Source: a virus (taxonomy: Duplodnaviria > Heunggongvirae > Uroviricota > Caudoviricetes). From it: a stretch of 64,000 nucleotides of DNA. Made by a program: the position numbers and the translations under genes. Positions within the stretch are counted from its first letter, which is position 1, and every line of letters starts with the position of its first letter. The DNA lies in IMG/VR virus record IMGVR_UViG_3300042940_001739. The stretch is one strand, 5' to 3'. Positions 1-64,000 of this stretch are shown here, piece after piece. Below the pieces are notes generated by a model that had not been told where the DNA came from, did not search any database, and was given only the letters and a program-made list of their open reading frames with translations.

Positions 1-52
1 AATGATGATTGCGTTACGAATTCCGGCCGGAATTCGTAACGCAATCATCATT
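1..52. repeat. Perfect 52-bp palindrome (aatgatgattgcgttacgaattccgg|ccggaattcgtaacgcaatcatcatt) abutting the window edge
   Basis: Positions 1-26 are the exact reverse complement of 27-52. The centre is GAATTCCGGCCGGAATTC. It may extend beyond the window start. Confidence 0.9.
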
Positions 53-856
53 GCCGTAGTAGGCTTGATAGTTGGATTCCTTCAACCTTATTCATTTGAG
101 AAAGTTGACAATGGTTACAAAGGATTAAAAATTAGTTTAGTTGGTTCACAACGAGGAGTAACAAATTACCAATACAAGACAGGTTGGGTAGTTTATAATG
201 CTTGGACAGAACAATTAAAAGAGTTTCCATTATATCAGCAACATATCGAATATGACGACCAACAGGTAATTACTAAAGGCGGATTCCCAGCAACTATTAA
301 ACCAACATTTAACTATTCCTTAAAGGAACAATCAATTGGTGATATGTTTGTGAATCTTCGATTAGATATTAAAGAAGTAGAACAAGGTTGGTTAAAGAAT
401 GCAATTATAGGTGCCGTTAATGACGTAGCTAATACATGGGAAATTGATAGCATCTTTGAACATAGACAGTCATTTGAAGCATCTATTGTAACTGAATGTA
501 ATAAGCGTTTAACGAAATGGTTCAATGTGTCACAATTAAGAACAAATATTACTCCTCCAGAAGCATTACAAGACGCAATTATTGCTAAAACAAAAGCAAT
601 TCAACAAGCAGAAGCATCAGAGCAACAAGCATTGACAGCAATTGCTGAAGGGAAGCGTAAGGTAGCGGTTGCTAGAGCAGACTCTGCTGAGTTAATTATT
701 AATGCGGCAGCAGCTGCGCAAGCTATTAGAATCAAGCAAAATCAAATCACTCCAATGTATATTGAGTATTTGAAAGCACAAGCGTGGGATGGTAAATTAC
801 CAACCACAATTGCAGGCAACTCAGGAATGTTTTTGAATGTAGGCGGAAAAAAATAA
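2..856 (+). CDS. SPFH/band-7 (prohibitin/HflC-like) membrane protein; N-terminus unreliable because it runs through the palindrome and is possibly 5'-truncated
   Basis: TM helix IIIAVVGLIVGFL followed by an Ala/Glu/Gln-rich coiled region (AIQQAEASEQQALTAIAEGKRKVAVARADSAE) typical of the band-7 family. Confidence 0.55.
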   Translation: MMIALRIPAGIRNAIIIAVVGLIVGFLQPYSFEKVDNGYKGLKISLVGSQRGVTNYQYKTGWVVYNAWTEQLKEFPLYQQHIEYDDQQVITKGGFPATIKPTFNYSLKEQSIGDMFVNLRLDIKEVEQGWLKNAIIGAVNDVANTWEIDSIFEHRQSFEASIVTECNKRLTKWFNVSQLRTNITPPEALQDAIIAKTKAIQQAEASEQQALTAIAEGKRKVAVARADSAELIINAAAAAQAIRIKQNQITPMYIEYLKAQAWDGKLPTTIAGNSGMFLNVGGKK

Positions 857-875
857 CCCTATCATATAAGTTGAA

Positions 876-904
876 AGCCGTAGCAGAAATGTTGCGGCTT
901 TTTT
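876..904 (+). terminator. Rho-independent terminator (agccgtagc-agaaat-gttgcggct + T6)
   Basis: 9-bp stem, AGAAAT loop, T-run. Same hairpin family as 39441 and 55603. Confidence 0.6.
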
Positions 905-908
905 ACTG

Positions 909-947
909 TTCGGTTGGTTTTTAGTGATAAATTCATTATATTATAAT
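909..947 (+). promoter_or_regulatory. Class II upstream motif (GGTTGG..TTCATTATATTATAAT) directly abutting the ATG
   Basis: Shares the TTTCaTTATATTATA core with 12 other sites. Preceded by TTTTTTACTGTTCGGTTGG, which also occurs at 43027. Confidence 0.4.
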
Positions 948-1907
948 ATGAAAGAAAATGTAAATTACATTGCACCAATATACAAGTTAGCTCTTCGCGA
1001 TGCTACAACGGTACCTAGAAAGATATCATATTCACAATGGTCAATGTATGAGAAATGTCCGCAACAATGGAAACTAGCATACATTGATGGTTTAGCACCA
1101 TTCCAATCTAGCATTGATACTTGCTTCGGAACAGCGTTCCATGAAACATTACAAACATACTTAACTGTAATGTATACAGACTCAATTAAACGAGCTGATG
1201 CAATTGATTTACGTGAATTGTTAACTACCAATCTTCGCAATGAATATGCAAGAACAGTTACCGAATTAGGAGGCGAACATTATTCAAACCCATTACAGTT
1301 AGCAGAATATCTAGAAGACGGAGCTGCAATATTGCAATGGTTTAAGAATCGTCGTGCTACATACTTCTCAACTAAAGATTGGGAATTAGTTGCAATCGAA
1401 ATGGAACTATGTACACAAGCATCTCCAGCCAATCCATCAGTATTTTGGTATGGTTTTATTGATGTTGTTTTGAGAAACACAAAGACTAATGAAATCTTGA
1501 TCATTGATATTAAAACGAGTCGTCAAGGTTGGAATAAATATCAAAAAGCAGATTCAGTGAAAATGGCTCAGCTTATTGCATATAAAAATTATTTCTCACA
1601 ACAATTTGGAACACCTAAAGAAAAGATCAATGTTGAGTTCTTTATTGTGAAAAGAAAGTTGATTGAAGAGTCAATGTTCCCACAAAAGCGTATTCAACAA
1701 GTAATTCCAGCATCAGGAACAGTTACACAAAAGAAAGTTCAAAAAGCAATTGACAAATTTGTTGAAGATTGTTTTGATTTAGAAGGAAACAAGAATGCTG
1801 ATAGGAACTATATGGCATTAGCAGGTAAAGGTGCAAAGAATTGTAAGTATTGTCCGTTCAAAGAAGATTATGCAAATTGTTCTAAAGAAAATAGGATTCG
1901 AGAATAA
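948..1907 (+). CDS. PD-(D/E)XK nuclease with Cas4/RecB-like Fe-S Cys cluster (phage exonuclease-like)
   Basis: N-terminal Cys (EKCPQQW), IDVV...IIDIKTS ((D/E)xK) and C-terminal CKYCPFKEDYANC. The ORF track starts at GTG 924; ATG 948 is more likely. Confidence 0.55.
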   Translation: MKENVNYIAPIYKLALRDATTVPRKISYSQWSMYEKCPQQWKLAYIDGLAPFQSSIDTCFGTAFHETLQTYLTVMYTDSIKRADAIDLRELLTTNLRNEYARTVTELGGEHYSNPLQLAEYLEDGAAILQWFKNRRATYFSTKDWELVAIEMELCTQASPANPSVFWYGFIDVVLRNTKTNEILIIDIKTSRQGWNKYQKADSVKMAQLIAYKNYFSQQFGTPKEKINVEFFIVKRKLIEESMFPQKRIQQVIPASGTVTQKKVQKAIDKFVEDCFDLEGNKNADRNYMALAGKGAKNCKYCPFKEDYANCSKENRIRE

Positions 1908-1925
1908 AATTCATTATATTATAGT

Positions 1926-2135
1926 ATGAAAAGATACACTCACAAACATGTTTATGTATATCAGTTCGAGTTATCAGGTCGAGACAGTTCTAGAGTAGAA
2001 CATGAATATACATTGTGTACTAATGTTGACAATCCTAATTGTAAAGAAAATAGAACTTTATTAGAATCAATGTTGCGATTAGTTTACGGGCATATGCCAA
2101 AAGGTGTTAAATTTTTATATGAAAAAGCATCATGA
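1926..2135 (+). CDS. Hypothetical small protein
   Basis: ORF directly preceded by the class II motif ttcattatattatagt. Confidence 0.3.
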   Translation: MKRYTHKHVYVYQFELSGRDSSRVEHEYTLCTNVDNPNCKENRTLLESMLRLVYGHMPKGVKFLYEKAS

Positions 2136-2536
2136 CAAAAGTAGCAGTTATAGGAAGCACGGGTTGGCAGAATAAAAGAAAAGTCCAACAAACATTGCAA
2201 GAACTAAAAAAGAAATTTCAAGATGATTTAGTAGTTATTGGCGCCGGTGGCAATGAAGGAGCTAATCATATGGTTAGAAAGTACTCAATTGAATTCGGAA
2301 TTGAGTATAAAGAATTTAATCCATCTTTTTCAGGATTTAATTTATATTCAGCAATGCCAGAATCATATTATGGTAAAGCATATCATTTTAGTCAATTACA
2401 TCATCGAATGAAACTTATCGCACAACAATGTGATTATATGATGATATTAACTACAGAGACAGCGTTAGATCCTGTATTAAAGACAGCATTCACAAATGTC
2501 AAAAAATTAGAAAAACCGGTGGTTATCTTAGGATAA
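2132..2536 (+). CDS. Hypothetical protein, Rossmann-like (possible SLOG/DprA-like fold)
   Basis: VAVIGSTGW...VVIGAGGNEGA glycine-rich loops. ATGA overlap with the upstream ORF. Confidence 0.3.
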   Translation: MTKVAVIGSTGWQNKRKVQQTLQELKKKFQDDLVVIGAGGNEGANHMVRKYSIEFGIEYKEFNPSFSGFNLYSAMPESYYGKAYHFSQLHHRMKLIAQQCDYMMILTTETALDPVLKTAFTNVKKLEKPVVILG

Positions 2537-2566
2537 TCATATTTATATTAAAGTTATAAGGAAAAA

Positions 2567-4057
2567 ATGGAGTTACCAAAGTTACAAAAGATTGACCCTA
2601 ACAAGCCGCAAAAAAAGAAAATTTTGTTGTTAGGCGATGATTTTCGATTACCTTCTGGAATTGGAACAGTTAGTAAAGAGATTATTTTAAATACAGTTAA
2701 AGAGTTTGATTGGATTCAATTAGGAGCTGCAATTAATCACCCAGATGCTGGCCAAGCATTTGACTTATCTCAAGAAATTGCAAAAGAAACTGGAGTTGAA
2801 GATGCCTCAGTTAAATTGATTCCTTGGAACGGTTATGGAGATAGAAATATTCTATTTGCAATTATTAATCAAGAACAGCCAGATGCAATTCTTCATTTTA
2901 CTGACCCTCGTTATTGGACATGGCTATATGCAATTGAGCATGAGATAAAAACAACATTCAATATTCCAATTACATATTATTCAATTTGGGATGATTTACC
3001 ATATCCTATGTGGAACGCGCCATTTTATGCTAGTTGTGATATGATTATGGGAATTAGTAAGCAATCAGATAATATACATAGAGAAGTTCTTAAACAGAAC
3101 GGTATTCCAGTAATTAATTATGATGAAGGCGATTCATTACCGATGGATAAGAAATGGAATCAGGTTTTAACTGGTTATGTGCCACACGGATTGAATCATA
3201 ACATATTTAAGCCATTATCTGCATCAGACGATCTTTTGATTTCAATGAAGAAACAAATCAAAGAAACGCATAAAGTTGATTTCGTTGTAATGTGGAATAA
3301 TCGTAATATTCGTAGAAAACAACCAGGAGATGTAATTTTAGCATTTAAAACGTTTGTAGATAAATTACCAGAAGAACAACGTAGCAAAGTAGCATTGTTA
3401 ATGCATACACAGCCAGTAGATGAAAATGGAACAGACCTAAGAGCTGTTTGGAAGACATTAGCACCTGATTGTAAAGTTATCTTTTCAGAACAAAAAATGT
3501 CTGCACAAGATCTTAATGCAATGTATAATGTAGCAGATGTTGTAGTTAATATCGGATCAAATGAAGGATGGGGACTTAGCTCAACTGAAGCAATCTTATC
3601 AGGAACACCGATTATTAACAATGTAACGGGTGGATTACAAGACCAATGTGGTTTTGAAGATGAACATGGTAATTGGCTTAGATTTGATGGTGAATTTTCA
3701 ACTAATCACACCGGGAAATTTAAAAAACATGGATTATGGGTTCAACCAGTATTCCCTAGCAATAGATCATTGCAAGGATCACCACAAACACCTTATATTT
3801 TTGATGATCGAGTAAAATTTGAAGATGTAGCAGAAGCAATAGCATATTGGTACAATATGACAGAAGAAAATCGTACTGCTGCTGGATTTGAAGGTAGAAC
3901 ATGGGCGTTAGCTAATGGGTTGACAGCAGAACAAATGGGTAACAAAATGATATCAATGTTCCGCGACTTATTTTCAATGCATAGAGAATTAAGACCGTTA
4001 TTTACGGTAACAAAAGTTGAACCAACAAGATATCAATTAACAGGAATTGTAGAATAA
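2567..4057 (+). CDS. Glycosyltransferase, GT-B fold (GT1/GT4-like)
   Basis: EGWGLSSTEAILSGTPII matches the EX7E-type donor-binding motif of group-1 glycosyltransferases. Confidence 0.55.
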   Translation: MELPKLQKIDPNKPQKKKILLLGDDFRLPSGIGTVSKEIILNTVKEFDWIQLGAAINHPDAGQAFDLSQEIAKETGVEDASVKLIPWNGYGDRNILFAIINQEQPDAILHFTDPRYWTWLYAIEHEIKTTFNIPITYYSIWDDLPYPMWNAPFYASCDMIMGISKQSDNIHREVLKQNGIPVINYDEGDSLPMDKKWNQVLTGYVPHGLNHNIFKPLSASDDLLISMKKQIKETHKVDFVVMWNNRNIRRKQPGDVILAFKTFVDKLPEEQRSKVALLMHTQPVDENGTDLRAVWKTLAPDCKVIFSEQKMSAQDLNAMYNVADVVVNIGSNEGWGLSSTEAILSGTPIINNVTGGLQDQCGFEDEHGNWLRFDGEFSTNHTGKFKKHGLWVQPVFPSNRSLQGSPQTPYIFDDRVKFEDVAEAIAYWYNMTEENRTAAGFEGRTWALANGLTAEQMGNKMISMFRDLFSMHRELRPLFTVTKVEPTRYQLTGIVE

Positions 4058-5289
4058 TGAGAAAAGTAGTTATAGCGTCGCCAGTAGCGACACAGTCAGG
4101 ATATGGTCATCATGCACGTGAAATTATCACAAACATTATTGAACAACGCGGCAAAGAATGGGATGTTAAATTAGTTTCATTACCGTGGGGACATACCCCA
4201 ATGACATATCCAATATCAGTAGATTTACAACTTCGTATTATTCCATTGCCATTACAAGAACAACCTGATATTTGGATTCAAGTTTCAGTTCCAAATGAGC
4301 TTCAAGCAGTAGGTAAATATAACATAGGAGTCACTGCGGGAACTGAAGGAAGTATTTGTCCTGCAGAATGGATTGACAAACTAAATGCAATGAATTTAGT
4401 AATTGTCCCGAGCGAATTTACAAAGTCAGTATTTGAAGAAACTGCAAAACAATCTAATAAAGTAATAACTACTAAAATTGAAGTAGTACCAGAATATTTT
4501 GATGAAACAGTTTATACAAACAAACAAGTTAAAAACTTAGATGAGTTAAATTCAATTGAAGAGGATTTTGCATTTTTATCAGTTGGACATTGGCTTCAGG
4601 GTCAACCCGGAGAAGATCGTAAAAACGTTAGTGGATTAGTTCATACATTTTTAAATACATACCAAGGAAAAAAAGATGCACCTGCATTAATATTAAAAAC
4701 GAGTGGTGCTACTTATAGTATCATGGATCGAATGGATATTGAGGATCGTATCAATCAAATTAGAAGCATGTTTGCTACAACGAAACTACCTAATATATAT
4801 TTAGTGCACGGCGAGTTAACTGATGATGAAATGAATTCATTATACAATCACTCTAAAGTTAAAGCAATGGTATCATTTACTAAAGCTGAAGGATTCGGCC
4901 GACCATTATTAGAATTTGCATCAACAGGTAAACCAATTATCGCTCCACACTATTCAGGACAAGCAGACTTCCTTAAGAAAGATTTTATTTGTGCATTACC
5001 TGGAGCACAAACTCCAATACACCAATCAGCTCAAAATGAGTTTTTAATTGAAGGTGCAACATGGTTTACTCCAGATTATGGATATGCTGGTAAAATGATG
5101 CAGGAGATACAAAAGAATTACAAGAAATGGTTAGAGCTAGGAAAAAGACAACGCTATTTTGTGACTTCATCATTTACTAAAACTGCAGTAGCAGAAGTAT
5201 ATGAACGTATATTATCTGATATTGATTCAGGAATAGAATCTATTCCAATGGCGATGCAATTAAAACTTCCTAATTTAGAAACACTATGA
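4057..5289 (+). CDS. Glycosyltransferase, GT-B fold (group 1)
   Basis: AEGFGRPLLEFASTGKPII motif. Start overlaps the stop of the previous gene. Confidence 0.55.
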   Translation: MRKVVIASPVATQSGYGHHAREIITNIIEQRGKEWDVKLVSLPWGHTPMTYPISVDLQLRIIPLPLQEQPDIWIQVSVPNELQAVGKYNIGVTAGTEGSICPAEWIDKLNAMNLVIVPSEFTKSVFEETAKQSNKVITTKIEVVPEYFDETVYTNKQVKNLDELNSIEEDFAFLSVGHWLQGQPGEDRKNVSGLVHTFLNTYQGKKDAPALILKTSGATYSIMDRMDIEDRINQIRSMFATTKLPNIYLVHGELTDDEMNSLYNHSKVKAMVSFTKAEGFGRPLLEFASTGKPIIAPHYSGQADFLKKDFICALPGAQTPIHQSAQNEFLIEGATWFTPDYGYAGKMMQEIQKNYKKWLELGKRQRYFVTSSFTKTAVAEVYERILSDIDSGIESIPMAMQLKLPNLETL

Positions 5290-5933
5290 AAATAACATAT
5301 GCATTAACAGTTTGTAATGAGTTTATTGAAATACAAACACTCATTACATTCTTGTTGAAAAATAAAAGATTATATGATGAAATTGTAGTGCAAATGGATC
5401 TTAACGTGGATGACATGAAAAATCAACCAGAAGATAAGAAACAAGTGTTTGCTTATATCATGAAGCTTCAAGAACATGGTCAATTAAGAGTAATATTTCA
5501 TCAATTGAATAATGACTTTGCAGCATTTAAAAATCATTTAACAGATCAATGCAACGGAGATTATATCTTCCAGATTGATGCTGATGAATTACCACACAAA
5601 AAACTTATAGAAGTTTTACCATTTGTATTAGAAGAAAATGATGATTGTGAAGTATTTTTAGTACCAAGAGTTAATACAGTAGAAGGTTTGACTTTAGGAC
5701 ATATCAACAAATGGCGTTGGAATGTAAATGATGCGGGATGGATTAACTGGCCAGATAACCAATGGCGCATTTGGAAAAAGAAACCAGAAATCAAATGGAT
5801 TAATAAAGTTCATGAAAAATTAGATGGGTTTAAAACGTGGACAATATTACCAGAAATGGAAGAGTTTGCATTATATCATCCAAAAGAAATTGAAAGACAG
5901 GAAAAACAAAACGAATATTACAACACATTATGA
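5286..5933 (+). CDS. Putative GT-A (family-2-like) glycosyltransferase
   Basis: N-terminal ITYALTVCNE resembles the GT2 N-terminus, plus a DADE (DxD-like) motif. Weak. Confidence 0.35.
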   Translation: MKITYALTVCNEFIEIQTLITFLLKNKRLYDEIVVQMDLNVDDMKNQPEDKKQVFAYIMKLQEHGQLRVIFHQLNNDFAAFKNHLTDQCNGDYIFQIDADELPHKKLIEVLPFVLEENDDCEVFLVPRVNTVEGLTLGHINKWRWNVNDAGWINWPDNQWRIWKKKPEIKWINKVHEKLDGFKTWTILPEMEEFALYHPKEIERQEKQNEYYNTL

Positions 5934-6421
5934 TAAATACAATACAACATTTAGAAAATCATTACCCAGCATTTCAAGCACAAGGCAATGCAGCACAATT
6001 TGCAATACCGTTTGCTAAACATGTATGTTCTGGAACTGGCGTAGATGTCGGATGCAATCGAGAAGAATGGAAATTCCCAGGAGCATATGCGGTAGACCCA
6101 GCAATTAATGATTATGATGCATTAAACTTTCCGTATGATAATTTAGATTATATTTTTAGTTCACATTGTTTAGAACATTTAACTAGTTGGGTAGATGTTT
6201 TAGATTACTGGACATCTAAATTAAAAAGTGGAGGAGTATTATTTTTATATTTACCTGATTATTCACAATCATATTGGAGACCATGGCATAATAGAAAACA
6301 TTTGAATATATTTACGCCAACTATCATTAAAGACTATATGCATGACAATGGTTATACAAATATATTTTCAAGCGGCGTTGATTTGAATAATGCATTTATG
6401 ATTATGGGCGAGAAAAAGTAA
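5930..6421 (+). CDS. Class I SAM-dependent methyltransferase
   Basis: VDVGCNREEW (motif I-like) and LEHL...GGVLFLYLPD (type-11 methyltransferase pattern). Confidence 0.5.
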   Translation: MINTIQHLENHYPAFQAQGNAAQFAIPFAKHVCSGTGVDVGCNREEWKFPGAYAVDPAINDYDALNFPYDNLDYIFSSHCLEHLTSWVDVLDYWTSKLKSGGVLFLYLPDYSQSYWRPWHNRKHLNIFTPTIIKDYMHDNGYTNIFSSGVDLNNAFMIMGEKK

Positions 6422-7056
6422 TGAATAATAAATTACATATCATCACAGGATATACTGAAAATATAAAACAGTTATCTGATTTATCATATGACAGTTTGCA
6501 AAAGTATTGCAATTTGCATAATATCAATCATACGCGGTATCTTATAACAGAAACAGAACGACCGCCTAGCTGGTATAAAGTTAAATTGATATTGTCAGAG
6601 TTTGAAAAAGGAGCAGAATATGTAATGTGGGTTGATTCTGACACAACAGTTATTAATTTTGATTTTAATATTTTAGATTTATTAGATGACTCTAAGATTT
6701 ATTTAAGTAAAGATATTAATGGTATTAATTGCGGTATAATGATTTGGAAAAAATCTGATACATCAATTGAGATATTAAACAAAGTCTGGTCGCTCACTGA
6801 ATTTATAAATCATAATTGGTGGGAGCAAGCAGCATTTAGAAGTTTATATGATGTAAATTTTAATGATTTACAAAATATTACAAAAATAATTAACCAGCAT
6901 GACCTAAATTCATATGACTATAATTTATATGGAATGCATTACCCAGAAGGCCAATGGTCAGCAAGTTCATTTTTAATACATTTTCCTGGGCTTTCAAATG
7001 AACGACGAATACAATTAATTAATCAATTTAAAGAACAATATGATATATCAAACTAA
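6421..7056 (+). CDS. Nucleotide-sugar transferase with DXD motif (GT32-like)
   Basis: WYKVKLILSEFEKGAEYVMWVDSDTTVI resembles the sugar-binding DXD region of GT32/capsule-synthesis transferases. Confidence 0.4.
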   Translation: MNNKLHIITGYTENIKQLSDLSYDSLQKYCNLHNINHTRYLITETERPPSWYKVKLILSEFEKGAEYVMWVDSDTTVINFDFNILDLLDDSKIYLSKDINGINCGIMIWKKSDTSIEILNKVWSLTEFINHNWWEQAAFRSLYDVNFNDLQNITKIINQHDLNSYDYNLYGMHYPEGQWSASSFLIHFPGLSNERRIQLINQFKEQYDISN

Positions 7057-7579
7057 CCCAATAGTAGCAATGGATCGTAATCACATACATTTGATCCACG
7101 CATTAATAACATGTAATAAACCAGAATCAGTGTTAGAAATTGGAATTGGCTCTGGGCTTGTAACAAATTCTATTATAGACGCATTTAATTATAATCAACA
7201 ACAAGTAAATTTAACGTGTGTTGATAATTTTTTAGACTGGAATGGCAACGCACCTATAGGATTTGAACGATTCCAGGATTCTATAAAATTTATTCACTCA
7301 AACGAAAAAGATTTTGTATCAACACACAAGTTAACGTATGATTTTATAGTTTCAGATGCTGACCATCATCATACAAATGAATGGGTTGATAAAACATTTA
7401 ATTTACTAAACCCAAATGGTATATTAATTTATCATGATGTAACAAATAAAGATTTTCCAAATCTATTTGAAATAATTCAGTTTGCTAAAAACAACAAAAT
7501 TAGATATTCATTATTCAATAAAAGTAGTTTATCTGATGAACGATGTGAACGAGGTTTATTGGTAATTTATAAAGATTAA
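7040..7579 (+). CDS. Class I SAM-dependent (O-)methyltransferase
   Basis: VLEIGIGSGLVTN (motif I) and FIVSDADHHH...NGILIYHDV. Confidence 0.5.
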   Translation: MIYQTNPIVAMDRNHIHLIHALITCNKPESVLEIGIGSGLVTNSIIDAFNYNQQQVNLTCVDNFLDWNGNAPIGFERFQDSIKFIHSNEKDFVSTHKLTYDFIVSDADHHHTNEWVDKTFNLLNPNGILIYHDVTNKDFPNLFEIIQFAKNNKIRYSLFNKSSLSDERCERGLLVIYKD

Positions 7580-7580
7580 T

Positions 7581-8300
7581 ATGATTACAGTTAAACATTC
7601 CGGAAATGTTGGTGATATTATATATTCATTGCCAGTAGTTATGCATTTAAGTAAACTCGAAAATAAGAAAATTAGATTTTATTTGAATCCAATTGACAAC
7701 CGAATGTCATTAGAATTAGCTAATGTTTTAAAACCATTATTAGATCATCAGGATTATATAGAATCAGTTGAAATATATAATAATGAACATGTTGATTATG
7801 ATTTAGATTTATTTAGAACAATGCATACGCCTGCAGGTAATTTAGGCGAATTACATGCTAAAGTTTTTGATTATGATTTTTCAATATTAAACGAACAATC
7901 TATTTTTATCGATGATTCATATAATGCAAATTTGCCAATATATGATATTATTATTAATCGTACGGAACGATATAATAATCCAAAGTTTCCATGGCAAGAT
8001 ATTTTAAATACACAATATGCAAATCACACTAAATGTTTTGTAGGAACTAGATTAGAATATGAATTGTTTATCGAAACTTATAATTTTTCTGATATAGATT
8101 ATATACCAACAACAGACTTTTTACAAGTTGCTTGGTTGATAAAAAATTCAAAAATATTCATAGGCAACTGTAGTTCGCCATATGCTATTGCAGAAACAAT
8201 GAAACATACATCTATACAAGAATCTTGTCAATGGTGTTTAACATGTTTATATAAACGACCGAATGCATATTACTTTATCAATGAGATTATACAATTATGA
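7581..8300 (+). CDS. Hypothetical; possible GT9 (heptosyltransferase-like) glycosyltransferase
   Basis: N-terminus ITVKHSGNVGDIIYSLPVVMHL resembles the GT9 RxxxxGDxxxxxP motif. Weak. Confidence 0.3.
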   Translation: MITVKHSGNVGDIIYSLPVVMHLSKLENKKIRFYLNPIDNRMSLELANVLKPLLDHQDYIESVEIYNNEHVDYDLDLFRTMHTPAGNLGELHAKVFDYDFSILNEQSIFIDDSYNANLPIYDIIINRTERYNNPKFPWQDILNTQYANHTKCFVGTRLEYELFIETYNFSDIDYIPTTDFLQVAWLIKNSKIFIGNCSSPYAIAETMKHTSIQESCQWCLTCLYKRPNAYYFINEIIQL

Positions 8301-9439
8301 CAAATAACATTTCATTACTAGTAGGCTTAAAAAATAATTTAGACTACAATAAACATTTTTACGAAACAACGAGAACATTGTATCCAGATGTAGAAATATG
8401 TTTTGTAAGTTATGGATCGACTGACGGAACTCACGAATGGTTAGAAACATTATCAGATAACAATTTGAATTATTTTTATTCAACTGAAAATAAAACATTT
8501 TCTGATACATTTAATAAAGCAGCAGAGTTAGCAACAAATGATTATGTAGCATATCTTCATAATGATATTGTGTTAGCACCAGGATTTATTGAAAATTTAG
8601 AAAAACACGTATCTGAAAATAATGTAGTTGCATATACCACAATAGAGCCGCCTATATTCGCAGATCATGAGCGTCCTGGTAAAATTATATATGATTTAGG
8701 TGACTCGTTAGAGACGTTCGATAAAGATGCTTTATATGAATTTGTTAAACAAGAACAATTAAAGTATTTAGACAAAACAGAGCCAGGCATTACGTTTTTT
8801 ATGTGTATGCCTAGAGCTAAATTGTTAGATATTGGAGGTATGGATAATTTATTCAATCCAATGTTCTGTGAAGATGATGATTTAATTCGTCGTTGGAAAA
8901 TGTTAGGGATGAATTGTTTTACTGCATTAGATTCCATATGTTATCACTTTGTTAGCAAGACATCTAGATTTTCTGAAGAATACCAAAATAGAACTCAGCA
9001 GATTGAACTAGCTTCTAATAGAAATTATATTAGAAAATGGGGAACTAAATCAAATGCCCCTAAATATGATATTGCAATTCAAGTTAAAGGATGTAATATG
9101 CAATTATTAGAATTGTTAGAACCATATTGCAATAGAATTTTTATTGATGATGAAATGGAAGTTTTATTTTCATATTATTATGAAACTGAACAACCTAAAA
9201 CTAAGTTTGATTTAAAAACTAGAATCAACACTCAAGGATATGATGTTCCGAGTGATTATCATGATATAGTTGTTGAATGTAATAAAAATTCATTTGGACA
9301 ACAAGAATTTGTTTATATAGTTCAACTTCCAGAAATTATAGAACAAAGCGGAGAGTTAGGAACATTTAAACTAGGAAACCTAACAATTACAATCAATCAT
9401 TTAAACACATACGAAAAAAATCTCGTTAATATCGAATAA
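8297..9439 (+). CDS. Putative family-2 glycosyltransferase
   Basis: Beta-strand-rich N-terminal domain with YLHNDIVL and an EDDD acidic motif. ATGA overlap with the upstream gene. Confidence 0.4.
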   Translation: MTNNISLLVGLKNNLDYNKHFYETTRTLYPDVEICFVSYGSTDGTHEWLETLSDNNLNYFYSTENKTFSDTFNKAAELATNDYVAYLHNDIVLAPGFIENLEKHVSENNVVAYTTIEPPIFADHERPGKIIYDLGDSLETFDKDALYEFVKQEQLKYLDKTEPGITFFMCMPRAKLLDIGGMDNLFNPMFCEDDDLIRRWKMLGMNCFTALDSICYHFVSKTSRFSEEYQNRTQQIELASNRNYIRKWGTKSNAPKYDIAIQVKGCNMQLLELLEPYCNRIFIDDEMEVLFSYYYETEQPKTKFDLKTRINTQGYDVPSDYHDIVVECNKNSFGQQEFVYIVQLPEIIEQSGELGTFKLGNLTITINHLNTYEKNLVNIE

Positions 9440-9509
9440 AACCATATTTATAATAAAGTTACTCTTAATAACTAGTTACGCCATTAATAATTTATAAAAA
9501 AGGAAAAAA

Positions 9510-9776
9510 ATGGCAGGAAAAGGATTTAAGCAGATCTTTAAAAACTCGAACGATTACAATGAAAAAACTATCATTGGATTTATGTCTTTCGCAGTAATGA
9601 CATTAGCAATGATTGTTGATCTAGTTACTGGATACTTCGGTAATGAATTGAAACTTAATGAGTACATTTACAATTCATTTGTAGTGGTAACATTAGGTAG
9701 TCTGGGTATTGCAGGTTTAGAAAAATTTGCAGGAAAGAAATCAGCTAGTTCAGACGAAAATTCAGAGGAACTTTAA
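9510..9776 (+). CDS. Small membrane protein, holin candidate
   Basis: 88 aa with a hydrophobic helix (IIGFMSFAVMTLAMIVDLVTGYF), immediately upstream of the endolysin. Class III motif upstream. Confidence 0.3.
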   Translation: MAGKGFKQIFKNSNDYNEKTIIGFMSFAVMTLAMIVDLVTGYFGNELKLNEYIYNSFVVVTLGSLGIAGLEKFAGKKSASSDENSEEL

Positions 9777-9794
9777 TTATAATTTAGGAGTTTT

Positions 9795-10406
9795 ATGAGT
9801 TTAAAAAGTTTACAAGAACGAGCAGGCGTTGCCGCAGATGGAGCATTTGGCCCAGGCACGCTAAAAGCAGCAATGAGTTTGTTAAAGCTAACGCCAGTTA
9901 GAGCAGCACACTTCTTTGCACAAACAGCACACGAAACGGGTGGTTTCAAAGCATTTTCAGAAAATCTTAATTATTCAGCGCAAGGTCTTCAAGGGATCTT
10001 CGGGAAATACTTCCCAGGAACTTTAGAAGAGTCTTATGCTCGTAATCCAGAAAAGATTGCTAACAGAGTTTATGCGGATCGAATGGGTAATGGTAATGAA
10101 GCTTCAGGAGATGGGTGGAAGTATCGTGGTCGTGGTGCATTACAATTGACAGGTAAAGCTAATTATGAAGCATTTGCTAAATATTTAAACAAACCAGAAA
10201 TTGTAACTAATCCAGATTTAGTAGCAACAACTTATGCATTTGAATCAGCAATGTTTTTCTTTGACAAAAACAAATTGTGGGACATTTGCGATAAAGGAGT
10301 TAGCAAAGAAACAATCTTAGCACTTACAAAAAGAATCAACGGCGGCACGCACGGATTAGCTGACCGCGAAGAAAAAACATTCAAATATTTCGGATACGTA
10401 AAATAA
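9795..10406 (+). CDS. GH19-family endolysin (chitinase-like lysozyme)
   Basis: FFAQTAHETGGF is the GH19 catalytic signature. Confidence 0.8.
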   Translation: MSLKSLQERAGVAADGAFGPGTLKAAMSLLKLTPVRAAHFFAQTAHETGGFKAFSENLNYSAQGLQGIFGKYFPGTLEESYARNPEKIANRVYADRMGNGNEASGDGWKYRGRGALQLTGKANYEAFAKYLNKPEIVTNPDLVATTYAFESAMFFFDKNKLWDICDKGVSKETILALTKRINGGTHGLADREEKTFKYFGYVK

Positions 10407-10996
10407 TGGCATATACAAGAGAACAAATAGAAGCCGCTGTTAAAGCTAAAGGATATGTTTGGTTTGAAGGCGCAAAAGACTTCGATGTTAATATCATAGG
10501 AGTAAGAAATTCAAGTACAGCAAACAAAGTAACAAATGTATTTGATGATATAATGACTGTGTCGTACAAAGAAGGTGGAGAGTGGAAATTCGCTCAATGG
10601 CCTTGTACAACTGACCCAGGAACAAAAGGTGTTAAAGAATATCATAATGCTGCAGGTGTAGCTCGTTTAGTAGAAGGACAATATAGAGGTTCTCATACTT
10701 TAGGCTTGCACCAAGGTAAATATGAGGCTCTTAAACAAGCAAAACCAGTAAAAGTTTATCGTGATGCAAATCGTGATATGACTTATGACGAGAGCAAGAT
10801 TGCTGAAGGAGTATTTGGAATTAATATTCACAAAGCAGGGGCAGATTCAACATATGTTGAGAATTGGAGCGAAGGATGTCAAGTATTCAAGAAGTCAGCT
10901 GACTTTGAAGCATTTATGGTATTATGCCGTAAAGCTGCGGCAATCCATGGTAAATCATTTACTTATACATTAATCGAATCAGCGGATATTAAATAA
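10406..10996 (+). CDS. Hypothetical protein in lysis cassette (possible cell-wall hydrolase/peptidase)
   Basis: Position only: between the endolysin and a holin-like membrane protein. No confident motif. Confidence 0.3.
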   Translation: MAYTREQIEAAVKAKGYVWFEGAKDFDVNIIGVRNSSTANKVTNVFDDIMTVSYKEGGEWKFAQWPCTTDPGTKGVKEYHNAAGVARLVEGQYRGSHTLGLHQGKYEALKQAKPVKVYRDANRDMTYDESKIAEGVFGINIHKAGADSTYVENWSEGCQVFKKSADFEAFMVLCRKAAAIHGKSFTYTLIESADIK

Positions 10997-11418
10997 TGAA
11001 AACAATTCCACTAACAATATCACTTTTAGCAACAACGACCATGACATTCATCGGTACATATTTTTATAATCTTACAATGGATTACTCCGATCAGTACTTG
11101 GGGTTGATCGCTGTGGTGTTGTTTGATGGGTTTTTTGGAATTATAGCAGGAACAAAACGAGAGGGCTTTCAAACATGTAAGGCCCTCAAAGTTTTACGTA
11201 CAGCAGTTACATGGGTCATACTTTTAACGGTATTGTTATTAGTCGAAAAAGGTTTTAAAGGTACGTCGTGGTTGAGTGAAACAATATTAGTACCATTCAT
11301 GGTATTTCAGTTATTAAGCGCCTTGAAGAATGCTTCAATGGCTGGTTTTATTAAAACAGAAGTATTAAACCGCATCATGGATGCATTTGACAAACACAAA
11401 GGAGAAAGAACCGAGTGA
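10996..11418 (+). CDS. Multi-pass membrane protein, holin-like
   Basis: Three or four hydrophobic helices in 140 aa, adjacent to lysis genes. Confidence 0.4.
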   Translation: MKTIPLTISLLATTTMTFIGTYFYNLTMDYSDQYLGLIAVVLFDGFFGIIAGTKREGFQTCKALKVLRTAVTWVILLTVLLLVEKGFKGTSWLSETILVPFMVFQLLSALKNASMAGFIKTEVLNRIMDAFDKHKGERTE

Positions 11419-13337
11419 AACACGTAACAAGATTATTATTATTTTTATTAGCATTTATCCCAATGCTAAGTTTTGGACAATCTGGACCACCAGCTCCAAG
11501 TACTGGTATTTGGGCTATTATCGATACAACTTATACAGTTGGAACAACAACTCAAGGGGTAACAGAAGCTAAATTAACTTTAAAGAATACAACATTAACA
11601 AAATACACTGGTGTCCAGTTTAGAGTATTCTATGATAAAGTAGCATTCGTAAATGCATCAGTCGCACTATTAGGTACCACTACGAACCTAGATATGCAAC
11701 AAGTAGTAAATGCAGCAAATGGATATATCACAGTAACATTGGTATATACTGGTTCAAGCTCTACTTATACATTAGCTGATCAAGAAACATTTAAAATTAC
11801 ATTTACACACGCAGCACAATCGGTATTCAACAACTTGACGTCAATTGATGACTTAACTTGGACTGGAGTTCAAACATTCCCACAAGGAGCGGCAGCACAA
11901 GACGGATCAGACGTAACATTAGGATTACATTCATATGGTGGTGAATTCATATTCCAAAATTTTGATTATCACGGAACATTTACTAACGTTACAGGAACAC
12001 CTGCTAAAAACTTAACATTAGCATTAGAGAAACGTCCTGCAACGGGTGGTAGTTGGACACAAGTAAATACTTATACAACTGATATCAATGGCGACTTTGC
12101 AATTTCAGAACCAATTGATACAACTTATTGGGATGTTCGTTTAGCAATACAAGGCGATACAATGTTAGCAGGAAATGTTATTTCAACTTCGGATGCACAA
12201 CTTGTTAATCAATGGGTATTAGGAACATCAACAATGTCTGGATTTGATTATTATGCAGCAGATGTAAATGGATCTAACAATACTACAATAGCAGATGCAT
12301 ATGGTGTATTTGGTAGAGTATCAGGAAGATTCTCTGTATGGCCTAACAACGTACAAGACGTTAAATTCTTTACAGCAACAGAATATGCAACAATTAACGG
12401 TTCAGCAACCAACTACACTGCAACAATACCAGGCGCAACTAACTTTACATTTGACATTGTACCAGGAGCACCTGATTCAGTTGTATATTATGTAGCAGTA
12501 CCAGGTGATGCAAATGGAACAGGTTACCATATGGCACGTATTACTCCAATTGAAATTTTAATTGATCCAACACCTGGAGTTGAATCTCAAATTTACAATG
12601 TTATTGACAACAAAGTAGAATATGATTTTGCAACTTCACAAATTGAGGTTAATGTACCAAGATTAACAGTTCAAGAAGGAAACGTAGTTAATATACCAGT
12701 AAAAGTGTTTACAAATGGCATTGATTTGAATGCATTGCAATTTGGATTGAAATATGATCCAGAACTATTATCATTTAGTGGTGTTTATGCAACTTCTAAT
12801 GCAACAGAGTGGTTAACTTATATTAATCCTAATGATGGACAAGTTGATTGGGGAGGCTATGACGTCACTGATAATAAAAGTCCATTAAAAGACGGCGACG
12901 AGGTTATTACAATGCAATTTGTAGCATTAAAACCACAAGCACAATGGGATAACAGTCCTTTGTCAACAACTGACAAATTTGCAGGTAGAGCAGGAACATC
13001 TAAAGACTTAACAATTACTCCAACTAATGGAATTATCCAAGTAGTTAAAATGAGTGACAATGTTATTTCAATTGATAACAATAGTATGCAAATTGTACCT
13101 AACCCAGTTAAAGATGTTGTAACAATTGTATTCAATGTATTAGAACCAACAAATGCATCGTTAACAATTAGAGATTTACAAGGAAGATTATTAATGGATA
13201 TTGTCTCAGGTCAAATACCACAAGGACAATTTTCATATCAAGCTAATTTAGGTAAATTAGCAACAGGTTTATATATTGCAACACTTTCAATGGAAAATGG
13301 AGTGTTTATAGCAGAAAAATTAGTAAAACAGGATTAA
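11415..13337 (+). CDS. Secreted protein with T9SS type-A C-terminal sorting domain (Por_Secre_tail)
   Basis: N-terminal signal peptide (LLLFLLAFIPMLSFGQ) and a C-terminal ~80 aa matching the T9SS CTD (NPVKDVVTIVFNV...LTIRDLQGRLL...GLYIATLSMENGVFIAEKLVKQD). Confidence 0.65.
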   Translation: MKHVTRLLLFLLAFIPMLSFGQSGPPAPSTGIWAIIDTTYTVGTTTQGVTEAKLTLKNTTLTKYTGVQFRVFYDKVAFVNASVALLGTTTNLDMQQVVNAANGYITVTLVYTGSSSTYTLADQETFKITFTHAAQSVFNNLTSIDDLTWTGVQTFPQGAAAQDGSDVTLGLHSYGGEFIFQNFDYHGTFTNVTGTPAKNLTLALEKRPATGGSWTQVNTYTTDINGDFAISEPIDTTYWDVRLAIQGDTMLAGNVISTSDAQLVNQWVLGTSTMSGFDYYAADVNGSNNTTIADAYGVFGRVSGRFSVWPNNVQDVKFFTATEYATINGSATNYTATIPGATNFTFDIVPGAPDSVVYYVAVPGDANGTGYHMARITPIEILIDPTPGVESQIYNVIDNKVEYDFATSQIEVNVPRLTVQEGNVVNIPVKVFTNGIDLNALQFGLKYDPELLSFSGVYATSNATEWLTYINPNDGQVDWGGYDVTDNKSPLKDGDEVITMQFVALKPQAQWDNSPLSTTDKFAGRAGTSKDLTITPTNGIIQVVKMSDNVISIDNNSMQIVPNPVKDVVTIVFNVLEPTNASLTIRDLQGRLLMDIVSGQIPQGQFSYQANLGKLATGLYIATLSMENGVFIAEKLVKQD

Positions 13338-13338
13338 T

Positions 13339-13668
13339 ATGTCAGAAGAAACAAACAACGACGGAACATGGTCAGGAATGAAAAAGACCGTTATAGGAAC
13401 ATTAACTACAGTTATCACAGGTGGTGGTGTTTGGTTATCAACAATACTATTTGGCGGGCACGAAGAGCCTAAAGAAGAAACAAAAACAGAACAACCAGCA
13501 GCAGCTGCTCCGGTAATTGTTAACGTTCAACAAAACCAAGAAAACAAACAAAAATCTGAATTCAATGGATCGCACGGCGGAACTGTAATTTATGAGAATA
13601 AGTTACCAAAAAGTGAAGAAATTAAACCAGCTAAACCAGCAGAAAAACCACAAGAAGAATCATGGTAA
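13339..13668 (+). CDS. Small membrane-anchored protein with Pro/Lys/Glu-rich tail
   Basis: TM helix VIGTLTTVITGGGVWLSTILFGG, then a PKEETKTEQPAAAAP-type low-complexity tail. Confidence 0.3.
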   Translation: MSEETNNDGTWSGMKKTVIGTLTTVITGGGVWLSTILFGGHEEPKEETKTEQPAAAAPVIVNVQQNQENKQKSEFNGSHGGTVIYENKLPKSEEIKPAKPAEKPQEESW

Positions 13669-14375
13669 GATTTTTAACTATATTATTTTTATTCCCTTTA
13701 ACACTCCTTGCTCAACCAGTAGGGAGTGTTAAAACTGAACAATACCAAGCAGACTTTGAAAAGAAGCAAAGCATTGAGGTTGTTGCTAATTATACTGATA
13801 CGATTAAAATTCCTATTCAATTATTAAAAATTGGATTCAATGATGAATTGTATGAGATGTACCCAGAACTAAAACAAAAGCGAGTAGGTTTAGGTGTAAC
13901 TAACATTGTTATTGAGTTTTTAGAATATACGGGTAGATTTACATTCACTGAAGAAAAAGAAGAAATTAAACAGCGAATGATTGCCCAGGATAAAGCATCA
14001 GATAAGGGCATCTCGTCAAATAAAATTGAAGTTAAAGGCAATGTGGTGCTAGCAAAGTACTTTGTGTATATCGAAGTATATGACTTCTCAGTTTCAGAAG
14101 ATGATGTAGTTAAGTTGAATGGTGTAAGCACAATTACACAAACAACTCAATTAGGATTGCAAATTAAATTCGTAAATGCAGAGACTGGCGAAGTAATCGT
14201 TGGATCTGGATTAGGAGAAGCAAGTACAGTTAAAACTGAATCAATATTAGGTGATATATCAGATGATGTTAAATTCAATCAATCAACAATTGGAACATCA
14301 ACTAAAAAGGCACTAGAAACAGCAGCTTCACGAATTATAACAAGATTAATTGCTAAAGGCGTATTTAAGTCTTAA
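13662..14375 (+). CDS. Secreted hypothetical protein
   Basis: Signal peptide FLTILFLFPLTLLAQP. Confidence 0.4.
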   Translation: MVRFLTILFLFPLTLLAQPVGSVKTEQYQADFEKKQSIEVVANYTDTIKIPIQLLKIGFNDELYEMYPELKQKRVGLGVTNIVIEFLEYTGRFTFTEEKEEIKQRMIAQDKASDKGISSNKIEVKGNVVLAKYFVYIEVYDFSVSEDDVVKLNGVSTITQTTQLGLQIKFVNAETGEVIVGSGLGEASTVKTESILGDISDDVKFNQSTIGTSTKKALETAASRIITRLIAKGVFKS

Positions 14376-14425
14376 GCGGTTGGATATTAACAAATTAATC
14401 ATTATATTATATAAGGAAATGTATC

Positions 14426-16036
14426 GTGAAATATATCATAGCATTTGTACTAGGGTTAGTAGCATTTAACCTCAACGCACAGAACTATGTTTATTCTTAT
14501 ACAGACCCTTGCACAGGTGTAATAAAAACTATTACAGTTCCCATTAATGGATCGATATCAGTTTCTTATTACGGTGAAGTTGGAACATTTAGTGGACAAG
14601 ACTTTCAGAATGGAGTTTTTGAAACTTGGGCAAATCAAAAGTTGTCTCAATATCAAAACATTTCTCCTTGTTCACAAATTGTCGGAGTTGCAACAACGGT
14701 TGGTGTGACTCAGTCGACTGCTATTAATACTTTGAGTATTTTAAACTCATTGTCAGCATTAGCAGATATGGCAGGCGCAACTAACATGTTAGGGGGTGCA
14801 GTAAACACAGTAAATGGGAGCTCTAGCTCTGAAAGTAATAATAACGAAAACGAAGAACAAAATGGAAATAATTCTAATAGTAGTGGGACTAGCAGTAGTG
14901 GTAATAACGGCACTAGTTCTAGCAACGTGGGAGGATCGACGAACACGCAAGTATCAGGCACAACGCAAAGCACGGGAACAAGTACAACTGCGTCAGGAAC
15001 GCAAACAACGGGAAGCGGATCAAGTAATCCTAGCTCCGAACCCACAAGCAGCTCTTCTAGTAGCACAACTACAGGAACAACTTCACAAGAAGGAAGCACA
15101 GGAAGTGAAACTACAACAGGAAGCACAGGAAGCGAAACTAGTTCAGGAACTACAAGCACTGAACCAACAAGTACAGGAAGTGACCCAGGAAGTCAAAGTG
15201 GTACTGGAGGGAACGGAGAAAATGGCACCAGCGGTGGAAATGGTAGCAGTGGAAGCACTAGTGAAACCCAAACGCAAGAAACGCCAACCACGCAAGAAGA
15301 AACCAGCAAAACAAATATAACCGGAGGTAGTACAAATACCATTCGTGGTTCAACTACAACAACAGGCTCACCTAAAAGCAAAAATGGGAATGGAGCTCCA
15401 GCAGTAATTGCATCTGCAGATTTTGTAGGATTTAATTTTAGAGATTCAGAAGTAACTACCGGTTTAAAAGCTACTGGTGGTTATACTGCTTTACGATGGG
15501 ATGGTAAACGTAGTTGGGGAGGATTATTAGATTATACATCAGCTTTGAAAGGCCCTAATGCAACGGGATTCTATGCGTGGATCAAACCAGGGCGTGTCAC
15601 TTTATTATCCGGCACTTTAACAGTAGGTTTCGAAGGACGGGGAACAATATACGGTACAATCTCTGGAGGTCAAATGATGTCCTTTAAGAAGGTTAAAAAC
15701 TTAAAGGTAGTTTATATGGCTACGGTATCATATGGTGCTGTATATCAAACACCATTCTTAGGTACAGCTGTAATTGCTGGAGGGATGTATGATTTCAAAA
15801 TAGGAAAACGAATTGACATCAAATTAATGGACCTTATGGTTTATTCTCCATATGTAAGTTATTATAATGATGTTGTAATGAAATCTCCTTATGTAATGAT
15901 TCCTAGCATCGGAACAAATATTAGCATAACAAGAAAATTCAAATTTAATATTAATGCAGGTGGAGCTTGGTCATTAGGTCAATCTACTTTAAACTATACA
16001 GTAACATGCGGAACAAGATTATTAGTTGGGCAATAG
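14426..16036 (+). CDS. Secreted protein with ~170-aa Ser/Thr/Gly/Asn-rich low-complexity linker and beta-rich C-terminal domain
   Basis: GTG start after a class II motif. Signal peptide IIAFVLGLVAFNLNAQ. Mucin-like STG tract encoded by 14800-15330. Confidence 0.5.
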   Translation: MKYIIAFVLGLVAFNLNAQNYVYSYTDPCTGVIKTITVPINGSISVSYYGEVGTFSGQDFQNGVFETWANQKLSQYQNISPCSQIVGVATTVGVTQSTAINTLSILNSLSALADMAGATNMLGGAVNTVNGSSSSESNNNENEEQNGNNSNSSGTSSSGNNGTSSSNVGGSTNTQVSGTTQSTGTSTTASGTQTTGSGSSNPSSEPTSSSSSSTTTGTTSQEGSTGSETTTGSTGSETSSGTTSTEPTSTGSDPGSQSGTGGNGENGTSGGNGSSGSTSETQTQETPTTQEETSKTNITGGSTNTIRGSTTTTGSPKSKNGNGAPAVIASADFVGFNFRDSEVTTGLKATGGYTALRWDGKRSWGGLLDYTSALKGPNATGFYAWIKPGRVTLLSGTLTVGFEGRGTIYGTISGGQMMSFKKVKNLKVVYMATVSYGAVYQTPFLGTAVIAGGMYDFKIGKRIDIKLMDLMVYSPYVSYYNDVVMKSPYVMIPSIGTNISITRKFKFNINAGGAWSLGQSTLNYTVTCGTRLLVGQ

Positions 16037-17715
16037 TATTGCTGTCAGCATTTTCACTTAATGCACAAAGTGTTATCGCCCCAGGAGCTACATCATATAA
16101 CCAAAACACATCAAATCAAAGTGCAACAGGATTTTCGGTAACAGGTTTTACCCCGGCAGCTACTTTATTGGTTACTGTTGGACTAGTTAATCCACCAGCT
16201 GGAACAACTCTTAGATTTTCAACTACAGCAGGCGTTTCTGCAAGTACAGGATATACATTAACATCTAATTTTACTAGAATTAGTTTCACAGGAACTCAAG
16301 CAAATGTTAACACAGTATTAGCATCATTACAAGTAAACACCGGATCAACACCAGGAAATCTATATATAGCAGTAACTGCAACTGAAAATCCTACAGGCTA
16401 TTTTTATTTACCATCAAATGGTCACTTTTATAAACCGGTAGCTAGCGGCACAACATATACTAACGCAAAAGCAACAGCATTAAATACAACATTTAAAGGA
16501 CAGCAAGGTTATTTAGTAACTATCACATCACCTGATGAAGATGCCTTTATTTATAATAACGTTCCGCAATCTCAAATATGGTTTGCGTTATCAGATGCAG
16601 CACAAGAAGGATATTGGAGAATAGATGCCGGCCCAGAAAATGGAACTTTAATTAAAACAGCGAATGGACAGTATGCCGGAAACATTGCTAGTCAATATAA
16701 CAACTGGGCCGGAGGAGAACCTAACAACTCAGGCGGCGAACATTATGCGGTAACTAAATGGAACGGCTCTCAATGGAACGACTTACCTAATAGTTTCTCT
16801 TGTCCTTATGTAATTGAATATGGAACGTGGTCAGATCCAGGAAATCAAACATTTACGAATTTCTATACAGGATTCGTTACTCATCAGATTGCATGTAGCC
16901 CGGCAACATCGCCAACAGCACCAACCGGAACAGATGGATCTAGATCATTAGCTGGAACAGTTTCATTGTCAGCAGCTGCACCTGCAGGTAGCACAGTAGA
17001 TTGGTATGCTAATGCAATGGGTGGCAATGTTATATCGGGAGGATTTGGAACATTATCATTTACAACTCCTAGCATTTCAGCAACAACAACTTATTATGTT
17101 CAGGCTAGAAATTCAACAACGGGTTGTGTTAGTTCATCAAGAACTGCAGTAGTAGCAACAGTAAATTACCCAACACCATTTATTCATTCAGGATTCGTTT
17201 ATGGGTCTGAAGGAGTTGGTATATCTAATATACCAGTAAAGTTGTATAGAAAATTAAATGCAGAAACTAATTATACATTACACGGAACATATACAACAAC
17301 AAGCAACGGGCAATTTAATATAACAACTACTTTAGATATTGCATCGTATAATTTTCAAATAGTAATTGATAATTTAACAATTGCAAATCCAACTGTTAGT
17401 GATGCTCAATTTTTCAATCAAAAGATTTTATCACAAGGTTTTAGTTCTAAAGACTATTATAGATTGAATACTAATAACAATGCTATATTAACCATTGCAG
17501 ATGTTTATGAAGTATATCAAAAAACTTATAGTATACCATGGAATAATGGAGTTCCAACATATAGATTATTTAATCAATCAGAATGGAATATAATCAACTC
17601 ATCAACAACTGATTTAAGAACAACTTACCCAGGACTTCAAAGTTTAACAATACAAAGTCCTACTAATAATGGAACATCAAATATTTATTTAATAAGGACA
17701 GGATATGCGAATTAA
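16006..17715 (+). CDS. Secreted C-type-lectin-domain protein (possible receptor-binding/adhesin)
   Basis: Signal peptide MRNKIISWAIVLLSAFSLNAQS. CTLD signature WFALSD..EGYWRIDAG...YNNWAGGEPNNSGGEHYAVTKWNGSQWNDLPNSFSCPYVIEYG. The track start of 15967 is likely too early. Confidence 0.6.
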   Translation: MRNKIISWAIVLLSAFSLNAQSVIAPGATSYNQNTSNQSATGFSVTGFTPAATLLVTVGLVNPPAGTTLRFSTTAGVSASTGYTLTSNFTRISFTGTQANVNTVLASLQVNTGSTPGNLYIAVTATENPTGYFYLPSNGHFYKPVASGTTYTNAKATALNTTFKGQQGYLVTITSPDEDAFIYNNVPQSQIWFALSDAAQEGYWRIDAGPENGTLIKTANGQYAGNIASQYNNWAGGEPNNSGGEHYAVTKWNGSQWNDLPNSFSCPYVIEYGTWSDPGNQTFTNFYTGFVTHQIACSPATSPTAPTGTDGSRSLAGTVSLSAAAPAGSTVDWYANAMGGNVISGGFGTLSFTTPSISATTTYYVQARNSTTGCVSSSRTAVVATVNYPTPFIHSGFVYGSEGVGISNIPVKLYRKLNAETNYTLHGTYTTTSNGQFNITTTLDIASYNFQIVIDNLTIANPTVSDAQFFNQKILSQGFSSKDYYRLNTNNNAILTIADVYEVYQKTYSIPWNNGVPTYRLFNQSEWNIINSSTTDLRTTYPGLQSLTIQSPTNNGTSNIYLIRTGYAN

Positions 17716-18154
17716 ATTATTACTTTTATTATTTTTACCATTATTTTCAATTGCACAAGAATGTGTGTTTGTTGATACAGTATATGTAACAGCAAAACTT
17801 AGAGAATTAGGAACAAAAGATATTCGATTTGGAATCAAACAAATTGTTGAAGAAGAGGTATCACAACGTTATTGTTTAGCAGAACCAGGAGCTGCAATTG
17901 CAGTTGAAGTATTTTATTTTGGAATACCTAAACAAACAATACGTATCATCGGAGTTGAAAATACAAAAACTATAACACAAGTAGGAGTTCGTATTCATTT
18001 TAAAGGAATGAAGTATGAAGGAGTTGGCGAGTCTGAAACTGAAATACAAGCTATACTAATTGAAGTTAAAGAAGGTTCAATTCCTTTTGACAAAATGACG
18101 GTTCGTAACGCACTTAAAAAAGCAATACATGAAGCAGTTACTAAAATGCCTTAG
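17705..18154 (+). CDS. Secreted hypothetical protein
   Basis: Signal peptide LLLLLFLPLFSIAQE. Confidence 0.4.
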   Translation: MRIKLLLLLFLPLFSIAQECVFVDTVYVTAKLRELGTKDIRFGIKQIVEEEVSQRYCLAEPGAAIAVEVFYFGIPKQTIRIIGVENTKTITQVGVRIHFKGMKYEGVGESETEIQAILIEVKEGSIPFDKMTVRNALKKAIHEAVTKMP

Positions 18155-18575
18155 CATTATACTACCACTAACACTTTCAGCTCAACTTAAAATTGATGAT
18201 GTTGGTGATGGTTGGAAAGGATACATTCAACAATCTTTAGAATTGATAAAACAAACAGATTCAACTAAATATAAACAATTGGTTGAAACATGCAATCATA
18301 TTGGTTATTGGAACGGAGCATACTCAACTACAGAAGATTCAACAATACTAATATCAAATCTAGAAATGCGTCGTGGGAACATACACGATCTTGCAGCAGC
18401 TCTAATTCACGAGTCAATGCACTTATATATCATACAACAACGAATCACATTATCTACTAAACAAGAAGAAACAATTTGTTATTTATATGAGTTAGAGTTT
18501 CTTTCAAAAATTCCTAATGTTGAGCCATGGCTTATTCAACATGTGCATCGTCAATTAGATGCATTGCACAAATAA
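18129..18575 (+). CDS. Small secreted protein with HExxH zinc-metallopeptidase motif
   Basis: Signal peptide LKCLSIILPLTLSAQ, then AALIHESMHLYI (HExxH). Confidence 0.4.
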   Translation: MKQLLKCLSIILPLTLSAQLKIDDVGDGWKGYIQQSLELIKQTDSTKYKQLVETCNHIGYWNGAYSTTEDSTILISNLEMRRGNIHDLAAALIHESMHLYIIQQRITLSTKQEETICYLYELEFLSKIPNVEPWLIQHVHRQLDALHK

Positions 18576-18611
18576 TTTGTATTTACGGATTATTTTCATT
18601 ATAATATCAGT

Positions 18612-18962
18612 ATGAACTATAAATACATTATAACTGCCTATATCATGTTTATGGTAGGCCAAGCGGTTGTCTGGGTACAAACAAATGGACCTATCTTATG
18701 GCCATGGGCTAAACAATGGAAATTTCCATTAATGCTTTTAGGGATTCCTATTACATGGCTGTTTATGGAAGCAACTAACTATGTTGTTAAAGGATTCGAT
18801 GGCGCTTTTTGGCCCGGAAGATTTATGTCATTTACTGCAGGAATTCTTATTTTTACTGTTATGACGTACGTTTTTAAATCAGAAGGAATAAATTTAAAGA
18901 CCATGGTATCGTTAGCATTAGCATTTGCATTAATTTTAGTACAGCTCTTTTGGAAGTCTTGA
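18612..18962 (+). CDS. Multi-pass membrane protein
   Basis: Four hydrophobic segments in 116 aa. Class II motif upstream. Confidence 0.4.
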   Translation: MNYKYIITAYIMFMVGQAVVWVQTNGPILWPWAKQWKFPLMLLGIPITWLFMEATNYVVKGFDGAFWPGRFMSFTAGILIFTVMTYVFKSEGINLKTMVSLALAFALILVQLFWKS

Positions 18963-18974
18963 TATTTATAATAG

Positions 18975-20330
18975 ATGATAACGGAATACGAAACACAAAA
19001 AACATTGAATCCTATACTATGGGATAGTGATCAATTACATTCTAATCTTCGTGTTGGGTTCATGAAAATTGCAAAAGCATTTTATGATTTCCTAGAAGTT
19101 GAAGCTGATATATTAGACGTAATAATTATTGGTAGTAGTGCTAATTATAATTGGACTAAACATAGTGATATTGATTTACATGTTGTAATCAATTATTTAG
19201 AAGTTGGCGATAATTTATATCTAGTAAAAAATTATATGCACGCCAAAAAAAGTATTTGGAATATAAATCATCCACTAAAATTAAAAGGCATGAACATTGA
19301 GCTTTATGCACAAGATTTAAACGAAGAGTTACATTCTTCAGTCGGAGTATATTCATTACTTCATAATAAATGGATAACAAAGCCATCTGCGGAACAAATT
19401 TCTATAGATGATTCTACAATTCAAACAAAGTCAGAACCATATGAATATGAAATTGATTCTTTAAGTATTGATGATCCTAGAATCGAACAAAAAATACAAA
19501 ACTTAAAGCAGCGATTGCGTCATCTTCGACAAACAGGACTTGACACAGCTGGGGAATATTCAATTGAAAATATGGCTTACAAACATCTACGTAATAATGG
19601 ATACTTAGAACGTTTACAATGGTTAGAAAAAAAGGTTGCAAATAGTCAACTAGCAATAGAAAATGTTGTAAATGAACTAGATATGAGCTCAGTAGCTAAT
19701 AAAACAAAAGATCAAGTAAAGAAGTTTGCTGATGCAATGAAAACTGAGACTAATGAGACAAAAATGGCTTTGAATATGCTTCTTCAACATCTTAATGGGA
19801 AAAAACTTAATGATGTTGAATGGAAGTGGGTTAGAAGTCAAATGGCTGATGTAGTTAAACTATTAGGGTTAACAACAATGGCGGTTGCCCCCGGAGGCAG
19901 CCTTGTAGCATTATTAGCTAAAGTACTTAAAATAGACAAGCACATGCTTCCTAAATCATTTTTAAAACAAGATGAGCAAGAAATAACAGAAGCATTGGAA
20001 TTACACATAAAAGGCGTAAAGAAACTAGAATCTGCAGATTGGGATAACATTGTTACAAAAACGGGAGCAATCACCGATCCCATGGGACAATGGAAACATC
20101 CAGGTAAATGCACAATGATTCCTACCATTAATGGTGCAATTACAATGCGCAACGTGTCTTATCCGGTATTAGGGATAGATGATACCGGTCATGCACTAAT
20201 GATGCACCCAGAACATGATTATCAGTTCCCAGGCCGCAATGTATTCGAAATACCACATACAGCACAATATCAAACAATGATAATGCAGTTACAAAATTCA
20301 CTTAATCAAGGTAGTATAGATGCAAAGTAA
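18975..20330 (+). CDS. Nucleotidyltransferase-domain protein (Pol-beta superfamily NTase) with large C-terminal extension
   Basis: IIGSSANYNWTKHSDIDLHVV equals the hG[GS]x9-13Dh[DE]h NTase motif. Confidence 0.5.
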   Translation: MITEYETQKTLNPILWDSDQLHSNLRVGFMKIAKAFYDFLEVEADILDVIIIGSSANYNWTKHSDIDLHVVINYLEVGDNLYLVKNYMHAKKSIWNINHPLKLKGMNIELYAQDLNEELHSSVGVYSLLHNKWITKPSAEQISIDDSTIQTKSEPYEYEIDSLSIDDPRIEQKIQNLKQRLRHLRQTGLDTAGEYSIENMAYKHLRNNGYLERLQWLEKKVANSQLAIENVVNELDMSSVANKTKDQVKKFADAMKTETNETKMALNMLLQHLNGKKLNDVEWKWVRSQMADVVKLLGLTTMAVAPGGSLVALLAKVLKIDKHMLPKSFLKQDEQEITEALELHIKGVKKLESADWDNIVTKTGAITDPMGQWKHPGKCTMIPTINGAITMRNVSYPVLGIDDTGHALMMHPEHDYQFPGRNVFEIPHTAQYQTMIMQLQNSLNQGSIDAK

Positions 20331-20494
20331 AGGCTTAGGTGACGACATTAAAAAGATTACTTCAGCAACGGGGTTAGATCAATTAGCAAAAAAGATAGCA
20401 CAACTACTAGATGAAGATTGTGGGTGTGATGACAGACAAACTTGGCTCAATGATAAAACAAAGAATTGGCCTATTTATAAAAAAAGGAATTTAG

Positions 20495-21103
20495 ATGGCA
20501 ATAATCAATAAGACCGGTATTACAAACGGCGGAACAATTCAAGCAGAACATATCACCCGGGTGATAGATGCATTGAGCGGCGTAAGTACTGATACGCTTA
20601 TTTTATCTGGGTCCATGACTGGATCATTGATAGGAACATTAACTGGTACAGCATCATTTGCTACATCAGCGTCTAGAGCAATTTCTTCTTCAATTGCTAC
20701 ATCAGCATCATTTGCAACTACTGCATCATTTGCCGCAAATGCTTCTAGTTTTCCATTTGTTGGAACAGCTCGAATAACTGGATCATTGATAGTTAGTGGA
20801 TCTAGCAACAACGCTACACTGAATACTAATACTACTACGATTACAGCTACGAATGAGATATCAATTTCAGGGTCATCGACAATCGTGCAAGGAACTGCTA
20901 GTACTACGAATTGGGTAGCTGATAAAAATTCAATTTTTAATTGGATGTCAGCAGGTGGAAATGGGTTCAATGGTCAATTAGTATTACCACAAGCACCGCC
21001 AGATAACCCAATAATAGGAACAATATATTTTACTGCTGGCGATCCTAGTTTTATTAATATTTGGGACGGCAGTATGTGGCGACAGTTCCAATCGATTGTA
21101 TAA
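20495..21103 (+). CDS. Ser/Ala/Thr-repeat protein, possibly fibre-like virion protein
   Basis: Reiterated SxATSASFA-type repeats, then a globular C-terminus. Weak. Confidence 0.3.
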   Translation: MAIINKTGITNGGTIQAEHITRVIDALSGVSTDTLILSGSMTGSLIGTLTGTASFATSASRAISSSIATSASFATTASFAANASSFPFVGTARITGSLIVSGSSNNATLNTNTTTITATNEISISGSSTIVQGTASTTNWVADKNSIFNWMSAGGNGFNGQLVLPQAPPDNPIIGTIYFTAGDPSFINIWDGSMWRQFQSIV

Positions 21104-21108
21104 TTAAA

Positions 21109-21741
21109 ATGGCATACTTAAACCATAATATACCAACAATAACATGTTACATTCGTAATGAGTATATGTTCAACCACGAAAAAGGAGAAGGCGAATACAC
21201 ATTAGCTGATGTACATAGTGTAGCTTCACTTGAAAAGCGCGTTCCATTATTTGAAGCGTTTTTAGAAAATGGAGTCAATTGGACAAGAAGACCGATCACA
21301 GCATTTTGTTGGAAAAAGACTGCACCTAAACTTCCTATAGAATATCATATGTATTGGGACTGTTTTAGTCCATATATCGATGTTCAAATACGACAAAGAC
21401 TAGCTGGGCTCCGTGCTGAGTTGATTGATTTTAAAGGCAAGAAACATGAAGGGTCGTATATGTTCACGTTAGATTGGGCGTGGGAGAATAAAGCTGGAGT
21501 TACTAATGTAAACTTTTCAGAAACTCCAGAACATAAGTGTGGTCATTTGTTTAAAATGGATGACGGAAACTTTTTTATTTATCCTAACAATAGAATCATA
21601 TGGAGAGATGATGCTTGGACTTATAAAAGAATAGATGCTAATCCTGGATATAAAATTGATATGAATGAATACAGTGTAGAAAACAAACGCAAAGTAGAAA
21701 CAGATTATTCATACATTACAGAATTTAAAGAAGTAAAATAA
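21109..21741 (+). CDS. Hypothetical protein
   Basis: ORF in the gene array. Start chosen at MAYLNHN. Confidence 0.3.
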   Translation: MAYLNHNIPTITCYIRNEYMFNHEKGEGEYTLADVHSVASLEKRVPLFEAFLENGVNWTRRPITAFCWKKTAPKLPIEYHMYWDCFSPYIDVQIRQRLAGLRAELIDFKGKKHEGSYMFTLDWAWENKAGVTNVNFSETPEHKCGHLFKMDDGNFFIYPNNRIIWRDDAWTYKRIDANPGYKIDMNEYSVENKRKVETDYSYITEFKEVK

Positions 21742-21751
21742 AGGTATTTTT

Positions 21752-22084
21752 ATGAAATTATATAATTTATTATTTGAGTCTAAACAAACTAATGATAAGT
21801 TTGAGGAATTTGCTGAAACACGTGGTAAGGGTGCTGCTAAGATAGCTTCCACTGCTGAAGAAAAAGGCGGGCTAGCATTATTAACATGGCATCATTTCAA
21901 AGTGAAAGCTTCGTATTATCGAAAAGCAACAGCAGGTAAATTTGATGTTGATTCTGCAAAAAAAGAATTTGCTGAGACTCTTAAAAAGATTTCATTAGAT
22001 ATGACGCCAATTGAATTTCAACGTGAAGTTGGACGTTTAGAAGTATTAGGCGAATTGATCATTCGAGATCAAAAGGGCAAATAA
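21752..22084 (+). CDS. Hypothetical protein
   Basis: ORF only. Confidence 0.3.
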   Translation: MKLYNLLFESKQTNDKFEEFAETRGKGAAKIASTAEEKGGLALLTWHHFKVKASYYRKATAGKFDVDSAKKEFAETLKKISLDMTPIEFQREVGRLEVLGELIIRDQKGK

Positions 22085-22121
22085 TATTTGGAATATATCA
22101 AACAATTCCTTATTATAAGTT

Positions 22122-22319
22122 ATGGATGAAAATTTTATAGATAAATTATTGGTTCAATCAATCAACCTAATGAAGGGTGACAAATGGTCATGGCCCGATG
22201 CATGGGATGATGAGCGCAAACTTCGTTTTTTGAATCAATGTTTAGCTTATGCAGAACGCAATGAATTTTATGAACAATGTGCAATAATACGAGATGTCGA
22301 AAAAACAATCAGCAAGTAA
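22122..22319 (+). CDS. Small protein with UVR (UvrB/C-like) motif
   Basis: LNQCLAYAERNEFYEQCAIIRDVEKTI resembles the UVR helical hairpin found in ClpC/McsA adaptors. Confidence 0.3.
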   Translation: MDENFIDKLLVQSINLMKGDKWSWPDAWDDERKLRFLNQCLAYAERNEFYEQCAIIRDVEKTISK

Positions 22320-22563
22320 GCGAGGTCAATGGGAATGTACATTGTTTGATGATGATGCAATACATGTAGACCACGTTATTAATTGTTTAATGGATGTTTG
22401 TGCGCATAACTATATTCAAGCAGTTCAATGTGCACATATAGTACACAATGCTGGCAAATGTAGTATATTTGTTGATGTTTGGGAAGAATGTGATGATGTT
22501 CAAAAAGAACTAGAACATTTAGGATTAAAAGTAACAGTTACGAAATATAATAAACATGTTTAA
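22294..22563 (+). CDS. ClpS-like protease adaptor
   Basis: LFDDD...HVINCLMDV...AVQCAHIVHNAGKCSIFV aligns by eye with the ClpS core (L.NDD, V...L, A...AH..G). Confidence 0.45.
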   Translation: MSKKQSASKRGQWECTLFDDDAIHVDHVINCLMDVCAHNYIQAVQCAHIVHNAGKCSIFVDVWEECDDVQKELEHLGLKVTVTKYNKHV

Positions 22564-22738
22564 TTGGATACATAAATTAAGAATTGGATTGCTACACGCA
22601 TCATATCATCGCAATCTAAAAAAAGCAGAACAAGCTCGAAAACAACATGATGTTTTAGAGTTTAAGAAATACGTTTATAAAGCAGAAGATGCTTGGCGCA
22701 AATTAGTTATATTAACAGAAAAATCAAAAAAATAAGTT

Positions 22739-23125
22739 ATGGGTAGAAAATCCGCACACACAGGAATGTCTCCGAAAGATCGTTCAATCAATTTAATGGA
22801 TAAGTTCATTACAAAGAATGCTAACCGTTTGAAAGATCAACCTGTCTTATCGGGACGTAGAAAAGATCCGAATATTCCAATTCATATGTGGCCTTTAAAA
22901 GATCAAATTGAATATTGGGATTCTAGAACCGAAGACGATGCATTTGATGACATGTACAGATCATATTCAACATGGTATTCTGAGTTAAAAAAGATATCAG
23001 GAGTGTATCCAGCTACATTCATAGACTTTACTACTAAATTAAAACCATTAATGGTTGAGATGTGGGAAAAGAAAATGATGCCTAAACAAGCAATCTTAGA
23101 ACTAAGAAAACACGGAGTATATTAA
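22739..23125 (+). CDS. Hypothetical protein
   Basis: ORF only. Confidence 0.3.
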   Translation: MGRKSAHTGMSPKDRSINLMDKFITKNANRLKDQPVLSGRRKDPNIPIHMWPLKDQIEYWDSRTEDDAFDDMYRSYSTWYSELKKISGVYPATFIDFTTKLKPLMVEMWEKKMMPKQAILELRKHGVY

Positions 23126-23682
23126 TGAGCAATCAGCCGCAATATAAGTATGTATATGGCCGAGGAAGAAGCTCGTTTGATCTTCCAGAGTCTGATATTC
23201 GATACGCAATGTCGAATACTAAATCAAATGCAGAAGCGGCTCGGTTTTTAAAAGTATCATTTACTACTTATAAAAAATATGCTAAGATGTATGTTGATAG
23301 AGATACTGAAAAGACTCTATATGATATGCATACAAATCAGGCAGGGGTTGGTATCACAAAAGATAGTCCTCGAGCAAGTTCAGGTCCATATGCAATTGAT
23401 GCAATATTGGAAGGCAAACATCCTGCGTATCCAACTTGGAAACTTCGCAATCGTTTGTTAGCATTAGGCATAATGCAGGAAGAATGTTGCTCGTGCGGAT
23501 ATCAGGAACGCAGGGTAACTGATGATACAGTACCATTGTTGTTAGACCACATAGATGGTGATGATACCAACCACTGCATTGATAATTTGCAAATGCTTTG
23601 TTTGAATTGTTATTATCAACAAACAGGCAATCCTTTCAAACAAGATAAAGAACAATATTGGAACTATAATTTAATGGAGTGA
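23125..23682 (+). CDS. HNH endonuclease
   Basis: DHIDGDDTNHCIDNLQMLCLNCY is an HNH motif with flanking Cys pairs. Confidence 0.65.
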   Translation: MSNQPQYKYVYGRGRSSFDLPESDIRYAMSNTKSNAEAARFLKVSFTTYKKYAKMYVDRDTEKTLYDMHTNQAGVGITKDSPRASSGPYAIDAILEGKHPAYPTWKLRNRLLALGIMQEECCSCGYQERRVTDDTVPLLLDHIDGDDTNHCIDNLQMLCLNCYYQQTGNPFKQDKEQYWNYNLME

Positions 23683-23693
23683 TATTTATTAAT

Positions 23694-24443
23694 ATGATAT
23701 CATTAAAAACATTGATTATAGAAGGACGTTATGATAGCATCGTAACCGAACTGTCTAGAAAACTTTTAAAGGTTGTAAAAGATAGTTATGCGTCTGTTCA
23801 AGATCCAAAAGGGATGTTTGCAGGACAGAAGACATACTTTGCTAGCAATGAACGTGCTCCTGATATCACTGATGATCAACAATATAAAGAATGTTATTTT
23901 GAAGAAATTAGCAATGACACGATCCCATTGGAGTTCTATGTAACACTTAAAGTTCAATGGCGCCAAGGAATGGGTGATATGATATCAGATGGCGGAGCTT
24001 ATAATGATACATCAAAGTCAGCTGAACAGCCTCCATTAATTGAAGTTATATTTGAATTAGATCCAGATCAGTATCCAAACATATTATCTGAGGTGTCAAT
24101 GCAATTGCGTGACATTCTTCGTCATGAAATTGAACATTTAACTCAATCGGGTTGGAACATCAAGATGAGTAAATGGCATCGTAATGATCAAGCACAACGA
24201 GATAAAATAACATTAGGCAAGATACCACAAGCAAAATACTATACACTACCTAAAGAAATACCAGCAATGATCCAAGGATTGTATATGCGAGCTAAAAAGA
24301 CTCGATTACCATTCAAAGATGTTGTAGATGCTAATTTACAAAAAGGTGTTGAGAATGGTGTAATAACTGCTGAGGAAAAAGAACAAATCAAAGCAGTATG
24401 GAGAAAGTACTTGCCAAGTTTAGGAATAACACAGGAATTATAA
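23694..24443 (+). CDS. Hypothetical protein with capsid-targeting-like N-terminal peptide (MISLKTLIIE) and HExxH motif
   Basis: N-terminus matches the MIxLKxL(L/I)xE family at 57.8-62 kb. HEIEH at ~aa 150. Class III motif gatatttattaat abuts the ATG. The track start (GTG 23679) is probably an artefact. Confidence 0.4.
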   Translation: MISLKTLIIEGRYDSIVTELSRKLLKVVKDSYASVQDPKGMFAGQKTYFASNERAPDITDDQQYKECYFEEISNDTIPLEFYVTLKVQWRQGMGDMISDGGAYNDTSKSAEQPPLIEVIFELDPDQYPNILSEVSMQLRDILRHEIEHLTQSGWNIKMSKWHRNDQAQRDKITLGKIPQAKYYTLPKEIPAMIQGLYMRAKKTRLPFKDVVDANLQKGVENGVITAEEKEQIKAVWRKYLPSLGITQEL

Positions 24444-24874
24444 TGGAATACATTGACGAAGCATGTTGGGATGGATACCAAAAGCGTGGAATGAAAAACA
24501 AAGGCGGCAAACAAGTACCTAATTGTGTAAAAGTTGAAACTGCTGATAACTATTGTTCAAGCTGTTTGATTGAAGCAATCAAATCGTGCGACGAAACCCC
24601 AGAATACATTAACTTGGTTGAACCAGGATTGAATGAAGCTGAATATCAAGGACGCAAAGTTCAATTAGGTAAACCAATGCGAGGCGATGTTAAGAAGTTC
24701 AAAGTATATGTTAAGAATGGCAAAGGCAACGTTATTAAAGTTAACTTTGGCGATCCTAATATGAGAATACGCAAAAGCAATCCTGCACGTAGACGTTCTT
24801 TTAGAGCTAGACATAAATGCGCAACAGCGAAAGATAGAACTTCAGCACGTTATTGGTCTTGCCGCAAATGGTAA
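24443..24874 (+). CDS. Cys-rich hypothetical protein with very basic C-terminus
   Basis: CxxC pairs and an RKSNPARRRSFRARHK tail. Confidence 0.3.
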   Translation: MEYIDEACWDGYQKRGMKNKGGKQVPNCVKVETADNYCSSCLIEAIKSCDETPEYINLVEPGLNEAEYQGRKVQLGKPMRGDVKKFKVYVKNGKGNVIKVNFGDPNMRIRKSNPARRRSFRARHKCATAKDRTSARYWSCRKW

Positions 24875-24920
24875 TTTGGAATTACGATAAATTTTTCTTA
24901 TTTTAAACAAAAAGGTTGGT

Positions 24921-25121
24921 ATGCAACATGTTTACACATCTTCATATAATATTGAAGAAATTTTGTACGAAGCTCACGCATATGGTTTGCGTGATCAAGT
25001 TTTAGAAACAGCTGGGCACTTAATGAACAACAACAAGTTTCATAATCTCGGCGAAGCATATCAAATGGCATTTGAACTAGTAATCAATGAATACGAAACC
25101 AAACATAGTACATCAAATTAG
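24921..25121 (+). CDS. Hypothetical small protein
   Basis: ORF only. Confidence 0.25.
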   Translation: MQHVYTSSYNIEEILYEAHAYGLRDQVLETAGHLMNNNKFHNLGEAYQMAFELVINEYETKHSTSN

Positions 25122-25298
25122 ATTGGGCGCATCTCGCGAATCTCAAAAGCAACAAGGGTTCTTCGATGGACGATTTGTTGCTAGGGTACAGGAATCTAAG
25201 AAAACATACACTCGCAAACAAAAACATAAAAATATACCAGAATAGGTTGGATTCTAGCTTTTTATTTCATATTATAATAATATAAAAATAAAAGAGCT

Positions 25299-26447
25299 AT
25301 GAATAACAAAAGATTTGGTACCATCACCGTAGATGGAAAAGTAATTGAAGTTGGAACAGGTAAGGACATTACCGGATTGTTCCGCAAAATTATGATTGAT
25401 AATGCAATCAGAGATGGGCAAGCATTATCATTCGACTTAGACAGTCAAATGGCCCGTAGAATTCCATTATCAGATATTCCTGATACGAACACAGCTCCGA
25501 AAGTTGAAGCTCCAAAGAATGTTGATCCAATATTTGCATTGATCAATAGTGCAAAAGATATTAAGCCAGCAGATCTGGAAATGTCTGACATTAAATGGAA
25601 GTATCTAGTTCGTTCAGCATTGCGTGGTAAAAATATCATGATGGTAGGACCTGCAGGATGTGGTAAGACACAAGCAGCAAAGGCATTGCCTGAGGCAACT
25701 AAAAGACCATTCTTCTATTTCAATTTAGGTGCAACTCAAGATCCAAGATCAACCCTTATTGGTAACACTCACTTTAAAGACGGACAAACCACATTTGATG
25801 AGTCAGCTTTTGTAAAAGCAATCCAAACAGAAAACGCAGTTGTGTTGCTAGATGAGTTATCACGAGCACACCCGGAAGCATGGAACATCTTAATGACTGT
25901 GCTAGATGAGGGACAACGTTACTTGCGCTTAGATGAGGATGTTAATGCACCTACAATCAAAGTAGCATCAGGAGTATCATTTATTGCAACAGCAAACATT
26001 GGTACCGAGTATACATCGACACGTGTATTAGACCGTGCATTAATGGATCGATTCGAAATCATTGAGGTTGATATCCTTAGCAAAGACCGTGAACAGGCAT
26101 TGTTAACTCTCCGTTATGGTAAAACGATCCCGGCAGATTTAATTCACGCAGTAGCAGACATTGCAGACTCGACTCGTAAAGAATGGAGATCAGAAGAAGG
26201 CAAACTTACCACAATGATATCAACTCGTATGACAGTTAGAGTATGTGAGTTGTTAGCAGATGGGTTCACATTGAATGAAGCTGCGGAAGTAGCAATTGTT
26301 CCTTTCTTTGATGCATCAGGAGGATCTGACTCAGAAAGAACCTTTGTGAAACAAATTATTCAAAAACATATGGCTACGGCCGAAAAAGATATTTTCAATA
26401 CCGGTGAGGTAGAAACGGATACAACTCCTGAATCCTTCCCATTTTAA
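25299..26447 (+). CDS. AAA+ ATPase, MoxR/CobS-like (AAA_5)
   Basis: Walker A MMVGPAGCGKT and Walker B VVLLDELSRA. Paired with a downstream vWA protein, as in phage CobS/CobT pairs. Confidence 0.6.
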   Translation: MNNKRFGTITVDGKVIEVGTGKDITGLFRKIMIDNAIRDGQALSFDLDSQMARRIPLSDIPDTNTAPKVEAPKNVDPIFALINSAKDIKPADLEMSDIKWKYLVRSALRGKNIMMVGPAGCGKTQAAKALPEATKRPFFYFNLGATQDPRSTLIGNTHFKDGQTTFDESAFVKAIQTENAVVLLDELSRAHPEAWNILMTVLDEGQRYLRLDEDVNAPTIKVASGVSFIATANIGTEYTSTRVLDRALMDRFEIIEVDILSKDREQALLTLRYGKTIPADLIHAVADIADSTRKEWRSEEGKLTTMISTRMTVRVCELLADGFTLNEAAEVAIVPFFDASGGSDSERTFVKQIIQKHMATAEKDIFNTGEVETDTTPESFPF

Positions 26448-26584
26448 TTTTCATAGCTCGAAAAGGAAAAGGAGTGAGCCGTTTAACCTGATAGGCATAA
26501 CGGTTAGTGTGTAAACAGCTCCATTTTTTTATATTTTGGTTGGATATTACTGAATAATTTCATATTATATAGAAAATAAGAGAT

Positions 26585-28696
26585 ATGGCAAAGAAAATAA
26601 GTTATAATGCATCGAGCTTTTGGTTAGATAAAGACTTTGATGTTTCATTCAAACGAGGTGCGAGTTTAGATTATACTAAATTAGCTGCAGCTCAACGAGC
26701 AATTGGCAATTTTGTTAATATTGTAACAGGCAAACAAATTCCAGTACAATTTCAAAGCAATGATGCTAGCTTCACAGACGGAGAGCGTGTTACCATCGGA
26801 ACTAACTTAGAAGAAGGAAACTTCGACCCAGCAGTTGGTTTAGCACTACACGAAGGGTCGCACATTGCGTATACAGACTTTTCATTGTTCAAAGGAGCAA
26901 GAAGCTTATCTAGTTCAGACTTTGCAAGACACGTTCGTTTAAGAGGCTTAGATCCGGATATGACAATGACTGACAGTCATTTTAGTATCATCAAAGATTT
27001 ATTGAATTGGATCGAGGATCGTCGCATCGACTTTAAAGTATATACACAAGCCCCAGGATACCGTATGTATTATGAAGCAATGTATAACAAATACTTTAAT
27101 GATAAAGCAATTGATAAAGCATTAGTTGCTGGTACTAAGAATAAAGAGAATTTAGATTGTTACCTTTTCCACATCATTAACTTTACTAATGTTAATAGAG
27201 ACTTAGATGCATTGACTAAATTGCGTGACATTTGGAACTTGATTGATCTTAAGAATATTGATCGTCTAGACACAACTATTGACGCCTTAGATTTAGCGTG
27301 TGATGTATATAAAATTATTAAACCTGTTATCAAACAAGAATCACAAGACGAAGTAAGTGATGTTTTCAAACAAAATGGTATGTTTGATGATGTTACAGGC
27401 AGCAGCACTGGTGCAGGCGAGAGTAATGAATCTACGGAAAGTAATGATGATGAAAATCAATCCGGTAGCGGAAGCGGCAGTGGCATTGGTAATGATTCTA
27501 ATGAAGACGATCAAGCTGAAGAAGGTATTGGCGATGGATTAGGTGATGACACAGAAGACGATATTGACCCTAAAGGATCTAATAAACACCGAAGTGATCT
27601 TAAGAAGTTAGAAAAAGCAATTCAATCTCAAAAAGACTTCTTACGAGGTAATGCTAAAAAGACAGGTCGATTATCAAAAAGCCAATCTAGATTAGTTAAT
27701 GCAATGCGTGAATCGGGTACTGAGTCTAGAGGTGTTGCTACCGACGGAAGTGGTACAATGAATGAAGTTCAGACAGTTGTGATTAAGAAATTAACACCTG
27801 CTGTGATTTGTGCAATGCCTGATTTGTTTGCAAGTGATGCAAAATATTATGCAGGAGAAGGACGACCGTTATCAGAAACTAGTTATAGTAGTCGCAAGAT
27901 TATTAATATGCAAGAAGCTGTCAATCGTGGATTGATTCTAGGGAAACAATTAGGAAATAAGTTGCAATTAAGAAATGCTGATAAGACATTGAAATCAACA
28001 CGTTTACAAGCAGGTAAGATTGATAGAAGATTGATTTCTCAGTTAGGATATGATAATGCGAATGTATTTCATAGAATCGTAACGGATCGATTCAAAAATT
28101 ATTTTATTCATATTTCAATTGATGCATCAGGATCAATGTCTGGAGATAAAATGCATGATGCAATGACAAGTGCAGTAGCAATTGCTCAAGCAGCGTCTAT
28201 GACAACAGGCATTAGAGTTCAGATATCATTCCGAGGAACTAGTAGTAGTTTGTCTAATAAAGAACAATGTGTAACCATTTATGCATATGATTCAGCTCAT
28301 GACAAAATTACAAAGATTCGTTCATTGTTTAAGTATATTAGTGACTTTGGTTGTACGCCAGAAGGATTGTCATTTAAAAGTATTATCAATGACATCAAAA
28401 AAGATGCACGAGGAGATGAATTGATTTTTATTAATTATTCAGATGGTGCACCAACGAGTGTATCTGGAGTAGCTCATTCATATAACGGAGTAGAATTTAC
28501 TAGAAAGGTTATTACAGAAATGAGACAGTTAGGTATCAACATCATTAGTTATTTCATTTACAGTGGCAACATATATAGTGAAGACAAACGAGCATTTAAC
28601 ACAATGTATGGACCGGATGCTAAATTTATTCGTCCCGATTCAATGACTGATATTAGTAAAACAATCAACGCTAAATTTTTAGAACTAGCAAAATAA
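26585..28696 (+). CDS. CobT-like protein with C-terminal von Willebrand factor A domain
   Basis: MIDAS motif DASGSMSGDK in the C-terminal third, plus an acidic low-complexity segment (DDENQSGSGSGSGIGNDSNEDD). Confidence 0.55.
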   Translation: MAKKISYNASSFWLDKDFDVSFKRGASLDYTKLAAAQRAIGNFVNIVTGKQIPVQFQSNDASFTDGERVTIGTNLEEGNFDPAVGLALHEGSHIAYTDFSLFKGARSLSSSDFARHVRLRGLDPDMTMTDSHFSIIKDLLNWIEDRRIDFKVYTQAPGYRMYYEAMYNKYFNDKAIDKALVAGTKNKENLDCYLFHIINFTNVNRDLDALTKLRDIWNLIDLKNIDRLDTTIDALDLACDVYKIIKPVIKQESQDEVSDVFKQNGMFDDVTGSSTGAGESNESTESNDDENQSGSGSGSGIGNDSNEDDQAEEGIGDGLGDDTEDDIDPKGSNKHRSDLKKLEKAIQSQKDFLRGNAKKTGRLSKSQSRLVNAMRESGTESRGVATDGSGTMNEVQTVVIKKLTPAVICAMPDLFASDAKYYAGEGRPLSETSYSSRKIINMQEAVNRGLILGKQLGNKLQLRNADKTLKSTRLQAGKIDRRLISQLGYDNANVFHRIVTDRFKNYFIHISIDASGSMSGDKMHDAMTSAVAIAQAASMTTGIRVQISFRGTSSSLSNKEQCVTIYAYDSAHDKITKIRSLFKYISDFGCTPEGLSFKSIINDIKKDARGDELIFINYSDGAPTSVSGVAHSYNGVEFTRKVITEMRQLGINIISYFIYSGNIYSEDKRAFNTMYGPDAKFIRPDSMTDISKTINAKFLELAK

Positions 28697-28697
28697 T

Positions 28698-29231
28698 ATG
28701 ACGACACACAGACAACAAAAGAACGGCCGGGTCATTATGATGCCGGTCTTTGTTTCCAATCACATCACGGATGAAATGATTGAGTTATTCCTGCAATCAG
28801 GAGAAGCAATGACTATTAATGCAGGAAAGCTATCAGAGCAAGTAGTTCTTCCATATCTAGAAAATTATTTTAATTGCCCGGGACAAGTAGTTGATGCTGA
28901 TGGCTATGATCATTTGTTTGGTACGCATCGCAATGAACACAAAAAGTTAGCAGTAAGAAAGACATCAGCAAGTGCAAAGAATATTGGAGAAAACAAACGA
29001 GGAAAGTGTGATTCAATATCATTTCATCATCCAGGTGCTAATGCAATCTTTGTTATTAATTCAGAAACATTCTATGAACATGTAATTTTGAATTATGATA
29101 AAACAGGTAACTGTTGGGATGTAAACTTTTATCAGGATATGGCACTAGAAGGCAAAGGTAAAAGAATCGGCTGTAATGCTTGGAAAAACACGGAAATGTT
29201 ATTAAAATATGCTAATAAAATTGCATTGTAA
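28698..29231 (+). CDS. Hypothetical protein
   Basis: ORF only. Start may be at internal Met 28737. Confidence 0.3.
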   Translation: MTTHRQQKNGRVIMMPVFVSNHITDEMIELFLQSGEAMTINAGKLSEQVVLPYLENYFNCPGQVVDADGYDHLFGTHRNEHKKLAVRKTSASAKNIGENKRGKCDSISFHHPGANAIFVINSETFYEHVILNYDKTGNCWDVNFYQDMALEGKGKRIGCNAWKNTEMLLKYANKIAL

Positions 29232-29264
29232 TATTTATATAAAACAGTTATAAAAGGAAAATAA

Positions 29265-30892
<1,628 letters not shown>

Positions 30893-30893
<1 letters not shown>

Positions 30894-31156
30894 TGAAAAT
30901 TTTTCCTATCTATATAAGTAAGCATGAAAGAAAGTTGGTTGACAAGATCAAGCGGCTTTCTTTGAAAAAGACAACTAAGGCACCGGTGGAGGAGATTCAT
31001 CGGTCCTTGGATGTTGTAGAACACATTATTCGAGAAGCAAATGATTTCGGCTTAACTACGCGCGTAGTAACATGGGCTTTGAAGTCAATGAAAGAAAATC
31101 CTAAACAAGATATATCCGATGCAATTATTGCAGGATATGAAACATGGATCAAATGA
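30893..31156 (+). CDS. Hypothetical protein
   Basis: ATGA overlap with the groEL stop. Confidence 0.3.
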
Positions 31157-31368
31157 GACCAGTATATAAACATGGCGACTCGGCATATATAGTTATACAG
31201 CAGAAGCTCATACACTATTTTGCAAAAACAATGGATGACCAGTATCCTAACATGGAACATGTACAAATGTATATGAAATGGTTAGGTGCTGATCATGTAT
31301 TGCGAACACAAACCCATTTCCTTTTTTGTGAAACAATTCCTGACGTAGACTTTGAAATAGTAGAATAA
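31144..31368 (+). CDS. Hypothetical small protein
   Basis: ORF only. Confidence 0.25.
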   Translation: MDQMRPVYKHGDSAYIVIQQKLIHYFAKTMDDQYPNMEHVQMYMKWLGADHVLRTQTHFLFCETIPDVDFEIVE

Positions 31369-31393
31369 TTTCTTATATTATAAAAAAGAAGTT

Positions 31394-31840
31394 ATGAAAA
31401 ACAAAGTTATATTCGATCTAGACGGCACATTAGCTTTGATCGACGAAAGAAGAGCGTTAGCCGCAAAACCAGACGGCAAAATCAATTGGAAAACATTCTT
31501 TGCGCCAGAAAATATTGCATTAGACAAACCCAATGAACCAGTTATTGAAATGTTTAAATGCTTAGCTGATCGTGGATTTGAAATGATTATTTTGTCAGGA
31601 CGTGATGCAATTAGTCGTACAGAGACTAGAGCATGGTTGAAAGAACAAGGCATCTTCCCAGACATATTATGGATGCGCCCACAAGGATCATTTACACCGG
31701 ATAATGAATTAAAGCAAACTTGGTTAGGTGAGATTGGTGTAGACAATGTATTCTGTGTATTCGATGACCGAGATAAAGTAGTACAAATGTGGAGAGACAA
31801 CGGATTAACTTGTTTCCAAGTAGCTCCGGGTAATTTCTAA
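31394..31840 (+). CDS. HAD-family phosphatase (polynucleotide 3'-phosphatase-like)
   Basis: VIFDLDGTL (HAD motif I), ILSGR (motif II) and VFDDRD (motif IV), similar to the T4 Pnkp phosphatase domain. Confidence 0.55.
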   Translation: MKNKVIFDLDGTLALIDERRALAAKPDGKINWKTFFAPENIALDKPNEPVIEMFKCLADRGFEMIILSGRDAISRTETRAWLKEQGIFPDILWMRPQGSFTPDNELKQTWLGEIGVDNVFCVFDDRDKVVQMWRDNGLTCFQVAPGNF

Positions 31841-31843
31841 ACA

Positions 31844-32257
31844 ATGAAACAGTTAATTTTATTACGAGGTTTACCAGGTAGTGGTAAGAGTACTTCAGCT
31901 AAATTGTTAGGTGCCGGTGGCGCAGGTTATGCTCATTTCGAATCTGATATGTTTTTCATGGAAGATGGCAAGTATAAGTTTGATGCAACCAAATTGCGTG
32001 AAGCTCATCAGTGGTGCCAAAATGAAGTTGAACATGCAATGTTGTTGAACCATACATCTGGACACAATAGCACAATCATTGTATCAAATACATTTACTCA
32101 GGAATGGGAAATGCAGGCATACTTTGATATGGCAGATCGTTGGGACTATCGAGTAACAACGTTGATTGTAGAGAACCGCCATGGCGGCGAGAATGTACAC
32201 GGAGTACCAGCTGACAAGTTAGAACAAATGAAAAATAGATTCGAAATTAAATTATAG
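31844..32257 (+). CDS. P-loop polynucleotide 5'-kinase-like protein
   Basis: Walker A LLRGLPGSGKST. Placed between the HAD phosphatase and the RNA ligase. Confidence 0.5.
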   Translation: MKQLILLRGLPGSGKSTSAKLLGAGGAGYAHFESDMFFMEDGKYKFDATKLREAHQWCQNEVEHAMLLNHTSGHNSTIIVSNTFTQEWEMQAYFDMADRWDYRVTTLIVENRHGGENVHGVPADKLEQMKNRFEIKL

Positions 32258-32259
32258 AT

Positions 32260-33408
32260 ATGGAAAATAACAACAGCGTATGTTACGTAGGAGTCGTAAC
32301 AGAAGTAAAAGCAATTGAAGGTGCTGACAACATTGAATTAGGTGTTGTAGGCGGATGGAATGCTATCATCAAGAAAGGTGAATACTCAGTAGGCGATTAT
32401 GTTGTAGTTGCAACTACCGATGCAGTTATCCCAAAAGAAATTTCCGATTCAATTGGAGTAACCAATTATTTGCGAAAAGGACAACGTGTAAGAACAGTTA
32501 AGCTTCGCGGTGTATATAGTGAATGCTTGATCATTCCATTTGACAGCTTGCCTCAAATGAAAACAATGTATGCTACGGGTATTGGGTATTATTGGAAAGA
32601 GGGTGAAGATTTAATGAACCTTTTAGGTATTCATAAGTATGAGCCGCCAGTAGTTCAAATTCAATTAGCATCAGGTCGTAAATTCAAATATCATCAGAAT
32701 CCAAACTTCGGAGTGTATTATAAATTCCCTAACTTGAAAAATGTATCAGGGATGTTTACAGAGGAAGATCATGTTGAAATTACTCGTAAATTGCATGGTA
32801 CGAATGCTCGTTATGGAATTGTTCGTAAGAATAAATTATCATTGTTTGACAAAGTAAAACGATTCTTTGGTAATAAGTGGGTTGGATACGAATATGTATA
32901 TGGTTCACATAATGTTGAAAAAGGATCTGACTCGCAAGGTTTCTATGATACAGATGTTTGGAGAACGGTAGCTGAGAAAGAGAATATCAAAAATGTACTT
33001 TGGGAATATGCTCGCGAGTTAACTCCTGAGGAAATTGGATCTGGTGTAGTTCTATACGGAGAAATTTATGGTGCTGGTATTCAAAAGAATTATGATTATG
33101 GTTTAACGGATATTAGATTTGCTGGTTTTGATTTAGTTATAAACGGTAGATATCAGCCTGTTATTTCAAGTCGATTGACAATCAAACATGTACTTCAATT
33201 ACCATATGTAGAAGTATTACATAAAGGTTTGTGGTCACAAGAAATCCAAGATAGCTTTGTATTCAACAACTTCATTGAAGGAACTAAAGTACCACACGAA
33301 GGAATCGTAATCAAACATATCAGTGGAGAACGAAACAAAGTAGCTAAGGTAATCAATCCAGATTATTTAATCTACGGAGAAAAACATAACGTAGGAGATT
33401 CACACTAA
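32260..33408 (+). CDS. Putative ATP-dependent RNA ligase (nucleotidyltransferase superfamily) with N-terminal OB-like domain
   Basis: K-x-(D/H)-G-type motif TRKLHGTNARYG. N-terminal tRNA-binding-like OB segment VVTEVKAIEGADNIELGVVGG. Context: after phosphatase and kinase. Confidence 0.45.
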   Translation: MENNNSVCYVGVVTEVKAIEGADNIELGVVGGWNAIIKKGEYSVGDYVVVATTDAVIPKEISDSIGVTNYLRKGQRVRTVKLRGVYSECLIIPFDSLPQMKTMYATGIGYYWKEGEDLMNLLGIHKYEPPVVQIQLASGRKFKYHQNPNFGVYYKFPNLKNVSGMFTEEDHVEITRKLHGTNARYGIVRKNKLSLFDKVKRFFGNKWVGYEYVYGSHNVEKGSDSQGFYDTDVWRTVAEKENIKNVLWEYARELTPEEIGSGVVLYGEIYGAGIQKNYDYGLTDIRFAGFDLVINGRYQPVISSRLTIKHVLQLPYVEVLHKGLWSQEIQDSFVFNNFIEGTKVPHEGIVIKHISGERNKVAKVINPDYLIYGEKHNVGDSH

Positions 33409-33713
33409 TGCTAGCACGAACTAAAATAGGAAGCTTTAGAGCAACTTGGGTGTTGAGACACCGATGGGAACTAAACTCTGATTCTATGATATCAAACTAT
33501 GAAGCTAATAACATTAAAACGAATTGGCAATTAGGAGTTTGGGTAAAGAAATATCAGGTAGTTGGTAGAGTTAGACGAGGTAGTGATCGCGATACAACGA
33601 TAAAGAAAACCTTTAACAGTAGCAATCATGTTAACTGCTACATGATAGGATTAAATTTAATTGTTGCTAAAGTTTGGGTTGAGTTTAAATTCAACCCAAC
33701 CTTTGGATTTTAA
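33408..33713 (+). CDS. Doubtful ORF (odd composition), contains strong hairpin
   Basis: ORF-track only. The 3' end is a 14-bp hairpin. Confidence 0.15.
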   Translation: MLARTKIGSFRATWVLRHRWELNSDSMISNYEANNIKTNWQLGVWVKKYQVVGRVRRGSDRDTTIKKTFNSSNHVNCYMIGLNLIVAKVWVEFKFNPTFGF

Positions 33714-33716
33714 TAA
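33670..33716 (+). terminator. Strong hairpin (aaagtttgggttga-gtttaaat-tcaacccaaccttt) followed by a T-run
   Basis: ~14-bp stem with one mismatch, then ggatttt. Confidence 0.4.
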
Positions 33717-33856
33717 GGAACTGATGAACAAAGAACAAGCAAAAGACCAATTGATTGAATTATTAATGAATCAAGTAGTAGACTTAACATTGATGTCTAA
33801 GATAGAATTAGGCGATGATGTAATTGAAGAAATACGAAGACTGAAAGGTATTATCA

Positions 33857-34834
33857 ATGAGTAACATAGAACATGATTATCTTAGACTCCTTAAGGATAT
33901 CCTAGACAACGGAGTCAAGAAAGAAGATCGAACAGGTACTGGAACAATCTCAGTATTTGGAAGACAAATTAGACACAAGATGTCTGAAGGTTTCCCTTTA
34001 CTGACTACTAAGAAGATGCCTTTCAATTTAATTGCAACGGAATTGATTTGGTTTTTGATGGGGGACACGAACATCAAGTTCCTTGTTGATAACAATTGTC
34101 ACATTTGGGATGGTGATGCATATAAGAACTATTGTGTATCTTACAAAGACGGTCACGAGTTTTATGAAGATGAAGAAGTAAAACGTTCATACACACAAGA
34201 AGAATTTATCAACAAAATCAAAACAGATGATGAGTTTGCTAAGAAGTGGGGTGATTTAGGTCCTGTGTATGGGAAACAATGGAGAGAATGGAATTGCTAT
34301 AAATGGGATAAGATTGATTTCGATACTCGAATAGAATACACTGACCAAATCGCAAACCTAATCGATGATCTTAAAACAAACCCTGATAGTAGAAGACTAA
34401 TGGTTACTGCCTGGAATCCTGCAGAATTAGACCAAATGACACTTCCTCCTTGTCATTATGGGTTTCAATGCTATGTCAGAGATGGTAAGTACCTCTCTTT
34501 AATGTGGAATCAAAGATCAGTTGATACATTCTTAGGTTTACCATTCAATATAGCATCTTACGGTTTGTTATTAGAAATGATTGCTCGAGAAGTTAATATG
34601 ATCCCTGATGAATTAATTGGAAATTTAGGCGATGTACATTTATATTCAAATCATATTGAACAAGCTCGGGAACAGATTACAAGAGAGCCATTGAGATTAC
34701 CTACATTAAAAATGAGTTCAGGTCACAATTTTAGAGCAGCATTGAAAGCTAACAAAGATGAGATTGATTTGAATGATTTTATTCTGTTAAATTATAATGC
34801 TCACTCACATATTAAAGCACCTTTAAGTAATTGA
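33857..34834 (+). CDS. thyA: Thymidylate synthase (ThyA)
   Basis: EDRTGTGTISVFG, GDLGPVYGKQWR and LPPCHYGFQCYV (catalytic Cys) motifs. Confidence 0.85.
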   Translation: MSNIEHDYLRLLKDILDNGVKKEDRTGTGTISVFGRQIRHKMSEGFPLLTTKKMPFNLIATELIWFLMGDTNIKFLVDNNCHIWDGDAYKNYCVSYKDGHEFYEDEEVKRSYTQEEFINKIKTDDEFAKKWGDLGPVYGKQWREWNCYKWDKIDFDTRIEYTDQIANLIDDLKTNPDSRRLMVTAWNPAELDQMTLPPCHYGFQCYVRDGKYLSLMWNQRSVDTFLGLPFNIASYGLLLEMIAREVNMIPDELIGNLGDVHLYSNHIEQAREQITREPLRLPTLKMSSGHNFRAALKANKDEIDLNDFILLNYNAHSHIKAPLSN

Positions 34835-34845
34835 TATTTATTAAT

Positions 34846-36897
34846 ATGAAACATATACTATTAGCATTAACATTAATGCAATCCATCTTCAGCTACACGC
34901 AGTGTGTAGGAGTACAGTCAGCAACAATTACACCGCCAGCTCCTGCAGGAGGCTATCTACCAAACACTCAAGTAACTGTGTGTTACACGATGGTAGGTTG
35001 GCCTGGATTAAGTGTTGGTGCCAATTGGTTGGAAGGATTTTCTATTACTGCAGGCCCAGGCTGGAATGCACCACAACCAGTTACCGCACCAGCAGATTGT
35101 AATGGGGGAACAACCACAGGATGGTTATGGATGAACTCAGTTACTTCAACAGCAACGGGACAGACTGCAGGGCCAGGATATTTTTATGAAGGACCTACCG
35201 GGCCACAAGACAACAACCCAGGCAATGATTGGGGAGATCAAGGCAATTGTACTTGGACTATGTGTTTCTCAGTTACAACGAAGCAATCATGTTTACCACT
35301 TAACCTCAACCTAGCAGTAACAGCAGGAGCAGATGGAACGTGGGGTTCGTGGTCTAATTCAAGTTGCCCAACAACACCTTACTCAGTATACACAGGAACA
35401 CTCAATGTACCAATCGTAACGGTTGCTAGCACAGTAAAGAAAGACACATGTGGTTTAGGATTAGGATCAATACTAGTAGTACCTAGTTCAACAACATATA
35501 CTGGACCATATACCTATACATGGACTCCTAATGTAGGAAACACAGCATTCATAGGAGGTTTAACGGCAGGAACATACTCAGTTCAAATTGGATATAACAA
35601 CGGATGCATTAAGTCAGCAACATATGTAGTAGGCAATGTTCAACCAACGTATGCAGCAACATCAACCGTTGTATCATGTTATGGAGATGCAACAGGCACA
35701 GCTACCGCAACAATGACACCACCAATTGGAAACATATCTTATAATTGGTCAAACACACAAACAACGCAAACTGCAACGGGACTAGCAGCAGGACCATATA
35801 CATGTACTATTAGCAATACATTGGGATGTACTAGCACAGTACCAGTAACTATAACACAGAACCCTCAACTGCTAATACAGAACTTGTCATTGACTAATGC
35901 AACCTGCGCAGATTCAGATGCTATAATTACATATAACGCAGTAGGAGGCGTCTCTCCTTATCAATATGCACTTAACGGTGTAGGTTCAACAAATAATGAA
36001 GATTCATTAGCAGGAGGCAACTATATTATATATGTACAAGACAATCTAGGATGCAACACTGATAGCACAGTAACATTGTTATCACCAACCGTTATTACTC
36101 CTAGCATTTCTCCTAATGTAACATTGCAATGTACTCCAGGGACATTTATATTTACAAACACATCGACTCCAGCAGTTAACATAGACAGTACTATAGTAAA
36201 TTGGGGTGATGGCAACATAGACACAACCACAACGTACGCACCTATACAGCACGTATACAACACGCCGGGACTTTGGGATATCATTGTATCAACGATTTCT
36301 GATTATGGTTGTGTGTATAGCGATACATTGTATACGTTGGTTGAAACAACTCAGCCGCCAACGGCTCAATTTACTATACAACCTAACCCAACTACTGTAT
36401 ATAATACACACGTGACTTGCGATGATTGGTCGTCAGGAGTGCCTGTGCAATGGTATTGGTCAGCTCCAGGTGCTATACCGATGTCAAGCACACAACTTGA
36501 GCCATGGTTCATGTTCCCAGAAGTAGCCGGCGAACATTACATTACTTTGACAGTAACAGATGCTTATGGTTGTTGGGACACAATAACACACAAGTTCATT
36601 ATAGAAGATGCCATGTTGATATTCGTCCCTAATACATTTACTCCGGGTGGAGCAGATGAATGGAACAATGTATTTCGATGGTCGATACTAGGAATCAATG
36701 AATCAGAATTCTATATGGAAATTTGGAATCGTTGGGGACAAATAATCTGGGAGTCACGAGACCCACACTCATATTGGGATGGAACATGTAATGGGCAACT
36801 AGTACCTGATGGTTCATACAGCTGGGTTATACGAGCAACTAATAAATTAGATGCAGGTAAAAGATCTTTTATAGGAACAATTAACGTTATAAAATAA
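34846..36897 (+). CDS. Secreted repeat-rich protein with T9SS type-B (gliding-motility-associated) C-terminal domain
   Basis: Signal peptide MKHILLALTLMQSIFSYTQ. C-terminus FVPNTFTPGGADEWNNVF...MEIWNRWGQIIWESRD...WDGTCNGQLVPDGSYSWVIRA matches the CHU_C / type-B CTD. Class III motif abuts the ATG. Confidence 0.65.
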   Translation: MKHILLALTLMQSIFSYTQCVGVQSATITPPAPAGGYLPNTQVTVCYTMVGWPGLSVGANWLEGFSITAGPGWNAPQPVTAPADCNGGTTTGWLWMNSVTSTATGQTAGPGYFYEGPTGPQDNNPGNDWGDQGNCTWTMCFSVTTKQSCLPLNLNLAVTAGADGTWGSWSNSSCPTTPYSVYTGTLNVPIVTVASTVKKDTCGLGLGSILVVPSSTTYTGPYTYTWTPNVGNTAFIGGLTAGTYSVQIGYNNGCIKSATYVVGNVQPTYAATSTVVSCYGDATGTATATMTPPIGNISYNWSNTQTTQTATGLAAGPYTCTISNTLGCTSTVPVTITQNPQLLIQNLSLTNATCADSDAIITYNAVGGVSPYQYALNGVGSTNNEDSLAGGNYIIYVQDNLGCNTDSTVTLLSPTVITPSISPNVTLQCTPGTFIFTNTSTPAVNIDSTIVNWGDGNIDTTTTYAPIQHVYNTPGLWDIIVSTISDYGCVYSDTLYTLVETTQPPTAQFTIQPNPTTVYNTHVTCDDWSSGVPVQWYWSAPGAIPMSSTQLEPWFMFPEVAGEHYITLTVTDAYGCWDTITHKFIIEDAMLIFVPNTFTPGGADEWNNVFRWSILGINESEFYMEIWNRWGQIIWESRDPHSYWDGTCNGQLVPDGSYSWVIRATNKLDAGKRSFIGTINVIK

Positions 36898-36901
36898 AAA
36901 T

Positions 36902-37324
36902 ATGGAAGCATTAAATACACACCCAATCAAAAAAAGTGACCTAGGTTTTCACGGCAATCTATTCGGAGGTAAACTCTTATCATGGATAGATGCTTCCGCC
37001 GCAGGATACGCTATGCAATTGTGTGATACGCCCCGTATGGTGACAGTATCAATTGATCAATGCAACTTCGAACGTCCAGCAAAAGAATCTCAATTGCTAA
37101 AGATATATGGAGAGCCTGTTAGGGTAGGTAACACATCAGTAACATTATATATGGAAGCACGTGCGCATAATGTATATACCGGCAAACAAGATCTTGTATT
37201 AAAAACTAATACTACATTTGTTCAGATTGATGAAGGAGGCAATGCAATACCTTTAGGTGAAAAGGCAAAAGAGCGTATACGCAATCTTTTATTAGAAAAA
37301 TCTAAGGGAGAACTTGGAAAGTAA
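36902..37324 (+). CDS. Acyl-CoA thioesterase, hot-dog fold (YciA-like)
   Basis: HGNLFGGKLLSWIDASAAGYA...VTVSIDQCNFERPAK pattern. Confidence 0.6.
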   Translation: MEALNTHPIKKSDLGFHGNLFGGKLLSWIDASAAGYAMQLCDTPRMVTVSIDQCNFERPAKESQLLKIYGEPVRVGNTSVTLYMEARAHNVYTGKQDLVLKTNTTFVQIDEGGNAIPLGEKAKERIRNLLLEKSKGELGK

Positions 37325-37358
37325 TTGATTTTTCTTTATAATATATAAAAATAAAGAG

Positions 37359-37511
37359 ATGGAAATTATTAAATTGATTAACGACACATGGCAATTGATT
37401 GACGAACAAGGATCAGTATTAAAACAAGGTACTTGGGATGACTGTTCAGATCGATTATGTGAAATTGAAAATGAACAATACCGAGACTTTTTATTGATGA
37501 CTGGTATTTAA
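37359..37511 (+). CDS. Small hypothetical protein (50 aa) immediately upstream of the tRNA cluster
   Basis: ATG preceded by the class II motif tttctttataatatataaaaataaagag. Stop 3 nt before the first tRNA. Confidence 0.3.
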   Translation: MEIIKLINDTWQLIDEQGSVLKQGTWDDCSDRLCEIENEQYRDFLLMTGI

Positions 37512-37514
37512 TAT

Positions 37515-37596
37515 GCCTAGGTGTTGGAATTGGTAGACATAACGGTCTTAGAAACCGTGGCTGAAAAGCGTGAGAGTTCGAGTCTCTCCCAAGGTA
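37515..37596 (+). tRNA. tRNA-Leu (anticodon TAG), type II with long variable arm
   Basis: GGAATTGGTAGAC D-loop; anticodon stem ACGGT/ACCGT with loop CTTAGAA; T-arm GAGAG-TTCGAGT-CTCTC. One acceptor mismatch (5:68). Confidence 0.55.
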
Positions 37597-37648
37597 CACA
37601 GACAGTAACGGTAGCGCGTACGCAAGGTTTAAACGCCGTTACTAGCAT

Positions 37649-37720
37649 GTTCCGTTAGTGAAGCGGTCAACACGCTGCACTTTCACGGCAGAGGCACGGG
37701 TTCGATTCCCGTACGGAATA
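37649..37720 (+). tRNA. tRNA-Glu (anticodon TTC), tentative
   Basis: Cloverleaf by hand: acceptor GTTCCGT/ACGGAAT, T-arm ACGGG-TTCGATT-CCCGT, anticodon loop CTTTCAC. 31:39 mismatch. Confidence 0.4.
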
Positions 37721-37725
37721 CATAT

Positions 37726-37798
37726 TGCGGGGTGGAGAAGATGGTATTCTCGGCGGGCTCATAACCCGAGGACGCAGGTTCGAATCCTGTCCCCGCTA
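37726..37798 (+). tRNA. tRNA-Met, initiator type (anticodon CAT)
   Basis: Close to the E. coli tRNA-fMet pattern: GCGGGGTGGAG..., anticodon stem with three G:C pairs (CGGGCTCATAACCCG), unpaired 1:72, T-arm GCAGG-TTCGAAT-CCTGT. Confidence 0.6.
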
Positions 37799-37862
37799 CT
37801 AGAGCGATCCACCGTGCGCTATATAAAAAAGGTTGCGTTGGCAATGTTACACGGTGGACGAT

Positions 37863-37946
37863 GCCCGGGTGGTGGAATAGGTAGACACGCCGGACTTAAA
37901 ATCCTGTGCCTGTATGGGCGTGCGGGTTCAAGTCCCGCCCCGGGTA
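37863..37946 (+). tRNA. tRNA-Leu (anticodon TAA), type II
   Basis: GCCCGGGTGGTGGAATAGGTAGACAC...CTTAAAA...GCGGGTTCAAGTCCCGCCCCGGGTA, near-identical architecture to E. coli leuZ. Confidence 0.65.
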
Positions 37947-38071
37947 CAAAGAGAAGTGGCAAGCTGTAGTAATAATTAGGAGCCTAAACCGCGAAAAAGG
38001 GTTAATAGTAGCGAATCCGGAGGCATTGTTATTACCAGTAACCCCGAAAGACCCGAAGCTTCTCTTTATTT

Positions 38072-38145
38072 GGTCTTTTAACTCAGTTGGTTAGAGTAGC
38101 TCGCTCATAACGAGAAAGTCCCAGGTTCGAGTCCTGGATGGACCA
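38072..38145 (+). tRNA. tRNA-Met (elongator) or tRNA-Ile2 (anticodon CAT)
   Basis: TAACTCAGTTGGTTAGAGTA D-arm, loop CTCATAA, T-arm CCAGG-TTCGAGT-CCTGG. Acceptor has one mismatch. Confidence 0.5.
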
Positions 38146-38182
38146 CAAAATATATAATTAATTAAATAAAAAGTTAAATAGT

Positions 38183-39094
38183 ATGAAACACGCATTATCA
38201 TCTAAAGGATTGTCATTATCTCAAGCACAATCAATTTCAAATCTTTGTAACCAAAGAAGCCGAGACATTCAATCAAATATTTCAGTAATCAACAATGCTG
38301 AAAAGATACTTAAGTTCGAAGGAGCAGATTTAGTATCGCAAACTGGTAACCCAATGCCAGCAAACATTGTTGAATTGTTACAAGAAAAGTCTCGTTTGCA
38401 TGCAACTCAAGCATTCTTAATGGAAAACATCAAAGCTAAGGAGGAGTTGCTAGCAAATGAACGAAGAGCGTCATTACGATTTGAAAAAGAGTCTCCAAAC
38501 TCTCCGGATTTTGAATATGCAGAAGAATTAGATCATGTATCTGAGTCTTGGGGTTGGGATCAATTGACAACGTCTCAGTGGGAAGAATACTTAGAAGCTG
38601 AAGCTTACGCATCTCATATTGGTCAATTTATTCATAAAGGTGGCAAATTAGATGAGTTGCGTAAGGAATTACCAACTATGGAATTGTTAGAGTGGGCAGA
38701 AATTGAAACTGGAAAGAAAACTCCAGTGCAAGTTGAGAAACATCACACGTTATCAGGGTTGTCAGCAATTCACGAAGAATTATCCATGTTGCACCGAGGA
38801 TATGAACAACGAGTTAACTATTTCAAGGCTATGGTTAAGAATGCAGTAACCGTTGAAAATGCTAGACGAGAGCGTGTAAATGCAGACGAGGCCGCGCGCG
38901 TTAATCAAATCAATGACGTATTGAAGTCTGATTATGACACGCTTCGAAGAGAATGGATTGAAGCTAGAAAACAAGCAGAGTTTGCTTTCAATGAAGCTAA
39001 GCAAAAAGAAATTGCAAGAATTGCAGCATTGAGAATTGAAGTTCCAGCTCGATTCCAACCAGTAGTTGATGAGTTCCTTAAAGGATTAGAATAA
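38183..39094 (+). CDS. Hypothetical protein (coiled-coil rich)
   Basis: ORF only. Confidence 0.3.
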   Translation: MKHALSSKGLSLSQAQSISNLCNQRSRDIQSNISVINNAEKILKFEGADLVSQTGNPMPANIVELLQEKSRLHATQAFLMENIKAKEELLANERRASLRFEKESPNSPDFEYAEELDHVSESWGWDQLTTSQWEEYLEAEAYASHIGQFIHKGGKLDELRKELPTMELLEWAEIETGKKTPVQVEKHHTLSGLSAIHEELSMLHRGYEQRVNYFKAMVKNAVTVENARRERVNADEAARVNQINDVLKSDYDTLRREWIEARKQAEFAFNEAKQKEIARIAALRIEVPARFQPVVDEFLKGLE

Positions 39095-39101
39095 TTGGGT
39101 T

Positions 39102-39141
39102 AGCATACGGGATAAGCACAAGCCGTGTCTCGTATGCTTTT
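39102..39141 (+). terminator. Rho-independent terminator (agcatacg...cgtatgct + TTTT)
   Basis: 8-bp stem, 21-nt loop, T-run. Confidence 0.5.
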
Positions 39142-39149
39142 ATGTTGGA

Positions 39150-39440
39150 TGATGAAGTTTTTTATGATATATAAAGATACATATAAACTACATTTAGGAA
39201 ACCTGCTCTGGTGGGTTTCATGACTCTGCGCTAATGCGCTCACATCCGCTTCCTTTACAAACTACCAAAACTGAGATAGAACTCAATTGATAGACAGGTT
39301 AAGTACCTAGCGGCGTACAATTGGCTATCGAACGGACTTAGTTTTTGATTTTGTCTTTGCAGTAAGGGAAGGTCTTTGATTTGGCATTTGACTATGATTT
39401 AGTCTATATGCTTTATCATCCAGCAACTCGATATTATTAT
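39150..39440 (+). ncRNA. Candidate non-coding transcript between two terminators
   Basis: ~290 nt with no ORF longer than 24 aa, bounded by the terminators at 39102-39141 and 39441-39467. Internal hairpin gaaacc-tgctctggtg-ggtttc. Confidence 0.25.
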
Positions 39441-39467
39441 GCCCTAGCAGAAATGTTAGGGCTTTTT
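39441..39467 (+). terminator. Rho-independent terminator (gccctagc-agaaat-gttagggc + T5)
   Basis: Conserved hairpin family with the AGAAAT loop. Confidence 0.55.
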
Positions 39468-39503
39468 ATTTGGATATATAAACATTATTCTATATAATAT
39501 AGT

Positions 39504-40244
39504 ATGAAGATTACATTGATAAGCGATACACATACAAAGCATCGTAATATTGGTACTGCAAAAGATTATCGCAAAAATAATCAGCCGTTGGATTTGCCTG
39601 GTGGCGACATATTGATTCATGCCGGCGACTTTATGAACTCAGGTTATAATCCGATGGAAGCGATGGAGTTCTTTAAGTGGTTTGATGAAATAGACAATTA
39701 TGATACAAAAATATTCATTGCCGGCAATCATGATCGTTGGATGCAAGATGCGTCGGAAGAAGCACGAGGCATCTTAACGGGATATAAGACCATTGAATAT
39801 TTGCAAGATGAAGATCTTGTTTTGTACTTTGATGGACCAAATGGAGATCATCCAGAAGATAATGTTCGCATCTATGGTTCACCTTGGCAACCGGAATTCT
39901 TCAATTGGGCATTTAATTTGCCTCGCAATGGAGAAGAATTGAAAGCACGTTGGGATGAAATTCCAGAACGCACAGACATTTTAGTAACACATGGACCTCC
40001 CTTTGGTTACCAAGATATTCCAGGTGGACAAAGTATACGAGTTGGATGTGAAATGTTGCGTTATCGAATAGATGAAATTAAACCAAAAATCCACGTGTTT
40101 GGACATGTTCATGGTGGTTATGGTCACTATTACAACGGTCATACACATTTCTTCAATGCTTCAGTATTAGACGAAAGATATAGTTATACAAACCTTCCAT
40201 TCACATTCGAATGGAACCAAACAACAAATGAAATAACATGGTAG
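39504..40244 (+). CDS. Calcineurin-like metallophosphoesterase
   Basis: ISDTH, GDFMN and GNHD motifs. Class II motif upstream. Confidence 0.65.
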   Translation: MKITLISDTHTKHRNIGTAKDYRKNNQPLDLPGGDILIHAGDFMNSGYNPMEAMEFFKWFDEIDNYDTKIFIAGNHDRWMQDASEEARGILTGYKTIEYLQDEDLVLYFDGPNGDHPEDNVRIYGSPWQPEFFNWAFNLPRNGEELKARWDEIPERTDILVTHGPPFGYQDIPGGQSIRVGCEMLRYRIDEIKPKIHVFGHVHGGYGHYYNGHTHFFNASVLDERYSYTNLPFTFEWNQTTNEITW

Positions 40245-40588
40245 GCGGAGTAAACCCTAAAATATTAGTAACAATGGATGAAAACGGAAATTTAAAGTTA
40301 GATGAATCAATGGAATCATTATTTAATCCAAAGCCCAAATGGAAACTAGTTCGAGAGCGTGATGGAATAACTAAACAATCAGATTCTATCAAATGGTTAG
40401 AATGGAATGAAGAAGGCCGATTTAAAGCATCTCACGATGAACCTGCAATTGGTTTTTCATTGCTAATGAGTCCATTCAATGATGCGTTTACTTGGCAGAC
40501 AACGGATATAACTGAAATTGTTGAACAGCGTGATGGATACATTAAATTCCATACAAAGAATAGTACATACGAATTATTTAAGCTATGA
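40238..40588 (+). CDS. Hypothetical protein
   Basis: ORF only. Confidence 0.3.
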   Translation: MVGGVNPKILVTMDENGNLKLDESMESLFNPKPKWKLVRERDGITKQSDSIKWLEWNEEGRFKASHDEPAIGFSLLMSPFNDAFTWQTTDITEIVEQRDGYIKFHTKNSTYELFKL

Positions 40589-41154
40589 TAGAGAAAATAA
40601 GACTTTGGTGGAAGTTCGATGGACGATACATGCACAAACAGTTTGCTCGTGGAGTAAAGAACTTATGGAGATGGTTTCCGACTATTTGGAAAGATCGAGA
40701 TTGGGATGGACACTACATCTATGAATTGATCCGTAAGAAGTTAGAATTTCAAGCTGAATTTATTGGCGGTAGAGATATTCATACTGATGCAAAGCGTGAT
40801 GCTGAGAGAATGAGACTTGTAGCTCGACTGATAAAACTACAGCAAGAAGAAACCTACGGAATGGAGTATATGGATTATCATGATCAAGACGTCAATTGGA
40901 TTGATATTGATGATCGCCCAGGATATGTTGAAGCAGTGTTCGATGAAAAGTCAGAAAGGTTTGATGAGTTCTTTGCAAAGTACCCTAGACAGTATAAGCG
41001 AGTAGCTAATGGTGAAATCAATCGATACCGTCGCGAGTTTGCTGATAAAGATAAACAATTGATTGCTATGGAGATTGCTCATGAGAATCAAGCACGTTGT
41101 CAGAAGTTATTGTTCAGCATCATGCATGATCATATTGAAAGATGGTGGGATTAA
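40585..41154 (+). CDS. Hypothetical protein
   Basis: ORF only. ATGA overlap. Confidence 0.3.
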   Translation: MIEKIRLWWKFDGRYMHKQFARGVKNLWRWFPTIWKDRDWDGHYIYELIRKKLEFQAEFIGGRDIHTDAKRDAERMRLVARLIKLQQEETYGMEYMDYHDQDVNWIDIDDRPGYVEAVFDEKSERFDEFFAKYPRQYKRVANGEINRYRREFADKDKQLIAMEIAHENQARCQKLLFSIMHDHIERWWD

Positions 41155-41165
41155 ATAAATAAATT

Positions 41166-41426
41166 ATGATGAATTTTATTAGAAGTACATGGGCTCCGGC
41201 AATTGTTTGTATCGTTGTTGTTATTGCAATATCAATTAGCGTGATTTTTGTAATAGAAAAAGAAGAACATAGTTGCAATCGAGTTGTCTTTCTCGAAGGA
41301 GAATTAAGTAGAGATGTTAATTCGATTGAATACTTAGGTCAAGGCAACGTTGCTAGGATACATTATTGTGATGGCAAAACAGAAGAGATGCCTACATCAC
41401 GCATTGTTAAAGTTATTATAAAATAA
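41166..41426 (+). CDS. Small membrane-anchored protein
   Basis: N-terminal TM APAIVCIVVVIAISISVIFVI. Confidence 0.3.
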   Translation: MMNFIRSTWAPAIVCIVVVIAISISVIFVIEKEEHSCNRVVFLEGELSRDVNSIEYLGQGNVARIHYCDGKTEEMPTSRIVKVIIK

Positions 41427-41428
41427 GT

Positions 41429-41662
41429 ATGAAAGGTATTATTGTTAAAACAAAGGACAAGTGTGTTATTGAATATGAAACAGGCACAGTGCCTTTAAAG
41501 GTATCGCTACCTATTCATCCAGATGACATCAAGCAAGTTGAATCAGGTCAACTAGTAGAATTCATGATAGTTGATGAGTTTACTCATCCGCAACTATTCT
41601 ATAATGTAGGTTGGGGCGATGGAATAACTTGTGGAAAAATAATTAGCCAATTGGTTGGATAA
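41429..41662 (+). CDS. Hypothetical small protein
   Basis: ORF only. Confidence 0.3.
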   Translation: MKGIIVKTKDKCVIEYETGTVPLKVSLPIHPDDIKQVESGQLVEFMIVDEFTHPQLFYNVGWGDGITCGKIISQLVG

Positions 41663-41699
41663 TTCAAATTGTTTTCTTATTATATAGAAAATAAGAGTT

Positions 41700-41882
41700 A
41701 TGGAACAATTAGCAATCATTGCATCATTATGTAGCCTCCCGGCAGTATTATTCATGATGATGGCAAACGTAACCGGGTCTGGCGCTAGCAAGACAATCGG
41801 ATTTATCTTTTTGAAAATACCATCATTTATTACATTGATTGTACTAGTTGTGATGGCATTGAAAGCACTTAAATTAATCTAG
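41700..41882 (+). CDS. Small two-helix membrane protein
   Basis: Hydrophobic throughout. Class II motif upstream. Confidence 0.3.
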   Translation: MEQLAIIASLCSLPAVLFMMMANVTGSGASKTIGFIFLKIPSFITLIVLVVMALKALKLI

Positions 41883-41883
41883 A

Positions 41884-42159
41884 ATGACACATAAAAGAAA
41901 CTTAAGAACAACATTGTTACTCCAACTTCGAAGGATAGGTTGGCTTTGCAAGAAACCAACGGAACCTTCAAAACGTTTGCGTGTAGCACGTACGATTTGG
42001 CCTGAGGATCGTACTTCGTCAATTGAAGCTGAGCGTCATGTTTGGGTTGAAACAAAGAAGTCAGGTAGAAAGAATTGTCAATTCGACAGCAATACAATGT
42101 CTTGCCCATGCGGAGTTAAGTCAGTAGAGCAGTTCATGAATGGATGTGTTAAAAAGTAA
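41884..42159 (+). CDS. Basic hypothetical protein
   Basis: ORF only. Confidence 0.25.
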   Translation: MTHKRNLRTTLLLQLRRIGWLCKKPTEPSKRLRVARTIWPEDRTSSIEAERHVWVETKKSGRKNCQFDSNTMSCPCGVKSVEQFMNGCVKK

Positions 42160-42176
42160 TCCCTTAAAACAAGTAT

Positions 42177-42494
42177 ATGAAGATCACAAAAGAAATGGTA
42201 ATGAAGAATGCTAAGAATGTGTTAACAGTAACAGCATTTGCAGCAGTCGCAACAGCAGCTTTTCAATTAGGAGCTAAGTATCAATCGGGTAAAAAAGAGC
42301 AAGTAGCAGTAGAAAATCCATACGCTCATGCATTCTCTCCAGAGGAAATATCAATTGCAGTTAATGAATCATCCGAATTGATTATGATTGAGCGCAAGAC
42401 AGGAAAGTATATTGTATACTCAGATGCAATTGGTCAAACAATCTTCGGAATGTACGCTAACCGTTTACACCAAGAGGCAAATGGTATTAAATAG
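42177..42494 (+). CDS. Small membrane-anchored hypothetical protein
   Basis: TM VLTVTAFAAVATAAF. Confidence 0.3.
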   Translation: MKITKEMVMKNAKNVLTVTAFAAVATAAFQLGAKYQSGKKEQVAVENPYAHAFSPEEISIAVNESSELIMIERKTGKYIVYSDAIGQTIFGMYANRLHQEANGIK

Positions 42495-43005
42495 TATCAA
42501 AGTAGGCGTTGTGGTAGGTGCATTGGCAGTTACCACATTTGCCGTTACGGATACAACGAGTCCTCCACAACAAGATTCAGTAGTCCGTAATCCGGAAAGA
42601 ATAGATGTTGCAAGTCCACCTTGTTTGCAAATGTATAAATACATCAAAGCCTATGCAGACACATTTGACATTCCATTAAGGTTTGCATTTGGTATTGCTA
42701 GAGTTGAAACAGGATACACAGGACCAATGCAATGGAGATATCAGCCAGCACAAACATCTTGCGCAGGAGCGGTAGGTCCGATGCAGGTTATGGTTGCAAC
42801 AGCAAGGTATATCAATAAAGATGATGTAACCAAAGAAAGGTTAAGAACTGATATCAAATACAATATTAGAACTTCAATGAAGCTATTGCGTAGGTTGTAT
42901 AATTTGCGAGGTGATTGGAAGCTAGTATTTGGAGAGTACAACACCGGTAGGCCATGTGTTAATGGCTATGCACATAAAGTTTATAACCATCAGATAGCAT
43001 GGTAA
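42484..43005 (+). CDS. Lytic transglycosylase, SLT domain, with N-terminal membrane anchor
   Basis: FGIARVETGYTG (catalytic Glu) and GPMQVM motifs. The track ORF 42388 overlaps the upstream gene; ATG 42484 is preferred. Confidence 0.55.
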   Translation, partial: VLNSIKVGVVVGALAVTTFAVTDTTSPPQQDSVVRNPERIDVASPPCLQMYKYIKAYADTFDIPLRFAFGIARVETGYTGPMQWRYQPAQTSCAGAVGPMQVMVATARYINKDDVTKERLRTDIKYNIRTSMKLLRRLYNLRGDWKLVFGEYNTGRPCVNGYAHKVYNHQIAW

Positions 43006-43010
43006 CAGAA

Positions 43011-43033
43011 AGGCTCCTTCGGGAGTCTTTTTT
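43011..43033 (+). terminator. Rho-independent terminator (aggctcc-ttcg-ggagtct + T6)
   Basis: TTCG tetraloop hairpin followed by TTTTTTACTGTTCGGTTGG, the same 3' context as at 899. Confidence 0.6.
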
Positions 43034-43088
43034 ACTGTTCGGTTGGATTGTTAATATATTTTTCTTATTATATAGAAAATAAAAAGCT

Positions 43089-43718
43089 ATGATTAACAAT
43101 ATAAAACAAATAAAACCGTTACTGAACTTTTCGAAGCCAGGCGACTTTTATATGCTTTATGTTTTTAAGCGTAAGAAAGATCAACCCGAAGGCGAGCGAG
43201 ACAATCATCAATCAGTAAGAACTATTAAAACTTATTGTATTGAAAGTATTGACCATCTAGAACGTCGTTATGATGAGGTAATGGAACTATGTGAGATGTT
43301 TAAGGCTCGTGCTTATATCCATGTACAGAAACAAAATCATTTTGATGTTAGTTTGAATATGATGGTTGCACTTGCTCAACGCATTCAAGATGGCAACATG
43401 AAGCAACAAGGTTTATTTGATTCTGTTGTAGGTCAAATTAAGACACAAGAGAAACGTTGGGTAATTGATATTGACAATGTTTCGATAGATGCCTTTGCTC
43501 ACGCTCCATACTATATTCAGATGAGATTATATATTGATGAACTACAAGAGGAAGCTGGCGTAGATCAAACTAAGACATTCATAAAAACTAATTCTGGTTT
43601 TCATATCATTACGCAACCTTTCAATACAAAGAAGTTTGCCGAAAGATATCCAGATGTTGATATACAAAAGAAGAACCCGACACTATTATATTACCCAAAT
43701 AGTTTAACAAACAAATAA
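43089..43718 (+). CDS. Hypothetical protein
   Basis: Class II motif upstream. Confidence 0.3.
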   Translation: MINNIKQIKPLLNFSKPGDFYMLYVFKRKKDQPEGERDNHQSVRTIKTYCIESIDHLERRYDEVMELCEMFKARAYIHVQKQNHFDVSLNMMVALAQRIQDGNMKQQGLFDSVVGQIKTQEKRWVIDIDNVSIDAFAHAPYYIQMRLYIDELQEEAGVDQTKTFIKTNSGFHIITQPFNTKKFAERYPDVDIQKKNPTLLYYPNSLTNK

Positions 43719-43728
43719 AATAAATAAT

Positions 43729-43986
43729 ATGAATCCATTAGACTTAAGTCCGGAACAGCAAGAAGCTTACAATGAGTTTCTAAAAACAATTCAAGATCAA
43801 ATTGATCCGCGTGATTACTTAGCTCCATCAATGCGAGAGATTGCTAAGATGCCATTGGACCAATTGGAAGAAGAAAACAAATTAGTTGAATCAAAACAAT
43901 CAACACGTAGTCGTTCACAACGAGACTTGATTCAAAGTCGTTGGGAGTATGAACAAACAAAAGCAACCGTAGAACAACCAGAATAA
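43729..43986 (+). CDS. Hypothetical small protein
   Basis: ORF only. Confidence 0.3.
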   Translation: MNPLDLSPEQQEAYNEFLKTIQDQIDPRDYLAPSMREIAKMPLDQLEEENKLVESKQSTRSRSQRDLIQSRWEYEQTKATVEQPE

Positions 43987-43987
43987 A

Positions 43988-44509
43988 ATGAGTATAGTAC
44001 GATTCATAGCAGACCTTCACTTGGGTCACAAGTTTATGGCAACACATCGAGGTTTCGCAAGTGTGGAAGAACATGATGAACACATCATCACACAATGGAA
44101 CTCAGTTGTACACAAACGTGATACTACATACATATTAGGAGATGTCACTATGGAAAAGGCTGAACAATATGCATTGTTAGATCGACTCAATGGCGCCAAA
44201 CGAGTAGTGTTAGGCAACCACGACTTACCAAAACATGTTCCTAAACTATTAGAGCACGTTCAATCTGTATCCGGTATGGAGAAGTATAAAGGTATATTCC
44301 TGACACACTGCCCTATCCACACAATGGAATTGGAACACAGAGTAAGTCGCAACATACACGGACACATTCACTCAGCACTTGTTATGTACCCGGTAAGATT
44401 ATTTGGTATTAAACTATTTGATCGAGTAGATCGTCGTTACCATTGTGTTTCTTGTGAGCATGTAGACTTCATTCCAAGAACTTTAAAAGAATTAGGAATT
44501 GAACGGTAA
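43988..44509 (+). CDS. Calcineurin-like metallophosphoesterase (Ser/Thr phosphatase-like)
   Basis: ADLHLGH, GDV and GNHD motifs. Confidence 0.6.
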   Translation: MSIVRFIADLHLGHKFMATHRGFASVEEHDEHIITQWNSVVHKRDTTYILGDVTMEKAEQYALLDRLNGAKRVVLGNHDLPKHVPKLLEHVQSVSGMEKYKGIFLTHCPIHTMELEHRVSRNIHGHIHSALVMYPVRLFGIKLFDRVDRRYHCVSCEHVDFIPRTLKELGIER

Positions 44510-44735
44510 ACACAGAACTCAAAAAGAAATCTGGTCAGGCTATATGAGAACGCTTGGCCAGGTTTTAGCAATCGGACCTATCTTATGGATATGGCGAGTT
44601 GTAACCAAATTGTTTAAACCTAAGGAACCGGTTGTGATTAAGAGGCAAGCTCCGCCGCCGCCTAGGCATTTTGATCAATTCACAGCTAATATGGCAGAAA
44701 TACGTAACATTTTAAACCAAATGCAAAATGAATGA
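44499..44735 (+). CDS. Small membrane protein
   Basis: TM VLAIGPILWIW. Confidence 0.25.
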   Translation: MNGKHRTQKEIWSGYMRTLGQVLAIGPILWIWRVVTKLFKPKEPVVIKRQAPPPPRHFDQFTANMAEIRNILNQMQNE

Positions 44736-45471
44736 TAAATATTTAGAAATGATGCGACAATATATGGGTATGAATAACATGATTACTGATTCAGACTTAA
44801 ATGGTATGGGGCCTATGTTGCGACCTAAAGAGTTTTATCAAAACGAAATTACTAAAACAGCATTTGATTCAGAAACTTTAGCTCGTATGATCGAGCGATC
44901 TATGTGGCCGGTGCACCGGCCGTCGCAATATATTACTGATACTAAAGCACTCGAGCGAGTATTAACAAGCAATCAGTATATTGATTTTAATACTGAGTTG
45001 CGTAACTGCGTGCCTTCTTCTTTCTTTCAACCATATGAAATCGTTACAGGTTCAAAAAGTTTTGAAGTTACTTGGGAACGTTTCCGAGAGTATTGTGAGC
45101 AACATACATTGTTCGCAGTAGCAACAATTGTTGATACTATTAACCCAAATCATCATACTTTCGATATTATATTCATTGAGTCTGGTAAGAATACGAATGC
45201 TATGACTCCGTTTATTTACACTGATTCATTTCGAAGATCTACCATGGGCTTAAATGGGCCTATGCATGATGAGATAGTTCATATATTTAAAAATGAAAAT
45301 ACCGGATGGTCTTTTTGTATTGTTAGAACAGTAACCATTAACGCTGTACAAAGAGTAACTAGTTTGCCGAATCATAGACAGTTCGGTGTCGATCAAAATG
45401 AAATTACTCGTATAATCAAACAGTTTACTGACAATTTAGATGATCTAGATAATCCATATACAATTTATTAA
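44728..45471 (+). CDS. Hypothetical protein
   Basis: ORF only. Contains the 16-bp palindrome GGCCGGTGCACCGGCC. Confidence 0.3.
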   Translation: MNDKYLEMMRQYMGMNNMITDSDLNGMGPMLRPKEFYQNEITKTAFDSETLARMIERSMWPVHRPSQYITDTKALERVLTSNQYIDFNTELRNCVPSSFFQPYEIVTGSKSFEVTWERFREYCEQHTLFAVATIVDTINPNHHTFDIIFIESGKNTNAMTPFIYTDSFRRSTMGLNGPMHDEIVHIFKNENTGWSFCIVRTVTINAVQRVTSLPNHRQFGVDQNEITRIIKQFTDNLDDLDNPYTIY

Positions 45472-45520
45472 AGGTTGGAATTAAATGTATTATTTCTTAT
45501 AATATAGAAAAGAAAGATAT

Positions 45521-46909
45521 ATGACAATCAAACAAATTTTTGACGAAATAGCAGCAGAGCCAGGTACAAACCAAAAGATGGTTATCTTGGGTAAATACCG
45601 AGACAACAAACTCTTAGAACAAGTGTTGTACCTGGCTAATTCGAAGCGTGTCAAATTTTATATCAAGCAACTCCCGGAGTATCTATTTTTTCCTAGTGGT
45701 GAAATGGGATTAGATTCAGCATTAGACGCATTGACTGAATTATCTTCAAGAAAGGTAACGGGTCATTCAGCTATTGGTCATTTGGTTCATATATTATCAT
45801 CATGCACGCCAGATGACTCTTATATCATTGAGCGTATCATTGAGAAAGATTGTCGCTTAGGAATGGGTACAACAAACATCAACAAAATATTTAAGGATCT
45901 TATTGAAGATACTCCTTACATGGGAGCAATTTCATTTGATGAAAAGAAGGCACGTGCAGTGTTTAACAACGACAAACGTGCTTATTCACAGATCAAAATG
46001 GATGGACGTTATTGCAATGCAATTATTCGTAACGGCGAAGTTGAATTAGAATCTCGTCAAGGTGAGCCAACCATAGTAACTGGTGCAACCTTTTTGCAAG
46101 AGTTAGCAGACTTTCCTGATTGTGTATTGAATGGAGAGTTGACTATCGATGGAGTATCTCGCTATGAGTCTAACGGAATCATTGCATCTATCATCAGCAT
46201 CTTAAGTAAAAAGGAATCGCGAGGTCCTGCAGAGACATTGAAACATATTGCTAAGTTCCAACAAAAACATGGAGACTTCTCTGTGGCATTAGAGTCAATA
46301 CGCTTTACGGTTTGGGATACAATCACAGTAGATGAATACTTTGATCAACGTTCGACAACACCTTATTCAGAACGCATTGTTAACTATTCAACGGCACTAT
46401 ATGATTTGAAACCTACAATGATATCTGCAGTTGAAATGCACGATGTAGCAACATATGAAGAAGCAATCCGATACTTCCAAGAAGCATTAGCAGATGGCCA
46501 AGAAGGAACAATACTTAAGGCAATTGATGGCGGATGGAAAGATGGTAAACCAAATTGGCAAATCAAAATGAAACTTGAAATGGATGTGGATCTTCGCATC
46601 ACAGGTTTCAATTATGGTACCGGAAAGAATATCAACGTCATATCTTCGGTTAATGCTGAATCAAGTGATGGTAAGGTTGTTACTCGTCCGACAGGCATTA
46701 ACGAAGCTATGATGCAATACATTACCGACAATCAAGAAACATTGTTAGGTAGCGTTGTGGAATGTAAGTGTTCCGGATTGTCTCAAGACTCTGATGGTAA
46801 CTATTCATTGTTGCATCCAGTATTCAAATCGTTGCGTGATGATAAAGACACTTGTGATGACTTGCAATCAATCATTGCAATTGAAAATATGGTTAAAGGA
46901 TTAGCGTAA
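45521..46909 (+). CDS. ATP-dependent DNA ligase
   Basis: Motif I KMDGRY (KxDG). Motif IV/V region EGTILKAIDGGWKDGKPNWQIKMK. Class II motif upstream. Confidence 0.7.
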   Translation: MTIKQIFDEIAAEPGTNQKMVILGKYRDNKLLEQVLYLANSKRVKFYIKQLPEYLFFPSGEMGLDSALDALTELSSRKVTGHSAIGHLVHILSSCTPDDSYIIERIIEKDCRLGMGTTNINKIFKDLIEDTPYMGAISFDEKKARAVFNNDKRAYSQIKMDGRYCNAIIRNGEVELESRQGEPTIVTGATFLQELADFPDCVLNGELTIDGVSRYESNGIIASIISILSKKESRGPAETLKHIAKFQQKHGDFSVALESIRFTVWDTITVDEYFDQRSTTPYSERIVNYSTALYDLKPTMISAVEMHDVATYEEAIRYFQEALADGQEGTILKAIDGGWKDGKPNWQIKMKLEMDVDLRITGFNYGTGKNINVISSVNAESSDGKVVTRPTGINEAMMQYITDNQETLLGSVVECKCSGLSQDSDGNYSLLHPVFKSLRDDKDTCDDLQSIIAIENMVKGLA

Positions 46910-47094
46910 TGAGTGCAGTGAATCGTCCCAACATGAACTTTGATAACGAACGCAAAGAACATATACCTTACTCAGCTACACAGCAACCTAAGGATATGAA
47001 GGCATTGTATGATAAACTTATGAATTCTCCGGACATTAAGCCTCATACGGTAAGAGATAGACAAGTATATAACAAATGGTTTAAAGCAAAATAA
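46909..47094 (+). CDS. Hypothetical small protein
   Basis: ORF only. Confidence 0.25.
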   Translation: MSAVNRPNMNFDNERKEHIPYSATQQPKDMKALYDKLMNSPDIKPHTVRDRQVYNKWFKAK

Positions 47095-47095
47095 T

Positions 47096-47317
47096 ATGAT
47101 GTTAATAGTAGTAATAGACGCATTGATCTTAGTTGGATTGATATTAGCTCTAAGAGATAACAACAAGCTTGTTAATGAAATGCTAAAGTTCCAGTTAGTA
47201 ACTAGTTCTCATATTGAAGAGCTTTGCAAAGAAGTAGCTGATTTAGTACAACGGGTTGATGAATTAGAAGCACAAGCAAAAAAACAAGGATGGCCTTATG
47301 ATCCTACAAAAAAATAA
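47096..47317 (+). CDS. Small membrane-anchored protein
   Basis: TM MLIVVIDALILVGLILAL. Confidence 0.3.
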   Translation: MMLIVVIDALILVGLILALRDNNKLVNEMLKFQLVTSSHIEELCKEVADLVQRVDELEAQAKKQGWPYDPTKK

Positions 47318-47320
47318 ATT

Positions 47321-47563
47321 ATGAAAAAGTTATTGGTATTAGTTGCAGTAGCAACCATTATGACTTCATGTGGTAAGTCAGATTACAAATACACAATCGT
47401 AGACAGCAACGGCGCCCGTTACGGAGCAGACTTCTACAACGAAACCGGTGAAGGTTGCATCTTATTCAATGATAAGAATTGTGGATGCAGCGACACAGAA
47501 GGACCAGGAACACCAACCAGATTGTGTGGATCATATACAATTGTAGAGAATCAAACAAAATAA
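47321..47563 (+). CDS. Putative lipoprotein
   Basis: Signal peptide plus lipobox-like IMTSCG. Confidence 0.35.
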   Translation: MKKLLVLVAVATIMTSCGKSDYKYTIVDSNGARYGADFYNETGEGCILFNDKNCGCSDTEGPGTPTRLCGSYTIVENQTK

Positions 47564-47564
47564 T

Positions 47565-47762
47565 ATGTTTACAGGATTTTACGATTTTATGGATGAGGCG
47601 TATGCTAACGAACTTAAGGTATCGGTTGAAACGTGGATCACAGTTATTGAAGACCAATGCACAATGGAAGAAGCTAAGTTCATTACGGATGCTATATGGG
47701 ACGAGACTGAAGACATTGAAAAAGCCAAACAATTATTTTACAGCAAACTTAAAGAACAATGA
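47565..47762 (+). CDS. Hypothetical small protein
   Basis: ORF only. Confidence 0.25.
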   Translation: MFTGFYDFMDEAYANELKVSVETWITVIEDQCTMEEAKFITDAIWDETEDIEKAKQLFYSKLKEQ

Positions 47763-48007
47763 CACAACGAGAAATTGATAACGCAGTCTCAATTATTAAT
47801 GAAGCTAACACACAGCTTCGCGTAGCAAAAGATAAACTAGATACGCAAGAATCGATCATCAATGCACAAACTGAGATGATTGAAATACTGAAATCTAATC
47901 TGCAAGCCCGAGACAAACTGATCACAATATTAGAGTCACAGTTACGGATTCAAGATGCAGCATTGGATCGCAATTCAGACAACTCAAAACAATTGCTTAC
48001 AGATTAA
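47759..48007 (+). CDS. Hypothetical coiled-coil protein
   Basis: ORF only. Confidence 0.25.
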   Translation: MTQREIDNAVSIINEANTQLRVAKDKLDTQESIINAQTEMIEILKSNLQARDKLITILESQLRIQDAALDRNSDNSKQLLTD

Positions 48008-48140
48008 ACACAATGAAACGAGTAATGAGTCAAGATGAGATTAAACTTTGGATAGATAGATGGTCAAAATTAAAACCTTCACCTAAAAGAGATATGGTGA
48101 TAAAAATTTGGTCTAATTTAATTACTAAATAACAAACACA

Positions 48141-48335
48141 ATGGAAAAAACAGCAGTAGAATGGTTGATTGAAAATTCTCATATAATTCCTAAAAATGAA
48201 CTAAATAAAAGAGAGTTAATTAAACAAGCCAACGAAATGTTTGAGCAACAGATTGAAGATGCTTGGAAAGATGGTTTTTTTGAGAAAAGCGATTCATCTA
48301 AAATATACTACCATAAAACCTTTAAAATAGAATAA
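48141..48335 (+). CDS. Small paralog family member (MEKTAVEWLIE...)
   Basis: N-terminus and KMFE(Q/K)QI(E/I)DA shared with the next ORF. Confidence 0.3.
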   Translation: MEKTAVEWLIENSHIIPKNELNKRELIKQANEMFEQQIEDAWKDGFFEKSDSSKIYYHKTFKIE

Positions 48336-48584
48336 ATGGAAAAGACAGCAGTAGAATTTTTAGTAGAAACTTTTGTAAGACATTTTGGTACTGGATGGCT
48401 TGCTGATGAAACTATAAAAAAAGAAATCGAGCATGCCAACAAAATGTTTGAGAAACAGATTATTGATGCTTCAAATGAAAGTTACTTAAATAGTGAATTA
48501 ATAAAGAGAAGTGTTAAAAATAAAAATGTATTTTCTGTTGGAGAACAATACTACAACGAAACCTTTAAAAAACAAAAACAATGA
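48336..48584 (+). CDS. Small paralog family member (MEKTAVEFLVE...)
   Basis: Tandem duplicate of 48141..48335. C-terminal YYNETFKKQKQ is repeated again at 48583-48717. Confidence 0.3.
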   Translation: MEKTAVEFLVETFVRHFGTGWLADETIKKEIEHANKMFEKQIIDASNESYLNSELIKRSVKNKNVFSVGEQYYNETFKKQKQ

Positions 48585-48714
48585 AAAAACCAAAACATAT
48601 TAGAACTGAACCTATAAAAAGTTCAATAACGGGAAAACGAATAGGTACAAAATACATTTATGATGAAAAAGAATTAATGCAATATTACAACCCAACCTTT
48701 AAACAACAAAAACA

Positions 48715-49056
48715 ATGAAAAAATTAAAATTATATCTTGGTGCAGTAATTGTGATAGTTATTATGATTATTTTACAACTTAATCATAAAGATACTGAGGC
48801 TGTCGACATTAGTGGTAACTCTCGAGAAGTTTCTCTAGGAGAAGAGTTCACAGGTCGTGTTATAGAGATAATACCAAATTCAAGTCCTAAACAGCAATAC
48901 AGAAACATCCTTATGGAATGTGAAGATGGTACTAAAGTTTATTTTACCGTAACATTATCTGATGCTGATAAATGTAGTGTAGGCAGTGAAATAAAGATAA
49001 AAGTAATATCTGACACTTGGTTCTATAGAAATGATGTTGATGTGGATACTATTTAA
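48715..49056 (+). CDS. Membrane-anchored hypothetical protein
   Basis: TM LYLGAVIVIVIMIIL. Confidence 0.3.
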   Translation: MKKLKLYLGAVIVIVIMIILQLNHKDTEAVDISGNSREVSLGEEFTGRVIEIIPNSSPKQQYRNILMECEDGTKVYFTVTLSDADKCSVGSEIKIKVISDTWFYRNDVDVDTI

Positions 49057-49194
49057 AAACAGAACAATGAAACAAGATAAAACATGGCTATTGCTACCAA
49101 TGTTTGCATATAGCAAATATAGTGATGGAACTCAGGAGATTTCTTTTGGGTGGATAATAAAAACATTTTTTATTAAATTTTAAATCAGAATAAG

Positions 49195-49392
49195 ATGAGC
49201 TATATAAAATGTGTTTCGTGTGGTAAACAAGAATTTAAAGATTATTCAACTCCGAATATTCATTATTCAGCAGAAGAAAATGACACACGTAATTTTAAAT
49301 GTAAGTGGTGTTTAAGTTTTGAATCATTAAAAGTTGGTGAATGGTATCAAACCGCTGATGGAGAATATCACCAAAAACAAGAAGAACAATGA
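49195..49392 (+). CDS. Zn-ribbon small protein
   Basis: CVSCGK...CKWC cysteine pairs. Confidence 0.3.
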   Translation: MSYIKCVSCGKQEFKDYSTPNIHYSAEENDTRNFKCKWCLSFESLKVGEWYQTADGEYHQKQEEQ

Positions 49393-49561
49393 AAGATAAA
49401 AATTCGTTAATACCAAGTGATGCACATTCATTAGAGGTATTTGCTATAAAAGATTGTGATGAATCTCCAACAGGTAAACAAGCATTTATTGGTTTTAAAA
49501 TTAGTAATGGTGATTTTCATTTTATACAAGTTCCATACACAGAACCTAAACAACAAGCCCA

Positions 49562-49795
49562 ATGACACTTAAAGAATACATAGAAGGATTACAATTGTTC
49601 GCTAAGGAGAATCCAGATGCATTAGAGTTACAAGTTATTACCGCCGCAGATGATGAAGGCAATGGATACAAGCAAGTTCATTACAGTCCAACGAAAGGAA
49701 ATTATGATAACGATGATGATAGTTTTATTTCAGACGTCTGCTTTGAAGAATGGGACATGGAAGATGCTGAAGTCAACGCAGTCTGTGTAAATTAA
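49562..49795 (+). CDS. Acidic hypothetical small protein
   Basis: ORF only. Confidence 0.25.
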   Translation: MTLKEYIEGLQLFAKENPDALELQVITAADDEGNGYKQVHYSPTKGNYDNDDDSFISDVCFEEWDMEDAEVNAVCVN

Positions 49796-49807
49796 AATAA
49801 CCTCAAA

Positions 49808-49832
49808 GTGTCTGCTTCGGTAGGCACTTTTT
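49808..49832 (+). terminator. Rho-independent terminator (gtgtctgc-ttcg-gtaggcac + T5)
   Basis: 8-bp stem with two G:U pairs, TTCG loop, TTTTTACTG tail. Confidence 0.55.
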
Positions 49833-50272
49833 ACTGGGCGTCCAAACTAAGTAGAAGATTAGCAGTTTACGGATAAGCTTCTAAATAATAATATTGCAAC
49901 GAAGAGTAACGTAACGAATACAACAAGTATTATAAGTATATGTGTTAATAAGAGAACGTAGAGTAAGACTCGAACAAGTAAGTATTTAATTTTACCCTGG
50001 CCCAGCAAGACTCTGGTGTCTAATAGAAAGATGACCTTCATAGATATTGTCAATGTTTCCCAGTATAATATTGATACATTCTATGTATGGTAGTAGAGAA
50101 ACGGTGTCTAGTAAAGGAATGTAAGGATGGTAATGCCCCTTTCAGCCGTTCCTATTTATTTACGCGGGGCATAGACTCTATATTGCCGGCCTCTGAATAT
50201 CAGTAATCCATACAGGCCTAAATGTTCTTAAACGCGAACTAAGAGGCTGGAGATGGAGGAGAGGGTATAGGC

Positions 50273-50550
50273 TATTTTTAGTCCAATACCAACGTATTTT
50301 TAGACGTAAGCACTGATTCTATTTTTAGAAGGATATCCTATTTTTAGATCACGATTCATTTTTAGATGCGTTGTGTCATTATATATAGTATCCTGAATGC
50401 TTCTATTTTTAGACGGATTAGTTCTATTTTTAGAAGCTTATGTGTTATGGGTTCTATTTTTAGACGATTTTTAGAGCAATATGCCGTTATTTTTAGAATC
50501 TATTTTTAGATGCATGCCGCACTTTTAGAACGTATATGCGGTTTTAGTTC
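50273..50550. repeat. Iteron-like array of ~13 direct repeats, core (C)TATTTTTAGA(N)G
   Basis: Copies start at about 50273, 50296, 50319, 50338, 50357, 50403, 50424, 50454, 50466, 50488, 50500, 50520 and 50541. Spacing is mostly 19-23 bp. No ORF. Confidence 0.7.
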
Positions 50551-50600
50551 GGTTTGCTAGCTATTGAGAGACGAAACTTTCCGGAATATTTGCGCGCGTA

Positions 50601-50650
50601 TGGTTGGATTCTAGACATAGATTTCATATTATATAAATGTAAATAAGAAG
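50601..50650 (+). promoter_or_regulatory. Class II promoter-like motif (tGGTTGGATt...TTTCATATTATATAAatgtaaataag) with no protein gene downstream
   Basis: Same bipartite motif as upstream of 26585, 41700, 43089 and 45521. Confidence 0.4.
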
Positions 50651-50940
50651 GAAGGGTTATTATCCAACCAAATGCTGAAAGGCGGCCACAAGGATATTAA
50701 ATATAGATACGTATTGGGAAAGGTCTATCCTATAAACAGAACATGGATCAAACCGGTATGGCAACCACAAGCTACATGTAGCTAACACCGTCATACCATA
50801 AATGTCGGCAGGGTCCGGGAATAACGCGCTCGAAAGACGCACCCGGCGGTCCGACGTTAGGTAAGCTGATCGGGTTTCTCTCTCTTTACCTTGATCGGGT
50901 AGTAGTCCGGGCATCGTTTAGGCGGTGCCTATACTGCTGA
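50650..50940 (+). ncRNA. Candidate structured non-coding RNA (GC-rich island in AT-rich DNA)
   Basis: ~290 nt at roughly 50% GC with imperfect long-range complementarity (gtcggcagggtccggg...cccggcggtccgac). Largest + ORF is 41 aa (50672-50797). Sits downstream of a class II promoter motif and upstream of the first class I promoter. Confidence 0.3.
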
Positions 50941-50967
50941 AAACATTTTCGAAACTTTTTTCCGAAA

Positions 50968-51002
50968 AGATTAGGATCGCATTGATATTATACTTATCTT
51001 TA
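50968..51002 (+). promoter_or_regulatory. Class I bipartite promoter AGATTAGGAT-N15-CTTATCTTTA (copy 1)
   Basis: Exact boxes with 15-bp spacer. ATG of a 51-aa ORF 26 nt downstream. Confidence 0.55.
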
Positions 51003-51027
51003 TATTATTAATTAAAAAGAGAGATAT

Positions 51028-51183
51028 ATGTATAGTTTGAATTGTAGTTATTATGAGAAAGAGTTTACCAGCATCGACGAGTTGTTGGATGATGTAATGT
51101 ATTCGGGCATGGATCCGAATTATGAAATTACCCGTAACGGTGTTAGCACGGGAGAAACGTTAGCAGATTTAATTAGTTATTAA
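51028..51183 (+). CDS. Small acidic hypothetical protein (51 aa)
   Basis: ORF directly behind class I promoter copy 1; below the track's 60-aa cut-off. Confidence 0.3.
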   Translation: MYSLNCSYYEKEFTSIDELLDDVMYSGMDPNYEITRNGVSTGETLADLISY

Positions 51184-51198
51184 TATAAAAAAGAGACT

Positions 51199-51432
51199 AT
51201 GAGTTTAAGAGAAAGATTGATTGCAGTAGGATTTGTACCAGTTGACCTTAAGGCCGGCAATGTTAAGATAGGAGACAACATTGCGAATAATAATATGATA
51301 TTCGGCGAGTTGATTAAAATTACCAAGAAAGGTAATTATGTAGTTCGCTTTGATATGGACTATGCAGATGAAAAGCCGTCAAAGTTTCCACCGGAAGTGT
51401 TTGAAAGATTCTTCCTTGTAGATAAAAGATAA
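51199..51432 (+). CDS. Hypothetical small protein
   Basis: ORF only. Confidence 0.3.
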   Translation: MSLRERLIAVGFVPVDLKAGNVKIGDNIANNNMIFGELIKITKKGNYVVRFDMDYADEKPSKFPPEVFERFFLVDKR

Positions 51433-51457
51433 ACTTTTCTGAAACTTTTCTTGGAAA

Positions 51458-51492
51458 AGATTAGGATCGCATTCTAAAAATGCTTATCTTTA
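51458..51492 (+). promoter_or_regulatory. Class I bipartite promoter (copy 2) plus leader element aagcaattagggaatggtcc
   Basis: Exact boxes with 15-bp spacer. Confidence 0.55.
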
Positions 51493-51535
51493 TTATAAGC
51501 AATTAGGGAATGGTCCTTAATATAAAAAAAGAGAT

Positions 51536-51910
51536 ATGAAAAAAGAAGCAAAAGTAGAATTTGGAATTGTAATTACAAAGCCATGGAGTTCAGAGATGTA
51601 TGCTCACAATGAGCAAGTAGCAGATGTGGTTCGCGAGACGGTATTAGGAATGTGGAATGATGCAATAAATGAATTCCAAGAGGATAAGGGAGAAGAGTTT
51701 ATGTCCGATGTTGAATGGATTTTAGCTCCAGAAAAATTAGAAAACGTCCAAAGAGCTATTACATGTTACGGGTTTGGATATGGATATGATGTAGCAGCAG
51801 TATCTGAAAGAGTAATACAAGAATTAGAAGATGCTCCTTTATTCCGTTTAAAAGAGATAGCAGAAGATTTAGAGATTGAATTAGAAAAAGGGTTTGTTGG
51901 CTTTAGTTAG
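51536..51910 (+). CDS. Hypothetical acidic protein
   Basis: ORF behind class I promoter copy 2. Confidence 0.35.
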   Translation: MKKEAKVEFGIVITKPWSSEMYAHNEQVADVVRETVLGMWNDAINEFQEDKGEEFMSDVEWILAPEKLENVQRAITCYGFGYGYDVAAVSERVIQELEDAPLFRLKEIAEDLEIELEKGFVGFS

Positions 51911-51931
51911 CCAGCAAACTTTTCTGGAAAA

Positions 51932-51966
51932 AGATTAGGATCTGAACATTAAAATGCTTATCTTTA
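51932..51966 (+). promoter_or_regulatory. Class I bipartite promoter (copy 3)
   Basis: Exact boxes with 15-bp spacer. Confidence 0.55.
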
Positions 51967-51978
51967 TAAAAAAAGGCT

Positions 51979-52128
51979 ATGAAAAGATTAAAAGTAAGAA
52001 CCGTAGAGCAACAAATCAAAGAAGGTAAAATTGAGTGCATCACTGACATTAAATTGGGTTATGTTGAAATCCGCAGATGTGCAACCGGTGTGAGAGAAAC
52101 CATTAAAGTTATTCGAAACAAATATTAG
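51979..52128 (+). CDS. Small basic hypothetical protein (49 aa)
   Basis: ORF behind copy 3; below the track cut-off. Confidence 0.3.
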   Translation: MKRLKVRTVEQQIKEGKIECITDIKLGYVEIRRCATGVRETIKVIRNKY

Positions 52129-52156
52129 AAAAAGGTTGTTTCCGAACATTATAATG

Positions 52157-52166
52157 CTTATCTTTA
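52157..52166 (+). promoter_or_regulatory. Degenerate class I promoter (-7 box CTTATCTTTA retained, upstream box diverged)
   Basis: aaaaaggttgtttccgaacattataatgcttatcttta. Confidence 0.35.
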
Positions 52167-52182
52167 TAAAAAAGAAAGAGAT

Positions 52183-52362
52183 ATGAAAAGGAAATTAGAA
52201 TTGCAATTAAGAGCTGAATATAATGTATATCAGGCTAAAGCTCATCCCGAGGATCAAATGTCGTTTATGGATTATGTACAGCAATTAGGCAGATTCCATG
52301 GATTTAAGGTTAATGTAAAAACATCATGGGATTTAGATTATGTAATAACCTTTACAAAATAA
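52183..52362 (+). CDS. Small hypothetical protein (59 aa)
   Basis: ORF behind the degenerate promoter. Confidence 0.3.
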   Translation: MKRKLELQLRAEYNVYQAKAHPEDQMSFMDYVQQLGRFHGFKVNVKTSWDLDYVITFTK

Positions 52363-52439
52363 TTTAAACAAAGTTTGCAAAAAGGTTGGATCGCATTGAT
52401 ATTATCGGTATATTTAAGTATTAATTTAAAAAGAGAGAT

Positions 52440-52700
52440 ATGGAAAGAGAATTTAAGATTGATTTAGTGTTAGCAACGGAGATAGCACAGTTTTTGGAAA
52501 CATTGCTTGAGGCAGAGTTGAATGAGGAATTTGATTCAAGCCGAGCATGTACAGACACTTACCTGGACCAATTTGATCCGAATGGCTTTGTCCCGTTTAA
52601 TCAGCTAATGCAAGCGCTTATTAAAGCCGGCGTGGTAATTCCGCAAATAGCTCCGGAACAAGGCATTGGATTGGATAATTTGCAAAGACGATTCCAGTAA
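52440..52700 (+). CDS. Acidic hypothetical small protein
   Basis: Preceded by the variant promoter aaaaggttggatcgcattgatattatcgg. Confidence 0.3.
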   Translation: MEREFKIDLVLATEIAQFLETLLEAELNEEFDSSRACTDTYLDQFDPNGFVPFNQLMQALIKAGVVIPQIAPEQGIGLDNLQRRFQ

Positions 52701-52724
52701 AAAAGTTTAAAAAAAGTTGCAAAA

Positions 52725-52759
52725 AGATTAGGATTCGAAAGATAAAATGCTTATCTTTA
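52725..52759 (+). promoter_or_regulatory. Class I bipartite promoter (copy 6)
   Basis: Exact boxes with 15-bp spacer. Confidence 0.55.
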
Positions 52760-52778
52760 ATAAAATAAAAAGAGAGAT

Positions 52779-53174
52779 ATGAAAAAAGTAAATTTAGCAG
52801 AACAATTGAATGCGTTTGCATCAGGCAGAATCATTGACAGTGAAGGATCAGAAAATGATTGTTTTAACTTTTATGATTGGTTCTGCAAAGATTCATCATT
52901 AGAGCGCAAAGCAAATGCATTGTTCCCAAAGGTAAAAAAGTTTGTTGCAGCAACTCAAGTTGACATCTTGGATACATATGTGTTCTTTAAAAATAATTGT
53001 CCGATGAATGGACCATTATATGATGATTTCCGTATATGTGATGAGAACGGAGTTTTATTCACAGTAATTCCTAAATGCGGTCATACCGGCAAAGCTGAAA
53101 TATGGGGAAAGAATGATTCCGGCGTATTTGAATGCTTAAAACAAGCAGAAACATTTTCGAAACTTTTCTCCTAA
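52779..53174 (+). CDS. Hypothetical Cys-containing protein
   Basis: ORF behind copy 6. Confidence 0.35.
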   Translation: MKKVNLAEQLNAFASGRIIDSEGSENDCFNFYDWFCKDSSLERKANALFPKVKKFVAATQVDILDTYVFFKNNCPMNGPLYDDFRICDENGVLFTVIPKCGHTGKAEIWGKNDSGVFECLKQAETFSKLFS

Positions 53175-53175
53175 A

Positions 53176-53210
53176 AGATTAGGATTCGAAAGATAAAATG
53201 CTTATCTTTA
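53176..53210 (+). promoter_or_regulatory. Class I bipartite promoter (copy 7) plus leader element aagcagaaagggaaatggttcc
   Basis: Exact boxes with 15-bp spacer. Confidence 0.55.
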
Positions 53211-53255
53211 TATAAGCAGAAAGGGAAATGGTTCCCAATCATAAAAAAGAGAGAA

Positions 53256-53447
53256 ATGGCAATAGGCAAAAAAAATTCAGGAAAGTTTCAGCAAGATGCA
53301 GTAATTGGTCAATTTGCAAGAGATGCACGTAGAGCAAGAGAAATTAGTCCAATCGTTAAAGCAGCTTTAGCAGCAGGAGAGCGCAACCGAATCTACCGCG
53401 CAGAGCAAGAAGCTAAGGCTAAATTGAATCCGCGCTTCGTAAGATGA
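53256..53447 (+). CDS. Small basic hypothetical protein
   Basis: ORF behind copy 7. Confidence 0.3.
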   Translation: MAIGKKNSGKFQQDAVIGQFARDARRAREISPIVKAALAAGERNRIYRAEQEAKAKLNPRFVR

Positions 53448-53542
53448 TAATGGCGGCGATAGGTATCACGATGGCGGCGATAGTCGTAACGGGATTAGTA
53501 GCATCAATAGTATCAATAATAGATTCACGTAAATAAAGAGAG

Positions 53543-54283
53543 ATGGCAAAAAGAATTCATGTAAGCACCGGAGCTATAGTAGCAACAGCAGAGAGCACAA
53601 CGCAGTATATGCGTGAGATTAAAAAGTTAGCAACCTTGACACGAGAGCAAGAGATTGAGTTAGCAAACCAAATCCAAGCGGGAGACACACGCGCTATGAA
53701 TAAATTGGTTGAGTCTAATTTGCGATTTGCGATCCAGGTAGCTAAGCAATATCAAGGTATGGGATTGCAGTTAGAAGACCTTATTGGGTTCGCTAATGTA
53801 GGATTGTTTGAAGCCGCTGAGCGTTTCGACCCAACTAAAGGCGTCAAGTTTATTACCTTTGCAGTATGGTATATCAGAGCCGAGCTTCAGAAGGCACTCA
53901 ATGATTTGTCCCGTGTTGTAAGGATCCCATCACACCGTACGGCAACTGAGGAGTATTCAACCAAGAGTATTTCAACTCCGGTAGGCGATGATGATAACAA
54001 AGAGACTTATGCGGATCGCTTCTTAGAAGCTGAGGCAACACGATCAGGCAGAGACCGCGCGGACATGACATTTGATATCAATCGAGCATTGAGTCAATTG
54101 AAGCCTAAGCAAGAAGAAGCCATTCGTCGCAATTATGGGATCGGTATGGAGTATGCTCAGAGCATGGAGCAGATTGGTGAAGAGATGGGCATCACAAATG
54201 AGCGCGCTCGTCAATTGGTCCGTCAAGCTGAGATTGCATTAGCAGGCTTACCAGGCATCAAGCTATTGGAACAATACCTGTAA
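53543..54283 (+). CDS. Sigma-70-family RNA polymerase sigma factor (phage-encoded)
   Basis: Region 2 (LRFAIQVAKQYQGMGLQLEDLIGFANVGLFEAAERFDPTKGVKFITFAVWYIRAEL) and region 4 HTH (SMEQIGEEMGITNERARQLVRQAE). Confidence 0.7.
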   Translation: MAKRIHVSTGAIVATAESTTQYMREIKKLATLTREQEIELANQIQAGDTRAMNKLVESNLRFAIQVAKQYQGMGLQLEDLIGFANVGLFEAAERFDPTKGVKFITFAVWYIRAELQKALNDLSRVVRIPSHRTATEEYSTKSISTPVGDDDNKETYADRFLEAEATRSGRDRADMTFDINRALSQLKPKQEEAIRRNYGIGMEYAQSMEQIGEEMGITNERARQLVRQAEIALAGLPGIKLLEQYL

Positions 54284-54307
54284 CATTTCTGAAAAAAAGT
54301 TTCAAAA

Positions 54308-54342
54308 AGATTAGGATTCGAACATTATTATACTTATCTTTA
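54308..54342 (+). promoter_or_regulatory. Class I bipartite promoter (copy 8) plus leader element aagcaattagggaaaggtcc
   Basis: Exact boxes with 15-bp spacer. Confidence 0.55.
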
Positions 54343-54387
54343 TTATAAGCAATTAGGGAAAGGTCCTTAATTTAAAACCAAAGAGAG

Positions 54388-54510
54388 ATGAGAGATTTTT
54401 TAACATTAGCATCAGTAGCAGTAGGAGGAATCCTTTTAGCAGGAGGTAACGACTTAGGAATATTGTTTGTATTCCCGGGAATTATTTACACAATCAGAAC
54501 CGCAGAATGA
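54388..54510 (+). CDS. Tiny membrane protein (40 aa)
   Basis: Hydrophobic LASVAVGGILLAGG...ILFVFPGIIY; behind copy 8. Confidence 0.25.
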   Translation: MRDFLTLASVAVGGILLAGGNDLGILFVFPGIIYTIRTAE

Positions 54511-54611
54511 TACCAGAAGGATTCACACCGGAGGAGTTTAAGCGCGTAGTGACTCAAGCAACCTTAGCTGTAAGCGCATTGATATATGTTGAACTTTATA
54601 ATTAAGAGACG

Positions 54612-54758
54612 ATGAAAAGAGAGATGAAGCCGTTAGAAGAAAAGATCAAAGCATTGAGATCAATCATGGAGTATTGGGAGTGTTTCTTCCAAGATGATGA
54701 AGTAGGCCAAGCATTAGCTGAGGTTGAAGCAGAATTAGACAAGTTCCGATTCAAGTAA
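54612..54758 (+). CDS. Small hypothetical protein (48 aa)
   Basis: ORF only. Confidence 0.2.
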   Translation: MKREMKPLEEKIKALRSIMEYWECFFQDDEVGQALAEVEAELDKFRFK

Positions 54759-54782
54759 AAAAGTTTCAAAAAAGTTCCAAAA

Positions 54783-54817
54783 AGATTAGGATCCTATCAT
54801 TATTAACCTTATCTTTA
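54783..54817 (+). promoter_or_regulatory. Class I bipartite promoter (copy 9)
   Basis: Exact boxes with 15-bp spacer. Confidence 0.55.
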
Positions 54818-54838
54818 ATAAAATAAAAAGAGAAAGAT

Positions 54839-55051
54839 ATGTTAAAAGACGCAATCGCATTATTAAGTCAGTTCGGATTAGTTGATGGTAACACATTACC
54901 AGACTCGACGCCAGGCACACAGTATCAATTTAGAAGTTGTTCTCCGAACCTAATAGTACCAGCACCAGGTATGAAAACAGTTATATCAGGCCTTTTAAAG
55001 GATCATGGGTACACGGTTAAAGCAATCGGAACAATGTTAAAATTAGTTTAA
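54839..55051 (+). CDS. Hypothetical small protein
   Basis: ORF behind copy 9. Confidence 0.3.
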   Translation: MLKDAIALLSQFGLVDGNTLPDSTPGTQYQFRSCSPNLIVPAPGMKTVISGLLKDHGYTVKAIGTMLKLV

Positions 55052-55076
55052 AAAAAGTTTAAAAAAAGTTACCAAA

Positions 55077-55111
55077 AGATTAGGATCGCATCATTATTAT
55101 CCTTATCTTTA
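55077..55111 (+). promoter_or_regulatory. Class I bipartite promoter (copy 10) plus leader element aaggaagttagggaatagtccc
   Basis: Exact boxes with 15-bp spacer. Confidence 0.55.
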
Positions 55112-55165
55112 TTATAAGGAAGTTAGGGAATAGTCCCACAGTTTAAAAACCAAAAAAGAGAGATT

Positions 55166-55582
55166 ATGAAAAAAATTGAATTGATTGCAAAGTTAGAAGG
55201 CGCTAAAGAATTGACGTCAGTAGTATCGATCGACTTAGTATTGACAGCATTAAGTATGTTGGAAGACGAAGCTCCAAAAGGCTTCAGCCTCAAAGGCGCG
55301 CAGTTTGACTTGTTAATGGACAAGATCCAAAGTGCCGTAGACCAAATGGACCGACGCGAGTTGATAGATAAAGACTCCGCGGAGTTTGAGTTAGATTGGA
55401 ATAATGTAGTTAGCTTAAGTGATGTATCAGTCGACTTTGATTATGTATACAATAGCATCCGCGACGAGTTGGAGGAGCTTGTTGAAGACGAAGAAGAAGA
55501 TGAGGAAGCTGAAGCAGACGAAGAAGGTCCTGTTTATCCTGAGGAGTTAGATGAGTTAGCTGAATTAGACATAGAAGAATAA
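55166..55582 (+). CDS. Hypothetical protein with poly-acidic C-terminus
   Basis: EELVEDEEEDEEAEADEEG tail. Confidence 0.35.
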   Translation: MKKIELIAKLEGAKELTSVVSIDLVLTALSMLEDEAPKGFSLKGAQFDLLMDKIQSAVDQMDRRELIDKDSAEFELDWNNVVSLSDVSVDFDYVYNSIRDELEELVEDEEEDEEAEADEEGPVYPEELDELAELDIEE

Positions 55583-55602
55583 GATATATCTCTCAGTCCA
55601 AA

Positions 55603-55624
55603 GCCCTAGCAGAAATGTTAGGGC
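55603..55624 (+). other. Conserved hairpin gccctagc-agaaat-gttagggc (third copy, no T-run)
   Basis: Identical to the terminator hairpin at 39441. Confidence 0.5.
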
Positions 55625-55647
55625 ATTAGGACGTAAAAAAAGAGATA

Positions 55648-55797
55648 TGATAAGAAGCAAAAAAGAAATCCAGGACGCAAATGCATTATTAATAGCAATG
55701 CACGTATTCATTGTAGCCAATAACATGAAGCATCTATTCGGCGATGCACTCAATACAATTGGAGCCGCAATTGCTGAAATCCACCAGGAAAAATAAT
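55648..55797 (+). CDS. Small hypothetical protein (49 aa)
   Basis: ORF only. Confidence 0.2.
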
Positions 55798-55815
55798 TGA
55801 AACTTTTCTTGAAAA

Positions 55816-55850
55816 AGATTAGGTTAATTGAAATAAAATGCTTATCTTTA
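55816..55850 (+). promoter_or_regulatory. Class I bipartite promoter (copy 11, upstream box AGATTAGGTT) plus leader element aagcagaaagggaaaggccc
   Basis: 15-bp spacer conserved. Confidence 0.5.
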
Positions 55851-55895
55851 TATAAGCAGAAAGGGAAAGGCCCAAGACGCATTTATAATTAAATC

Positions 55896-56852
55896 ATGAG
55901 AGAGATGATGAACGTATTTGAACCAGTAAGAGTAAAAGGTAAATTAGTAGCAAAAAATGTTAAGTCAGGAGAGATTGCAGGAAAAGATTTGATCCGACAC
56001 ATTCAATTGCTTAATGCAGAAAAGAATCGTCAGTTGTTAATGGTTGCTCCAAACGGCAGAGTAACAAGACTTGATAGTACCACAACAAGCTCAACACCAT
56101 CAGCACCTAGCAAGATGTCATTCATGTCAGTAGTTGAGACTAGAGATCCTGAGACAATGTTTGGCAACTTGGAGCGTCTGACTAAAATGGTAGGGCGAGG
56201 CATTCAACCATCATTGGTCATCACAGGTATGGCAGGTGTCGGCAAGACGCACCTTGTTAAAGAGACACTAAAGCAAATGGGCTTGAAGGAGTCATATGAC
56301 TTTGAGCATTTCAAAGGTAAAGCAACCGCGGCAGGTTTGTATATGACATTGTATGCTAACTCAGACAAGATTGTAGTATTAGATGATTGTGATTCAGTAT
56401 TCAAAGATGATGATGCAGTCAATATCCTTAAGGCGGCACTTGACTCATATGACACTCGTCAGATCTCATATATCTCAACGAAGCCTTTGAAAGATGAGTT
56501 TGGCGAACCGATCCCATCACGCTTTGAGTTCACAGGTAAGATCATTTTTATCTCAAACATCAACCAAAGCAAATTAGATGAGGCGATCCGTAGCCGTAGC
56601 TTTGTAGCAGACATTAGCATGAACACTGAGCAAATGTTTACAAGAATGGAGCAGTTGTTACCTACCATGGAGTCACGTATTCCATTAGCGGCAAAGCAAC
56701 AAGCATTAGATGTTATGAAGGCGCTCCACGCTAAGTATGACGGAGTAGACATCAACCTAAGAAGTTTTATCAAAGCATCACGAATTGCGGCGATGGGCTT
56801 CCCGGCAGATGAAGTAGAGAATTTAATTGCAGAGCAGATCATCGCGGCATAA
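55896..56852 (+). CDS. P-loop NTPase (AAA-like ATPase)
   Basis: Walker A VITGMAGVGKTHL and Walker B KIVVLDDCD. Confidence 0.5.
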   Translation: MREMMNVFEPVRVKGKLVAKNVKSGEIAGKDLIRHIQLLNAEKNRQLLMVAPNGRVTRLDSTTTSSTPSAPSKMSFMSVVETRDPETMFGNLERLTKMVGRGIQPSLVITGMAGVGKTHLVKETLKQMGLKESYDFEHFKGKATAAGLYMTLYANSDKIVVLDDCDSVFKDDDAVNILKAALDSYDTRQISYISTKPLKDEFGEPIPSRFEFTGKIIFISNINQSKLDEAIRSRSFVADISMNTEQMFTRMEQLLPTMESRIPLAAKQQALDVMKALHAKYDGVDINLRSFIKASRIAAMGFPADEVENLIAEQIIAA

Positions 56853-56928
56853 GACATATCATATCTCTCAATATGAAAGAGGCCGGCATCGAAAGGTGTC
56901 GGTTTCTACTGTAAAATAAATCAAACAA

Positions 56929-56963
56929 ATCGGCAAAAAGATTAGGATCCTATCCCGATAAAC
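56929..56963 (+). promoter_or_regulatory. Class I bipartite promoter (copy 12) plus leader element tagcaattagggaaaggccc
   Basis: Exact boxes with 15-bp spacer. Confidence 0.55.
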
Positions 56964-57025
56964 CTTATCTTTATATATAGCAATTAGGGAAAGGCCCTAA
57001 GCTTAATTAACTAATAAGAGAGAGT

Positions 57026-57226
57026 ATGACAAAAGTAAAAGAGTTTGTAGCAGCAGAGTTAAAAGGATTAGAGAGAAGCTTCATTGCAACTCCAGACCGC
57101 AGAGAGTACCTAGAGTCATTTGCAAAAGCAAATCAAGGAAGCATGGACTTAGTGCTAATGCAAATGGCAATTCAATTCGGAGCCAAGCTAGCATTAGAGA
57201 ATGTACAAGAGTTATTAGGTAAGTAG
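57026..57226 (+). CDS. Hypothetical small protein
   Basis: ORF behind copy 12. Confidence 0.3.
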   Translation: MTKVKEFVAAELKGLERSFIATPDRREYLESFAKANQGSMDLVLMQMAIQFGAKLALENVQELLGK

Positions 57227-57249
57227 TATTAATATATAACAAGAGAGAC

Positions 57250-57486
57250 ATGACAAAGAAAGAGATGATCCAAAACATTCAGAAGCTAGAAGCAATATTC
57301 TTTTTGAATGCAAAGCAATTAGAATTAGACTATGGCAAAGACGAGCCAATGTATCGTTCAGCAATTAACAAATGGTTAGGAGTCAACATGTTGATGCAAG
57401 ACTTAGACATTGATGGAGATTGGTCATTGCCAGAAGCTAGGGAAGCAGCAGACTTGATATGCCTTATATCCAAGAAGCGAGCCTAA
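57250..57486 (+). CDS. Hypothetical small protein
   Basis: ORF only. Confidence 0.3.
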   Translation: MTKKEMIQNIQKLEAIFFLNAKQLELDYGKDEPMYRSAINKWLGVNMLMQDLDIDGDWSLPEAREAADLICLISKKRA

Positions 57487-57506
57487 GCCAAATATAGCCA
57501 GAACAT

Positions 57507-57533
57507 GGGGGGAGTAATAGCCCCCCTTTTTTT
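57507..57533 (+). terminator. Rho-independent terminator GGGGGG-agtaatag-CCCCCC + T7
   Basis: Perfect 6-bp G:C stem plus T7. Confidence 0.65.
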
Positions 57534-57580
57534 GTGGGGTAGCCCCCCTAGTATAGACCCCTTTGACCCCCCATGATTTA

Positions 57581-57609
57581 GGGGGGTGGGGGAGGGTTTC
57601 GTTAAGGGG
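57581..57609 (+). other. G-quadruplex-type motif GGGGGGTGGGGGAGGGTTTCGTTAAGGGG
   Basis: Four G-runs of at least 3, with loops of 1, 1 and 9 nt. Embedded in a region of G and C homopolymer tracts (57507-57625). Confidence 0.4.
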
Positions 57610-57815
57610 TAGAACACCCCCATCTAGATAGTGGTGCTAATATATGTTTTTCTAGCGCGGGAAGATTTTTTGCTGAGGGAGAAGACTCTTTATTGTATAT
57701 GGCGGTGCCATAGAGCTATTATTAATATATAGTACGTTTCGGAGCCTCCCTACGCTAACGCTTCAGTCAGCACCTCACGTAGCCACCAAATTAACGATCT
57801 CCGATATTTATTAAT

Positions 57816-58310
57816 ATGATAAAGATGAAACACATCCTGCAGGAAATTGGAGAAGCTACGTTAGAGCCATATGCATATCGCATCAACTTCACAATAAACC
57901 AAGCACACTTTCGCACAGATGCAGCAACCCAATACGAAGTTGACTTTCGTACGGACGTCCAGGGTGTAATGGAAATACACTTTGCGGTAATAGATGATTC
58001 CGGAAGACCAGATCAATACACAGAAACAAATGAAGGGGTAACTTTGCGTGTTATGTCAACCATCACATCTATCATAAAAAAAGCAGTAGCGCGGTTATCC
58101 CCTCGCGAGATTGTAATATCAGCTGCTAAATCAGATCAACGTCGTATGCGTTTATATCGTCAATATATTGCTAAGCATTTAACGGGCTATGACGAAGTGG
58201 CATCTGATGCGGCTTGGTCTACATATAAAAAGACTCCTAAATTTGATTTAATGGGAATATGGAAGCGAAGCACACAATATGATGCTACGGGAATCAAGGA
58301 TGCACAATGA
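57816..58310 (+). CDS. CTS-family protein 1 (MIKMKHILQE...), hypothetical
   Basis: N-terminal MIxxKxILxE. C-terminal QYDATGIKDAQ shared with the next gene. Class III motif abuts the ATG. Confidence 0.45.
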   Translation: MIKMKHILQEIGEATLEPYAYRINFTINQAHFRTDAATQYEVDFRTDVQGVMEIHFAVIDDSGRPDQYTETNEGVTLRVMSTITSIIKKAVARLSPREIVISAAKSDQRRMRLYRQYIAKHLTGYDEVASDAAWSTYKKTPKFDLMGIWKRSTQYDATGIKDAQ

Positions 58311-58747
58311 TACGATTAGCATCTTTATTAGCGGAATCGGTCAGCATGCTCACAGCAACACAACGCATTGAGTCATTGCCACGTGGCACCATATTTTCAG
58401 ATGCTAAAAATATAACAAGCATTTTTGCGACTAGTAGATATGCATGGAATCAAGTAGCGGCTGCTGTCGACACCAACGCTGCGGATGGTCGAATGCGATC
58501 GGTAAGTATTCAAGACATACACATAACACAACCAAACATTCAAAGCAGCAAAGTCGTACAGATTCTGCGCAGATTACCCGAGTTGCCCGCTATACGCGTC
58601 GCGCAATTTGCAGATGGTTCGTTAGCTATCGCGGATGGCCATCATCGTCTTGTAGCCAATTGGGCATTAGGAAACCAACGCGTCCAAGTAATAATCGTGC
58701 CAGCATCATCACAATATGATTGGACGGGTATAAAGGATAAACCATGA
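58307..58747 (+). CDS. CTS-family protein 2 (MIRLASLLAE...) with ParB/Srx-like nuclease motif
   Basis: LAIADGHHRLVANWA (DGHHR motif of the ParB-like nuclease domain). C-terminal QYDWTGIKDKP. Confidence 0.45.
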   Translation: MIRLASLLAESVSMLTATQRIESLPRGTIFSDAKNITSIFATSRYAWNQVAAAVDTNAADGRMRSVSIQDIHITQPNIQSSKVVQILRRLPELPAIRVAQFADGSLAIADGHHRLVANWALGNQRVQVIIVPASSQYDWTGIKDKP

Positions 58748-59358
58748 TTAGATTAAAGGATTTATTAGCGGAAATCTCTCTGGGGAGCGTGACACCGTAC
58801 GCGACCCAATTTGTATGGCAGGACAATTGGGGCGACGCAGAATCATTCGAAGCAAAGTTTGAGGCCGATTCCCAGCCCATCACCATGACCATGACCAAAT
58901 GGAAACACAGTCAGCACGGAGACACCGGAGAATGGCAATTTGCTTATTTTGTTCGTAGCAAAGACGGTGAAGGTTGGACAACCACTACTCGCCAATCAGC
59001 GGCTCAAGGCGAATTAAACACATTTCGTCTTTTCAAGACAATAGGTGAAGCAATTCGCGATTTTGCCAATACGCAGCCCGGAGTGGATGTGATTGATGTT
59101 AGCGGAAGCGACACATATGACGCCAAGGGCGCACAAAAAACTAGAATATACACGGAATTGTTGCAAAGCAACTCTGACTTAGCAGCATTCAAAGTAGTGC
59201 AAGGGGCAACTCGTTTATTCCTGGTTCGCAAGACAGCAGGAGCGCAGCCTGATGCTACTGGTATTGAAGATGCTGATGATTATTGGACACCCGATGGAAG
59301 TGAGGATGCCACTCAATGGCGTGCTAATCGCGATGGCTCACAAACTGCATCATTTTAA
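58744..59358 (+). CDS. CTS-family protein 3 (MIRLKDLLAE...), hypothetical
   Basis: Shared N-terminus. C-terminal region contains DATGIEDAD. Confidence 0.45.
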   Translation: MIRLKDLLAEISLGSVTPYATQFVWQDNWGDAESFEAKFEADSQPITMTMTKWKHSQHGDTGEWQFAYFVRSKDGEGWTTTTRQSAAQGELNTFRLFKTIGEAIRDFANTQPGVDVIDVSGSDTYDAKGAQKTRIYTELLQSNSDLAAFKVVQGATRLFLVRKTAGAQPDATGIEDADDYWTPDGSEDATQWRANRDGSQTASF

Positions 59359-59370
59359 AACAAGGAAATT

Positions 59371-59901
59371 ATGATACGTTTAAAACGATTGCTTCATGAA
59401 TGGACGGGAGAATCATGGACATCTTGTCGACAATGGGCTTCACAACGCGGCAAGTACTTGGGCAGTGAAGAGGGCGTGTATGTAGGCGTCGAACTAACTA
59501 CTACACAATTTCAACTTACCTATGTAGGACCTGGGGTTGGAATTAGTCTTGCCCATGCAAAGGGTGGCACGGGCGATACATTGCATCAACTTTTCAATGT
59601 ATTGATTTGTGAAATTAATCCATGGTTAGCTGACAACAAGATTCGTCCTAACATTGCTGACATCACAACTAGATGCTCTGCACGCGATGCGGACTTTGAA
59701 TTGGTTATACAAGTACCACTTGAGCCGTCGGATCGCCCATGGCAAATGAATCATCGAGGTGGATGGGGACATGATCCTGGTGTAGGAGCAGTTAAATCTG
59801 CTTCGCCTGATACACCTGATCGTGAAATTGCTACTGAAATCACCATGATACCGAATGGTGGCGGGAAAATCACAACGCACTTTGCTGTATTCCCAATGTA
59901 A
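59371..59901 (+). CDS. CTS-family protein 4 (MIRLKRLLHE...), hypothetical
   Basis: Shared N-terminus. Confidence 0.45.
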   Translation: MIRLKRLLHEWTGESWTSCRQWASQRGKYLGSEEGVYVGVELTTTQFQLTYVGPGVGISLAHAKGGTGDTLHQLFNVLICEINPWLADNKIRPNIADITTRCSARDADFELVIQVPLEPSDRPWQMNHRGGWGHDPGVGAVKSASPDTPDREIATEITMIPNGGGKITTHFAVFPM

Positions 59902-59981
59902 ACGGATGTAGCCCTGAAAGGGGTTACGAACGTACTATGTTTTACAACGTACTATATTTATTTTTAAATTGCAAGGAAACA

Positions 59982-60506
59982 ATGATCAAACTAAAATCAA
60001 TACTTAAAGAAGGTTTTGCGTGGGAACGTGAACCTGGTAAGCCTTTACCTACCTTAGAACAAACAACTGCGGCATACGCTGCCAAAATGGGTGAACAAAG
60101 CGCTGAGCAACCTCTCTCTAATCCAATGGAAACGCCACTAAAAGAATCTGATGATATCTTTGATGAAATTGCTGATGAATTAGGAATCTCTTCAGAAGAA
60201 TTTGATTCAGCTTTAAATAAATCAATGGCTGAGCTAGATATCATTGAAAAAATATATATGAGTGATCATTATACAAAAGCAGAAGCAATGAGTATGATTG
60301 CTGATATGCTTGATGTTGATATCAATGAAGCTGCTGATGGTGTTAAACCTGATTACATTGATGCTGATGGCGATGGTGATGAAGAAGAGTCAATGAAACA
60401 AGCATTTGTTGACAAAGAAGATATGAACGAGTCATTTGCACGTCGTTTAATGGGTAACCTTAAAGGGTCTGAACATATTTTAACGGAAACGTTTAAACGT
60501 AAATAA
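59982..60506 (+). CDS. CTS-family protein 5 (MIKLKSILKE...), acidic
   Basis: Shared N-terminus. The track start of 59937 is probably too early (aaggaaacaATG favoured). Confidence 0.45.
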   Translation: MIKLKSILKEGFAWEREPGKPLPTLEQTTAAYAAKMGEQSAEQPLSNPMETPLKESDDIFDEIADELGISSEEFDSALNKSMAELDIIEKIYMSDHYTKAEAMSMIADMLDVDINEAADGVKPDYIDADGDGDEEESMKQAFVDKEDMNESFARRLMGNLKGSEHILTETFKRK

Positions 60507-60536
60507 AGAGCGTCTGCTACCTTAGACGGTATAGTT

Positions 60537-60569
60537 AAGAGCTTGGGGTTTCGACCTCGAGCTTTTTTT
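60537..60569 (+). terminator. Rho-independent terminator (gagcttggggt-ttcg-acctcgagc + T7)
   Basis: Hairpin plus T7. Confidence 0.5.
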
Positions 60570-60661
60570 GTGTCCCATATTTATTAATATAATAAGTTAT
60601 TTCTTTTAAGTTGGGAGGCCAACAATGTTATTAGTTTAGTTTTAATTTAAAGGAAATAGCT

Positions 60662-60811
60662 ATGGCAGCAAAAAAAGTAAACAGCAATAGTGCAAAGATG
60701 CATATCTCGAAACCGAAGGTTAAAAGACCTGGAGTTCATGCTAAAACTAAAACAAGTAGAAGCAAGAATGCAACTAATTATACTAAGGCATATGTAAGTC
60801 AAGGAAAATGA
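60662..60811 (+). CDS. Small very basic protein (49 aa, Lys/Arg/Ser/Thr-rich)
   Basis: MAAKKVNSNSAKMHISKPKVKRPGVHAKTKTSRSKNATNYTKAYVSQGK. ATGA overlap with the next gene. Below the track cut-off. Confidence 0.35.
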   Translation: MAAKKVNSNSAKMHISKPKVKRPGVHAKTKTSRSKNATNYTKAYVSQGK

Positions 60812-62187
60812 TAAAATTAAGATCTATATTAAACGAAATTATTACTGAGAAAACATCAGATAAGAAACTTCGAGTATTGTTTGTTGGTGATTCACAAACT
60901 GCAGCAGATTGGAGTTATGCTCGTATATTAGTACGATCTAAACAAATTGATGGAACGATTGTTGCTAAAAATGGAGCTTCAACATCTGCTATTTTAACAA
61001 TGCTTCAAAATAGCTTATCTGATAAGTATGATATTGTATCAATAATGGGTGGTGGTAATGATGGCGCTTCAAAATCGCCAGTAAATGCTATTAGAAATTT
61101 TGAAACAATGTTTGATATGGTACGTAACGTTGGAGCAAAATTAGTTGTTATAACTAATCCAACAAAAGATTTTGTTACTCCTGGAGATGCTTATTATAGA
61201 AAAGGCGGATACCCAGCTAACGATAAAATATCAGATTGGCTTCAAACTCAAACGTCTGCAGATGTTATAATTGATACTGGAGATTTCACGGAAATTGATT
61301 TTACAAAAGATCACGTTCATTTAGATTCGGACGCTCACAAAAAAATTGCAAGTCAATGGAAACGTCAAGTATTAGATTTAATTGATGTGGATTCAACCAA
61401 AGAAATTAAACCAGAAGACACTGCATTATTGCAAGTAGGCGATAAAGGTCCTGATGTTTTTAAAATGCAATCTGCTTTAATTAAATTAGGATATTCAGTT
61501 GGCCGCGAAGGTGTTGATGGTATTTTCGGCCCTCATACAAAAAGTGGATTAATTAAATTCCAACATGACATTACACAAGACCCAACCGGGAAATTAGATA
61601 CAATAACAAAAAATATTTTATTTAAAAAAGCTGGAGAAATTGGAACTGACACATCTGCGGGCGAAGAAGACACTGATATGTCATTAGCTTCATTGATTGG
61701 AATAGGATCAATATCAGGTGCAAATTATTCAGATCCAATATTAAAGCAAGCCGCAGCTTTGTTGGCTGGTTTTGAAGGATTCCGTTCTGAAGCTTATTGG
61801 GATGTTAATAATTGGAGAATTGGATACGGAAGTAGCACGGTAACTGATGCATCTGGTAACATTGAACATTTATCTGCAGATAGATCAGAAAAACCTGATA
61901 TAACTGTTACTAAGGAAGATGGAATTCGAGATTTATCACGTAGGCTGTCTGACGAGTTTATTCCGAAAGTATTACAACATGCAGACGGATTAAATAAAGG
62001 TACTGTTTCAGCATTAGTATCAATTGCATATAATTATGGTAGTTTACCTAGCAATGTTATCAGTGCAATGAAAACAAAAAATATAAATGATATTGCACAA
62101 GCAGTATTACAATTAAAATCACATAACGGCGGCATCAATGCAAAACGAAGACAAAAAGAAGCTGCTTACATATTAAATAGTAAATAA
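60808..62187 (+). CDS. CTS-family protein 6: multidomain SGNH/GDSL hydrolase + peptidoglycan-binding domain + GH24 (T4-lysozyme-like) muramidase
   Basis: MIKLRSILNE N-terminus. GDSL block I VLFVGDSQT and block V DHVHLDSDAH. PG_binding_1 repeat (LQVGDKGPDVFKMQSALIKLGYSVGREGVDGIFGPHTKSGLIKFQ). Lysozyme motif GFEGFRSEAYWDVNNWRIGYGS. Confidence 0.55.
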   Translation: MIKLRSILNEIITEKTSDKKLRVLFVGDSQTAADWSYARILVRSKQIDGTIVAKNGASTSAILTMLQNSLSDKYDIVSIMGGGNDGASKSPVNAIRNFETMFDMVRNVGAKLVVITNPTKDFVTPGDAYYRKGGYPANDKISDWLQTQTSADVIIDTGDFTEIDFTKDHVHLDSDAHKKIASQWKRQVLDLIDVDSTKEIKPEDTALLQVGDKGPDVFKMQSALIKLGYSVGREGVDGIFGPHTKSGLIKFQHDITQDPTGKLDTITKNILFKKAGEIGTDTSAGEEDTDMSLASLIGIGSISGANYSDPILKQAAALLAGFEGFRSEAYWDVNNWRIGYGSSTVTDASGNIEHLSADRSEKPDITVTKEDGIRDLSRRLSDEFIPKVLQHADGLNKGTVSALVSIAYNYGSLPSNVISAMKTKNINDIAQAVLQLKSHNGGINAKRRQKEAAYILNSK

Positions 62188-62196
62188 AGGTAGAAA

Positions 62197-62571
62197 ATGT
62201 TTGAAAAATTAATATCAACACTAATGGCATCACGTGATCAAGCACATGTTTTTCATTGGCAAACAACTGGTGCAGGATCTTTTGCTGCACATAAAGCATT
62301 AGGTAAATATTATGATGCAATACCTGATATGATTGATGCATTAGTAGAAGCATATCAAGGTAAATATGGTATCCTTAAAGGATTTGCGCCGGCGGAAAAA
62401 TTTGATGAATATAGTCAAGCTACAGCGCTTAAGTATTTTAAAGGATTAGCCACATTCATTGATCGTGCTTACGATAAACTAGATCCTAAAGACACAAACA
62501 TTATCAACCAATTAGATACATTCAAAGATTTAATATATACAACAATATATAAATTAGAAAATTTACAGTAA
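62197..62571 (+). CDS. Hypothetical protein
   Basis: ORF only. Confidence 0.3.
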   Translation: MFEKLISTLMASRDQAHVFHWQTTGAGSFAAHKALGKYYDAIPDMIDALVEAYQGKYGILKGFAPAEKFDEYSQATALKYFKGLATFIDRAYDKLDPKDTNIINQLDTFKDLIYTTIYKLENLQ

Positions 62572-63113
62572 TGAATATTTTTGATATCAACAACCCTCGA
62601 CACAAACAAATCCTTAAGGAAGAGATAGCACGTGCTAAGCGTCTTATGGAACAATCTTATAGTGCTGACCGCATTTGGGATTTAATGACACCTGAAGATC
62701 GTAAGGAAGCGTTATACGTAGCCAAAGAACCAAATCCAGACGCATTACTCAATGTTACTTGGGATGAAGTTCCAGCAGACACACAAGATTTAATTGATTT
62801 AGATCCATATCGTTTAGCTCGTACAGATCAAGGCGGTGGCTCAATGTTGCGAGGAACTGCTTATGCTGTTAAACAAAATCCAATTGCTGAGCCGTTTGTG
62901 AAAAAGTTTTTAGAAAAAGTTGGTCGCGCTGAGTTAACTGATTTAACTGTTGATCAAGCATATAAATTGAACATAGCAGTATGGCAATATATAAATTCAA
63001 AAAAGCCAGCAGCAGCTCCTAGACCAGAAACACCTACATCACCAGATTTTGATCCATATGATAGAGAAAATCCATCACGTGGATATATGGGTGCAATTTA
63101 CCGCGGAGATTAA
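62571..63113 (+). CDS. Hypothetical protein
   Basis: ORF only. ATGA overlap. Confidence 0.3.
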   Translation: MNIFDINNPRHKQILKEEIARAKRLMEQSYSADRIWDLMTPEDRKEALYVAKEPNPDALLNVTWDEVPADTQDLIDLDPYRLARTDQGGGSMLRGTAYAVKQNPIAEPFVKKFLEKVGRAELTDLTVDQAYKLNIAVWQYINSKKPAAAPRPETPTSPDFDPYDRENPSRGYMGAIYRGD

Positions 63114-63115
63114 CA

Positions 63116-63310
63116 ATGAAAACAGACTTCATACGTATTATATCAATTAGTTCAGATGCGTCTGAGTCTGTACATTATGTGAATCAATCTCATATACAAC
63201 AAATTTATGAGAAAAAAGGTAAAATTGTTATCGAACTTACTAGTTATGATACAATTGAAACTGCAGGCTACACTTTAGATGCATTTATGGAGCGTTTTAT
63301 TAAAGTGTGA
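63116..63310 (+). CDS. Hypothetical small protein
   Basis: ORF only. Confidence 0.25.
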   Translation: MKTDFIRIISISSDASESVHYVNQSHIQQIYEKKGKIVIELTSYDTIETAGYTLDAFMERFIKV

Positions 63311-63347
63311 TATTTATTAATATATTTATAAACAAATAAAGGTTAAT

Positions 63348-63533
63348 ATGACATCACAAGAAATCTATGAAGCAATGGAAGCACATTGGTTAACATTTAA
63401 AGAAAACCATGATCGCTTTCAAGAAAAACAAGTTAAAGCTGCAGGCGTTAGAGCTCGCAAATCAATTAATGAGATGAAAAAATTAGTTAGCAAATATCGT
63501 TCAACTCAATTAGCAGAAGCAAAAGCAGCATAA
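63348..63533 (+). CDS. Hypothetical small protein
   Basis: Class III motif gatatttattaatat 25 nt upstream. Confidence 0.3.
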   Translation: MTSQEIYEAMEAHWLTFKENHDRFQEKQVKAAGVRARKSINEMKKLVSKYRSTQLAEAKAA

Positions 63534-64000
63534 TGGAAACTAAATATAATATACAACAAACTTTACGCACACTAATTGCTGAACAAGCAACTGGGCCAGC
63601 AAAAGTTACCGACAACGCTCCGAAAGATGCAGTAGACTCACCATTTACGCCAGCAGAAGAAAAGTTTTTAGGTAAATTTGATGCATATGGTTCGCGTCAT
63701 TTAGGTATATTATATTCTCCTAGCGATGCTGGGGTTCGTGAATTCATAACAAGAAGTGGAGCTGATTTGAATATCACTCCAGGAATTCTTTTAAGTTTAA
63801 TACGACATAACATTATTAAAGTAGTTCCATATACCGGATTCGGAAGAAATACTGATTATACATTGGAATTGCAATTATCATTAGATGATGTTGCTGGATT
63901 AGGCGACGCAGATAAAGAAAAAGCTCAGGTAGGAGCCGCAGGTGGTGGCGCTGCTCCTACTCCTGGTGCCGAAGAAACACCTCCAGCTCCACCAGCACCG
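63533..64000 (+). CDS. Hypothetical protein, 3'-partial (runs off window)
   Basis: Open frame from ATG 63533 to the window end. Ala/Pro-rich at the end. Confidence 0.35.
   Translation, partial: METKYNIQQTLRTLIAEQATGPAKVTDNAPKDAVDSPFTPAEEKFLGKFDAYGSRHLGILYSPSDAGVREFITRSGADLNITPGILLSLIRHNIIKVVPYTGFGRNTDYTLELQLSLDDVAGLGDADKEKAQVGAAGGGAAPTPGAEETPPAPPAP

What the first reader, a model, noticed from the sequence alone, without database searches (positions are those of the whole stretch)
57816..62187. Cassette of six paralogous genes sharing an N-terminal MI(R/K)LKxLLxE peptide that looks like a T4-style capsid-targeting / prohead-protease signal
Six consecutive + strand genes (57816, 58307, 58744, 59371, 59982, 60808) begin with near-identical decapeptides: MIKMKHILQE, MIRLASLLAE, MIRLKDLLAE, MIRLKRLLHE, MIKLKSILKE, MIKLRSILNE. 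A seventh copy is at 23694 (MISLKTLIIE). Downstream the proteins are unrelated: a ParB-like nuclease motif, an acidic protein, a multidomain lysozyme. In T4 the internal proteins (IPI-III, Alt) carry a ~10-aa N-terminal capsid-targeting sequence ending in (L/I)xE, which gp21 prohead protease removes; those proteins are packaged and ejected with the DNA and include anti-restriction factors. The strictly conserved L-(L/I)-x-E at residues 7-10 fits that consensus. I infer this is a locus of head-packaged, co-injected effector proteins, a likely anti-defence / host-takeover arsenal.
Basis: partly seen in the sequence, partly recalled or inferred. Interest (0 to 1): 0.85.

Follow-up and report, generated by a model that had tools for sequence, protein, structure and literature searches.

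The report
Capsid-address tags on phage cargo genes
A freshwater T4-like phage puts the same ten-residue N-terminal tag on many otherwise unrelated proteins, and the tag has the layout of the phage T4 signal that loads proteins into the head for injection, so the injected cargo of uncultured phages may be readable from sequence alone.

Summary
Six adjacent + strand genes (57816-62187) and one at 23694 start with M-I-(K/R/S)-(L/M)-x-x-(L/I)-(L/I)-x-E. These are the only seven matches in all six frames, against 0.0001 expected. The bodies are not paralogs; they share only the tag.

The window comes from a roughly 164 kb freshwater T4-like myophage of Bacteroidota. Relatives that carry the same cassette also encode, on the same contigs, a T4-type portal, a gp23-like capsid protein and a gp21-type prohead protease (Pfam Peptidase_S77, E=6e-32).

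- **Layout:** the tag has the register of the T4 capsid targeting sequences, with hydrophobic residues at 4, 7 and 8 and Glu at 10. Conservation stops at E10.
- **Spread:** across relatives it heads 264 distinct proteins in at least 80 unrelated families, grouped in loci that vary between strains.
- **Timing:** it sits behind the promoter-like motif found before the structural genes.
- **Tag swapping:** one cargo domain (ParB/Srx fold) carries a different, lineage-specific tag in other phage lineages, including a T4 IP-like MKSFKEFVTE.

I conclude that this is a T4-style capsid-targeting and protease-cleavage leader (confidence about 0.7). Packaging, cleavage and any anti-defence role are inferred, not shown. 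It is a new member of a known kind.

The parts
57804..57813 (+). Late-type promoter-like motif ATATTTATTA, 12 nt before the start of the first cassette gene
   Evidence: The window has 12 copies of ATATTTATWW, all on the + strand, against 4.7 expected on both strands. The same motif lies 21-44 nt upstream of baseplate, tail and portal genes in relatives.
57816..58310 (+). Cargo gene 1 (164 aa): leader MIKMKHILQE plus a DUF6934 body
   Evidence: PF22028, 2e-07, residues 40-126; an identical protein sits on a 164,031-nt contig.
58307..58747 (+). Cargo gene 2 (146 aa): leader MIRLASLLAE, a ParB/sulfiredoxin-fold body (residues about 14-135) and a disordered tail YDWTGIKDKP
   Evidence: 53 homolog clusters, with alignments that start at residue 5-29. 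AlphaFold2 pLDDT 93; sulfiredoxin, Noc and ParB N-domain matches, probability 1.00.
58744..59358 (+). Cargo gene 3 (204 aa, pI 4.6): leader MIRLKDLLAE, body of unknown fold
   Evidence: no family hit. Orthologs in L008-L010 keep the leader.
59371..59901 (+). Cargo gene 4 (176 aa): leader MIRLKRLLHE, body unknown
   Evidence: Orthologs appear in many strains.
59954..59963 (+). Late-type promoter-like motif, 28 nt before the start of gene 5
59982..60506 (+). Cargo gene 5 (174 aa, pI 4.3, very acidic): leader MIKLKSILKE plus the conserved stretch GFAWEREPGKPLPTL. It is the most widespread member of the cassette.
   Evidence: (family 4, 15 loci).
60577..60586 (+). Late-type promoter-like motif before the 49-aa gene and gene 6
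60662..60811 (+). 49-aa very basic protein (pI 11) without a leader. Its stop overlaps the start of gene 6, and it is conserved in nearly all strains.
60808..62187 (+). Cargo gene 6 (459 aa): leader MIKLRSILNE, then a GDSL esterase, a peptidoglycan-binding domain and a phage lysozyme
   Evidence: PF13472, PF01471, PF00959. A separate GH19 endolysin and a holin lie at 9795-11418, so this enzyme is not needed for lysis.
23682..24443 (+). Possible seventh member (249 aa, HEIEH motif): late-type motif at 23682-23691, leader-like MISLKTLIIE
   Evidence: (homolog of residues 697-907 of immuto gp088).
55896..56852 (+). Conserved upstream flank: AAA-type ATPase, used as the anchor for comparing strains
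62197..62571 (+). Conserved downstream flank: DUF5856 protein

Best explanation
The decapeptide M-I-(K/R)-L-(K/R)-x-(L/I)-L-x-E is a capsid-targeting propeptide of a distant T4-like phage.

**Proposed mechanism:**
1. Late in infection the tagged proteins are made together with the head proteins.
2. The short amphipathic tag docks them onto the scaffolding core of the prohead.
3. The gp21-type serine protease (Peptidase_S77) then cuts after the Glu at position 10. In a longer form of the tag it may cut again after a second L-x-E about 12 residues on.
4. The mature proteins stay inside the head with the DNA and enter the host cell at the next infection.

The cassette at 57816-62187 is the counterpart of the T4 internal-protein loci, a fast-changing set of cargo genes that share only the address tag.

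**Shown here:**
- the tag and its restriction to N-termini;
- the break in conservation after E10;
- the unrelated bodies;
- the variability of the locus between strains;
- the S77 protease and T4-type head genes in the lineage;
- the late-type promoter motif;
- lineage-specific tags on a shared cargo domain.

**Inferred:** docking to the core, cleavage, packaging and injection.
For: 1. **Lineage.**
- 27 of 104 window ORFs match Flavobacterium phage immuto at 35-79% identity. Immuto has a gp20 portal, a prohead serine protease and a gp23 capsid protein.
- A gp44/gp62-type clamp loader lies just upstream of the window.
- Walking along the 169 kb relative IMGVR_UViG_3300031857_000018 gave terminase, portal (Portal_T4, 2.7e-66), protease (Peptidase_S77, 6e-32, with GELDHP and SSRG aligned to T4 gp21) and capsid protein.
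- Three contigs carry both a leader cassette and the protease.

2. **Register.** T4 IPII/IPIII MKTYQEFIAE, Alt MELITELFDE and gp24 MAKINELLRE, read from the T4 record, have hydrophobic residues at 4, 7 and 8 and Glu at 10, as the window leader does. In T4, residues 4 and 7 target and residues 8 and 10 govern processing (PMC9026906).

3. **Module boundary.** Information content is 3-4 bits at positions 1-5, 7, 8 and 10, and below 1 bit from position 11 on.

4. **N-terminal only.** Of 342 pattern hits in the lineage, 332 are at ORF starts and only 3 are truly internal.

5. **Cargo diversity.** The 264 distinct proteins fall into at least 80 BLAST-unrelated families. In the cassette interval 28 of 42 ORFs have the leader, against 2 of 152 other ORFs in the same loci.

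6. **Tag swapping.** The ParB/Srx cargo of gene 2 is found with three tags:
- MKKSQLISLVRE in an immuto-like contig, next to another MKKSQL protein;
- MKSFKEFVTE, next to a MITFKSFFEE protein;
- MIKLKNLLKE in the window's own lineage.
In immuto the MKKSQ tag is also on gp072, a 73-aa protein between portal and protease.

7. **Timing.** The motif ATATTTATWW precedes genes 1, 5, 6 and 23694, the endolysin-holin genes, and the structural genes of relatives. The early-type motif AGATTAGGAT stops at 56948.

8. **Cargo types.** Lysozyme/GDSL, VanY, LysM, GNAT, SET and a 374-aa membrane protein resemble known ejected proteins such as T4 Alt and SPN3US gp47 (PMC5694885).
Against: - There are no virion proteomics for this phage or any close relative, so neither packaging nor cleavage is shown.
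- The protease and head genes were found in relatives whose flanking genes are about 75-80% identical. They were not found on the window, nor on a contig proven to be the same strain.
- No protein in the head module carries the exact leader. The nearest is MNKLKKLYRD on the 171-aa protein after the protease, at 4.9 bits against 31 for a true leader.
- The promoter motif is assigned to late genes by position only, and its count is only modestly above chance (12 against 4.7; 1 of 100 shuffles reaches 12).
- Position conservation was measured on sequences chosen with a pattern, which inflates the values at the constrained positions.
- The AlphaFold2 model of gene 2 runs the leader into one long helix (residues 2-22) rather than a detached peptide.
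Confidence: 0.7

Rival explanations
1. The shared N-terminus is an uncleaved amphipathic helix that sends the proteins somewhere other than the head. Candidates are the inner membrane, the tail or baseplate during assembly, or another phage machine such as the neighbouring AAA ATPase or the phage GroEL.
For: - The leaders have a moderate helical hydrophobic moment (0.18-0.60).
- The gene 2 model predicts one continuous helix over residues 2-22.
- A conserved AAA gene flanks the cassette, and the phage encodes GroEL.
- Several tagged proteins act on the cell wall or have membrane segments.
Against: - This reading does not explain the invariant Glu at the exact end of the conserved block, or the match of register to T4 sequences that are known to be cleaved.
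- Mean hydrophobicity is about 0, with charges at positions 3, 5 and 10, so the tag is a poor membrane anchor.
- The tag changes with the phage lineage on the same cargo. That fits a partner encoded by the phage head module, and in immuto the tag is on a protein between portal and protease.
Confidence: 0.12
2. The conserved 5' ends act at the nucleic-acid level, either as a translation-initiation or regulatory element, or as short homology that lets cassettes recombine between co-infecting phages. On this reading the peptide is a by-product.
For: - The locus shuffles its gene content between strains.
- The first codons are A/T-rich: ATA, AAA and TTA dominate.
- Genes 1-3 overlap by ATGA, and genes 1 and 2 carry a shared motif just before their stops.
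Against: - Synonymous codons vary freely at the conserved residues. Leu appears as TTA, CTA, CTT, TTG, CTC and CTG; Arg as CGA, CGT, AGA, CGG and CGC.
- No pair of leaders in the window shares more than about 23 of 30 bases (read), which is too little for efficient homologous exchange.
- The same logic holds with quite different peptides in other lineages.
Confidence: 0.06
3. The tag is a capsid-targeting signal, but it is not removed, or it is cut elsewhere. For example, the cut may fall only at a downstream L-x-E such as TLE in gene 1 or NLSE in the extended form.
For: - In T4, Asp at position 10 blocks cleavage but not targeting (PMC9026906), so the two functions can be separated.
- Some relatives have Glu at position 9 (MIRLKTLLEQ).
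- The extended form has a second L-x-E 12 residues further on.
Against: Glu10 is the most conserved residue after Met1. It sits exactly where conservation ends, as expected for the residue just before a cut by a Glu-specific S77 protease.
Confidence: 0.1

Closest known systems
Phage T4 capsid targeting sequences on internal proteins IPI, IPII, IPIII and on Alt (Mullaney and Black 1996, as reviewed in PMC9026906 and PMC3012670)
   Same: - A 10-19 residue N-terminal propeptide is the only thing shared by otherwise unrelated proteins.
- Hydrophobic residues sit at positions 4, 7 and 8, and Glu at position 10.
- The phage has a gp21-type S77 protease.
- The loci differ between related phages.
- The T4 ipII and ipIII genes lie next to the lysozyme gene e, as the cassette here lies next to a lysozyme-domain gene.
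   Different: - The residues differ: MIRLKxLLxE against MKTYQEFIAE, which scores -7 bits on the leader matrix.
- The host phylum differs (Bacteroidota).
- The scale is far larger: at least 80 cargo families in one lineage, against a handful in T4.
- The cargo includes a 459-aa three-domain cell-wall hydrolase.
- Nothing has been tested experimentally.
T4 gp24 vertex protein propeptide MAKINELLRE
   Same: It is the closest T4 sequence to the window leader: K3, I/L4, L7, L8 and E10 are in the same places, and it scores +1.3 bits against a median of -18.8. PMC5694885 names gp24 among the T4 head proteins with 10-20-residue N-terminal propeptides.
   Different: gp24 is a shell protein, not an injected cargo. 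No gp24-like paralog with the leader was seen in the head module of the relatives.
Propeptides of ejection proteins in giant phages phiKZ, 201phi2-1 and SPN3US (PMC5694885)
   Same: - A T4-related prohead protease trims many inner-head proteins after Glu.
- Paralogs gp53 and gp54 share an identical N-terminus while their bodies have diverged.
- Some ejection proteins have membrane segments.
   Different: The giant-phage propeptides are mostly longer than 100 residues, and the cleavage motif is (S/A/G)-x-E. Here the tag is 10 residues (19-22 in the long form) with (L/I)-x-E.
Analogous leaders in Flavobacterium phage immuto (found here, not described in the papers I could search)
   Same: - Four proteins start MKKSQLxxIIKE-like, one of them between portal and protease. 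Two start MKKQILSEQFxRMQxLAGIITES, which resembles the extended form LLAENMxRFGTKNLxE.
- Immuto is the nearest cultured relative.
   Different: The tag sequence differs, and immuto has fewer tagged genes. No strict window-type leader occurs in immuto.

Membership tests
T4-type capsid-targeting-sequence / internal-protein system | The phage builds a T4-type prohead with a gp21-family protease (Peptidase_S77), a gp20 portal and a gp23 capsid protein | tested here: met
   In relatives: Peptidase_S77 6e-32 and Portal_T4 2.7e-66, and a capsid protein 56% identical to immuto gp23. Three contigs carry both cassette and protease. Not seen on the window itself. gp21 belongs to the T4 core gene set (PMC2993671).
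T4-type capsid-targeting-sequence / internal-protein system | A short (10-19 aa) N-terminal leader with hydrophobic residues at 4, 7 and 8, ending in (L/I)-x-E | tested here: met
   with the T4 sequences. The roles of positions 4, 7, 8 and 10 are from PMC9026906.
T4-type capsid-targeting-sequence / internal-protein system | The leader is the only similarity between otherwise unrelated proteins | tested here: met
   No significant body-to-body BLAST hits in the window. There are 80 unrelated families in the lineage. Homologs of the gene 2 body align only from residue 5-29.
T4-type capsid-targeting-sequence / internal-protein system | The loci are variable between closely related phages | tested here: met
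   The cassette holds 3 to 8 ORFs of at least 80 aa, of different families, between conserved flanks.
T4-type capsid-targeting-sequence / internal-protein system | The proteins are made while proheads assemble (late expression) | tested here: inconclusive
   The motif shared with structural and lysis genes precedes genes 1, 5, 6 and 23694. It is assigned to late genes by position only; there are no transcript data.
T4-type capsid-targeting-sequence / internal-protein system | The proteins are present in purified virions with the leader removed | not testable with these tools
   No proteome exists for this lineage. INPHARED holds no close relative.
T4-type capsid-targeting-sequence / internal-protein system | The leader alone suffices to package a foreign protein | not testable with these tools
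   This needs a cultured phage and a reporter fusion.
Sec / Tat / lipoprotein signal peptide | A hydrophobic core of about 7-15 uncharged residues after a basic N-region | tested here: not met
   Charged residues sit at positions 3, 5 and 10, and mean hydrophobicity is about 0. True signal peptides in the same genomes look different, for example MKKLLLVLAIAINSVTYSQ.
Giant-phage (phiKZ-type) long propeptides | Propeptides of about 100 residues or more, with an (S/A/G)-x-E cleavage motif | tested here: not met
   Conservation ends at residue 10. The residue two before the Glu is L or I.
ParB/sulfiredoxin fold (body of gene 2) | The ParB N-domain/Srx fold with a conserved nucleotide-binding core | tested here: met
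   AlphaFold2 pLDDT 93, pTM 0.85. Foldseek matches to sulfiredoxin, Noc and ParB at probability 1.00, E=2e-4. TQ and DGHHR are invariant or nearly so in 27 homologs. The catalytic activity is unknown.

The most novel reading that the evidence does not exclude
The tag system works as a sequence-readable cargo manifest. In this abundant freshwater phage lineage at least 80 unrelated protein families are addressed to the capsid, through a two-tier leader: a 10-residue form, and a 19-22-residue form that adds NMxRFGTKNLxE. They include cell-wall hydrolases, a GNAT acetyltransferase, a SET-domain protein, ParB/Srx-fold proteins and membrane proteins. Different T4-like lineages put their own tags on shared cargo domains. 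If so, distant T4-like phages inject large arsenals of proteins that turn over quickly, and these could be listed for uncultured phages from genome sequence alone.
Probability: 0.5. Interest if true: 0.75.

Novelty: new member of a known kind. Interest (0 to 1): 0.6.

Why it matters
Proteins injected with phage DNA act before any phage gene is expressed. That makes them prime candidates for counter-defence and host takeover, and in phage T4 such a leader already serves as a tool for packaging foreign proteins into capsids.

They are normally found only by proteomics of cultured phages. A recognisable address tag, together with the rule that each lineage has its own tag ending in (L/I)-x-E, would let them be predicted in metagenomes.

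Here that approach yields hundreds of candidates from an abundant, uncultured group of freshwater Bacteroidota phages.

Tried and rejected
- **Cellulophaga phage phi4:1 as a relative with virion proteomics.** Its ligase is 52% identical, but only 3 window ORFs match it, so it is not a relative and has no such leader.
- **Near relatives in INPHARED.** There are none at the DNA level except thyA. There are no protein hits for the extended leader, the 374-aa tagged protein or P0248.
- **Profile search with the extended leader.** The 44-aa version returned only short fragments of 77 aa or less, so it said little about the bodies.
- **Finding this phage's own capsid gene among immuto capsid-protein homologs by matching contig lengths.** The family is too large (8000 candidates, all of the 120 listed 74% identical or more) and no length matched.
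- **Homolog search with gene 1.** It returned only 5 close copies.
- **Lysozyme gene as an IMG/VR anchor.** No relatives were found.
- **Exact DNA search in IMG/VR.** No match.
- **Literature search for the extended motif.** No paper was found.
- **DNA ligase start (MTIKQIFDE; T4 MILKILNEIA) as a counter-example on a housekeeping enzyme.** Rejected: it scores -24 to -31 bits on the leader matrix.
- **Secretion signal.** Considered and rejected, because the tag has no hydrophobic core.

Full report
**Observation.** A pattern scan of all six frames finds only these seven. From the amino-acid composition of the window's ORFs, 0.0001 such starts are expected among 104 genes, and 5000 shuffles of the N-termini produced none. 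The copies use different synonymous codons at the conserved residues, so selection acts on the peptide. With the leader removed the bodies show no significant similarity to one another, so 'paralogous' is not correct. Pfam and PHROGs recognise only three bodies: DUF6934 in gene 1, a weak ParB-like signal in gene 2, and a GDSL esterase, peptidoglycan-binding domain and phage lysozyme in gene 6.

**What the window is.** Nearly all sizeable ORFs are on the + strand and G+C is about 35%. The content is that of a large phage: GroEL, thymidylate synthase, RNA and DNA ligases, glycosyltransferases, a GH19 endolysin and a holin. A 640-aa protein carries a type IX secretion sorting domain, which points to a Bacteroidota host. 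Just upstream of the window lie gp44/gp62-type clamp-loader genes. No phage in INPHARED is close at the DNA level. Cellulophaga phage phi4:1 shares only three genes. The nearest isolate is Flavobacterium phage immuto, which matches 27 of 104 ORFs at 35-79% identity with local synteny. Immuto has a T4-type portal, a 'prohead core protein serine protease' and a gp23 capsid protein. An identical copy of gene 1's product lies on a 164,031-nt contig, so the genome is about 164 kb.

**Is there a prohead protease?** The window has no head genes, so I looked in relatives.
- A scan of JGI metagenomes with the UvdE gene that lies 10 kb downstream of the cassette returned 80 freshwater loci.
- One belongs to a 169,328-nt contig that is also in IMG/VR. 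Its gene order around the cassette flank is the same as in the window.
- Walking along it showed synteny with the immuto structural module. It reached terminase, portal (Portal_T4, 2.7e-66), a 208-aa protease (Peptidase_S77, 6e-32, 111 bits against a cut-off of 27), a scaffold-like protein and a capsid protein 56% identical to that of immuto.
- The protease aligns with T4 gp21 through the GELxHP and SSRG motifs.
- Thirty-three loci of the lineage carry it.
- Three IMG/VR contigs hold both a leader cassette next to the AAA flank and the protease: 3300042453_002472, 3300042879_002524 and 3300042465_007464.
- gp21 belongs to the core gene set of T4 relatives (PMC2993671).

The lineage therefore has the enzyme the hypothesis needs. 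Its presence in the exact genome of the window is inferred.

**The leader compared with T4.** I read the T4 sequences from the T4 record:
- IPII and IPIII: MKTYQEFIAE
- IPI: MKTFKEFTST...ITE
- Alt: MELITELFDE
- gp24: MAKINELLRE
- gp22: MLKEQLIAE
- gp21: MNEPQLLIE

Like the window leader, the ten-residue ones have hydrophobic residues at 4, 7 and 8 and Glu at 10. According to the review PMC9026906:
- the propeptides are 10-19 residues long, and the first 10 residues of IPIII suffice for packaging;
- targeting depends mainly on residues 4 and 7, and processing on residues 8 and 10;
- Asp at position 10 blocks cleavage but not targeting.

PMC3012670 describes the T-even internal proteins as a diverse set that shares only the targeting sequence. 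In 138 distinct leaders of the lineage, positions 1-5, 7, 8 and 10 carry 2.8-4.3 bits, positions 6 and 9 about 1 bit, and every position from 11 on less than 1 bit. The values at the constrained positions are inflated, because the sequences were chosen with a pattern. The sharp end at E10 is not an effect of that choice.

**Spread of the leader.** Related contigs show that the interval between the conserved AAA gene and the DUF5856 gene holds three to eight ORFs of at least 80 aa, in different combinations. Most of them start with the leader or with a nine-residue variant, MIRLKxLLE. In that interval 28 of 42 ORFs of at least 80 aa have it, against 2 of 152 other ORFs in the same loci.

The leader also heads several proteins elsewhere in these genomes:
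- a conserved 178-aa protein between the tail-fibre genes and the primase gene, seen in 74 loci;
- a 374-400-aa membrane protein;
- a second variable cluster on the minus strand, 6-10 kb beyond the window end. There the tag is usually extended to xLLAENMxRFGTKNLxE, with a second L-x-E. This recalls the two sites of T4 IPII, FIAE10 and KLE19.

Homologous bodies can carry either the short or the long form. Over all sampled loci, 332 of 342 pattern hits lie at ORF starts and only 3 are truly internal. The 264 distinct tagged proteins fall into at least 80 BLAST-unrelated families. Pfam recognises only a few of them: VanY, LysM, PG_binding_1, lysozyme, GNAT, SET and DUF6934. The extended motif also occurs in 85 metagenome protein fragments. 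I found it in no paper.

**Tag swapping.** This is the most telling comparative result.
- A full HMMER search with gene 2 found 53 homolog clusters. The alignments begin at residue 5-29 of the query, so the leader lies outside nearly all of the matches, and the domain often sits inside much larger proteins.
- The AlphaFold2 model (pLDDT 93) has a ParB/sulfiredoxin fold, and its tail YDWTGIKDKP is disordered.
- Stand-alone homologs carry other N-termini of the same style.
  - P0215 starts MKKSQLISLVRE. It lies in an immuto-like contig next to a second MKKSQL protein.
  - P0248 starts MKSFKEFVTE, close to T4 IPIII. It lies next to a gene that starts MITFKSFFEE.
  - P0256 and P0259 start MIKLKNLLKE.
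- Immuto itself has four MKKSQ proteins, one of them (gp072, 73 aa) between portal and protease, where T4 has the core proteins gp67 and gp68.

One cargo domain with a tag that follows the phage lineage is what an address label read by the phage's own head machinery predicts.

**Timing.** The intergenic regions fall into two classes.
- Nine exact copies of AGATTAGGAT, each followed by CTTATCTTTAT, precede the small genes between 50.9 and 57.0 kb and then stop.
- From 57.8 kb on, the motif is ATATTTATWW. The window has 12 copies, all on the + strand, against 4.7 expected on both strands. They lie 12-85 nt upstream of genes 1, 5 and 6 (with its 49-aa partner), 23694, the endolysin-holin genes and a few others.
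- The same motif precedes baseplate, tail and portal genes in the relatives.

I take it to be the late promoter. This rests on position, not on transcript data.

**Rivals.**
- *Secretion signal.* Excluded by composition.
- *Uncleaved helix aimed at another destination.* Possible, but it does not explain the Glu boundary or the T4 register.
- *DNA- or RNA-level element.* Unlikely, given the synonymous variation.
T4 gp24 scores +1.3 and the median ORF -18.8.

Weak points remain:
- there are no proteomics;
- no head-module protein has the exact tag, and the 171-aa protein after the protease, MNKLKKLYRDFFGLTE, is only a distant second;
- the seventh copy at 23694 aligns with an internal segment, KKVMAE|GRYD, of a 907-aa immuto protein. 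That segment may be an internal cleavage site or a coincidence.

**Verdict.** The cassette is best read as the counterpart of the T4 internal-protein loci in a distant freshwater T4-like phage of Bacteroidota. It is a set of late-made cargo proteins addressed to the prohead by a ten-residue leader and released by an S77 protease. I put this at about 0.7. The kind is known from T4, so I rate it a new member of a known kind. What is unusual is the size and turnover of the tagged repertoire, the two-tier leader, and the evidence for lineage-specific tags on shared cargo. An anti-defence role is plausible for some members but untested, and the identifiable cargo points at least as much to cell-wall breaching at entry.

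Noticed in passing
window 50273-50509: Ten copies of YATTTTTAG on the + strand within 240 bases (16 in the window against 3.9 expected). This is an iteron-like cluster upstream of the gene at 50366, possibly an origin or a regulator-binding array.
   Followed up: partly
window 50968-56948: Nine exact copies of AGATTAGGAT on the + strand, each followed about 20 nt later by CTTATCTTTAT and then a small gene. They look like an early promoter class, and they end just before the cassette.
   Followed up: partly
window 58283-58303, 58720-58740, 59251-59271: Genes 1, 2 and 3, whose bodies are unrelated, and their orthologs share the C-terminal motif D(A/W)TG(I/V)(K/E)D. In gene 2 it lies beyond the conserved domain and is disordered in the model. 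It may be a second processing or targeting signal; T4 Alt is also cut at its C-terminus. Unexplained.
   Followed up: partly
window 60662-60811: A 49-aa protein with pI 11 and no acidic residues. Its stop overlaps the start of the lysozyme-domain gene, and it is conserved in nearly all strains. It has no leader and its function is unknown.
   Followed up: no
window 23694-24443 and L017 7131-9854: The 249-aa protein with an HEIEH motif is a stand-alone version of the last domain of the 907-aa multidomain protein gp088 of immuto. The alignment starts exactly at LIIE|GRYD against VMAE|GRYD. An HNH endonuclease gene (23125-23682) lies directly upstream.
   Followed up: partly
L011 11285-15764 (about 67.8-72.3 kb on the window's scale); L008-L010 14-20 kb: A second variable region: minus-strand genes with the extended leader LLAENMxRFGTKNLxE, interleaved with + strand genes that have classic signal peptides. 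Some of the latter are CAP-domain proteins.
   Followed up: partly
L264 20064-20309: A ribosomal protein S21 homolog (PF01165, 7e-10) sits inside the head module of the relatives, between the protease and the scaffold gene.
   Followed up: no
L264 19539-20054: The 171-aa protein just after the protease starts MNKLKKLYRDFFGLTE. It is the runner-up to the leader matrix among 70 ORFs and has Asp at position 10, the change that in T4 allows targeting without cleavage.
   Followed up: partly
window 63348-63533: A 61-aa Hc1 (chlamydial histone-like) protein behind two late-type promoter motifs. It may be a DNA-condensing protein made late.
   Followed up: no
window 11415-13337: A 640-aa protein with a cohesin domain and a type IX secretion C-terminal sorting domain. 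This indicates a Bacteroidota host and a phage-encoded secreted or surface protein.
   Followed up: no
window 45521-46909: The DNA ligase is 52% identical to that of Cellulophaga phage phi4:1, although the two phages otherwise share only two other genes, which suggests gene exchange. Its N-terminus MTIKQIFDEIAAE resembles the leader in style only.
   Followed up: yes
L104 19225-19761 and about 70 other loci: A 178-aa tagged protein (MIRLKQLLxE...GDNGRVYEIDGEDKVFKIT) is conserved across the lineage between the tail-fibre genes and the primase gene. It has no Pfam match. The glycine-rich stretch resembles a nucleotide-binding loop.
   Followed up: partly

What the first reader, a model, noticed from the sequence alone, without database searches (positions are those of the whole stretch)
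58280..58800. Repeated gene-junction sequence (QYDxTGIKD-stop / MIRL-start) between internal-protein genes, a possible cassette-exchange substrate
The 3' ends of 57816..58310 and 58307..58747, and an internal site of 58744..59358, encode QYDATGIKDAQ, QYDWTGIKDKP and DATGIEDAD. The DNA junctions (caatatgatgctacgggaatcaaggatgcacaATGAtacgattagc... and caatatgattggacgggtataaaggataaaccATGAttagattaaag...) are about 45 bp of near-identical sequence, whereas the gene bodies differ. Conserved junctions flanking variable bodies are what homologous-recombination-driven cassette shuffling would leave behind, as at the T4 IP hypervariable locus.
Basis: seen in the sequence. Interest (0 to 1): 0.55.

Follow-up and report, generated by a model that had tools for sequence, protein, structure and literature searches.

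The report
Shuffled capsid-cargo gene cassettes in phage
The repeated sequence is the seam between neighbouring genes in a fast-changing array of phage genes. Each gene starts with the same 10-residue address label and several end with a second shared tail label, much like the injected 'internal protein' genes of phage T4, and genes are gained and lost exactly at these labels.

Summary
The repeat is real but overstated. Window 58273-58336 and 58710-58773 share 49/64 bases (77%), with a longest exact run of 13 nt. It is not "45 bp near-identical", and the third copy is an internal peptide motif, not a junction.

Each junction packs three things together:
- a C-terminal peptide tag (Q-Y-D-x-T-G-I-K-D);
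- a Shine-Dalgarno AAGGAT and an ATGA stop/start overlap;
- a 10-residue N-terminal leader, M-I-[RK]-L-x-x-L-L-x-E.

The leader heads six consecutive genes (57816-62187) with unrelated bodies: DUF6934, a ParB/Srx fold, and an SGNH+lysozyme lysin. It has the length and the L/I-x-E ending of the T4 capsid-targeting sequence cleaved by the gp21 protease.

In 27 or more related uncultured ~160-kb phages, which carry gp32 and UvsX, the array between conserved flanks varies from 0 to 5 tagged genes. A second tagged slot lies between RNR and FolE.

Gene gains and losses begin exactly at the leader ATG (window/L032/L269 nested series; L138 versus L014). One relative has a perfect 80-nt tag repeat flanking a cassette.

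Tag codons are non-genomic (ATA, CGA, ACG). The full C-tag (KYDASGIDTPGDPTM-COOH) sits on 12 or more unrelated bodies and appears undescribed.

Verdict: a T4-IP-like hyperplastic cargo locus. Cassette exchange at the tags is supported. The junction's conservation comes mostly from peptide and translation constraints.

The parts
57505..57754 (+). Conserved GC-rich intergenic block upstream of the array. It holds a poly-G/poly-C hairpin plus a T-run terminator, then further C/G stems. It marks the left boundary of the variable region.
   Evidence: 73-82% identical in nearly all AAA-anchored relatives, while the genes to its right do not match. Stems are invariant with no covariation. No Rfam family matched.
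57804..57815 (+). Promoter-like motif ATATTTATTAAT abutting the ATG of the first array gene.
   Evidence: ATATTTAT occurs 12 times on the + strand and 2 times on the - strand of the window. Nine occurrences lie within 40 nt upstream of a called gene start, two more lie upstream of the real starts of ORF5 (59982) and the 60662 gene, and 9444 has no gene start close by. The same motif abuts the ATG of a different first gene in L032 and L269.
57816..58310 (+). ORF1, 164 aa. Leader MIKMKHILQE, DUF6934 body, C-tag ...STQYDATGIKDAQ.
   Evidence: Pfam DUF6934, E 2e-7. Orthologues L014_a and L138_a (40-44% identity) begin MIRLK(Q/H)(L/I)LAE and end (F/Y)DWTGIKDK.
58273..58336 (+). Junction J1. It comprises C-tag codons, the SD AAGGAT (58296-58301), the ATGA overlap (58307-58310) and leader codons of ORF2.
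58307..58747 (+). ORF2, 146 aa. Leader MIRLASLLAE, ParB/sulfiredoxin-fold body (DGHHR motif), C-tag ...SSQYDWTGIKDKP. This is the cassette flanked by J1 and J2.
   Evidence: AF2 mean pLDDT 90.3; the C-tag (133-146) is coil with pLDDT falling from 73 to 49. Foldseek hits sulfiredoxin and ParB at E 2e-4. It is absent from all 27 AAA-anchored relatives. It has 83 homologues, most carrying both tags.
58710..58773 (+). Junction J2, with the same architecture as J1 (SD 58733-58738; ATGA 58744-58747).
   Evidence: Its GATTGGACGGG matches the C-tag DNA of the ORF1 orthologues in L014 and L138.
58744..59358 (+). ORF3, 204 aa. Leader MIRLKDLLAE. It belongs to the commonest array family and is a distant paralogue of ORF1.
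   Evidence: 24% identity to ORF1. Orthologues occur in most related arrays.
59251..59277 (+). Internal DATGIEDAD in ORF3. This is the family's C-tag, followed here by a 25-residue extension.
   Evidence: Orthologues stop 0-8 residues after the motif (...ADATGIE*...ADSTGIENQ*...ADTTGIKD*). In L032 the motif has decayed to DAPAWAED.
59371..59901 (+). ORF4, 176 aa. Leader MIRLKRLLHE, no C-tag.
   Evidence: The family is present in L023, L024, L029 and L268.
59982..60506 (+). ORF5, 174 aa, acidic. Leader MIKLKSILKE. It has its own promoter-like motif at 59954 and an SD AAGGAA.
   Evidence: This is the conserved family F4 in most relatives.
60808..62187 (+). ORF6, 459 aa. Leader MIKLRSILNE, then SGNH/GDSL hydrolase, PG_binding_1 and phage lysozyme domains. 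It is a tagged cell-wall-degrading cargo protein and the right-hand conserved anchor of the array.
   Evidence: Pfam. The homologue in L032 carries Phage_lysozyme2+VanY behind the same leader.
23694..24443 (+). A distant gene with a variant leader, MISLKTLIIE, directly behind ATATTTATTAAT. It is probably a member of the same tagged class.
21752..22084 (+). Gene with the short leader MKLYNLLFE. Its body is 45% identical to a tagged 213-aa protein encoded beside the portal gene in L139.

Best explanation
Window 57.8-62.2 kb is a hyperplastic array of genes for capsid-packaged, probably injected, cargo proteins. It belongs to an uncultured ~160-kb phage with T4-type replication and recombination genes, and it is the functional analogue of the T4 internal-protein (IP) loci.

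Every gene begins with a 10-residue leader, M-I-[RK]-L-[KR]-x-[LI]-[LI]-x-E. I infer that this leader is a capsid-targeting propeptide, cut after the Glu by a gp21-type prohead protease.

A subset of the genes ends in a second portable module: a disordered C-terminal tag. The full form is K-Y-D-[AW]-[ST]-G-I-D-T-P-G-D-P-x-M-COOH. The array form is Y-D-x-T-G-I-K-D-x-x. I infer that it is a short linear binding or sorting motif.

The repeated junction is simply these two labels laid end to end. The Lys-Asp codons (AAG GAT) double as the ribosome-binding site of the next gene, and an ATGA overlap couples translation. Most of its conservation therefore comes from selection on two peptides plus translation signals.

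Because every cassette carries the same in-frame labels, the labels also act as linkers at which cassettes are inserted, deleted and moved. This happens between genomes and between the two tagged loci of one genome, presumably through the phage's UvsX recombination system working on short homologies.

Shown here:
- the anatomy of the junction;
- the portability of the tags across unrelated bodies;
- the hypervariability of the locus;
- indel boundaries falling at the tags.

Inferred:
- capsid targeting and cleavage;
- the role of the C-tag;
- the recombination mechanism.
For: (1) Leader.
- Six consecutive genes carry it, and the strict pattern occurs nowhere else in the 64 kb.
- Across 54 distinct tags, M1, I2 and E10 are invariant and positions 7/8 are almost always L/I. 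Leu codons vary, which points to peptide-level selection.
- T4 IPII and IPIII begin MKTYQEFIAE, Alt begins MELITELFDE and gp24 begins MAKINELLRE.
- In T4 the first 10 residues of IPIII suffice for capsid targeting, and gp21 cuts after L/I-x-E (PMC9026906).

(2) Cargo.
- Tagged proteins include peptidoglycan hydrolases and a ParB/Srx-fold protein.
- At least 61 body clusters occur among 182 unique tagged ORFs.

(3) T4 kinship.
- Contigs that carry the same AAA-anchored array also carry gp32, UvsX, DnaB, RNR and FolE.
- Homologues of T4 gp20 and gp21 (31-35% identity) lie beside tagged genes in L081, L114, L139 and L168.

(4) Hypervariability.
- Between the conserved flanks, 27 relatives hold 0-5 tagged genes of differing families.
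- The RNR-FolE slot holds ParB-like, DUF6934-like, 139-, 138-, 163- or 231-aa cassettes in different genomes.

(5) Boundaries at the tags.
- The window/L032 high-identity patch starts at 58307.
- There is a nested series: promoter|ORF1-2-3-4 in the window, promoter|ORF2-3 in L032, promoter|ORF3 in L269.
- The slot between the ORF1 and ORF3 families has three states: empty in L014, ORF2 in the window, another gene in L138.
- L039 has a perfect 80-nt repeat flanking a cassette. L007 has a 33-nt 94% repeat in which AAGGATTAG is coding in one copy and non-coding in the other.

(6) Shared DNA ancestry of the tags.
- ATA is used in 40/54 tags against 23% genomic use. CGA is 24/33 against 19%. ACG is 59-69% against 12%.

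(7) The C-tag is a discrete add-on.
- Collinear ParB-like homologues occur with and without it.
- All 33 matches to its DNA pattern in IMG/VR lie at extreme C-termini. 24 of those ORFs show the strict leader, 4 begin with close variants, and most of the rest are cut by locus ends.
- There are no true matches in 185,579 prokaryotic genomes.

(8) Composition.
- GC is 0.42-0.475 over 57.8-59.9 kb against ~0.33-0.37 around it, which is consistent with imported cassettes.
Against: - No prohead protease, portal or capsid gene was found in the window or on a contig of the window's own lineage. The gp21 homologues come from a related ~200-220-kb lineage that shares the leader.
- There are no virion proteomics, so packaging, cleavage and injection are all inferred.
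- J1 and J2 share only 13-nt exact runs, and their synonymous identity is barely above expectation (P 0.02-0.06).
- N-tag DNA is no more alike within a locus than between loci (66.2% versus 66.8%, permutation p 0.70). This argues against ongoing gene conversion.
- The second copy of the L039 80-nt repeat ends a contig. Its extent and the gene beyond it are unseen, and an assembly effect cannot be fully excluded.
- The non-genomic codon choice could reflect selection on mRNA or translation initiation rather than shared descent. The 54 tags are also not phylogenetically independent.
- The function of the C-tag is unknown.
Confidence: 0.7

Rival explanations
1. The junction is pure functional overprinting. 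It is conserved only because it encodes two selected peptides plus an SD and a start codon. On this view it plays no part in recombination, and cassette turnover happens by illegitimate recombination filtered by selection for in-frame, expressed products.
For: - 5 of the 17 same-amino-acid codon pairs between J1 and J2 are synonymous differences, and codon identity is 12/17 against 7.5-8.5 expected.
- The longest exact run is 13 nt.
- There is no within-genome homogenisation.
- Both tags persist on lone genes with no tagged neighbour.
Against: - Four independent indel comparisons have boundaries exactly at the leader ATG or the C-tag.
- L039 has a perfect 80-nt tag repeat and L007 a 94% 33-nt repeat flanking single cassettes.
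- Strongly non-genomic codons are shared by tags on unrelated bodies.
- T4-type recombination needs only patches shorter than 50 bp (PMC2839356), and UvsX is present.
Confidence: 0.2
2. The repeat is the residue of a recent tandem duplication of a whole gene, with the bodies having since diverged.
For: ORF1 and ORF3 are distant paralogues across their whole length (24% identity, E 5e-6).
Against: - The two genes that share the 64-nt repeat have unrelated folds. ORF1 is DUF6934. ORF2 is ParB/Srx.
- ORF2 is absent from 27 relatives, yet it has 83 homologues, most of which sit at another locus.
- The C-tag is present or absent on otherwise collinear homologues.
Confidence: 0.03
3. The junction is a target for a dedicated site-specific recombinase, making this an integron-like cassette system.
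For: The cassettes are promoter-less genes in one orientation behind a common promoter-like motif, and the repeated boundary sequence is short.
Against: - No integrase or recombinase domain turned up among the proteins I scanned in the window or the neighbouring loci.
- The boundary repeat is translated in frame and has no attC-like inverted-repeat structure.
- Boundary sequences vary at synonymous sites.
Confidence: 0.04
4. The leader is not a capsid-targeting signal but a translation or mRNA element, or some other sorting signal. On this view the genes are ordinary early or accessory genes.
For: - Unusual codons (ATA, CGA) occur right after the ATG.
- No head genes were seen in the window.
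- The array lies among non-structural genes: sigma factor, AAA ATPase, DUF5856.
Against: - Conservation is at the amino-acid level with variable Leu codons.
- The leader matches the T4 leaders in 10-residue length and L/I-x-E ending.
- The T4 IP genes likewise lie outside the head module.
- The same leader heads genes interleaved with portal and gp21 homologues in L139, L081 and L114.
- The cargo includes cell-wall hydrolases typical of virion-delivered enzymes.
Confidence: 0.1

Closest known systems
T4/T-even internal protein (IP) loci and the capsid-targeting sequence (Repoila et al. 1994, cited in PMC3012670, PMC12373910 and PMC2839356; Mullaney & Black, cited in PMC9026906)
   Same: - A 10-residue N-terminal leader ending in L/I-x-E is shared by otherwise unrelated small proteins.
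- The genes sit in two distinct, highly polymorphic loci outside the head module.
- There are dozens of cargo variants.
- The leader DNA is repeated between neighbouring genes. T4 ipII and ipIII are identical over their first 32 nt.
   Different: - There is no sequence homology to any T4 IP.
- The leader consensus is different (MIRLKxLLxE versus MKTYQEFIAE).
- The host is probably Bacteroidota.
- The cargo includes multi-domain lysins and a ParB/Srx protein.
- Many members carry an additional conserved C-terminal tag, which I did not find described for T4 IPs.
- In the window the cassettes are fused by ATGA overlaps with no intergenic spacer.
PeSL (promoter-early stem-loop) mediated modular shuffling in T4-type phages (Arbiol et al. 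2010, PMC2839356; Comeau et al. 2014, PMC4122927)
   Same: - Short conserved sequences flanking ORFan cassettes serve as recombination linkers inside hyperplastic regions.
- Single-cassette insertions and deletions distinguish close relatives.
- Poly-G/poly-C stem-loops and promoter motifs occur in the same region (57505-57754, and the multi-copy intergenic repeats at 55.0-57.0 kb).
   Different: The linker at J1 and J2 is coding sequence (the end of one protein plus the start of the next), not an intergenic promoter-terminator element. No mini-circles have been demonstrated.
T4 Alt, with propeptides at both termini (PMC9026906)
   Same: It is a capsid-packaged cargo protein with signals at both ends.
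   Different: The C-terminus of Alt is removed at a gp21 L/I-x-E site. The C-tag here contains no such site and looks like a terminal binding motif.
Ejection (E) proteins of phiKZ/SPN3US-like giant phages
   Same: There are many diverse head-internal proteins, processed by a gp21-related protease after Glu.
   Different: Those phages have long propeptides with S/A-x-E sites and no common 10-residue leader, and their genome type is different.

Membership tests
T4-type internal/capsid-targeted proteins (CTS system) | A short (~10 aa) N-terminal leader shared by proteins with unrelated bodies. | tested here: met
   There are six genes in the window. The held loci give 182 unique tagged ORFs in 61 body clusters.
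T4-type internal/capsid-targeted proteins (CTS system) | The leader ends in the gp21 cleavage motif L/I-x-E. | tested here: met
   E10 is invariant and position 8 is L/I in nearly all of the 54 distinct tags. T4 leaders were read from AF158101 for comparison. The motif is as given in PMC9026906.
T4-type internal/capsid-targeted proteins (CTS system) | The genome encodes a gp21-type (S77) prohead protease and a T4-type portal. | tested here: inconclusive
   - Homologues at 31-35% identity to T4 gp20 and gp21 lie beside tagged genes in L081, L114, L139 and L168.
- None was found in the window or on contigs of its own lineage.
- The 80 loci returned for the protease were all from the other lineage.
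T4-type internal/capsid-targeted proteins (CTS system) | The proteins are packaged in the head, cleaved, and injected with the DNA. | not testable with these tools
   This needs virion proteomics or N-terminal sequencing.
T4-type internal/capsid-targeted proteins (CTS system) | The genes lie in discrete loci whose content is highly polymorphic among relatives. | tested here: met
   
T4-type internal/capsid-targeted proteins (CTS system) | Sequence homology to known T-even IPs. | tested here: not met
   - There are no PHROG or Pfam IP families.
- tblastn of ORF2 and ORF5 against 50,697 phage records found nothing.
- Homology is not required for the functional class, because T-even IPs are themselves mutually unrelated.
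PeSL-type shuffling cassettes | The cassette is flanked by an intergenic promoter plus a stem-loop element. | tested here: not met
   J1 and J2 are coding overlaps with no intergenic DNA. PeSL-like elements exist only outside the ORF1-4 block.
Integron-like cassette array | A linked integrase and attC-type recombination sites. | tested here: not met
   No recombinase domain turned up in the proteins scanned. The junctions lack inverted-repeat structure.
ParB/Srx superfamily (ORF2 body only) | The ParB N-terminal/sulfiredoxin fold with a conserved DGHHR-type motif. | tested here: met
   AF2 mean pLDDT 90.3. Foldseek hits sulfiredoxin at E 2e-4 and also ParB and Noc. DGHHRL is invariant.

The most novel reading that the evidence does not exclude
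These phages use a two-ended address system on their capsid cargo.

One end is a T4-like N-terminal targeting and cleavage leader. The other is a previously undescribed ~15-residue disordered C-terminal tag, K-Y-D-x-[ST]-G-I-D-T-P-G-D-P-x-M-COOH. It is found on at least a dozen unrelated cargo families and nowhere in reference prokaryotic genomes.

The C-tag would specify a second step, for example docking to the portal, core or DNA, or ordered ejection into the cytoplasm. Cell-wall hydrolases lack it, whereas a DNA-directed ParB/Srx protein has it.

Because both labels are in frame and shared, they would also act as universal splice points. Any cargo gene could then be moved, ready-addressed, between the two cargo loci and between phages.
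Probability: 0.35. Interest if true: 0.75.

Novelty: new variant of a known kind. Interest (0 to 1): 0.58.

Why it matters
Injected internal proteins are a front line of the phage-host arms race. T4 Ip1-3 each disarm a different GmrSD restriction enzyme (PMC12373910). They have been studied almost only in T-even coliphages.

This window shows the same strategy in an abundant, uncultured freshwater lineage that probably infects Bacteroidota. The leader is easy to recognise and flags at least 60 candidate cargo families, including lysins and a ParB/Srx protein, as likely injected effectors.

The locus offers three things:
- a sequence rule for mining anti-defence or host-takeover cargo from metagenomes;
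- natural examples of in-frame coding linkers at which genes are gained and lost, which extends the PeSL idea from regulatory DNA to protein tags;
- a new C-terminal tag whose role can be tested, and which might be exploited for loading foreign proteins into capsids, as the T4 CTS already is.

Tried and rejected
- Near-identical or distant DNA relatives among cultured phages: none. tblastn of ORF2 and ORF5 against the phage collection: none.
- IMG/VR relatives of ORF3 and ORF6 found by peptide patterns: none. The AAA ATPase anchor worked instead.
- Rfam search on the GC-rich upstream block: only chance-level hits. RNAalifold gave invariant G/C stems with no covariation, so I do not claim an RNA.
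- Linking the window lineage to a gp21 protease:
  - T4 and L139 head proteins found nothing in the window or on same-lineage loci.
  - The IMG/VR scan with the L139 protease returned only the 80 closest loci (88-100% identity), all from another lineage.
  - PHROGs on genes beside a tagged gene in the 169-kb contig (L086) gave only weak "virion structural protein" hits.
- Concerted evolution of the tags within genomes:
  - The first test was biased by pattern-selected loci.
  - The unbiased repeat was negative.
- Systematic search for high-identity patches bounded by tags across all locus pairs: only the window/L032 case stood out.
- C-tag pattern in 185,579 prokaryotic genomes: one match, an internal HYDHNGIDTPPDPG in a 67%-GC bacterium, which is irrelevant.
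- C-tag as a gp21 site: rejected on sequence grounds, because the full tag has no L/I-x-E.
- The metagenome scan with ORF3 gave only two short loci, though both were informative.
Full report
**1. The observation**

- ORF1 (57816-58310) ends ...STQYDATGIKDAQ.
- ORF2 (58307-58747) ends ...SSQYDWTGIKDKP.
- ORF3 (58744-59358) contains ...QPDATGIEDAD at 59251-59277, 25 residues before its stop.

The repeat finder returns one direct repeat, 58273-58336 versus 58710-58773: 64 nt at 77% identity. This cannot be chance. About 1e-9 such pairs are expected in the region, and shuffles reach only 34-40 identities out of 64.

It is not, however, "about 45 bp of near-identical sequence". There are 15 mismatches and the longest exact run is 13 nt. 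Of the 17 codon pairs that encode the same residue, 12 are identical, against 7.5-8.5 expected from codon usage (P 0.02-0.06).

The third site is only 63% similar over 32 nt and is followed by neither a stop nor a start. The sequence therefore holds two junctions plus one internal motif.

**2. What the junction is made of**

Read in frame, each junction has three parts:
- (a) the last 11-13 codons of one protein, the "C-tag" S-x-Q-Y-D-x-T-G-I-K-D-x-x;
- (b) AAGGAT (58296-58301 and 58733-58738) five bases ahead of the next ATG, so the Lys-Asp codons double as a Shine-Dalgarno site, plus the ATGA overlap;
- (c) the first ten codons of the next protein, M-I-R-L-x-x-L-L-A-E.

In relative L007, two junctions share AAGGATTAGAATGATAAAATTAAAAAC at 94%. 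AAGGATTAG encodes K-D-stop in one copy and is untranslated in the other. Part of the conservation is therefore at the level of the translation signal.

**3. The leader defines an array**

The strict pattern M-[ILV]-[RK]-[LMIV]-x-x-[LIVM]-[LIVM]-x-E occurs six times in the 64 kb, at the starts of six consecutive genes: 57816, 58307, 58744, 59371, 59982 and 60808.

Their bodies are unrelated:
- ORF1 is DUF6934.
- ORF2 has a ParB/sulfiredoxin fold: Pfam and PHROG hints, AF2 pLDDT 90, Foldseek to Srx and ParB at E 2e-4.
- ORF3 is a distant paralogue of ORF1 (24% identity).
- ORF4 and ORF5 are orphans.
- ORF6 is a 459-aa SGNH hydrolase + PG_binding_1 + phage lysozyme protein.

Two further genes carry variant leaders: 21752-22084 (MKLYNLLFE) and 23694-24443 (MISLKTLIIE).

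Across 54 distinct tags from related loci, M1, I2 and E10 are invariant and positions 7/8 are L/I, encoded by varied Leu codons.

Read directly from the T4 genome, IPII and IPIII start MKTYQEFIAE, Alt starts MELITELFDE and gp24 starts MAKINELLRE. In T4, the first ten residues of IPIII suffice for capsid targeting, and gp21 cuts after L/I-x-E (PMC9026906). [quoted passage not shown]

The window leader therefore has the length, position and terminal motif of a T4-type CTS.

**4. What kind of phage**

There is no DNA or protein match to cultured phages for the array.

The window encodes GroEL, DNA and RNA ligases, thymidylate synthase, a sigma-70-type factor and glycosyltransferases. It also encodes proteins with T9SS sorting domains (Por_Secre_tail, CHU_C, SprB), which points to a Bacteroidota host.

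The AAA ATPase at 55896-56852 anchored 27 IMG/VR loci at 62-80% identity, several on ~158-160-kb contigs. Those same contigs carry gp32, UvsX, a DnaB-type helicase, class II RNR and FolE/QueD. The lineage therefore has T4-type replication and recombination genes.

T4 gp20 (portal) and gp21 (prohead protease) homologues at 31-35% identity were found beside tagged genes in L081, L114, L139 and L168. There the leader-bearing genes are interleaved with portal, protease and small core-like proteins whose N-termini also end in L/I-x-E.

That lineage (~200-220 kb) is not the window's own. I could not reach the head module of the window lineage. This is the main gap in the argument.

**5. The locus is hyperplastic**

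Two flanks are conserved at ~70-80% DNA identity:
- left: the AAA gene, a small gene, and a GC-rich intergenic block (57505-57754);
- right: a 48-aa basic protein, the tagged lysin, and DUF5856.

Between them, relatives hold 0-5 tagged genes from different families plus untagged inserts, and most of 57.8-60.5 kb has no DNA match at all. ORF2 is absent from all 27 relatives.

The exact ORF2 protein recurs with unchanged neighbours in several metagenomes, so the window arrangement is a real circulating genotype.

A second tagged slot lies between RNR and FolE in the same genomes. In different genomes it holds:
- a ParB-like gene alone;
- a DUF6934-like gene alone;
- 139-aa + ParB-like;
- 139 + 138 + ParB-like;
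- 163-aa + ParB-like;
- ParB-like + 231-aa

. Most ORF2 homologues live there. In the window and in L032, the ParB-like cassette sits in the other locus.

T4 likewise keeps its IP genes in two loci, ipII/ipIII and ipI (PMC12373910).

**6. Boundaries of change coincide with the labels**

- (i) Window versus L032. The flanks are 69-74% identical, but 58307-59138 is 86% identical (ORF2 is 96% identical at protein level). The patch begins at the A of the ORF2 ATG.
- (ii) The promoter-like ATATTTATTAAT abuts the ATG of ORF1 in the window, of the ORF2 homologue in L032, and of the ORF3 homologue in L269. This is a nested series in which whole cassettes are present or absent, starting precisely at the start codon.
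- (iii) The slot between the ORF1 family and the ORF3 family is empty in L014/L015/L027, holds ORF2 in the window, and holds an unrelated 128-aa tagged gene in L138. The ORF1 orthologues there end (F/Y)DWTGIKDK with the same GATTGGACGGG as J2. This suggests that J2 is the resident ORF1-family tag and that the ParB-like body was inserted upstream of it.
- (iv) L039 has a perfect 80-nt direct repeat (C-tag + stop + 30 nt) either side of a 231-aa cassette. The second copy ends the contig, so its full extent is unseen.
- (v) L041 and L033 show 78-85% repeats of tag or intergenic sequence around single cassettes.

**7. DNA-level signal in the tags**

Tags on unrelated bodies prefer codons that are rare in the genome:
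- ATA for Ile2: 40/54 against 23% genomic use;
- CGA for Arg3: 24/33 against 19%;
- ACG for Thr: 59-69% against 12%, in both the leader and the C-tag

. This points either to shared DNA ancestry of the tags (labels copied along with, or onto, cassettes) or to nucleotide-level selection. The tags are not independent samples, so the P-values overstate the case.

Conversely, N-tag DNA is no more alike within a locus than between loci (66.2% versus 66.8%, permutation p 0.70). There is no sign of ongoing gene conversion.

**8. The C-tag**

- In the alignment of 36 ParB-like homologues, the body ends at ...KVNLVKL. The tag (T)KYD(A/W)(S/T)GIDTPGDP(T/N)M is either present or cleanly absent.
- A degenerate DNA pattern for it has 33 matches in 2.9 million viral contigs. 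All lie at extreme C-termini. 24 of the ORFs show the strict leader, 4 begin with close variants (MISLK-, MIRLQ-), and most of the rest are cut by locus ends. The bodies number at least a dozen unrelated kinds.
- The one match in 185,579 prokaryotic genomes is irrelevant.
- AF2 models it as a low-confidence coil on a confidently folded domain.
- The peptidoglycan hydrolases, the conserved acidic family (ORF5) and the largest tagged family lack it.
- In ORF3 the motif is internal because this allele has a 25-residue extension. In L032 the same position has decayed to DAPAWAED, which suggests the motif matters only at or near the C-terminus.
- I found no description of such a tag in the papers I read. 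Absence from that library is not proof of novelty.

**9. Mechanism and verdict**

Best explanation (confidence ~0.7): this is a T4-IP-like cargo array. The repeated junction is the concatenation of a C-terminal sorting or binding tag, a ribosome-binding site with translational coupling, and an N-terminal capsid-targeting/cleavage leader.

Its conservation is mainly functional. Because the labels are shared and in frame, they are also the places where cassettes are gained, lost and exchanged. The likely agent is UvsX-type recombination on short homologies. T4 needs patches shorter than 50 bp, and PeSL elements play the analogous role in intergenic DNA (PMC2839356).

The kind of locus and the shuffling are right. 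The "near-identical DNA left behind by recombination" and the "three junctions" are not.

Rivals:
- Pure overprinting with no recombination role: ~0.2.
- The leader is not a CTS: ~0.1.
- Site-specific recombination: ~0.04.
- Tandem duplication: ~0.03.

Novelty: a new variant of a known kind. It has a new leader consensus, a new host range, at least 60 cargo families, coding rather than intergenic linkers, and an apparently undescribed C-terminal tag.

Noticed in passing
window 57505-57754: GC-rich intergenic block in an AT-rich genome. It has a GGGGGG-N8-CCCCCC hairpin with a T-run, followed by further invariant C-run/G-run stems and a conserved GGTTATATATGTTTTTCTAGC segment. It is 73-82% conserved in nearly all relatives, more than the adjacent genes. 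There is no Rfam hit and no covariation. It resembles the poly-G/poly-C stem-loops of PeSL elements.
   Followed up: partly
window 2539, 9444, 17681, 18962, 23682, 29231, 34834, 57804, 59954, 60577, 63310, 63322: The motif ATATTTAT is strongly strand-biased (12 on + versus 2 on -). Nine occurrences lie within 40 nt upstream of a called gene start, two more lie upstream of the real starts of ORF5 (59982) and the 60662 gene, and 9444 has no gene start close by. The genes behind it include GroEL, the tagged arrays and an Hc1-like gene. In three cases it abuts the ATG (ATATTTATTAAT|ATG), which implies very short or absent leaders. The same motif precedes head-module genes in L139 and candidate virion genes in L086. 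It is probably this lineage's late-type promoter.
   Followed up: partly
window 55037-55180, 55790-55870, 56910-57040: Multi-copy intergenic repeats. Each matches many separate places (75-90% identity, 40-150 nt) in every related locus. They are likely repeated promoter/terminator units (PeSL-like) of the early region.
   Followed up: no
window 11463-13337, 16006-17715, 34846-36897: Phage-encoded proteins with Bacteroidota type IX secretion sorting domains and adhesin-type repeats: Por_Secre_tail with cohesin; Ig_7 with C-type lectin; CHU_C with SprB and PKD. They suggest a Bacteroidota host, and possibly phage-directed display of surface proteins.
   Followed up: partly
window 60808-62187 versus L032 3316-4938: The tagged lysin at the right end of the array is itself domain-shuffled among relatives. 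It is SGNH+PG_binding_1+Phage_lysozyme in the window and Phage_lysozyme2+VanY in L032, and lengths of 360-637 aa occur elsewhere, always behind the same leader and the same 48-aa basic upstream gene.
   Followed up: partly
L033 7575-9209; L036 8001-9228; L041 4646-7222; L048; L069: The second tagged slot sits immediately upstream of a FolE/QueD/radical-SAM (7-deazaguanine-type) DNA-modification cluster. A ParB/Srx-fold cargo protein is the commonest occupant. A functional link between injected ParB-like proteins and DNA modification is possible but untested.
   Followed up: no
window 57800-59900: ORF1-ORF4 have GC 0.42-0.475, against ~0.33-0.37 for the surrounding genes. This is consistent with import of these cassettes from a higher-GC relative.
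   Followed up: no
proteins P0070, P0074, P0075, P0078, P0079 (homologues of window 58307-58747): Some ParB-like homologues carry a different leader, MK(N/H)L(x)(T/G)F(E/K)DFLNE, which is closer to the T4 MKTYQEFIAE. The same cargo family has apparently been re-addressed for different phage groups.
   Followed up: no
L086 (IMGVR_UViG_3300031857_000018, 169 kb), minus strand 334-870: The largest tagged family (38 members, ~178 aa, MIRLKQLLxEIS..., no C-tag) lies directly after a 521-aa protein with weak 'virion structural protein' PHROG hits, in a genome that also has the AAA-anchored array. It may be a core or scaffold-associated member of the tagged class.
   Followed up: partly

What the first reader, a model, noticed from the sequence alone, without database searches (positions are those of the whole stretch)
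60808..62187. Putatively head-packaged three-domain cell-wall enzyme (SGNH esterase + PG-binding + GH24 lysozyme)
This gene carries the MIKLRSILNE leader, followed by a GDSL/SGNH hydrolase (GDSQT...DHVHLDSDAH), a PG_binding_1 repeat and a T4-lysozyme-like catalytic region (EGFRSEAYWDVNNWRIGYG). The window also has a separate GH19 endolysin for lysis from within. A leader-bearing muralytic enzyme with an added esterase (a possible peptidoglycan O-deacetylase or teichoic-acid esterase) therefore looks like an ejected entry enzyme that removes acetylation and cuts murein from outside. The delivery route is unusual: head-internal, not tail-tip as with gp5.
Basis: partly seen in the sequence, partly recalled or inferred. 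Interest (0 to 1): 0.65.

Follow-up and report, generated by a model that had tools for sequence, protein, structure and literature searches.

The report
Head-targeted cell-wall enzyme in T4-like phage
A T4-like phage of Bacteroidota encodes a three-domain cell-wall-degrading enzyme whose first ten residues match the tag that phage T4 uses to load proteins into its head, so the enzyme is probably carried in the capsid and released at infection, a route not described for this kind of phage.

Summary
ORF 60808-62187 (+) encodes a 459-aa protein with SGNH esterase, PG_binding_1 and GH24 lysozyme domains, all above Pfam cut-offs and with catalytic residues intact. A separate GH19 gene lies two genes upstream of a holin.

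The leader MIKLRSILNE is not chance. Seven window ORFs carry it, against 0 in 200 shuffles. It has the length and key positions of the T4 capsid-targeting sequence (hydrophobic residues at 4, 7 and 8, Glu at 10, i.e. the gp21 cleavage motif L/I-x-E).

The phage has a T4-type replication module. Its closest isolate, Microcystis phage Mel-JY01, has a gp21-family protease and the same leader. In uncultured relatives, 28 of 31 gp21-containing loci have leader ORFs flanking the protease. The hydrolase family is depleted in L/I-x-E outside the leader (ratio 0.38).

Head packaging is therefore well supported by comparison but not demonstrated. This phage's own head genes were out of reach, and there are no proteomics data. 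The esterase substrate is unresolved; peptidoglycan de-O-acetylation is plausible, while teichoic acid is unlikely because the host is Gram-negative. T7 gp16 is a precedent for a head-internal muralytic enzyme.

Verdict: a new variant of known kinds.

The parts
60808..62187 (+). Gene for the 459-aa precursor: leader + SGNH esterase + PG_binding_1 + GH24 muramidase
60808..60849 (+). N-terminal leader MIKLRSILNE-IITE. The two predicted cleavage motifs, ILNE(10) and IITE(14), are the only [LI]-x-E motifs in the whole protein
   Evidence: T4 CTS and gp21 specificity from PMC9026906
60859..61383 (+). SGNH/GDSL esterase domain (aa 18-192) with Ser29, Gly56, Asn84, Asp168 and His171 intact
61420..61635 (+). 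PG_binding_1 domain (aa 205-276), similar to the PG-binding domain of phiKZ gp144
61681..62184 (+). GH24 lysozyme domain (aa 292-459); catalytic Glu323 and Asp332 are invariant across the family
60662..60811 (+). 49-aa very basic ORF (pI 11) whose stop overlaps the hydrolase start (ATGA); conserved immediately upstream of the hydrolase gene in four related loci; function unknown
60577..60590 (+). Promoter-like motif ATATTTATTAATAT just after terminator 60537-60566; heads the transcription unit of the basic ORF and the hydrolase
57816..60506 (+). Tandem cluster of five further leader-bearing genes with unrelated cargos (57816-58310, 58307-58747, 58744-59358, 59371-59901, 59982-60506), bounded by terminators at 57507-57526 and 60537-60566 and preceded by the same motif at 57804-57817
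23694..24443 (+). Seventh leader-bearing ORF (MISLKTLIIE, 249 aa), directly preceded by the same ATATTTATTAATAT motif
62197..62571 (+). DUF5856 gene immediately downstream of the hydrolase. In six related loci its homologue lies next to a leader ORF and close to gp21 and/or gp23; where both are held, it lies between them
9795..11418 (+). Separate lysis cassette: leaderless GH19 (9795-10406), unknown ORF (10406-10996) and holin (10996-11418)

Best explanation
The gene encodes a pro-enzyme whose first 10 (or 14) residues act as a T4-type capsid-targeting propeptide.

Inferred mechanism:
1. During head assembly the leader docks the protein onto the prohead core.
2. A gp21-family prohead protease cuts after Glu10 (ILNE) and/or Glu14 (IITE).
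3. The roughly 48-kDa mature enzyme stays inside the DNA-filled head.
4. At infection it leaves through the tail with or ahead of the DNA.
5. In the periplasm of the Bacteroidota host, the PG_binding_1 domain anchors it to murein and the GH24 domain cuts glycan strands.
6. The SGNH esterase most likely removes O-acetyl groups, which would otherwise block a muramidase.

Shown here: the domain architecture and intact catalytic residues; the shared portable leader; the T4-type replication genes just upstream of the window; the leader's association with gp21 in relatives; and the avoidance of the cleavage motif in the hydrolase family.

Inferred: packaging, cleavage, ejection, periplasmic site of action and esterase substrate.
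For: 1. The leader copies the logic of the T4 CTS. T4 IPII/IPIII carry the 10-residue propeptide MKTYQEFIAE. In T4, residues 4 and 7 govern targeting and residues 8 and 10 govern processing, and gp21 cuts after Glu in L/I-X-E (PMC9026906). Across 75 distinct leaders here, M1, I2 and [LI]7 are invariant, L4 is in 72 and L8 in 74, and Glu10 is in 72%. Every leader has its first hydrophobic-x-Glu motif at position 9, 10, 14 or 15. The T4 gp24 propeptide MAKINELLRE matches the clade consensus at 6 of 10 positions.

2. The tag is portable. Seven window ORFs with unrelated cargos carry it, against 0 in 200 shuffles. Only 39 of 77 identical residues use the same codon, so selection acts on the peptide. 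In IMG/VR, 194 leader ORFs fall into 99 cargo families.

3. The phage is T4-like. A gp44-like clamp loader followed by a gp62-family gene lies just upstream of the window. The clamp loader matches 2,810 phage records, the listed ones T4-type; the closest isolate is Mel-JY01, which is syntenic with the window.

4. Mel-JY01 has Peptidase_S77 (gp21; 104.6 bits), Gp23 and Portal_T4. It carries the same leader on 4-5 genes, one immediately after the capsid gene.

5. An IMG/VR scan using only the back-translated leader returned 120 stretches. Of these, 48 hold T4-type head genes, and 28 of the 31 with gp21 have same-strand leader ORFs flanking the protease. Most leader ORFs are basic, like the T4 internal proteins.

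6. The hydrolase has [LI]-x-E only at E10 and E14. Twenty diverse family members have 26 motifs beyond residue 15 against 67.8 expected (0 of 400 shuffles reach this). Seven control motifs give ratios of 0.96-1.42, and non-leader window ORFs give 1.12.

7. It is not the lysis enzyme. A leaderless GH19 lies two genes upstream of a holin elsewhere in the window.

8. The lytic domains are of the virion-associated type. The nearest GH24 relatives in isolates lie inside tape-measure proteins. Family variants swap in Phage_lysozyme2, M23 or VanY behind the same leader.

9. The esterase appears linked to the glycosidase. The SGNH catalytic residues are intact in 40 of 45 aligned members whose only recorded lytic partner is a glycosidase, and decayed in all 9 with a recorded M23 or VanY domain. 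O-acetylation of MurNAc blocks lysozymes (PMC6174289).
Against: - No gp21, gp23 or portal gene of this particular phage was seen. The window plus about 10 kb on each side holds none, and an attempt to link a protease through contig length failed.
- There are no proteomics data or N-terminal sequences for any member.
- Leader-bearing cargos other than the hydrolase family are not depleted in [LI]-x-E (ratio 0.99).
- The GH24 domain of 7 leaderless relatives is also motif-poor (2 against 6.3), so part of the depletion may be intrinsic to that domain.
- The mature enzyme has pI about 6, unlike the basic T4 internal proteins.
- T4 internal proteins are reported to enter the cytoplasm, where a murein hydrolase would have no substrate. 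Release in the periplasm is an assumption.
- Mel-JY01 has an annotated tail lysozyme and a second 'putative chitinase' gene next to it, so a head-borne enzyme may be redundant.
- Whether the host O-acetylates its murein is unknown.
Confidence: 0.55

Rival explanations
1. It is an accessory or alternative endolysin that acts from within at the end of infection. The leader would then be unrelated to packaging, for example a pro-peptide that keeps the enzyme inactive or tethered until late.
For: Multi-domain lysins with PG_binding_1 plus a catalytic domain are typical endolysins of phages of Gram-negative hosts. PHROGs labels the matching families 'endolysin', and the PG-binding domain resembles that of the phiKZ endolysin gp144. 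The protein has no signal peptide, as expected of a holin-dependent endolysin (sequence).
Against: A leaderless GH19 lying two genes upstream of a holin already supplies the lysis function. This gene sits among leader-bearing genes of unrelated function, not beside a holin or spanin. This reading does not explain why the same 10-residue tag sits on about 100 unrelated cargo families and flanks gp21, nor the motif-specific avoidance of L/I-x-E.
Confidence: 0.15
2. It is a virion-associated lysin mounted on the tail or baseplate, like T4 gp5 or tape-measure lysozymes. The leader would serve another purpose, such as assembly chaperoning.
For: The nearest GH24 domains in isolated phages are embedded in tape-measure proteins. 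Family variants carry PF18013 'phage tail lysozyme'.
Against: Pfam finds no gp5 OB-fold or beta-helix, tape-measure or baseplate domain. The gene is not in a tail module. The leader co-localises with portal, gp21 and gp23 rather than with tail genes: sheath hits occur in only 6 of 120 loci against 31 for gp21. Leaderless tape-measure relatives lack the N-terminal tag altogether.
Confidence: 0.1
3. The protein is targeted to the prohead core but is not an entry enzyme. It could be degraded or expelled like scaffold, or it could act during assembly, for instance by remodelling murein near membrane-bound proheads.
For: The leader also marks genes at the positions of T4 core and scaffold genes, and T4 core proteins are largely degraded (PMC9026906).
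Against: The mature part contains no further L/I-x-E site, and the family is selectively depleted of that motif. That is the opposite of what is expected for a protein meant to be fragmented. The catalytic residues of the GH24 domain are invariant. A cytoplasmic prohead has no access to murein.
Confidence: 0.07
4. The shared N-terminus is not a protein-targeting signal. It could be an RNA-level translation or regulatory element, a recombination footprint, a host secretion signal, or a recognition tag for the phage GroEL.
For: The leader begins at the start codon. Three leader or neighbouring genes are directly abutted by the AT-rich motif ATATTTATTAATAT. The phage encodes a GroEL.
Against: Half of the identical residues use different codons. 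The peptide is conserved between phages of Cyanobacteria and of Bacteroidota, which argues against a host-specific secretion signal. It is too short and too polar for a Sec, Tat or lipoprotein signal (sequence). The conserved positions match the experimentally mapped T4 CTS positions, and the tag ends in the gp21 motif.
Confidence: 0.05
5. The delivery route is as in the best explanation, but the SGNH domain is not a peptidoglycan O-acetylesterase. It could be a lipase or lysophospholipase acting on membrane lipids, or it could deacetylate another envelope glycan.
Against: The domain is fused through a murein-binding module to a muramidase. Its catalytic residues are kept when a glycosidase is the only lytic partner and lost when a peptidase is present. 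O-acetylation is the known murein modification that blocks lysozymes.
Confidence: 0.3

Closest known systems
T4 internal proteins IPI/IPII/IPIII and Alt (CTS-targeted, gp21-processed head cargo)
   Same: An N-terminal propeptide of about 10 residues ending in L/I-x-E, with hydrophobic residues at positions 4, 7 and 8 and Glu at 10. Many unrelated cargos share the tag. The genes are clustered in tandem outside the main structural operon. The phage has T4-type replication genes.
   Different: The leader sequence differs (MI[KR]LKxLLxE against MKTYQEFIAE). The cargo is a 48-kDa three-domain murein hydrolase, not a small basic anti-restriction protein or an ADP-ribosyltransferase. There is no sequence homology to any T4 internal protein. 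Packaging and cleavage have not been shown.
T7 gp16 (internal core protein with a lytic transglycosylase motif)
   Same: A head-internal protein that is ejected at infection and degrades peptidoglycan (PMC6116005).
   Different: T7 is a podovirus. gp16 is a large core and ejectosome protein whose muralytic motif is a lytic transglycosylase motif. It has no short cleaved CTS, no esterase and no PG_binding_1. Here the catalytic domain is GH24, in a T4-like contractile-tail phage.
T4 gp5 tail-tip lysozyme and tape-measure-embedded lysozymes (for example Ruegeria phage DSS3-P1, Rhizobium phage 16-3)
   Same: A GH24-type muramidase domain used by virions to breach murein locally. The GH24 domain here is 41-45% identical to the tape-measure-embedded ones.
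   Different: Those enzymes are built into tail structures. This protein has no tail, OB-fold, beta-helix or tape-measure domains, and it carries the head-type leader.
Ape1 / PatB / OatA (SGNH enzymes acting on the O-acetyl group of MurNAc)
   Different: There is no CBM35-like insertion. Many unrelated esterases give closer structural matches. The activity is untested, and the host's murein chemistry is unknown.
Modular endolysins of phages of Gram-negative hosts with PG_binding_1 (phiKZ gp144)
   Same: A PG_binding_1 domain with recognisable sequence similarity (E about 5e-5), fused to a glycan-cleaving domain.
   Different: gp144 has an N-terminal binding domain plus a transglycosylase, with no leader and no esterase. 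Here lysis is covered by a separate GH19 gene lying two genes upstream of a holin.
P1 DarB N-terminal capsid-targeting signal
   Same: An N-terminal signal sufficient to load a large enzyme into a myovirus head (PMC9024508).
   Different: The P1 signal is about 30 residues and unrelated in sequence. Its cargo is an anti-restriction methyltransferase/helicase.

Membership tests
GH24 phage lysozyme (PF00959) | Profile match above the curated threshold | tested here: met
   40.3 bits against a 22.3 cut-off, residues 321-450
GH24 phage lysozyme (PF00959) | Catalytic Glu and Asp at T4-lysozyme E11/D20 spacing | tested here: met
   Glu323 and Asp332 (spacing +9) are invariant in all GH24-bearing members
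GH24 phage lysozyme (PF00959) | Thr26-equivalent third residue of T4 lysozyme | tested here: not met
   The position is an invariant Arg337, also found in the leaderless tape-measure-type relatives. This is a feature of the subfamily, not a loss.
GH24 phage lysozyme (PF00959) | Lysozyme fold | tested here: met
SGNH/GDSL hydrolase | Conserved blocks I, II, III and V (Ser, Gly, Asn, Asp-x-x-His) | tested here: met
   GDS29QT, NG56AST, GGN84DG, D168HVH171; PF13472 at 42.2 bits against 32.9
SGNH/GDSL hydrolase | Flavodoxin-like SGNH fold | tested here: met
Ape-type O-acetylpeptidoglycan esterase | SGNH catalytic domain interrupted by a CBM35-like beta-sandwich | tested here: not met
   The domain is a contiguous 175 residues with no insertion. 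The Ape architecture is described in PMC6174289.
Ape-type O-acetylpeptidoglycan esterase | Closest structural or sequence relatives are Ape enzymes | tested here: inconclusive
Ape-type O-acetylpeptidoglycan esterase | Releases acetate from O-acetylated murein | not testable with these tools
   Needs enzymology
PG_binding_1 | Profile match above threshold and similarity to a solved PG-binding domain | tested here: met
   40.4 bits against 23; phiKZ gp144 3bkh, E 4.5e-5
T4-type CTS-targeted internal head protein | N-terminal propeptide of 10-19 residues ending in the gp21 motif L/I-x-E | tested here: met
   ILNE-10 and IITE-14. All 75 distinct leaders have their first such motif at position 9, 10, 14 or 15 (PMC9026906).
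T4-type CTS-targeted internal head protein | Conserved hydrophobic residues at the mapped targeting positions (4, 7) and processing positions (8, 10) | tested here: met
   L4 in 72 of 75, [LI]7 in 75 of 75, L8 in 74 of 75, E10 in 54 of 75
T4-type CTS-targeted internal head protein | The same tag is shared by several unrelated cargos of one phage | tested here: met
   Seven window ORFs; cargos are unrelated
T4-type CTS-targeted internal head protein | The genome encodes a gp21-family (Peptidase_S77) prohead protease | not tested
   The head module lies outside the window and the reachable flanks. The feature is met in the closest isolate, Mel-JY01 (104.6 bits), and in 31 leader-bearing IMG/VR loci.
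T4-type CTS-targeted internal head protein | Protein present in the mature head with the propeptide removed | not testable with these tools
   Needs virion proteomics or N-terminal sequencing
T4-type CTS-targeted internal head protein | Sequence homology of the cargo to the T4 internal proteins or Alt | tested here: not met
   The best matches in the phage collection and all Pfam hits are SGNH, PG-binding or lysozyme domains; no internal protein or Alt appears
Canonical endolysin of a lysis cassette | Adjacent to holin or spanin genes | tested here: not met
   The neighbours are leader-bearing genes, a 49-aa basic ORF and DUF5856. The window's holin lies about 50 kb away, two genes downstream of the GH19 gene.
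T4 gp5-type tail lysozyme | OB-fold N-domain and C-terminal beta-helix flanking the lysozyme | tested here: not met
   Pfam finds no such domains, and the model shows only the SGNH, PG-binding and GH24 domains
T7 gp16-type internal core protein | Lytic transglycosylase-type muralytic domain in a large ejectosome protein | tested here: not met
   Pfam finds no transglycosylase domain; the protein is 459 aa with a GH24 domain

The most novel reading that the evidence does not exclude
A large environmental clade of T4-like phages, from freshwater and marine samples and with hosts ranging from Cyanobacteria to Bacteroidota, uses one conserved 10-residue capsid-targeting and cleavage tag (MI[KR]LKxLLxE). 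The tag loads on the order of a hundred unrelated cargo families into the head for ejection. One recurrent cargo slot is a domain-shuffled murein hydrolase: SGNH+GH24, SGNH+Lysozyme2, M23+GH24, VanY+GH24 or M23+Lysozyme2. This would mean that some contractile-tail phages deliver a cell-wall-degrading enzyme, here with a de-O-acetylase that unmasks its substrate, from inside the capsid and not from the tail tip. It would also mean that the tag can be used to read the repertoire of ejected proteins directly from metagenomic sequence.
Probability: 0.45. Interest if true: 0.78.

Novelty: new variant of a known kind. Interest (0 to 1): 0.64.

Why it matters
If the tag works as it does in T4, three things follow.

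1. T4-like myoviruses would not rely only on tail-tip lysozyme. Some would carry a murein hydrolase inside the head, which changes the picture of how the cell wall is breached at entry.

2. An esterase fused to a muramidase suggests a phage counter-measure to O-acetylated murein, a modification best known for blocking host lysozyme.

3. The leader is a simple sequence handle. In one capped scan it retrieved more than 120 viral stretches and about 100 cargo families, including a Zeta-toxin-like kinase fused to a nucleotidase. That would allow candidate ejected effectors to be listed in uncultured phages. It also offers a second, naturally diverse targeting tag for loading foreign proteins into phage heads.

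A cultured relative with the same leader, Microcystis phage Mel-JY01, makes the leader's packaging and cleavage role directly testable.

Tried and rejected
1. Linking a gp21 protease to this genome. I searched 5.8 billion proteins with a Peptidase_S77 profile, looking for a hit whose longest contig is 164,031 bp (the same as the hydrolase's). The list was saturated by Mel-JY01-like sequences and showed no such hit.

2. Walking to the head module. Flanks of 10 kb from both window ends hold only replication, repair and small genes. An exact-match scan of metagenome contigs with a probe from the far end found nothing. A protein-level scan fetched 80 relatives of the UvdE-like gene, but none has head genes within 10 kb.

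3. An exact 42-mer from the gene has no match in IMG/VR, and megablast of 24 kb against isolated phages found nothing.

4. Cargo families 58744 and 59982 have no homologues in isolated phages. Pfam (three proteins) and PHROGs (ten proteins) give no annotation for leader ORFs next to gp21, so calling them core or internal proteins rests on position and charge only.

5. The idea that the window GH19 (MSLKSLQE...) also carries a degenerate leader was rejected. Its homologues start MNLDKLKGH, MDINKLRGH or MLLKRGDNN.

6. T4 late-promoter TATAAATA is not enriched in the window (10 matches against 10.6 expected) and none lies upstream of the leader cluster or the hydrolase. Sigma-70-type promoter scans were no better than shuffles.

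7. The leader ORFs beside gp21 are not acidic scaffold-like proteins. Their median pI is 8.9, which is more like the T4 internal proteins.

8. A suspected YkuD-like signature in ORF 10406-10996 was not supported by Pfam.

9. No paper on Mel-JY01, and none linking a capsid-targeting sequence to a peptidoglycan hydrolase, was found in the searchable library.
Full report
**The observation**

ORF 60808-62187 on the + strand is real. It has an ATG start and encodes 459 aa. An in-frame stop lies seven codons upstream, and an AAGGA-like site precedes the start codon.

Pfam finds three domains, all above the curated cut-offs:
- Lipase_GDSL_2, residues 25-177, 42.2 bits
- PG_binding_1, residues 214-271, 40.4 bits
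- Phage_lysozyme (GH24), residues 321-450, 40.3 bits

The SGNH blocks are intact: GDS29QT, NG56AST, GGN84DG and D168HVH171. The GH24 domain has Glu323 and Asp332 at the spacing of T4 lysozyme E11/D20. Both are invariant in 16 orthologues and in every GH24-bearing relative examined.

An AlphaFold2 model (mean pLDDT 82.7) shows three confident globular domains joined by low-confidence linkers at 193-204 and 277-291. Residues 1-17 lie outside the esterase fold.

Fold searches match the domains as follows:
- The C-terminal domain matches GH24 muramidases (AbLys1, RrrD, P22 lysozyme).
- The middle domain matches the murein-binding domain of phiKZ gp144.

It lies two genes upstream of a holin at 10996-11418 (28.1 against 22.2). 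So the window already has a plausible lysis cassette.

**The leader is a real, shared feature**

Seven ORFs in the window begin with M-I-x-[LM]-x-x-[LI]-[LI]-x-E. Six run in tandem from 57816 to 62187, and the seventh is at 23694. None was found in 200 shuffles.

Their cargos are unrelated. Only 39 of 77 identical leader residues use the same codon, so the peptide is under selection and not the DNA.

The hydrolase has 96 database relatives. Nearly all non-fragmentary ones keep the leader while the domains behind it change. The architectures seen are SGNH+PGB+GH24, SGNH+PGB+Phage_lysozyme2, M23+GH24 and VanY+GH24. The leader is missing only from distant GH24 relatives of the tape-measure type.

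In related viral contigs the hydrolase again sits in clusters of three to six leader genes. One of them, L107, reproduces the window's gene order but has an M23+Phage_lysozyme2 enzyme in the hydrolase slot.

**Comparison with the T4 capsid-targeting sequence**

T4 IPII and IPIII are annotated with a 10-residue propeptide, MKTYQEFIAE.

According to the T4 literature (PMC9026906; PMC5694885):
- The first 10 residues of IPIII suffice for head incorporation.
- Residues 4 and 7 govern targeting, and residues 8 and 10 govern processing.
- The prohead protease gp21 cuts after Glu in L/I-X-E.
- Alt is cut at ITE-6.

Across 75 distinct leaders collected here, the pattern is as follows:
- M1, I2 and [LI]7 are invariant.
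- L4 is present in 72 and L8 in 74.
- Glu10 is present in 54.
- Every leader has its first hydrophobic-x-Glu motif at position 9, 10, 14 or 15.

The window protein has ILNE-10 and IITE-14.

Read directly from the T4 genome, other gp21 substrates follow the same logic: gp24 MAKINELLRE, gp22 MLKEQLIAE and gp21 MNEPQLLIE. The gp24 propeptide shares 6 of 10 residues with the clade consensus MIKLKELLKE.

**Is this phage T4-like, and does the tag go with the head?**

The window itself holds replication and nucleotide-metabolism genes, GroEL and a sigma-70-like factor.

Just upstream lies a gp44-like clamp loader followed by a gp62-family gene. The clamp loader matches 2,810 phage records, the listed ones T4-type. 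The closest isolate is Microcystis phage Mel-JY01 at 42%.

Mel-JY01 is syntenic with the window. Both run clamp loader, clamp-loader A subunit, PD-(D/E)XK nuclease, glycosyl- and methyltransferase block, then GH19. It encodes Peptidase_S77 (gp21 family, 104.6 bits), Gp23 and Portal_T4.

Mel-JY01 also carries the same leader on four or five genes: MIKLKSLLQE, MIKLKSLLKE, MIKLMSLVTE, and MISLKSLIKH on the gene right after the capsid gene. Conservation of the tag between phages of Cyanobacteria and of Bacteroidota points to a phage-internal partner and away from a host secretion system.

The results:
- 50 stretches hold two or more leader ORFs.
- 48 hold T4-type terminase, portal, gp21 or gp23 genes.
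- 28 of the 31 with gp21 have same-strand leader ORFs flanking the protease. These lie mostly between gp21 and gp23, and some between portal and gp21, where T4 has gp22 and gp67/gp68.
- Most of these ORFs are basic (median pI about 9), like the T4 internal proteins.
- With the leader removed, 194 ORFs fall into 99 families.

DUF5856, the gene immediately after the hydrolase, sits beside a leader ORF and close to gp21 and/or gp23 in six loci.

**Motif avoidance**

The only [LI]-x-E motifs in the 459-residue protein are the two in the leader.

In 20 diverse family members, residues 16 to the end contain 26 such motifs against 67.8 expected from shuffles. That is a ratio of 0.38; 0 of 400 shuffles reach it, and 19 of 20 proteins fall below expectation.

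Seven control motifs ([LI]xD, [LI]xQ, [LI]xK, Ex[LI], [LI]E, [LI]xxE, [AGS]xE) give ratios of 0.96-1.42, and [VM]xE gives 0.63. Non-leader window ORFs give 1.12. This is what is expected of an enzyme that must survive exposure to an L/I-x-E protease.

Caveats:
- The sequences are related to one another.
- Other leader-bearing cargos are not depleted (0.99).
- The GH24 domain of seven leaderless relatives is also motif-poor.

**The esterase**

The host is probably a member of the Bacteroidota, because several phage proteins carry T9SS sorting domains (CHU_C, Por_Secre_tail, SprB). Teichoic acid is therefore an unlikely substrate.

O-acetylation of MurNAc C-6 blocks lysozymes, and the enzymes that add or remove it (PatB, OatA, Ape) are SGNH proteins (PMC6174289).

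One indirect clue supports a role in helping the muramidase. The SGNH catalytic residues are intact in 40 of 45 aligned family members whose only recorded lytic partner is a glycosidase. They have decayed in all nine members with a recorded M23 or VanY peptidase. Shared ancestry may inflate this pattern.

**What is not shown**

I could not reach this phage's own head genes. There are no proteomics data for any member.

The site of action is also an assumption. T4 internal proteins are reported to enter the cytoplasm, whereas a murein hydrolase must be released in the periplasm.

Mel-JY01 has an annotated tail lysozyme with a 'putative chitinase' gene next to it, so a head-borne enzyme could be an addition and not a replacement.

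**Verdict**

The sequence observation is confirmed. The head-packaging reading is the best-supported explanation, at about 0.55 for the whole chain and higher for the step 'the leader is a gp21-type targeting and cleavage propeptide'.

The known parts are CTS-targeted head cargo (T4), head-internal muralytic proteins (T7 gp16; PMC6116005) and modular phage lysins. The combination is new: a T4-type tag on a three-domain esterase-muramidase, within a very widespread tag system. I rate it a new variant of a known kind, with moderately high interest, and it is directly testable in the cultured relative Mel-JY01.

Noticed in passing
window 23682-23695, 34834-34847, 57804-57817, 60577-60590, 63310-63323 (+): The exact 14-mer ATATTTATTAATAT occurs five times on the + strand. 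Allowing 2 mismatches gives 13 matches on both strands against 5.9 expected. In three cases its last AT begins the start codon. It precedes two leader genes, a T9SS-type adhesin-like gene, the basic ORF plus hydrolase, and an Hc1 histone-like gene. It is probably a phage promoter or a leaderless-mRNA start element for one temporal class.
   Followed up: partly
window 60662-60811 (+); also L011, L012, L014, L015 just upstream of the hydrolase homologue: A 47-49-aa, very basic ORF (pI 11; core KPKVKRPGVHAK) is conserved immediately upstream of the hydrolase gene in four related loci. In the window its stop overlaps the hydrolase start (ATGA). It has no Pfam match. It could be a partner, an inhibitor or a DNA-associated peptide.
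   Followed up: partly
window 58287-58310, 58724-58747, 59257-59280; L011 (58744-like gene): Three leader proteins, and one relative, share a motif D-[AWT]-TGI-[KE]-D at or near the C-terminus. It is absent from 198 leader ORFs in IMG/VR. Unexplained; it might be a second, C-terminal processing or docking motif, or a mark of paralogy.
   Followed up: partly
window 11415-13337, 15967-17715, 34846-36897 (+): The phage encodes large surface-protein-like ORFs carrying Bacteroidota T9SS sorting domains (Por_Secre_tail with cohesin; Ig_7 with C-type lectin; CHU_C with SprB and PKD). This suggests the phage has the host's type IX secretion system export its proteins, and it identifies the host phylum.
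   Followed up: no
window 57507-57640 (+): An unusually G/C-rich stretch with runs of G6, C6-7 and G5-7 that form hairpins (GGGGGG...CCCCCC) sits in an otherwise 36% GC genome, between a terminator and the leader-gene cluster.
   Followed up: no
hydrolase family (P0013-17, P0019, P0025/26, P0055-P0082): The SGNH-like N-domain is retained but has lost its catalytic Ser, Asn or His in several lineages. This includes every member that acquired an M23 or VanY peptidase domain. The domain may therefore also have a structural role.
   Followed up: yes
L049 1846-3063 (+) (IMG/VR): A leader-tagged 406-aa protein combines a Zeta-toxin/AAA_33-like kinase domain with an NT5C 5'-nucleotidase domain. It is a candidate ejected effector of a different kind.
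   Followed up: no
Mel-JY01 PP395634.1: 22183-22410; 111.5-123 kb: The closest isolate has a ribosomal protein S21 gene inside its head module (between gp21 and gp23). It also has a long array of about 20 tandem genes of 140-280 aa, one subset of which shares a different N-terminus (MNTEEIDFKFN).
   Followed up: no
window 62197-62571 (DUF5856) and 24398-24874; loci L074-L141: Two window genes adjacent to leader genes have homologues inside head modules of relatives. DUF5856 lies next to a leader ORF between gp21 and gp23. The 24398 family lies between terminase and portal, and in L040 and L140 it is itself leader-tagged.
   Followed up: partly
L076, L105, L139, L141 (IMG/VR): In several relatives a 292-aa PG_binding-like + GH19 homologue of the window's GH19 sits immediately upstream of gp21, inside the head module. 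It has no leader.
   Followed up: partly
window 29268-30893, 53543-54283, 63348-63533: The phage encodes a full-length GroEL (PHROG E 1e-177), a sigma-70-like factor with regions 1.2, 2 and 4, and a small Hc1 histone-like protein. This is an unusual combination for a phage with T4-type replication genes.
   Followed up: no
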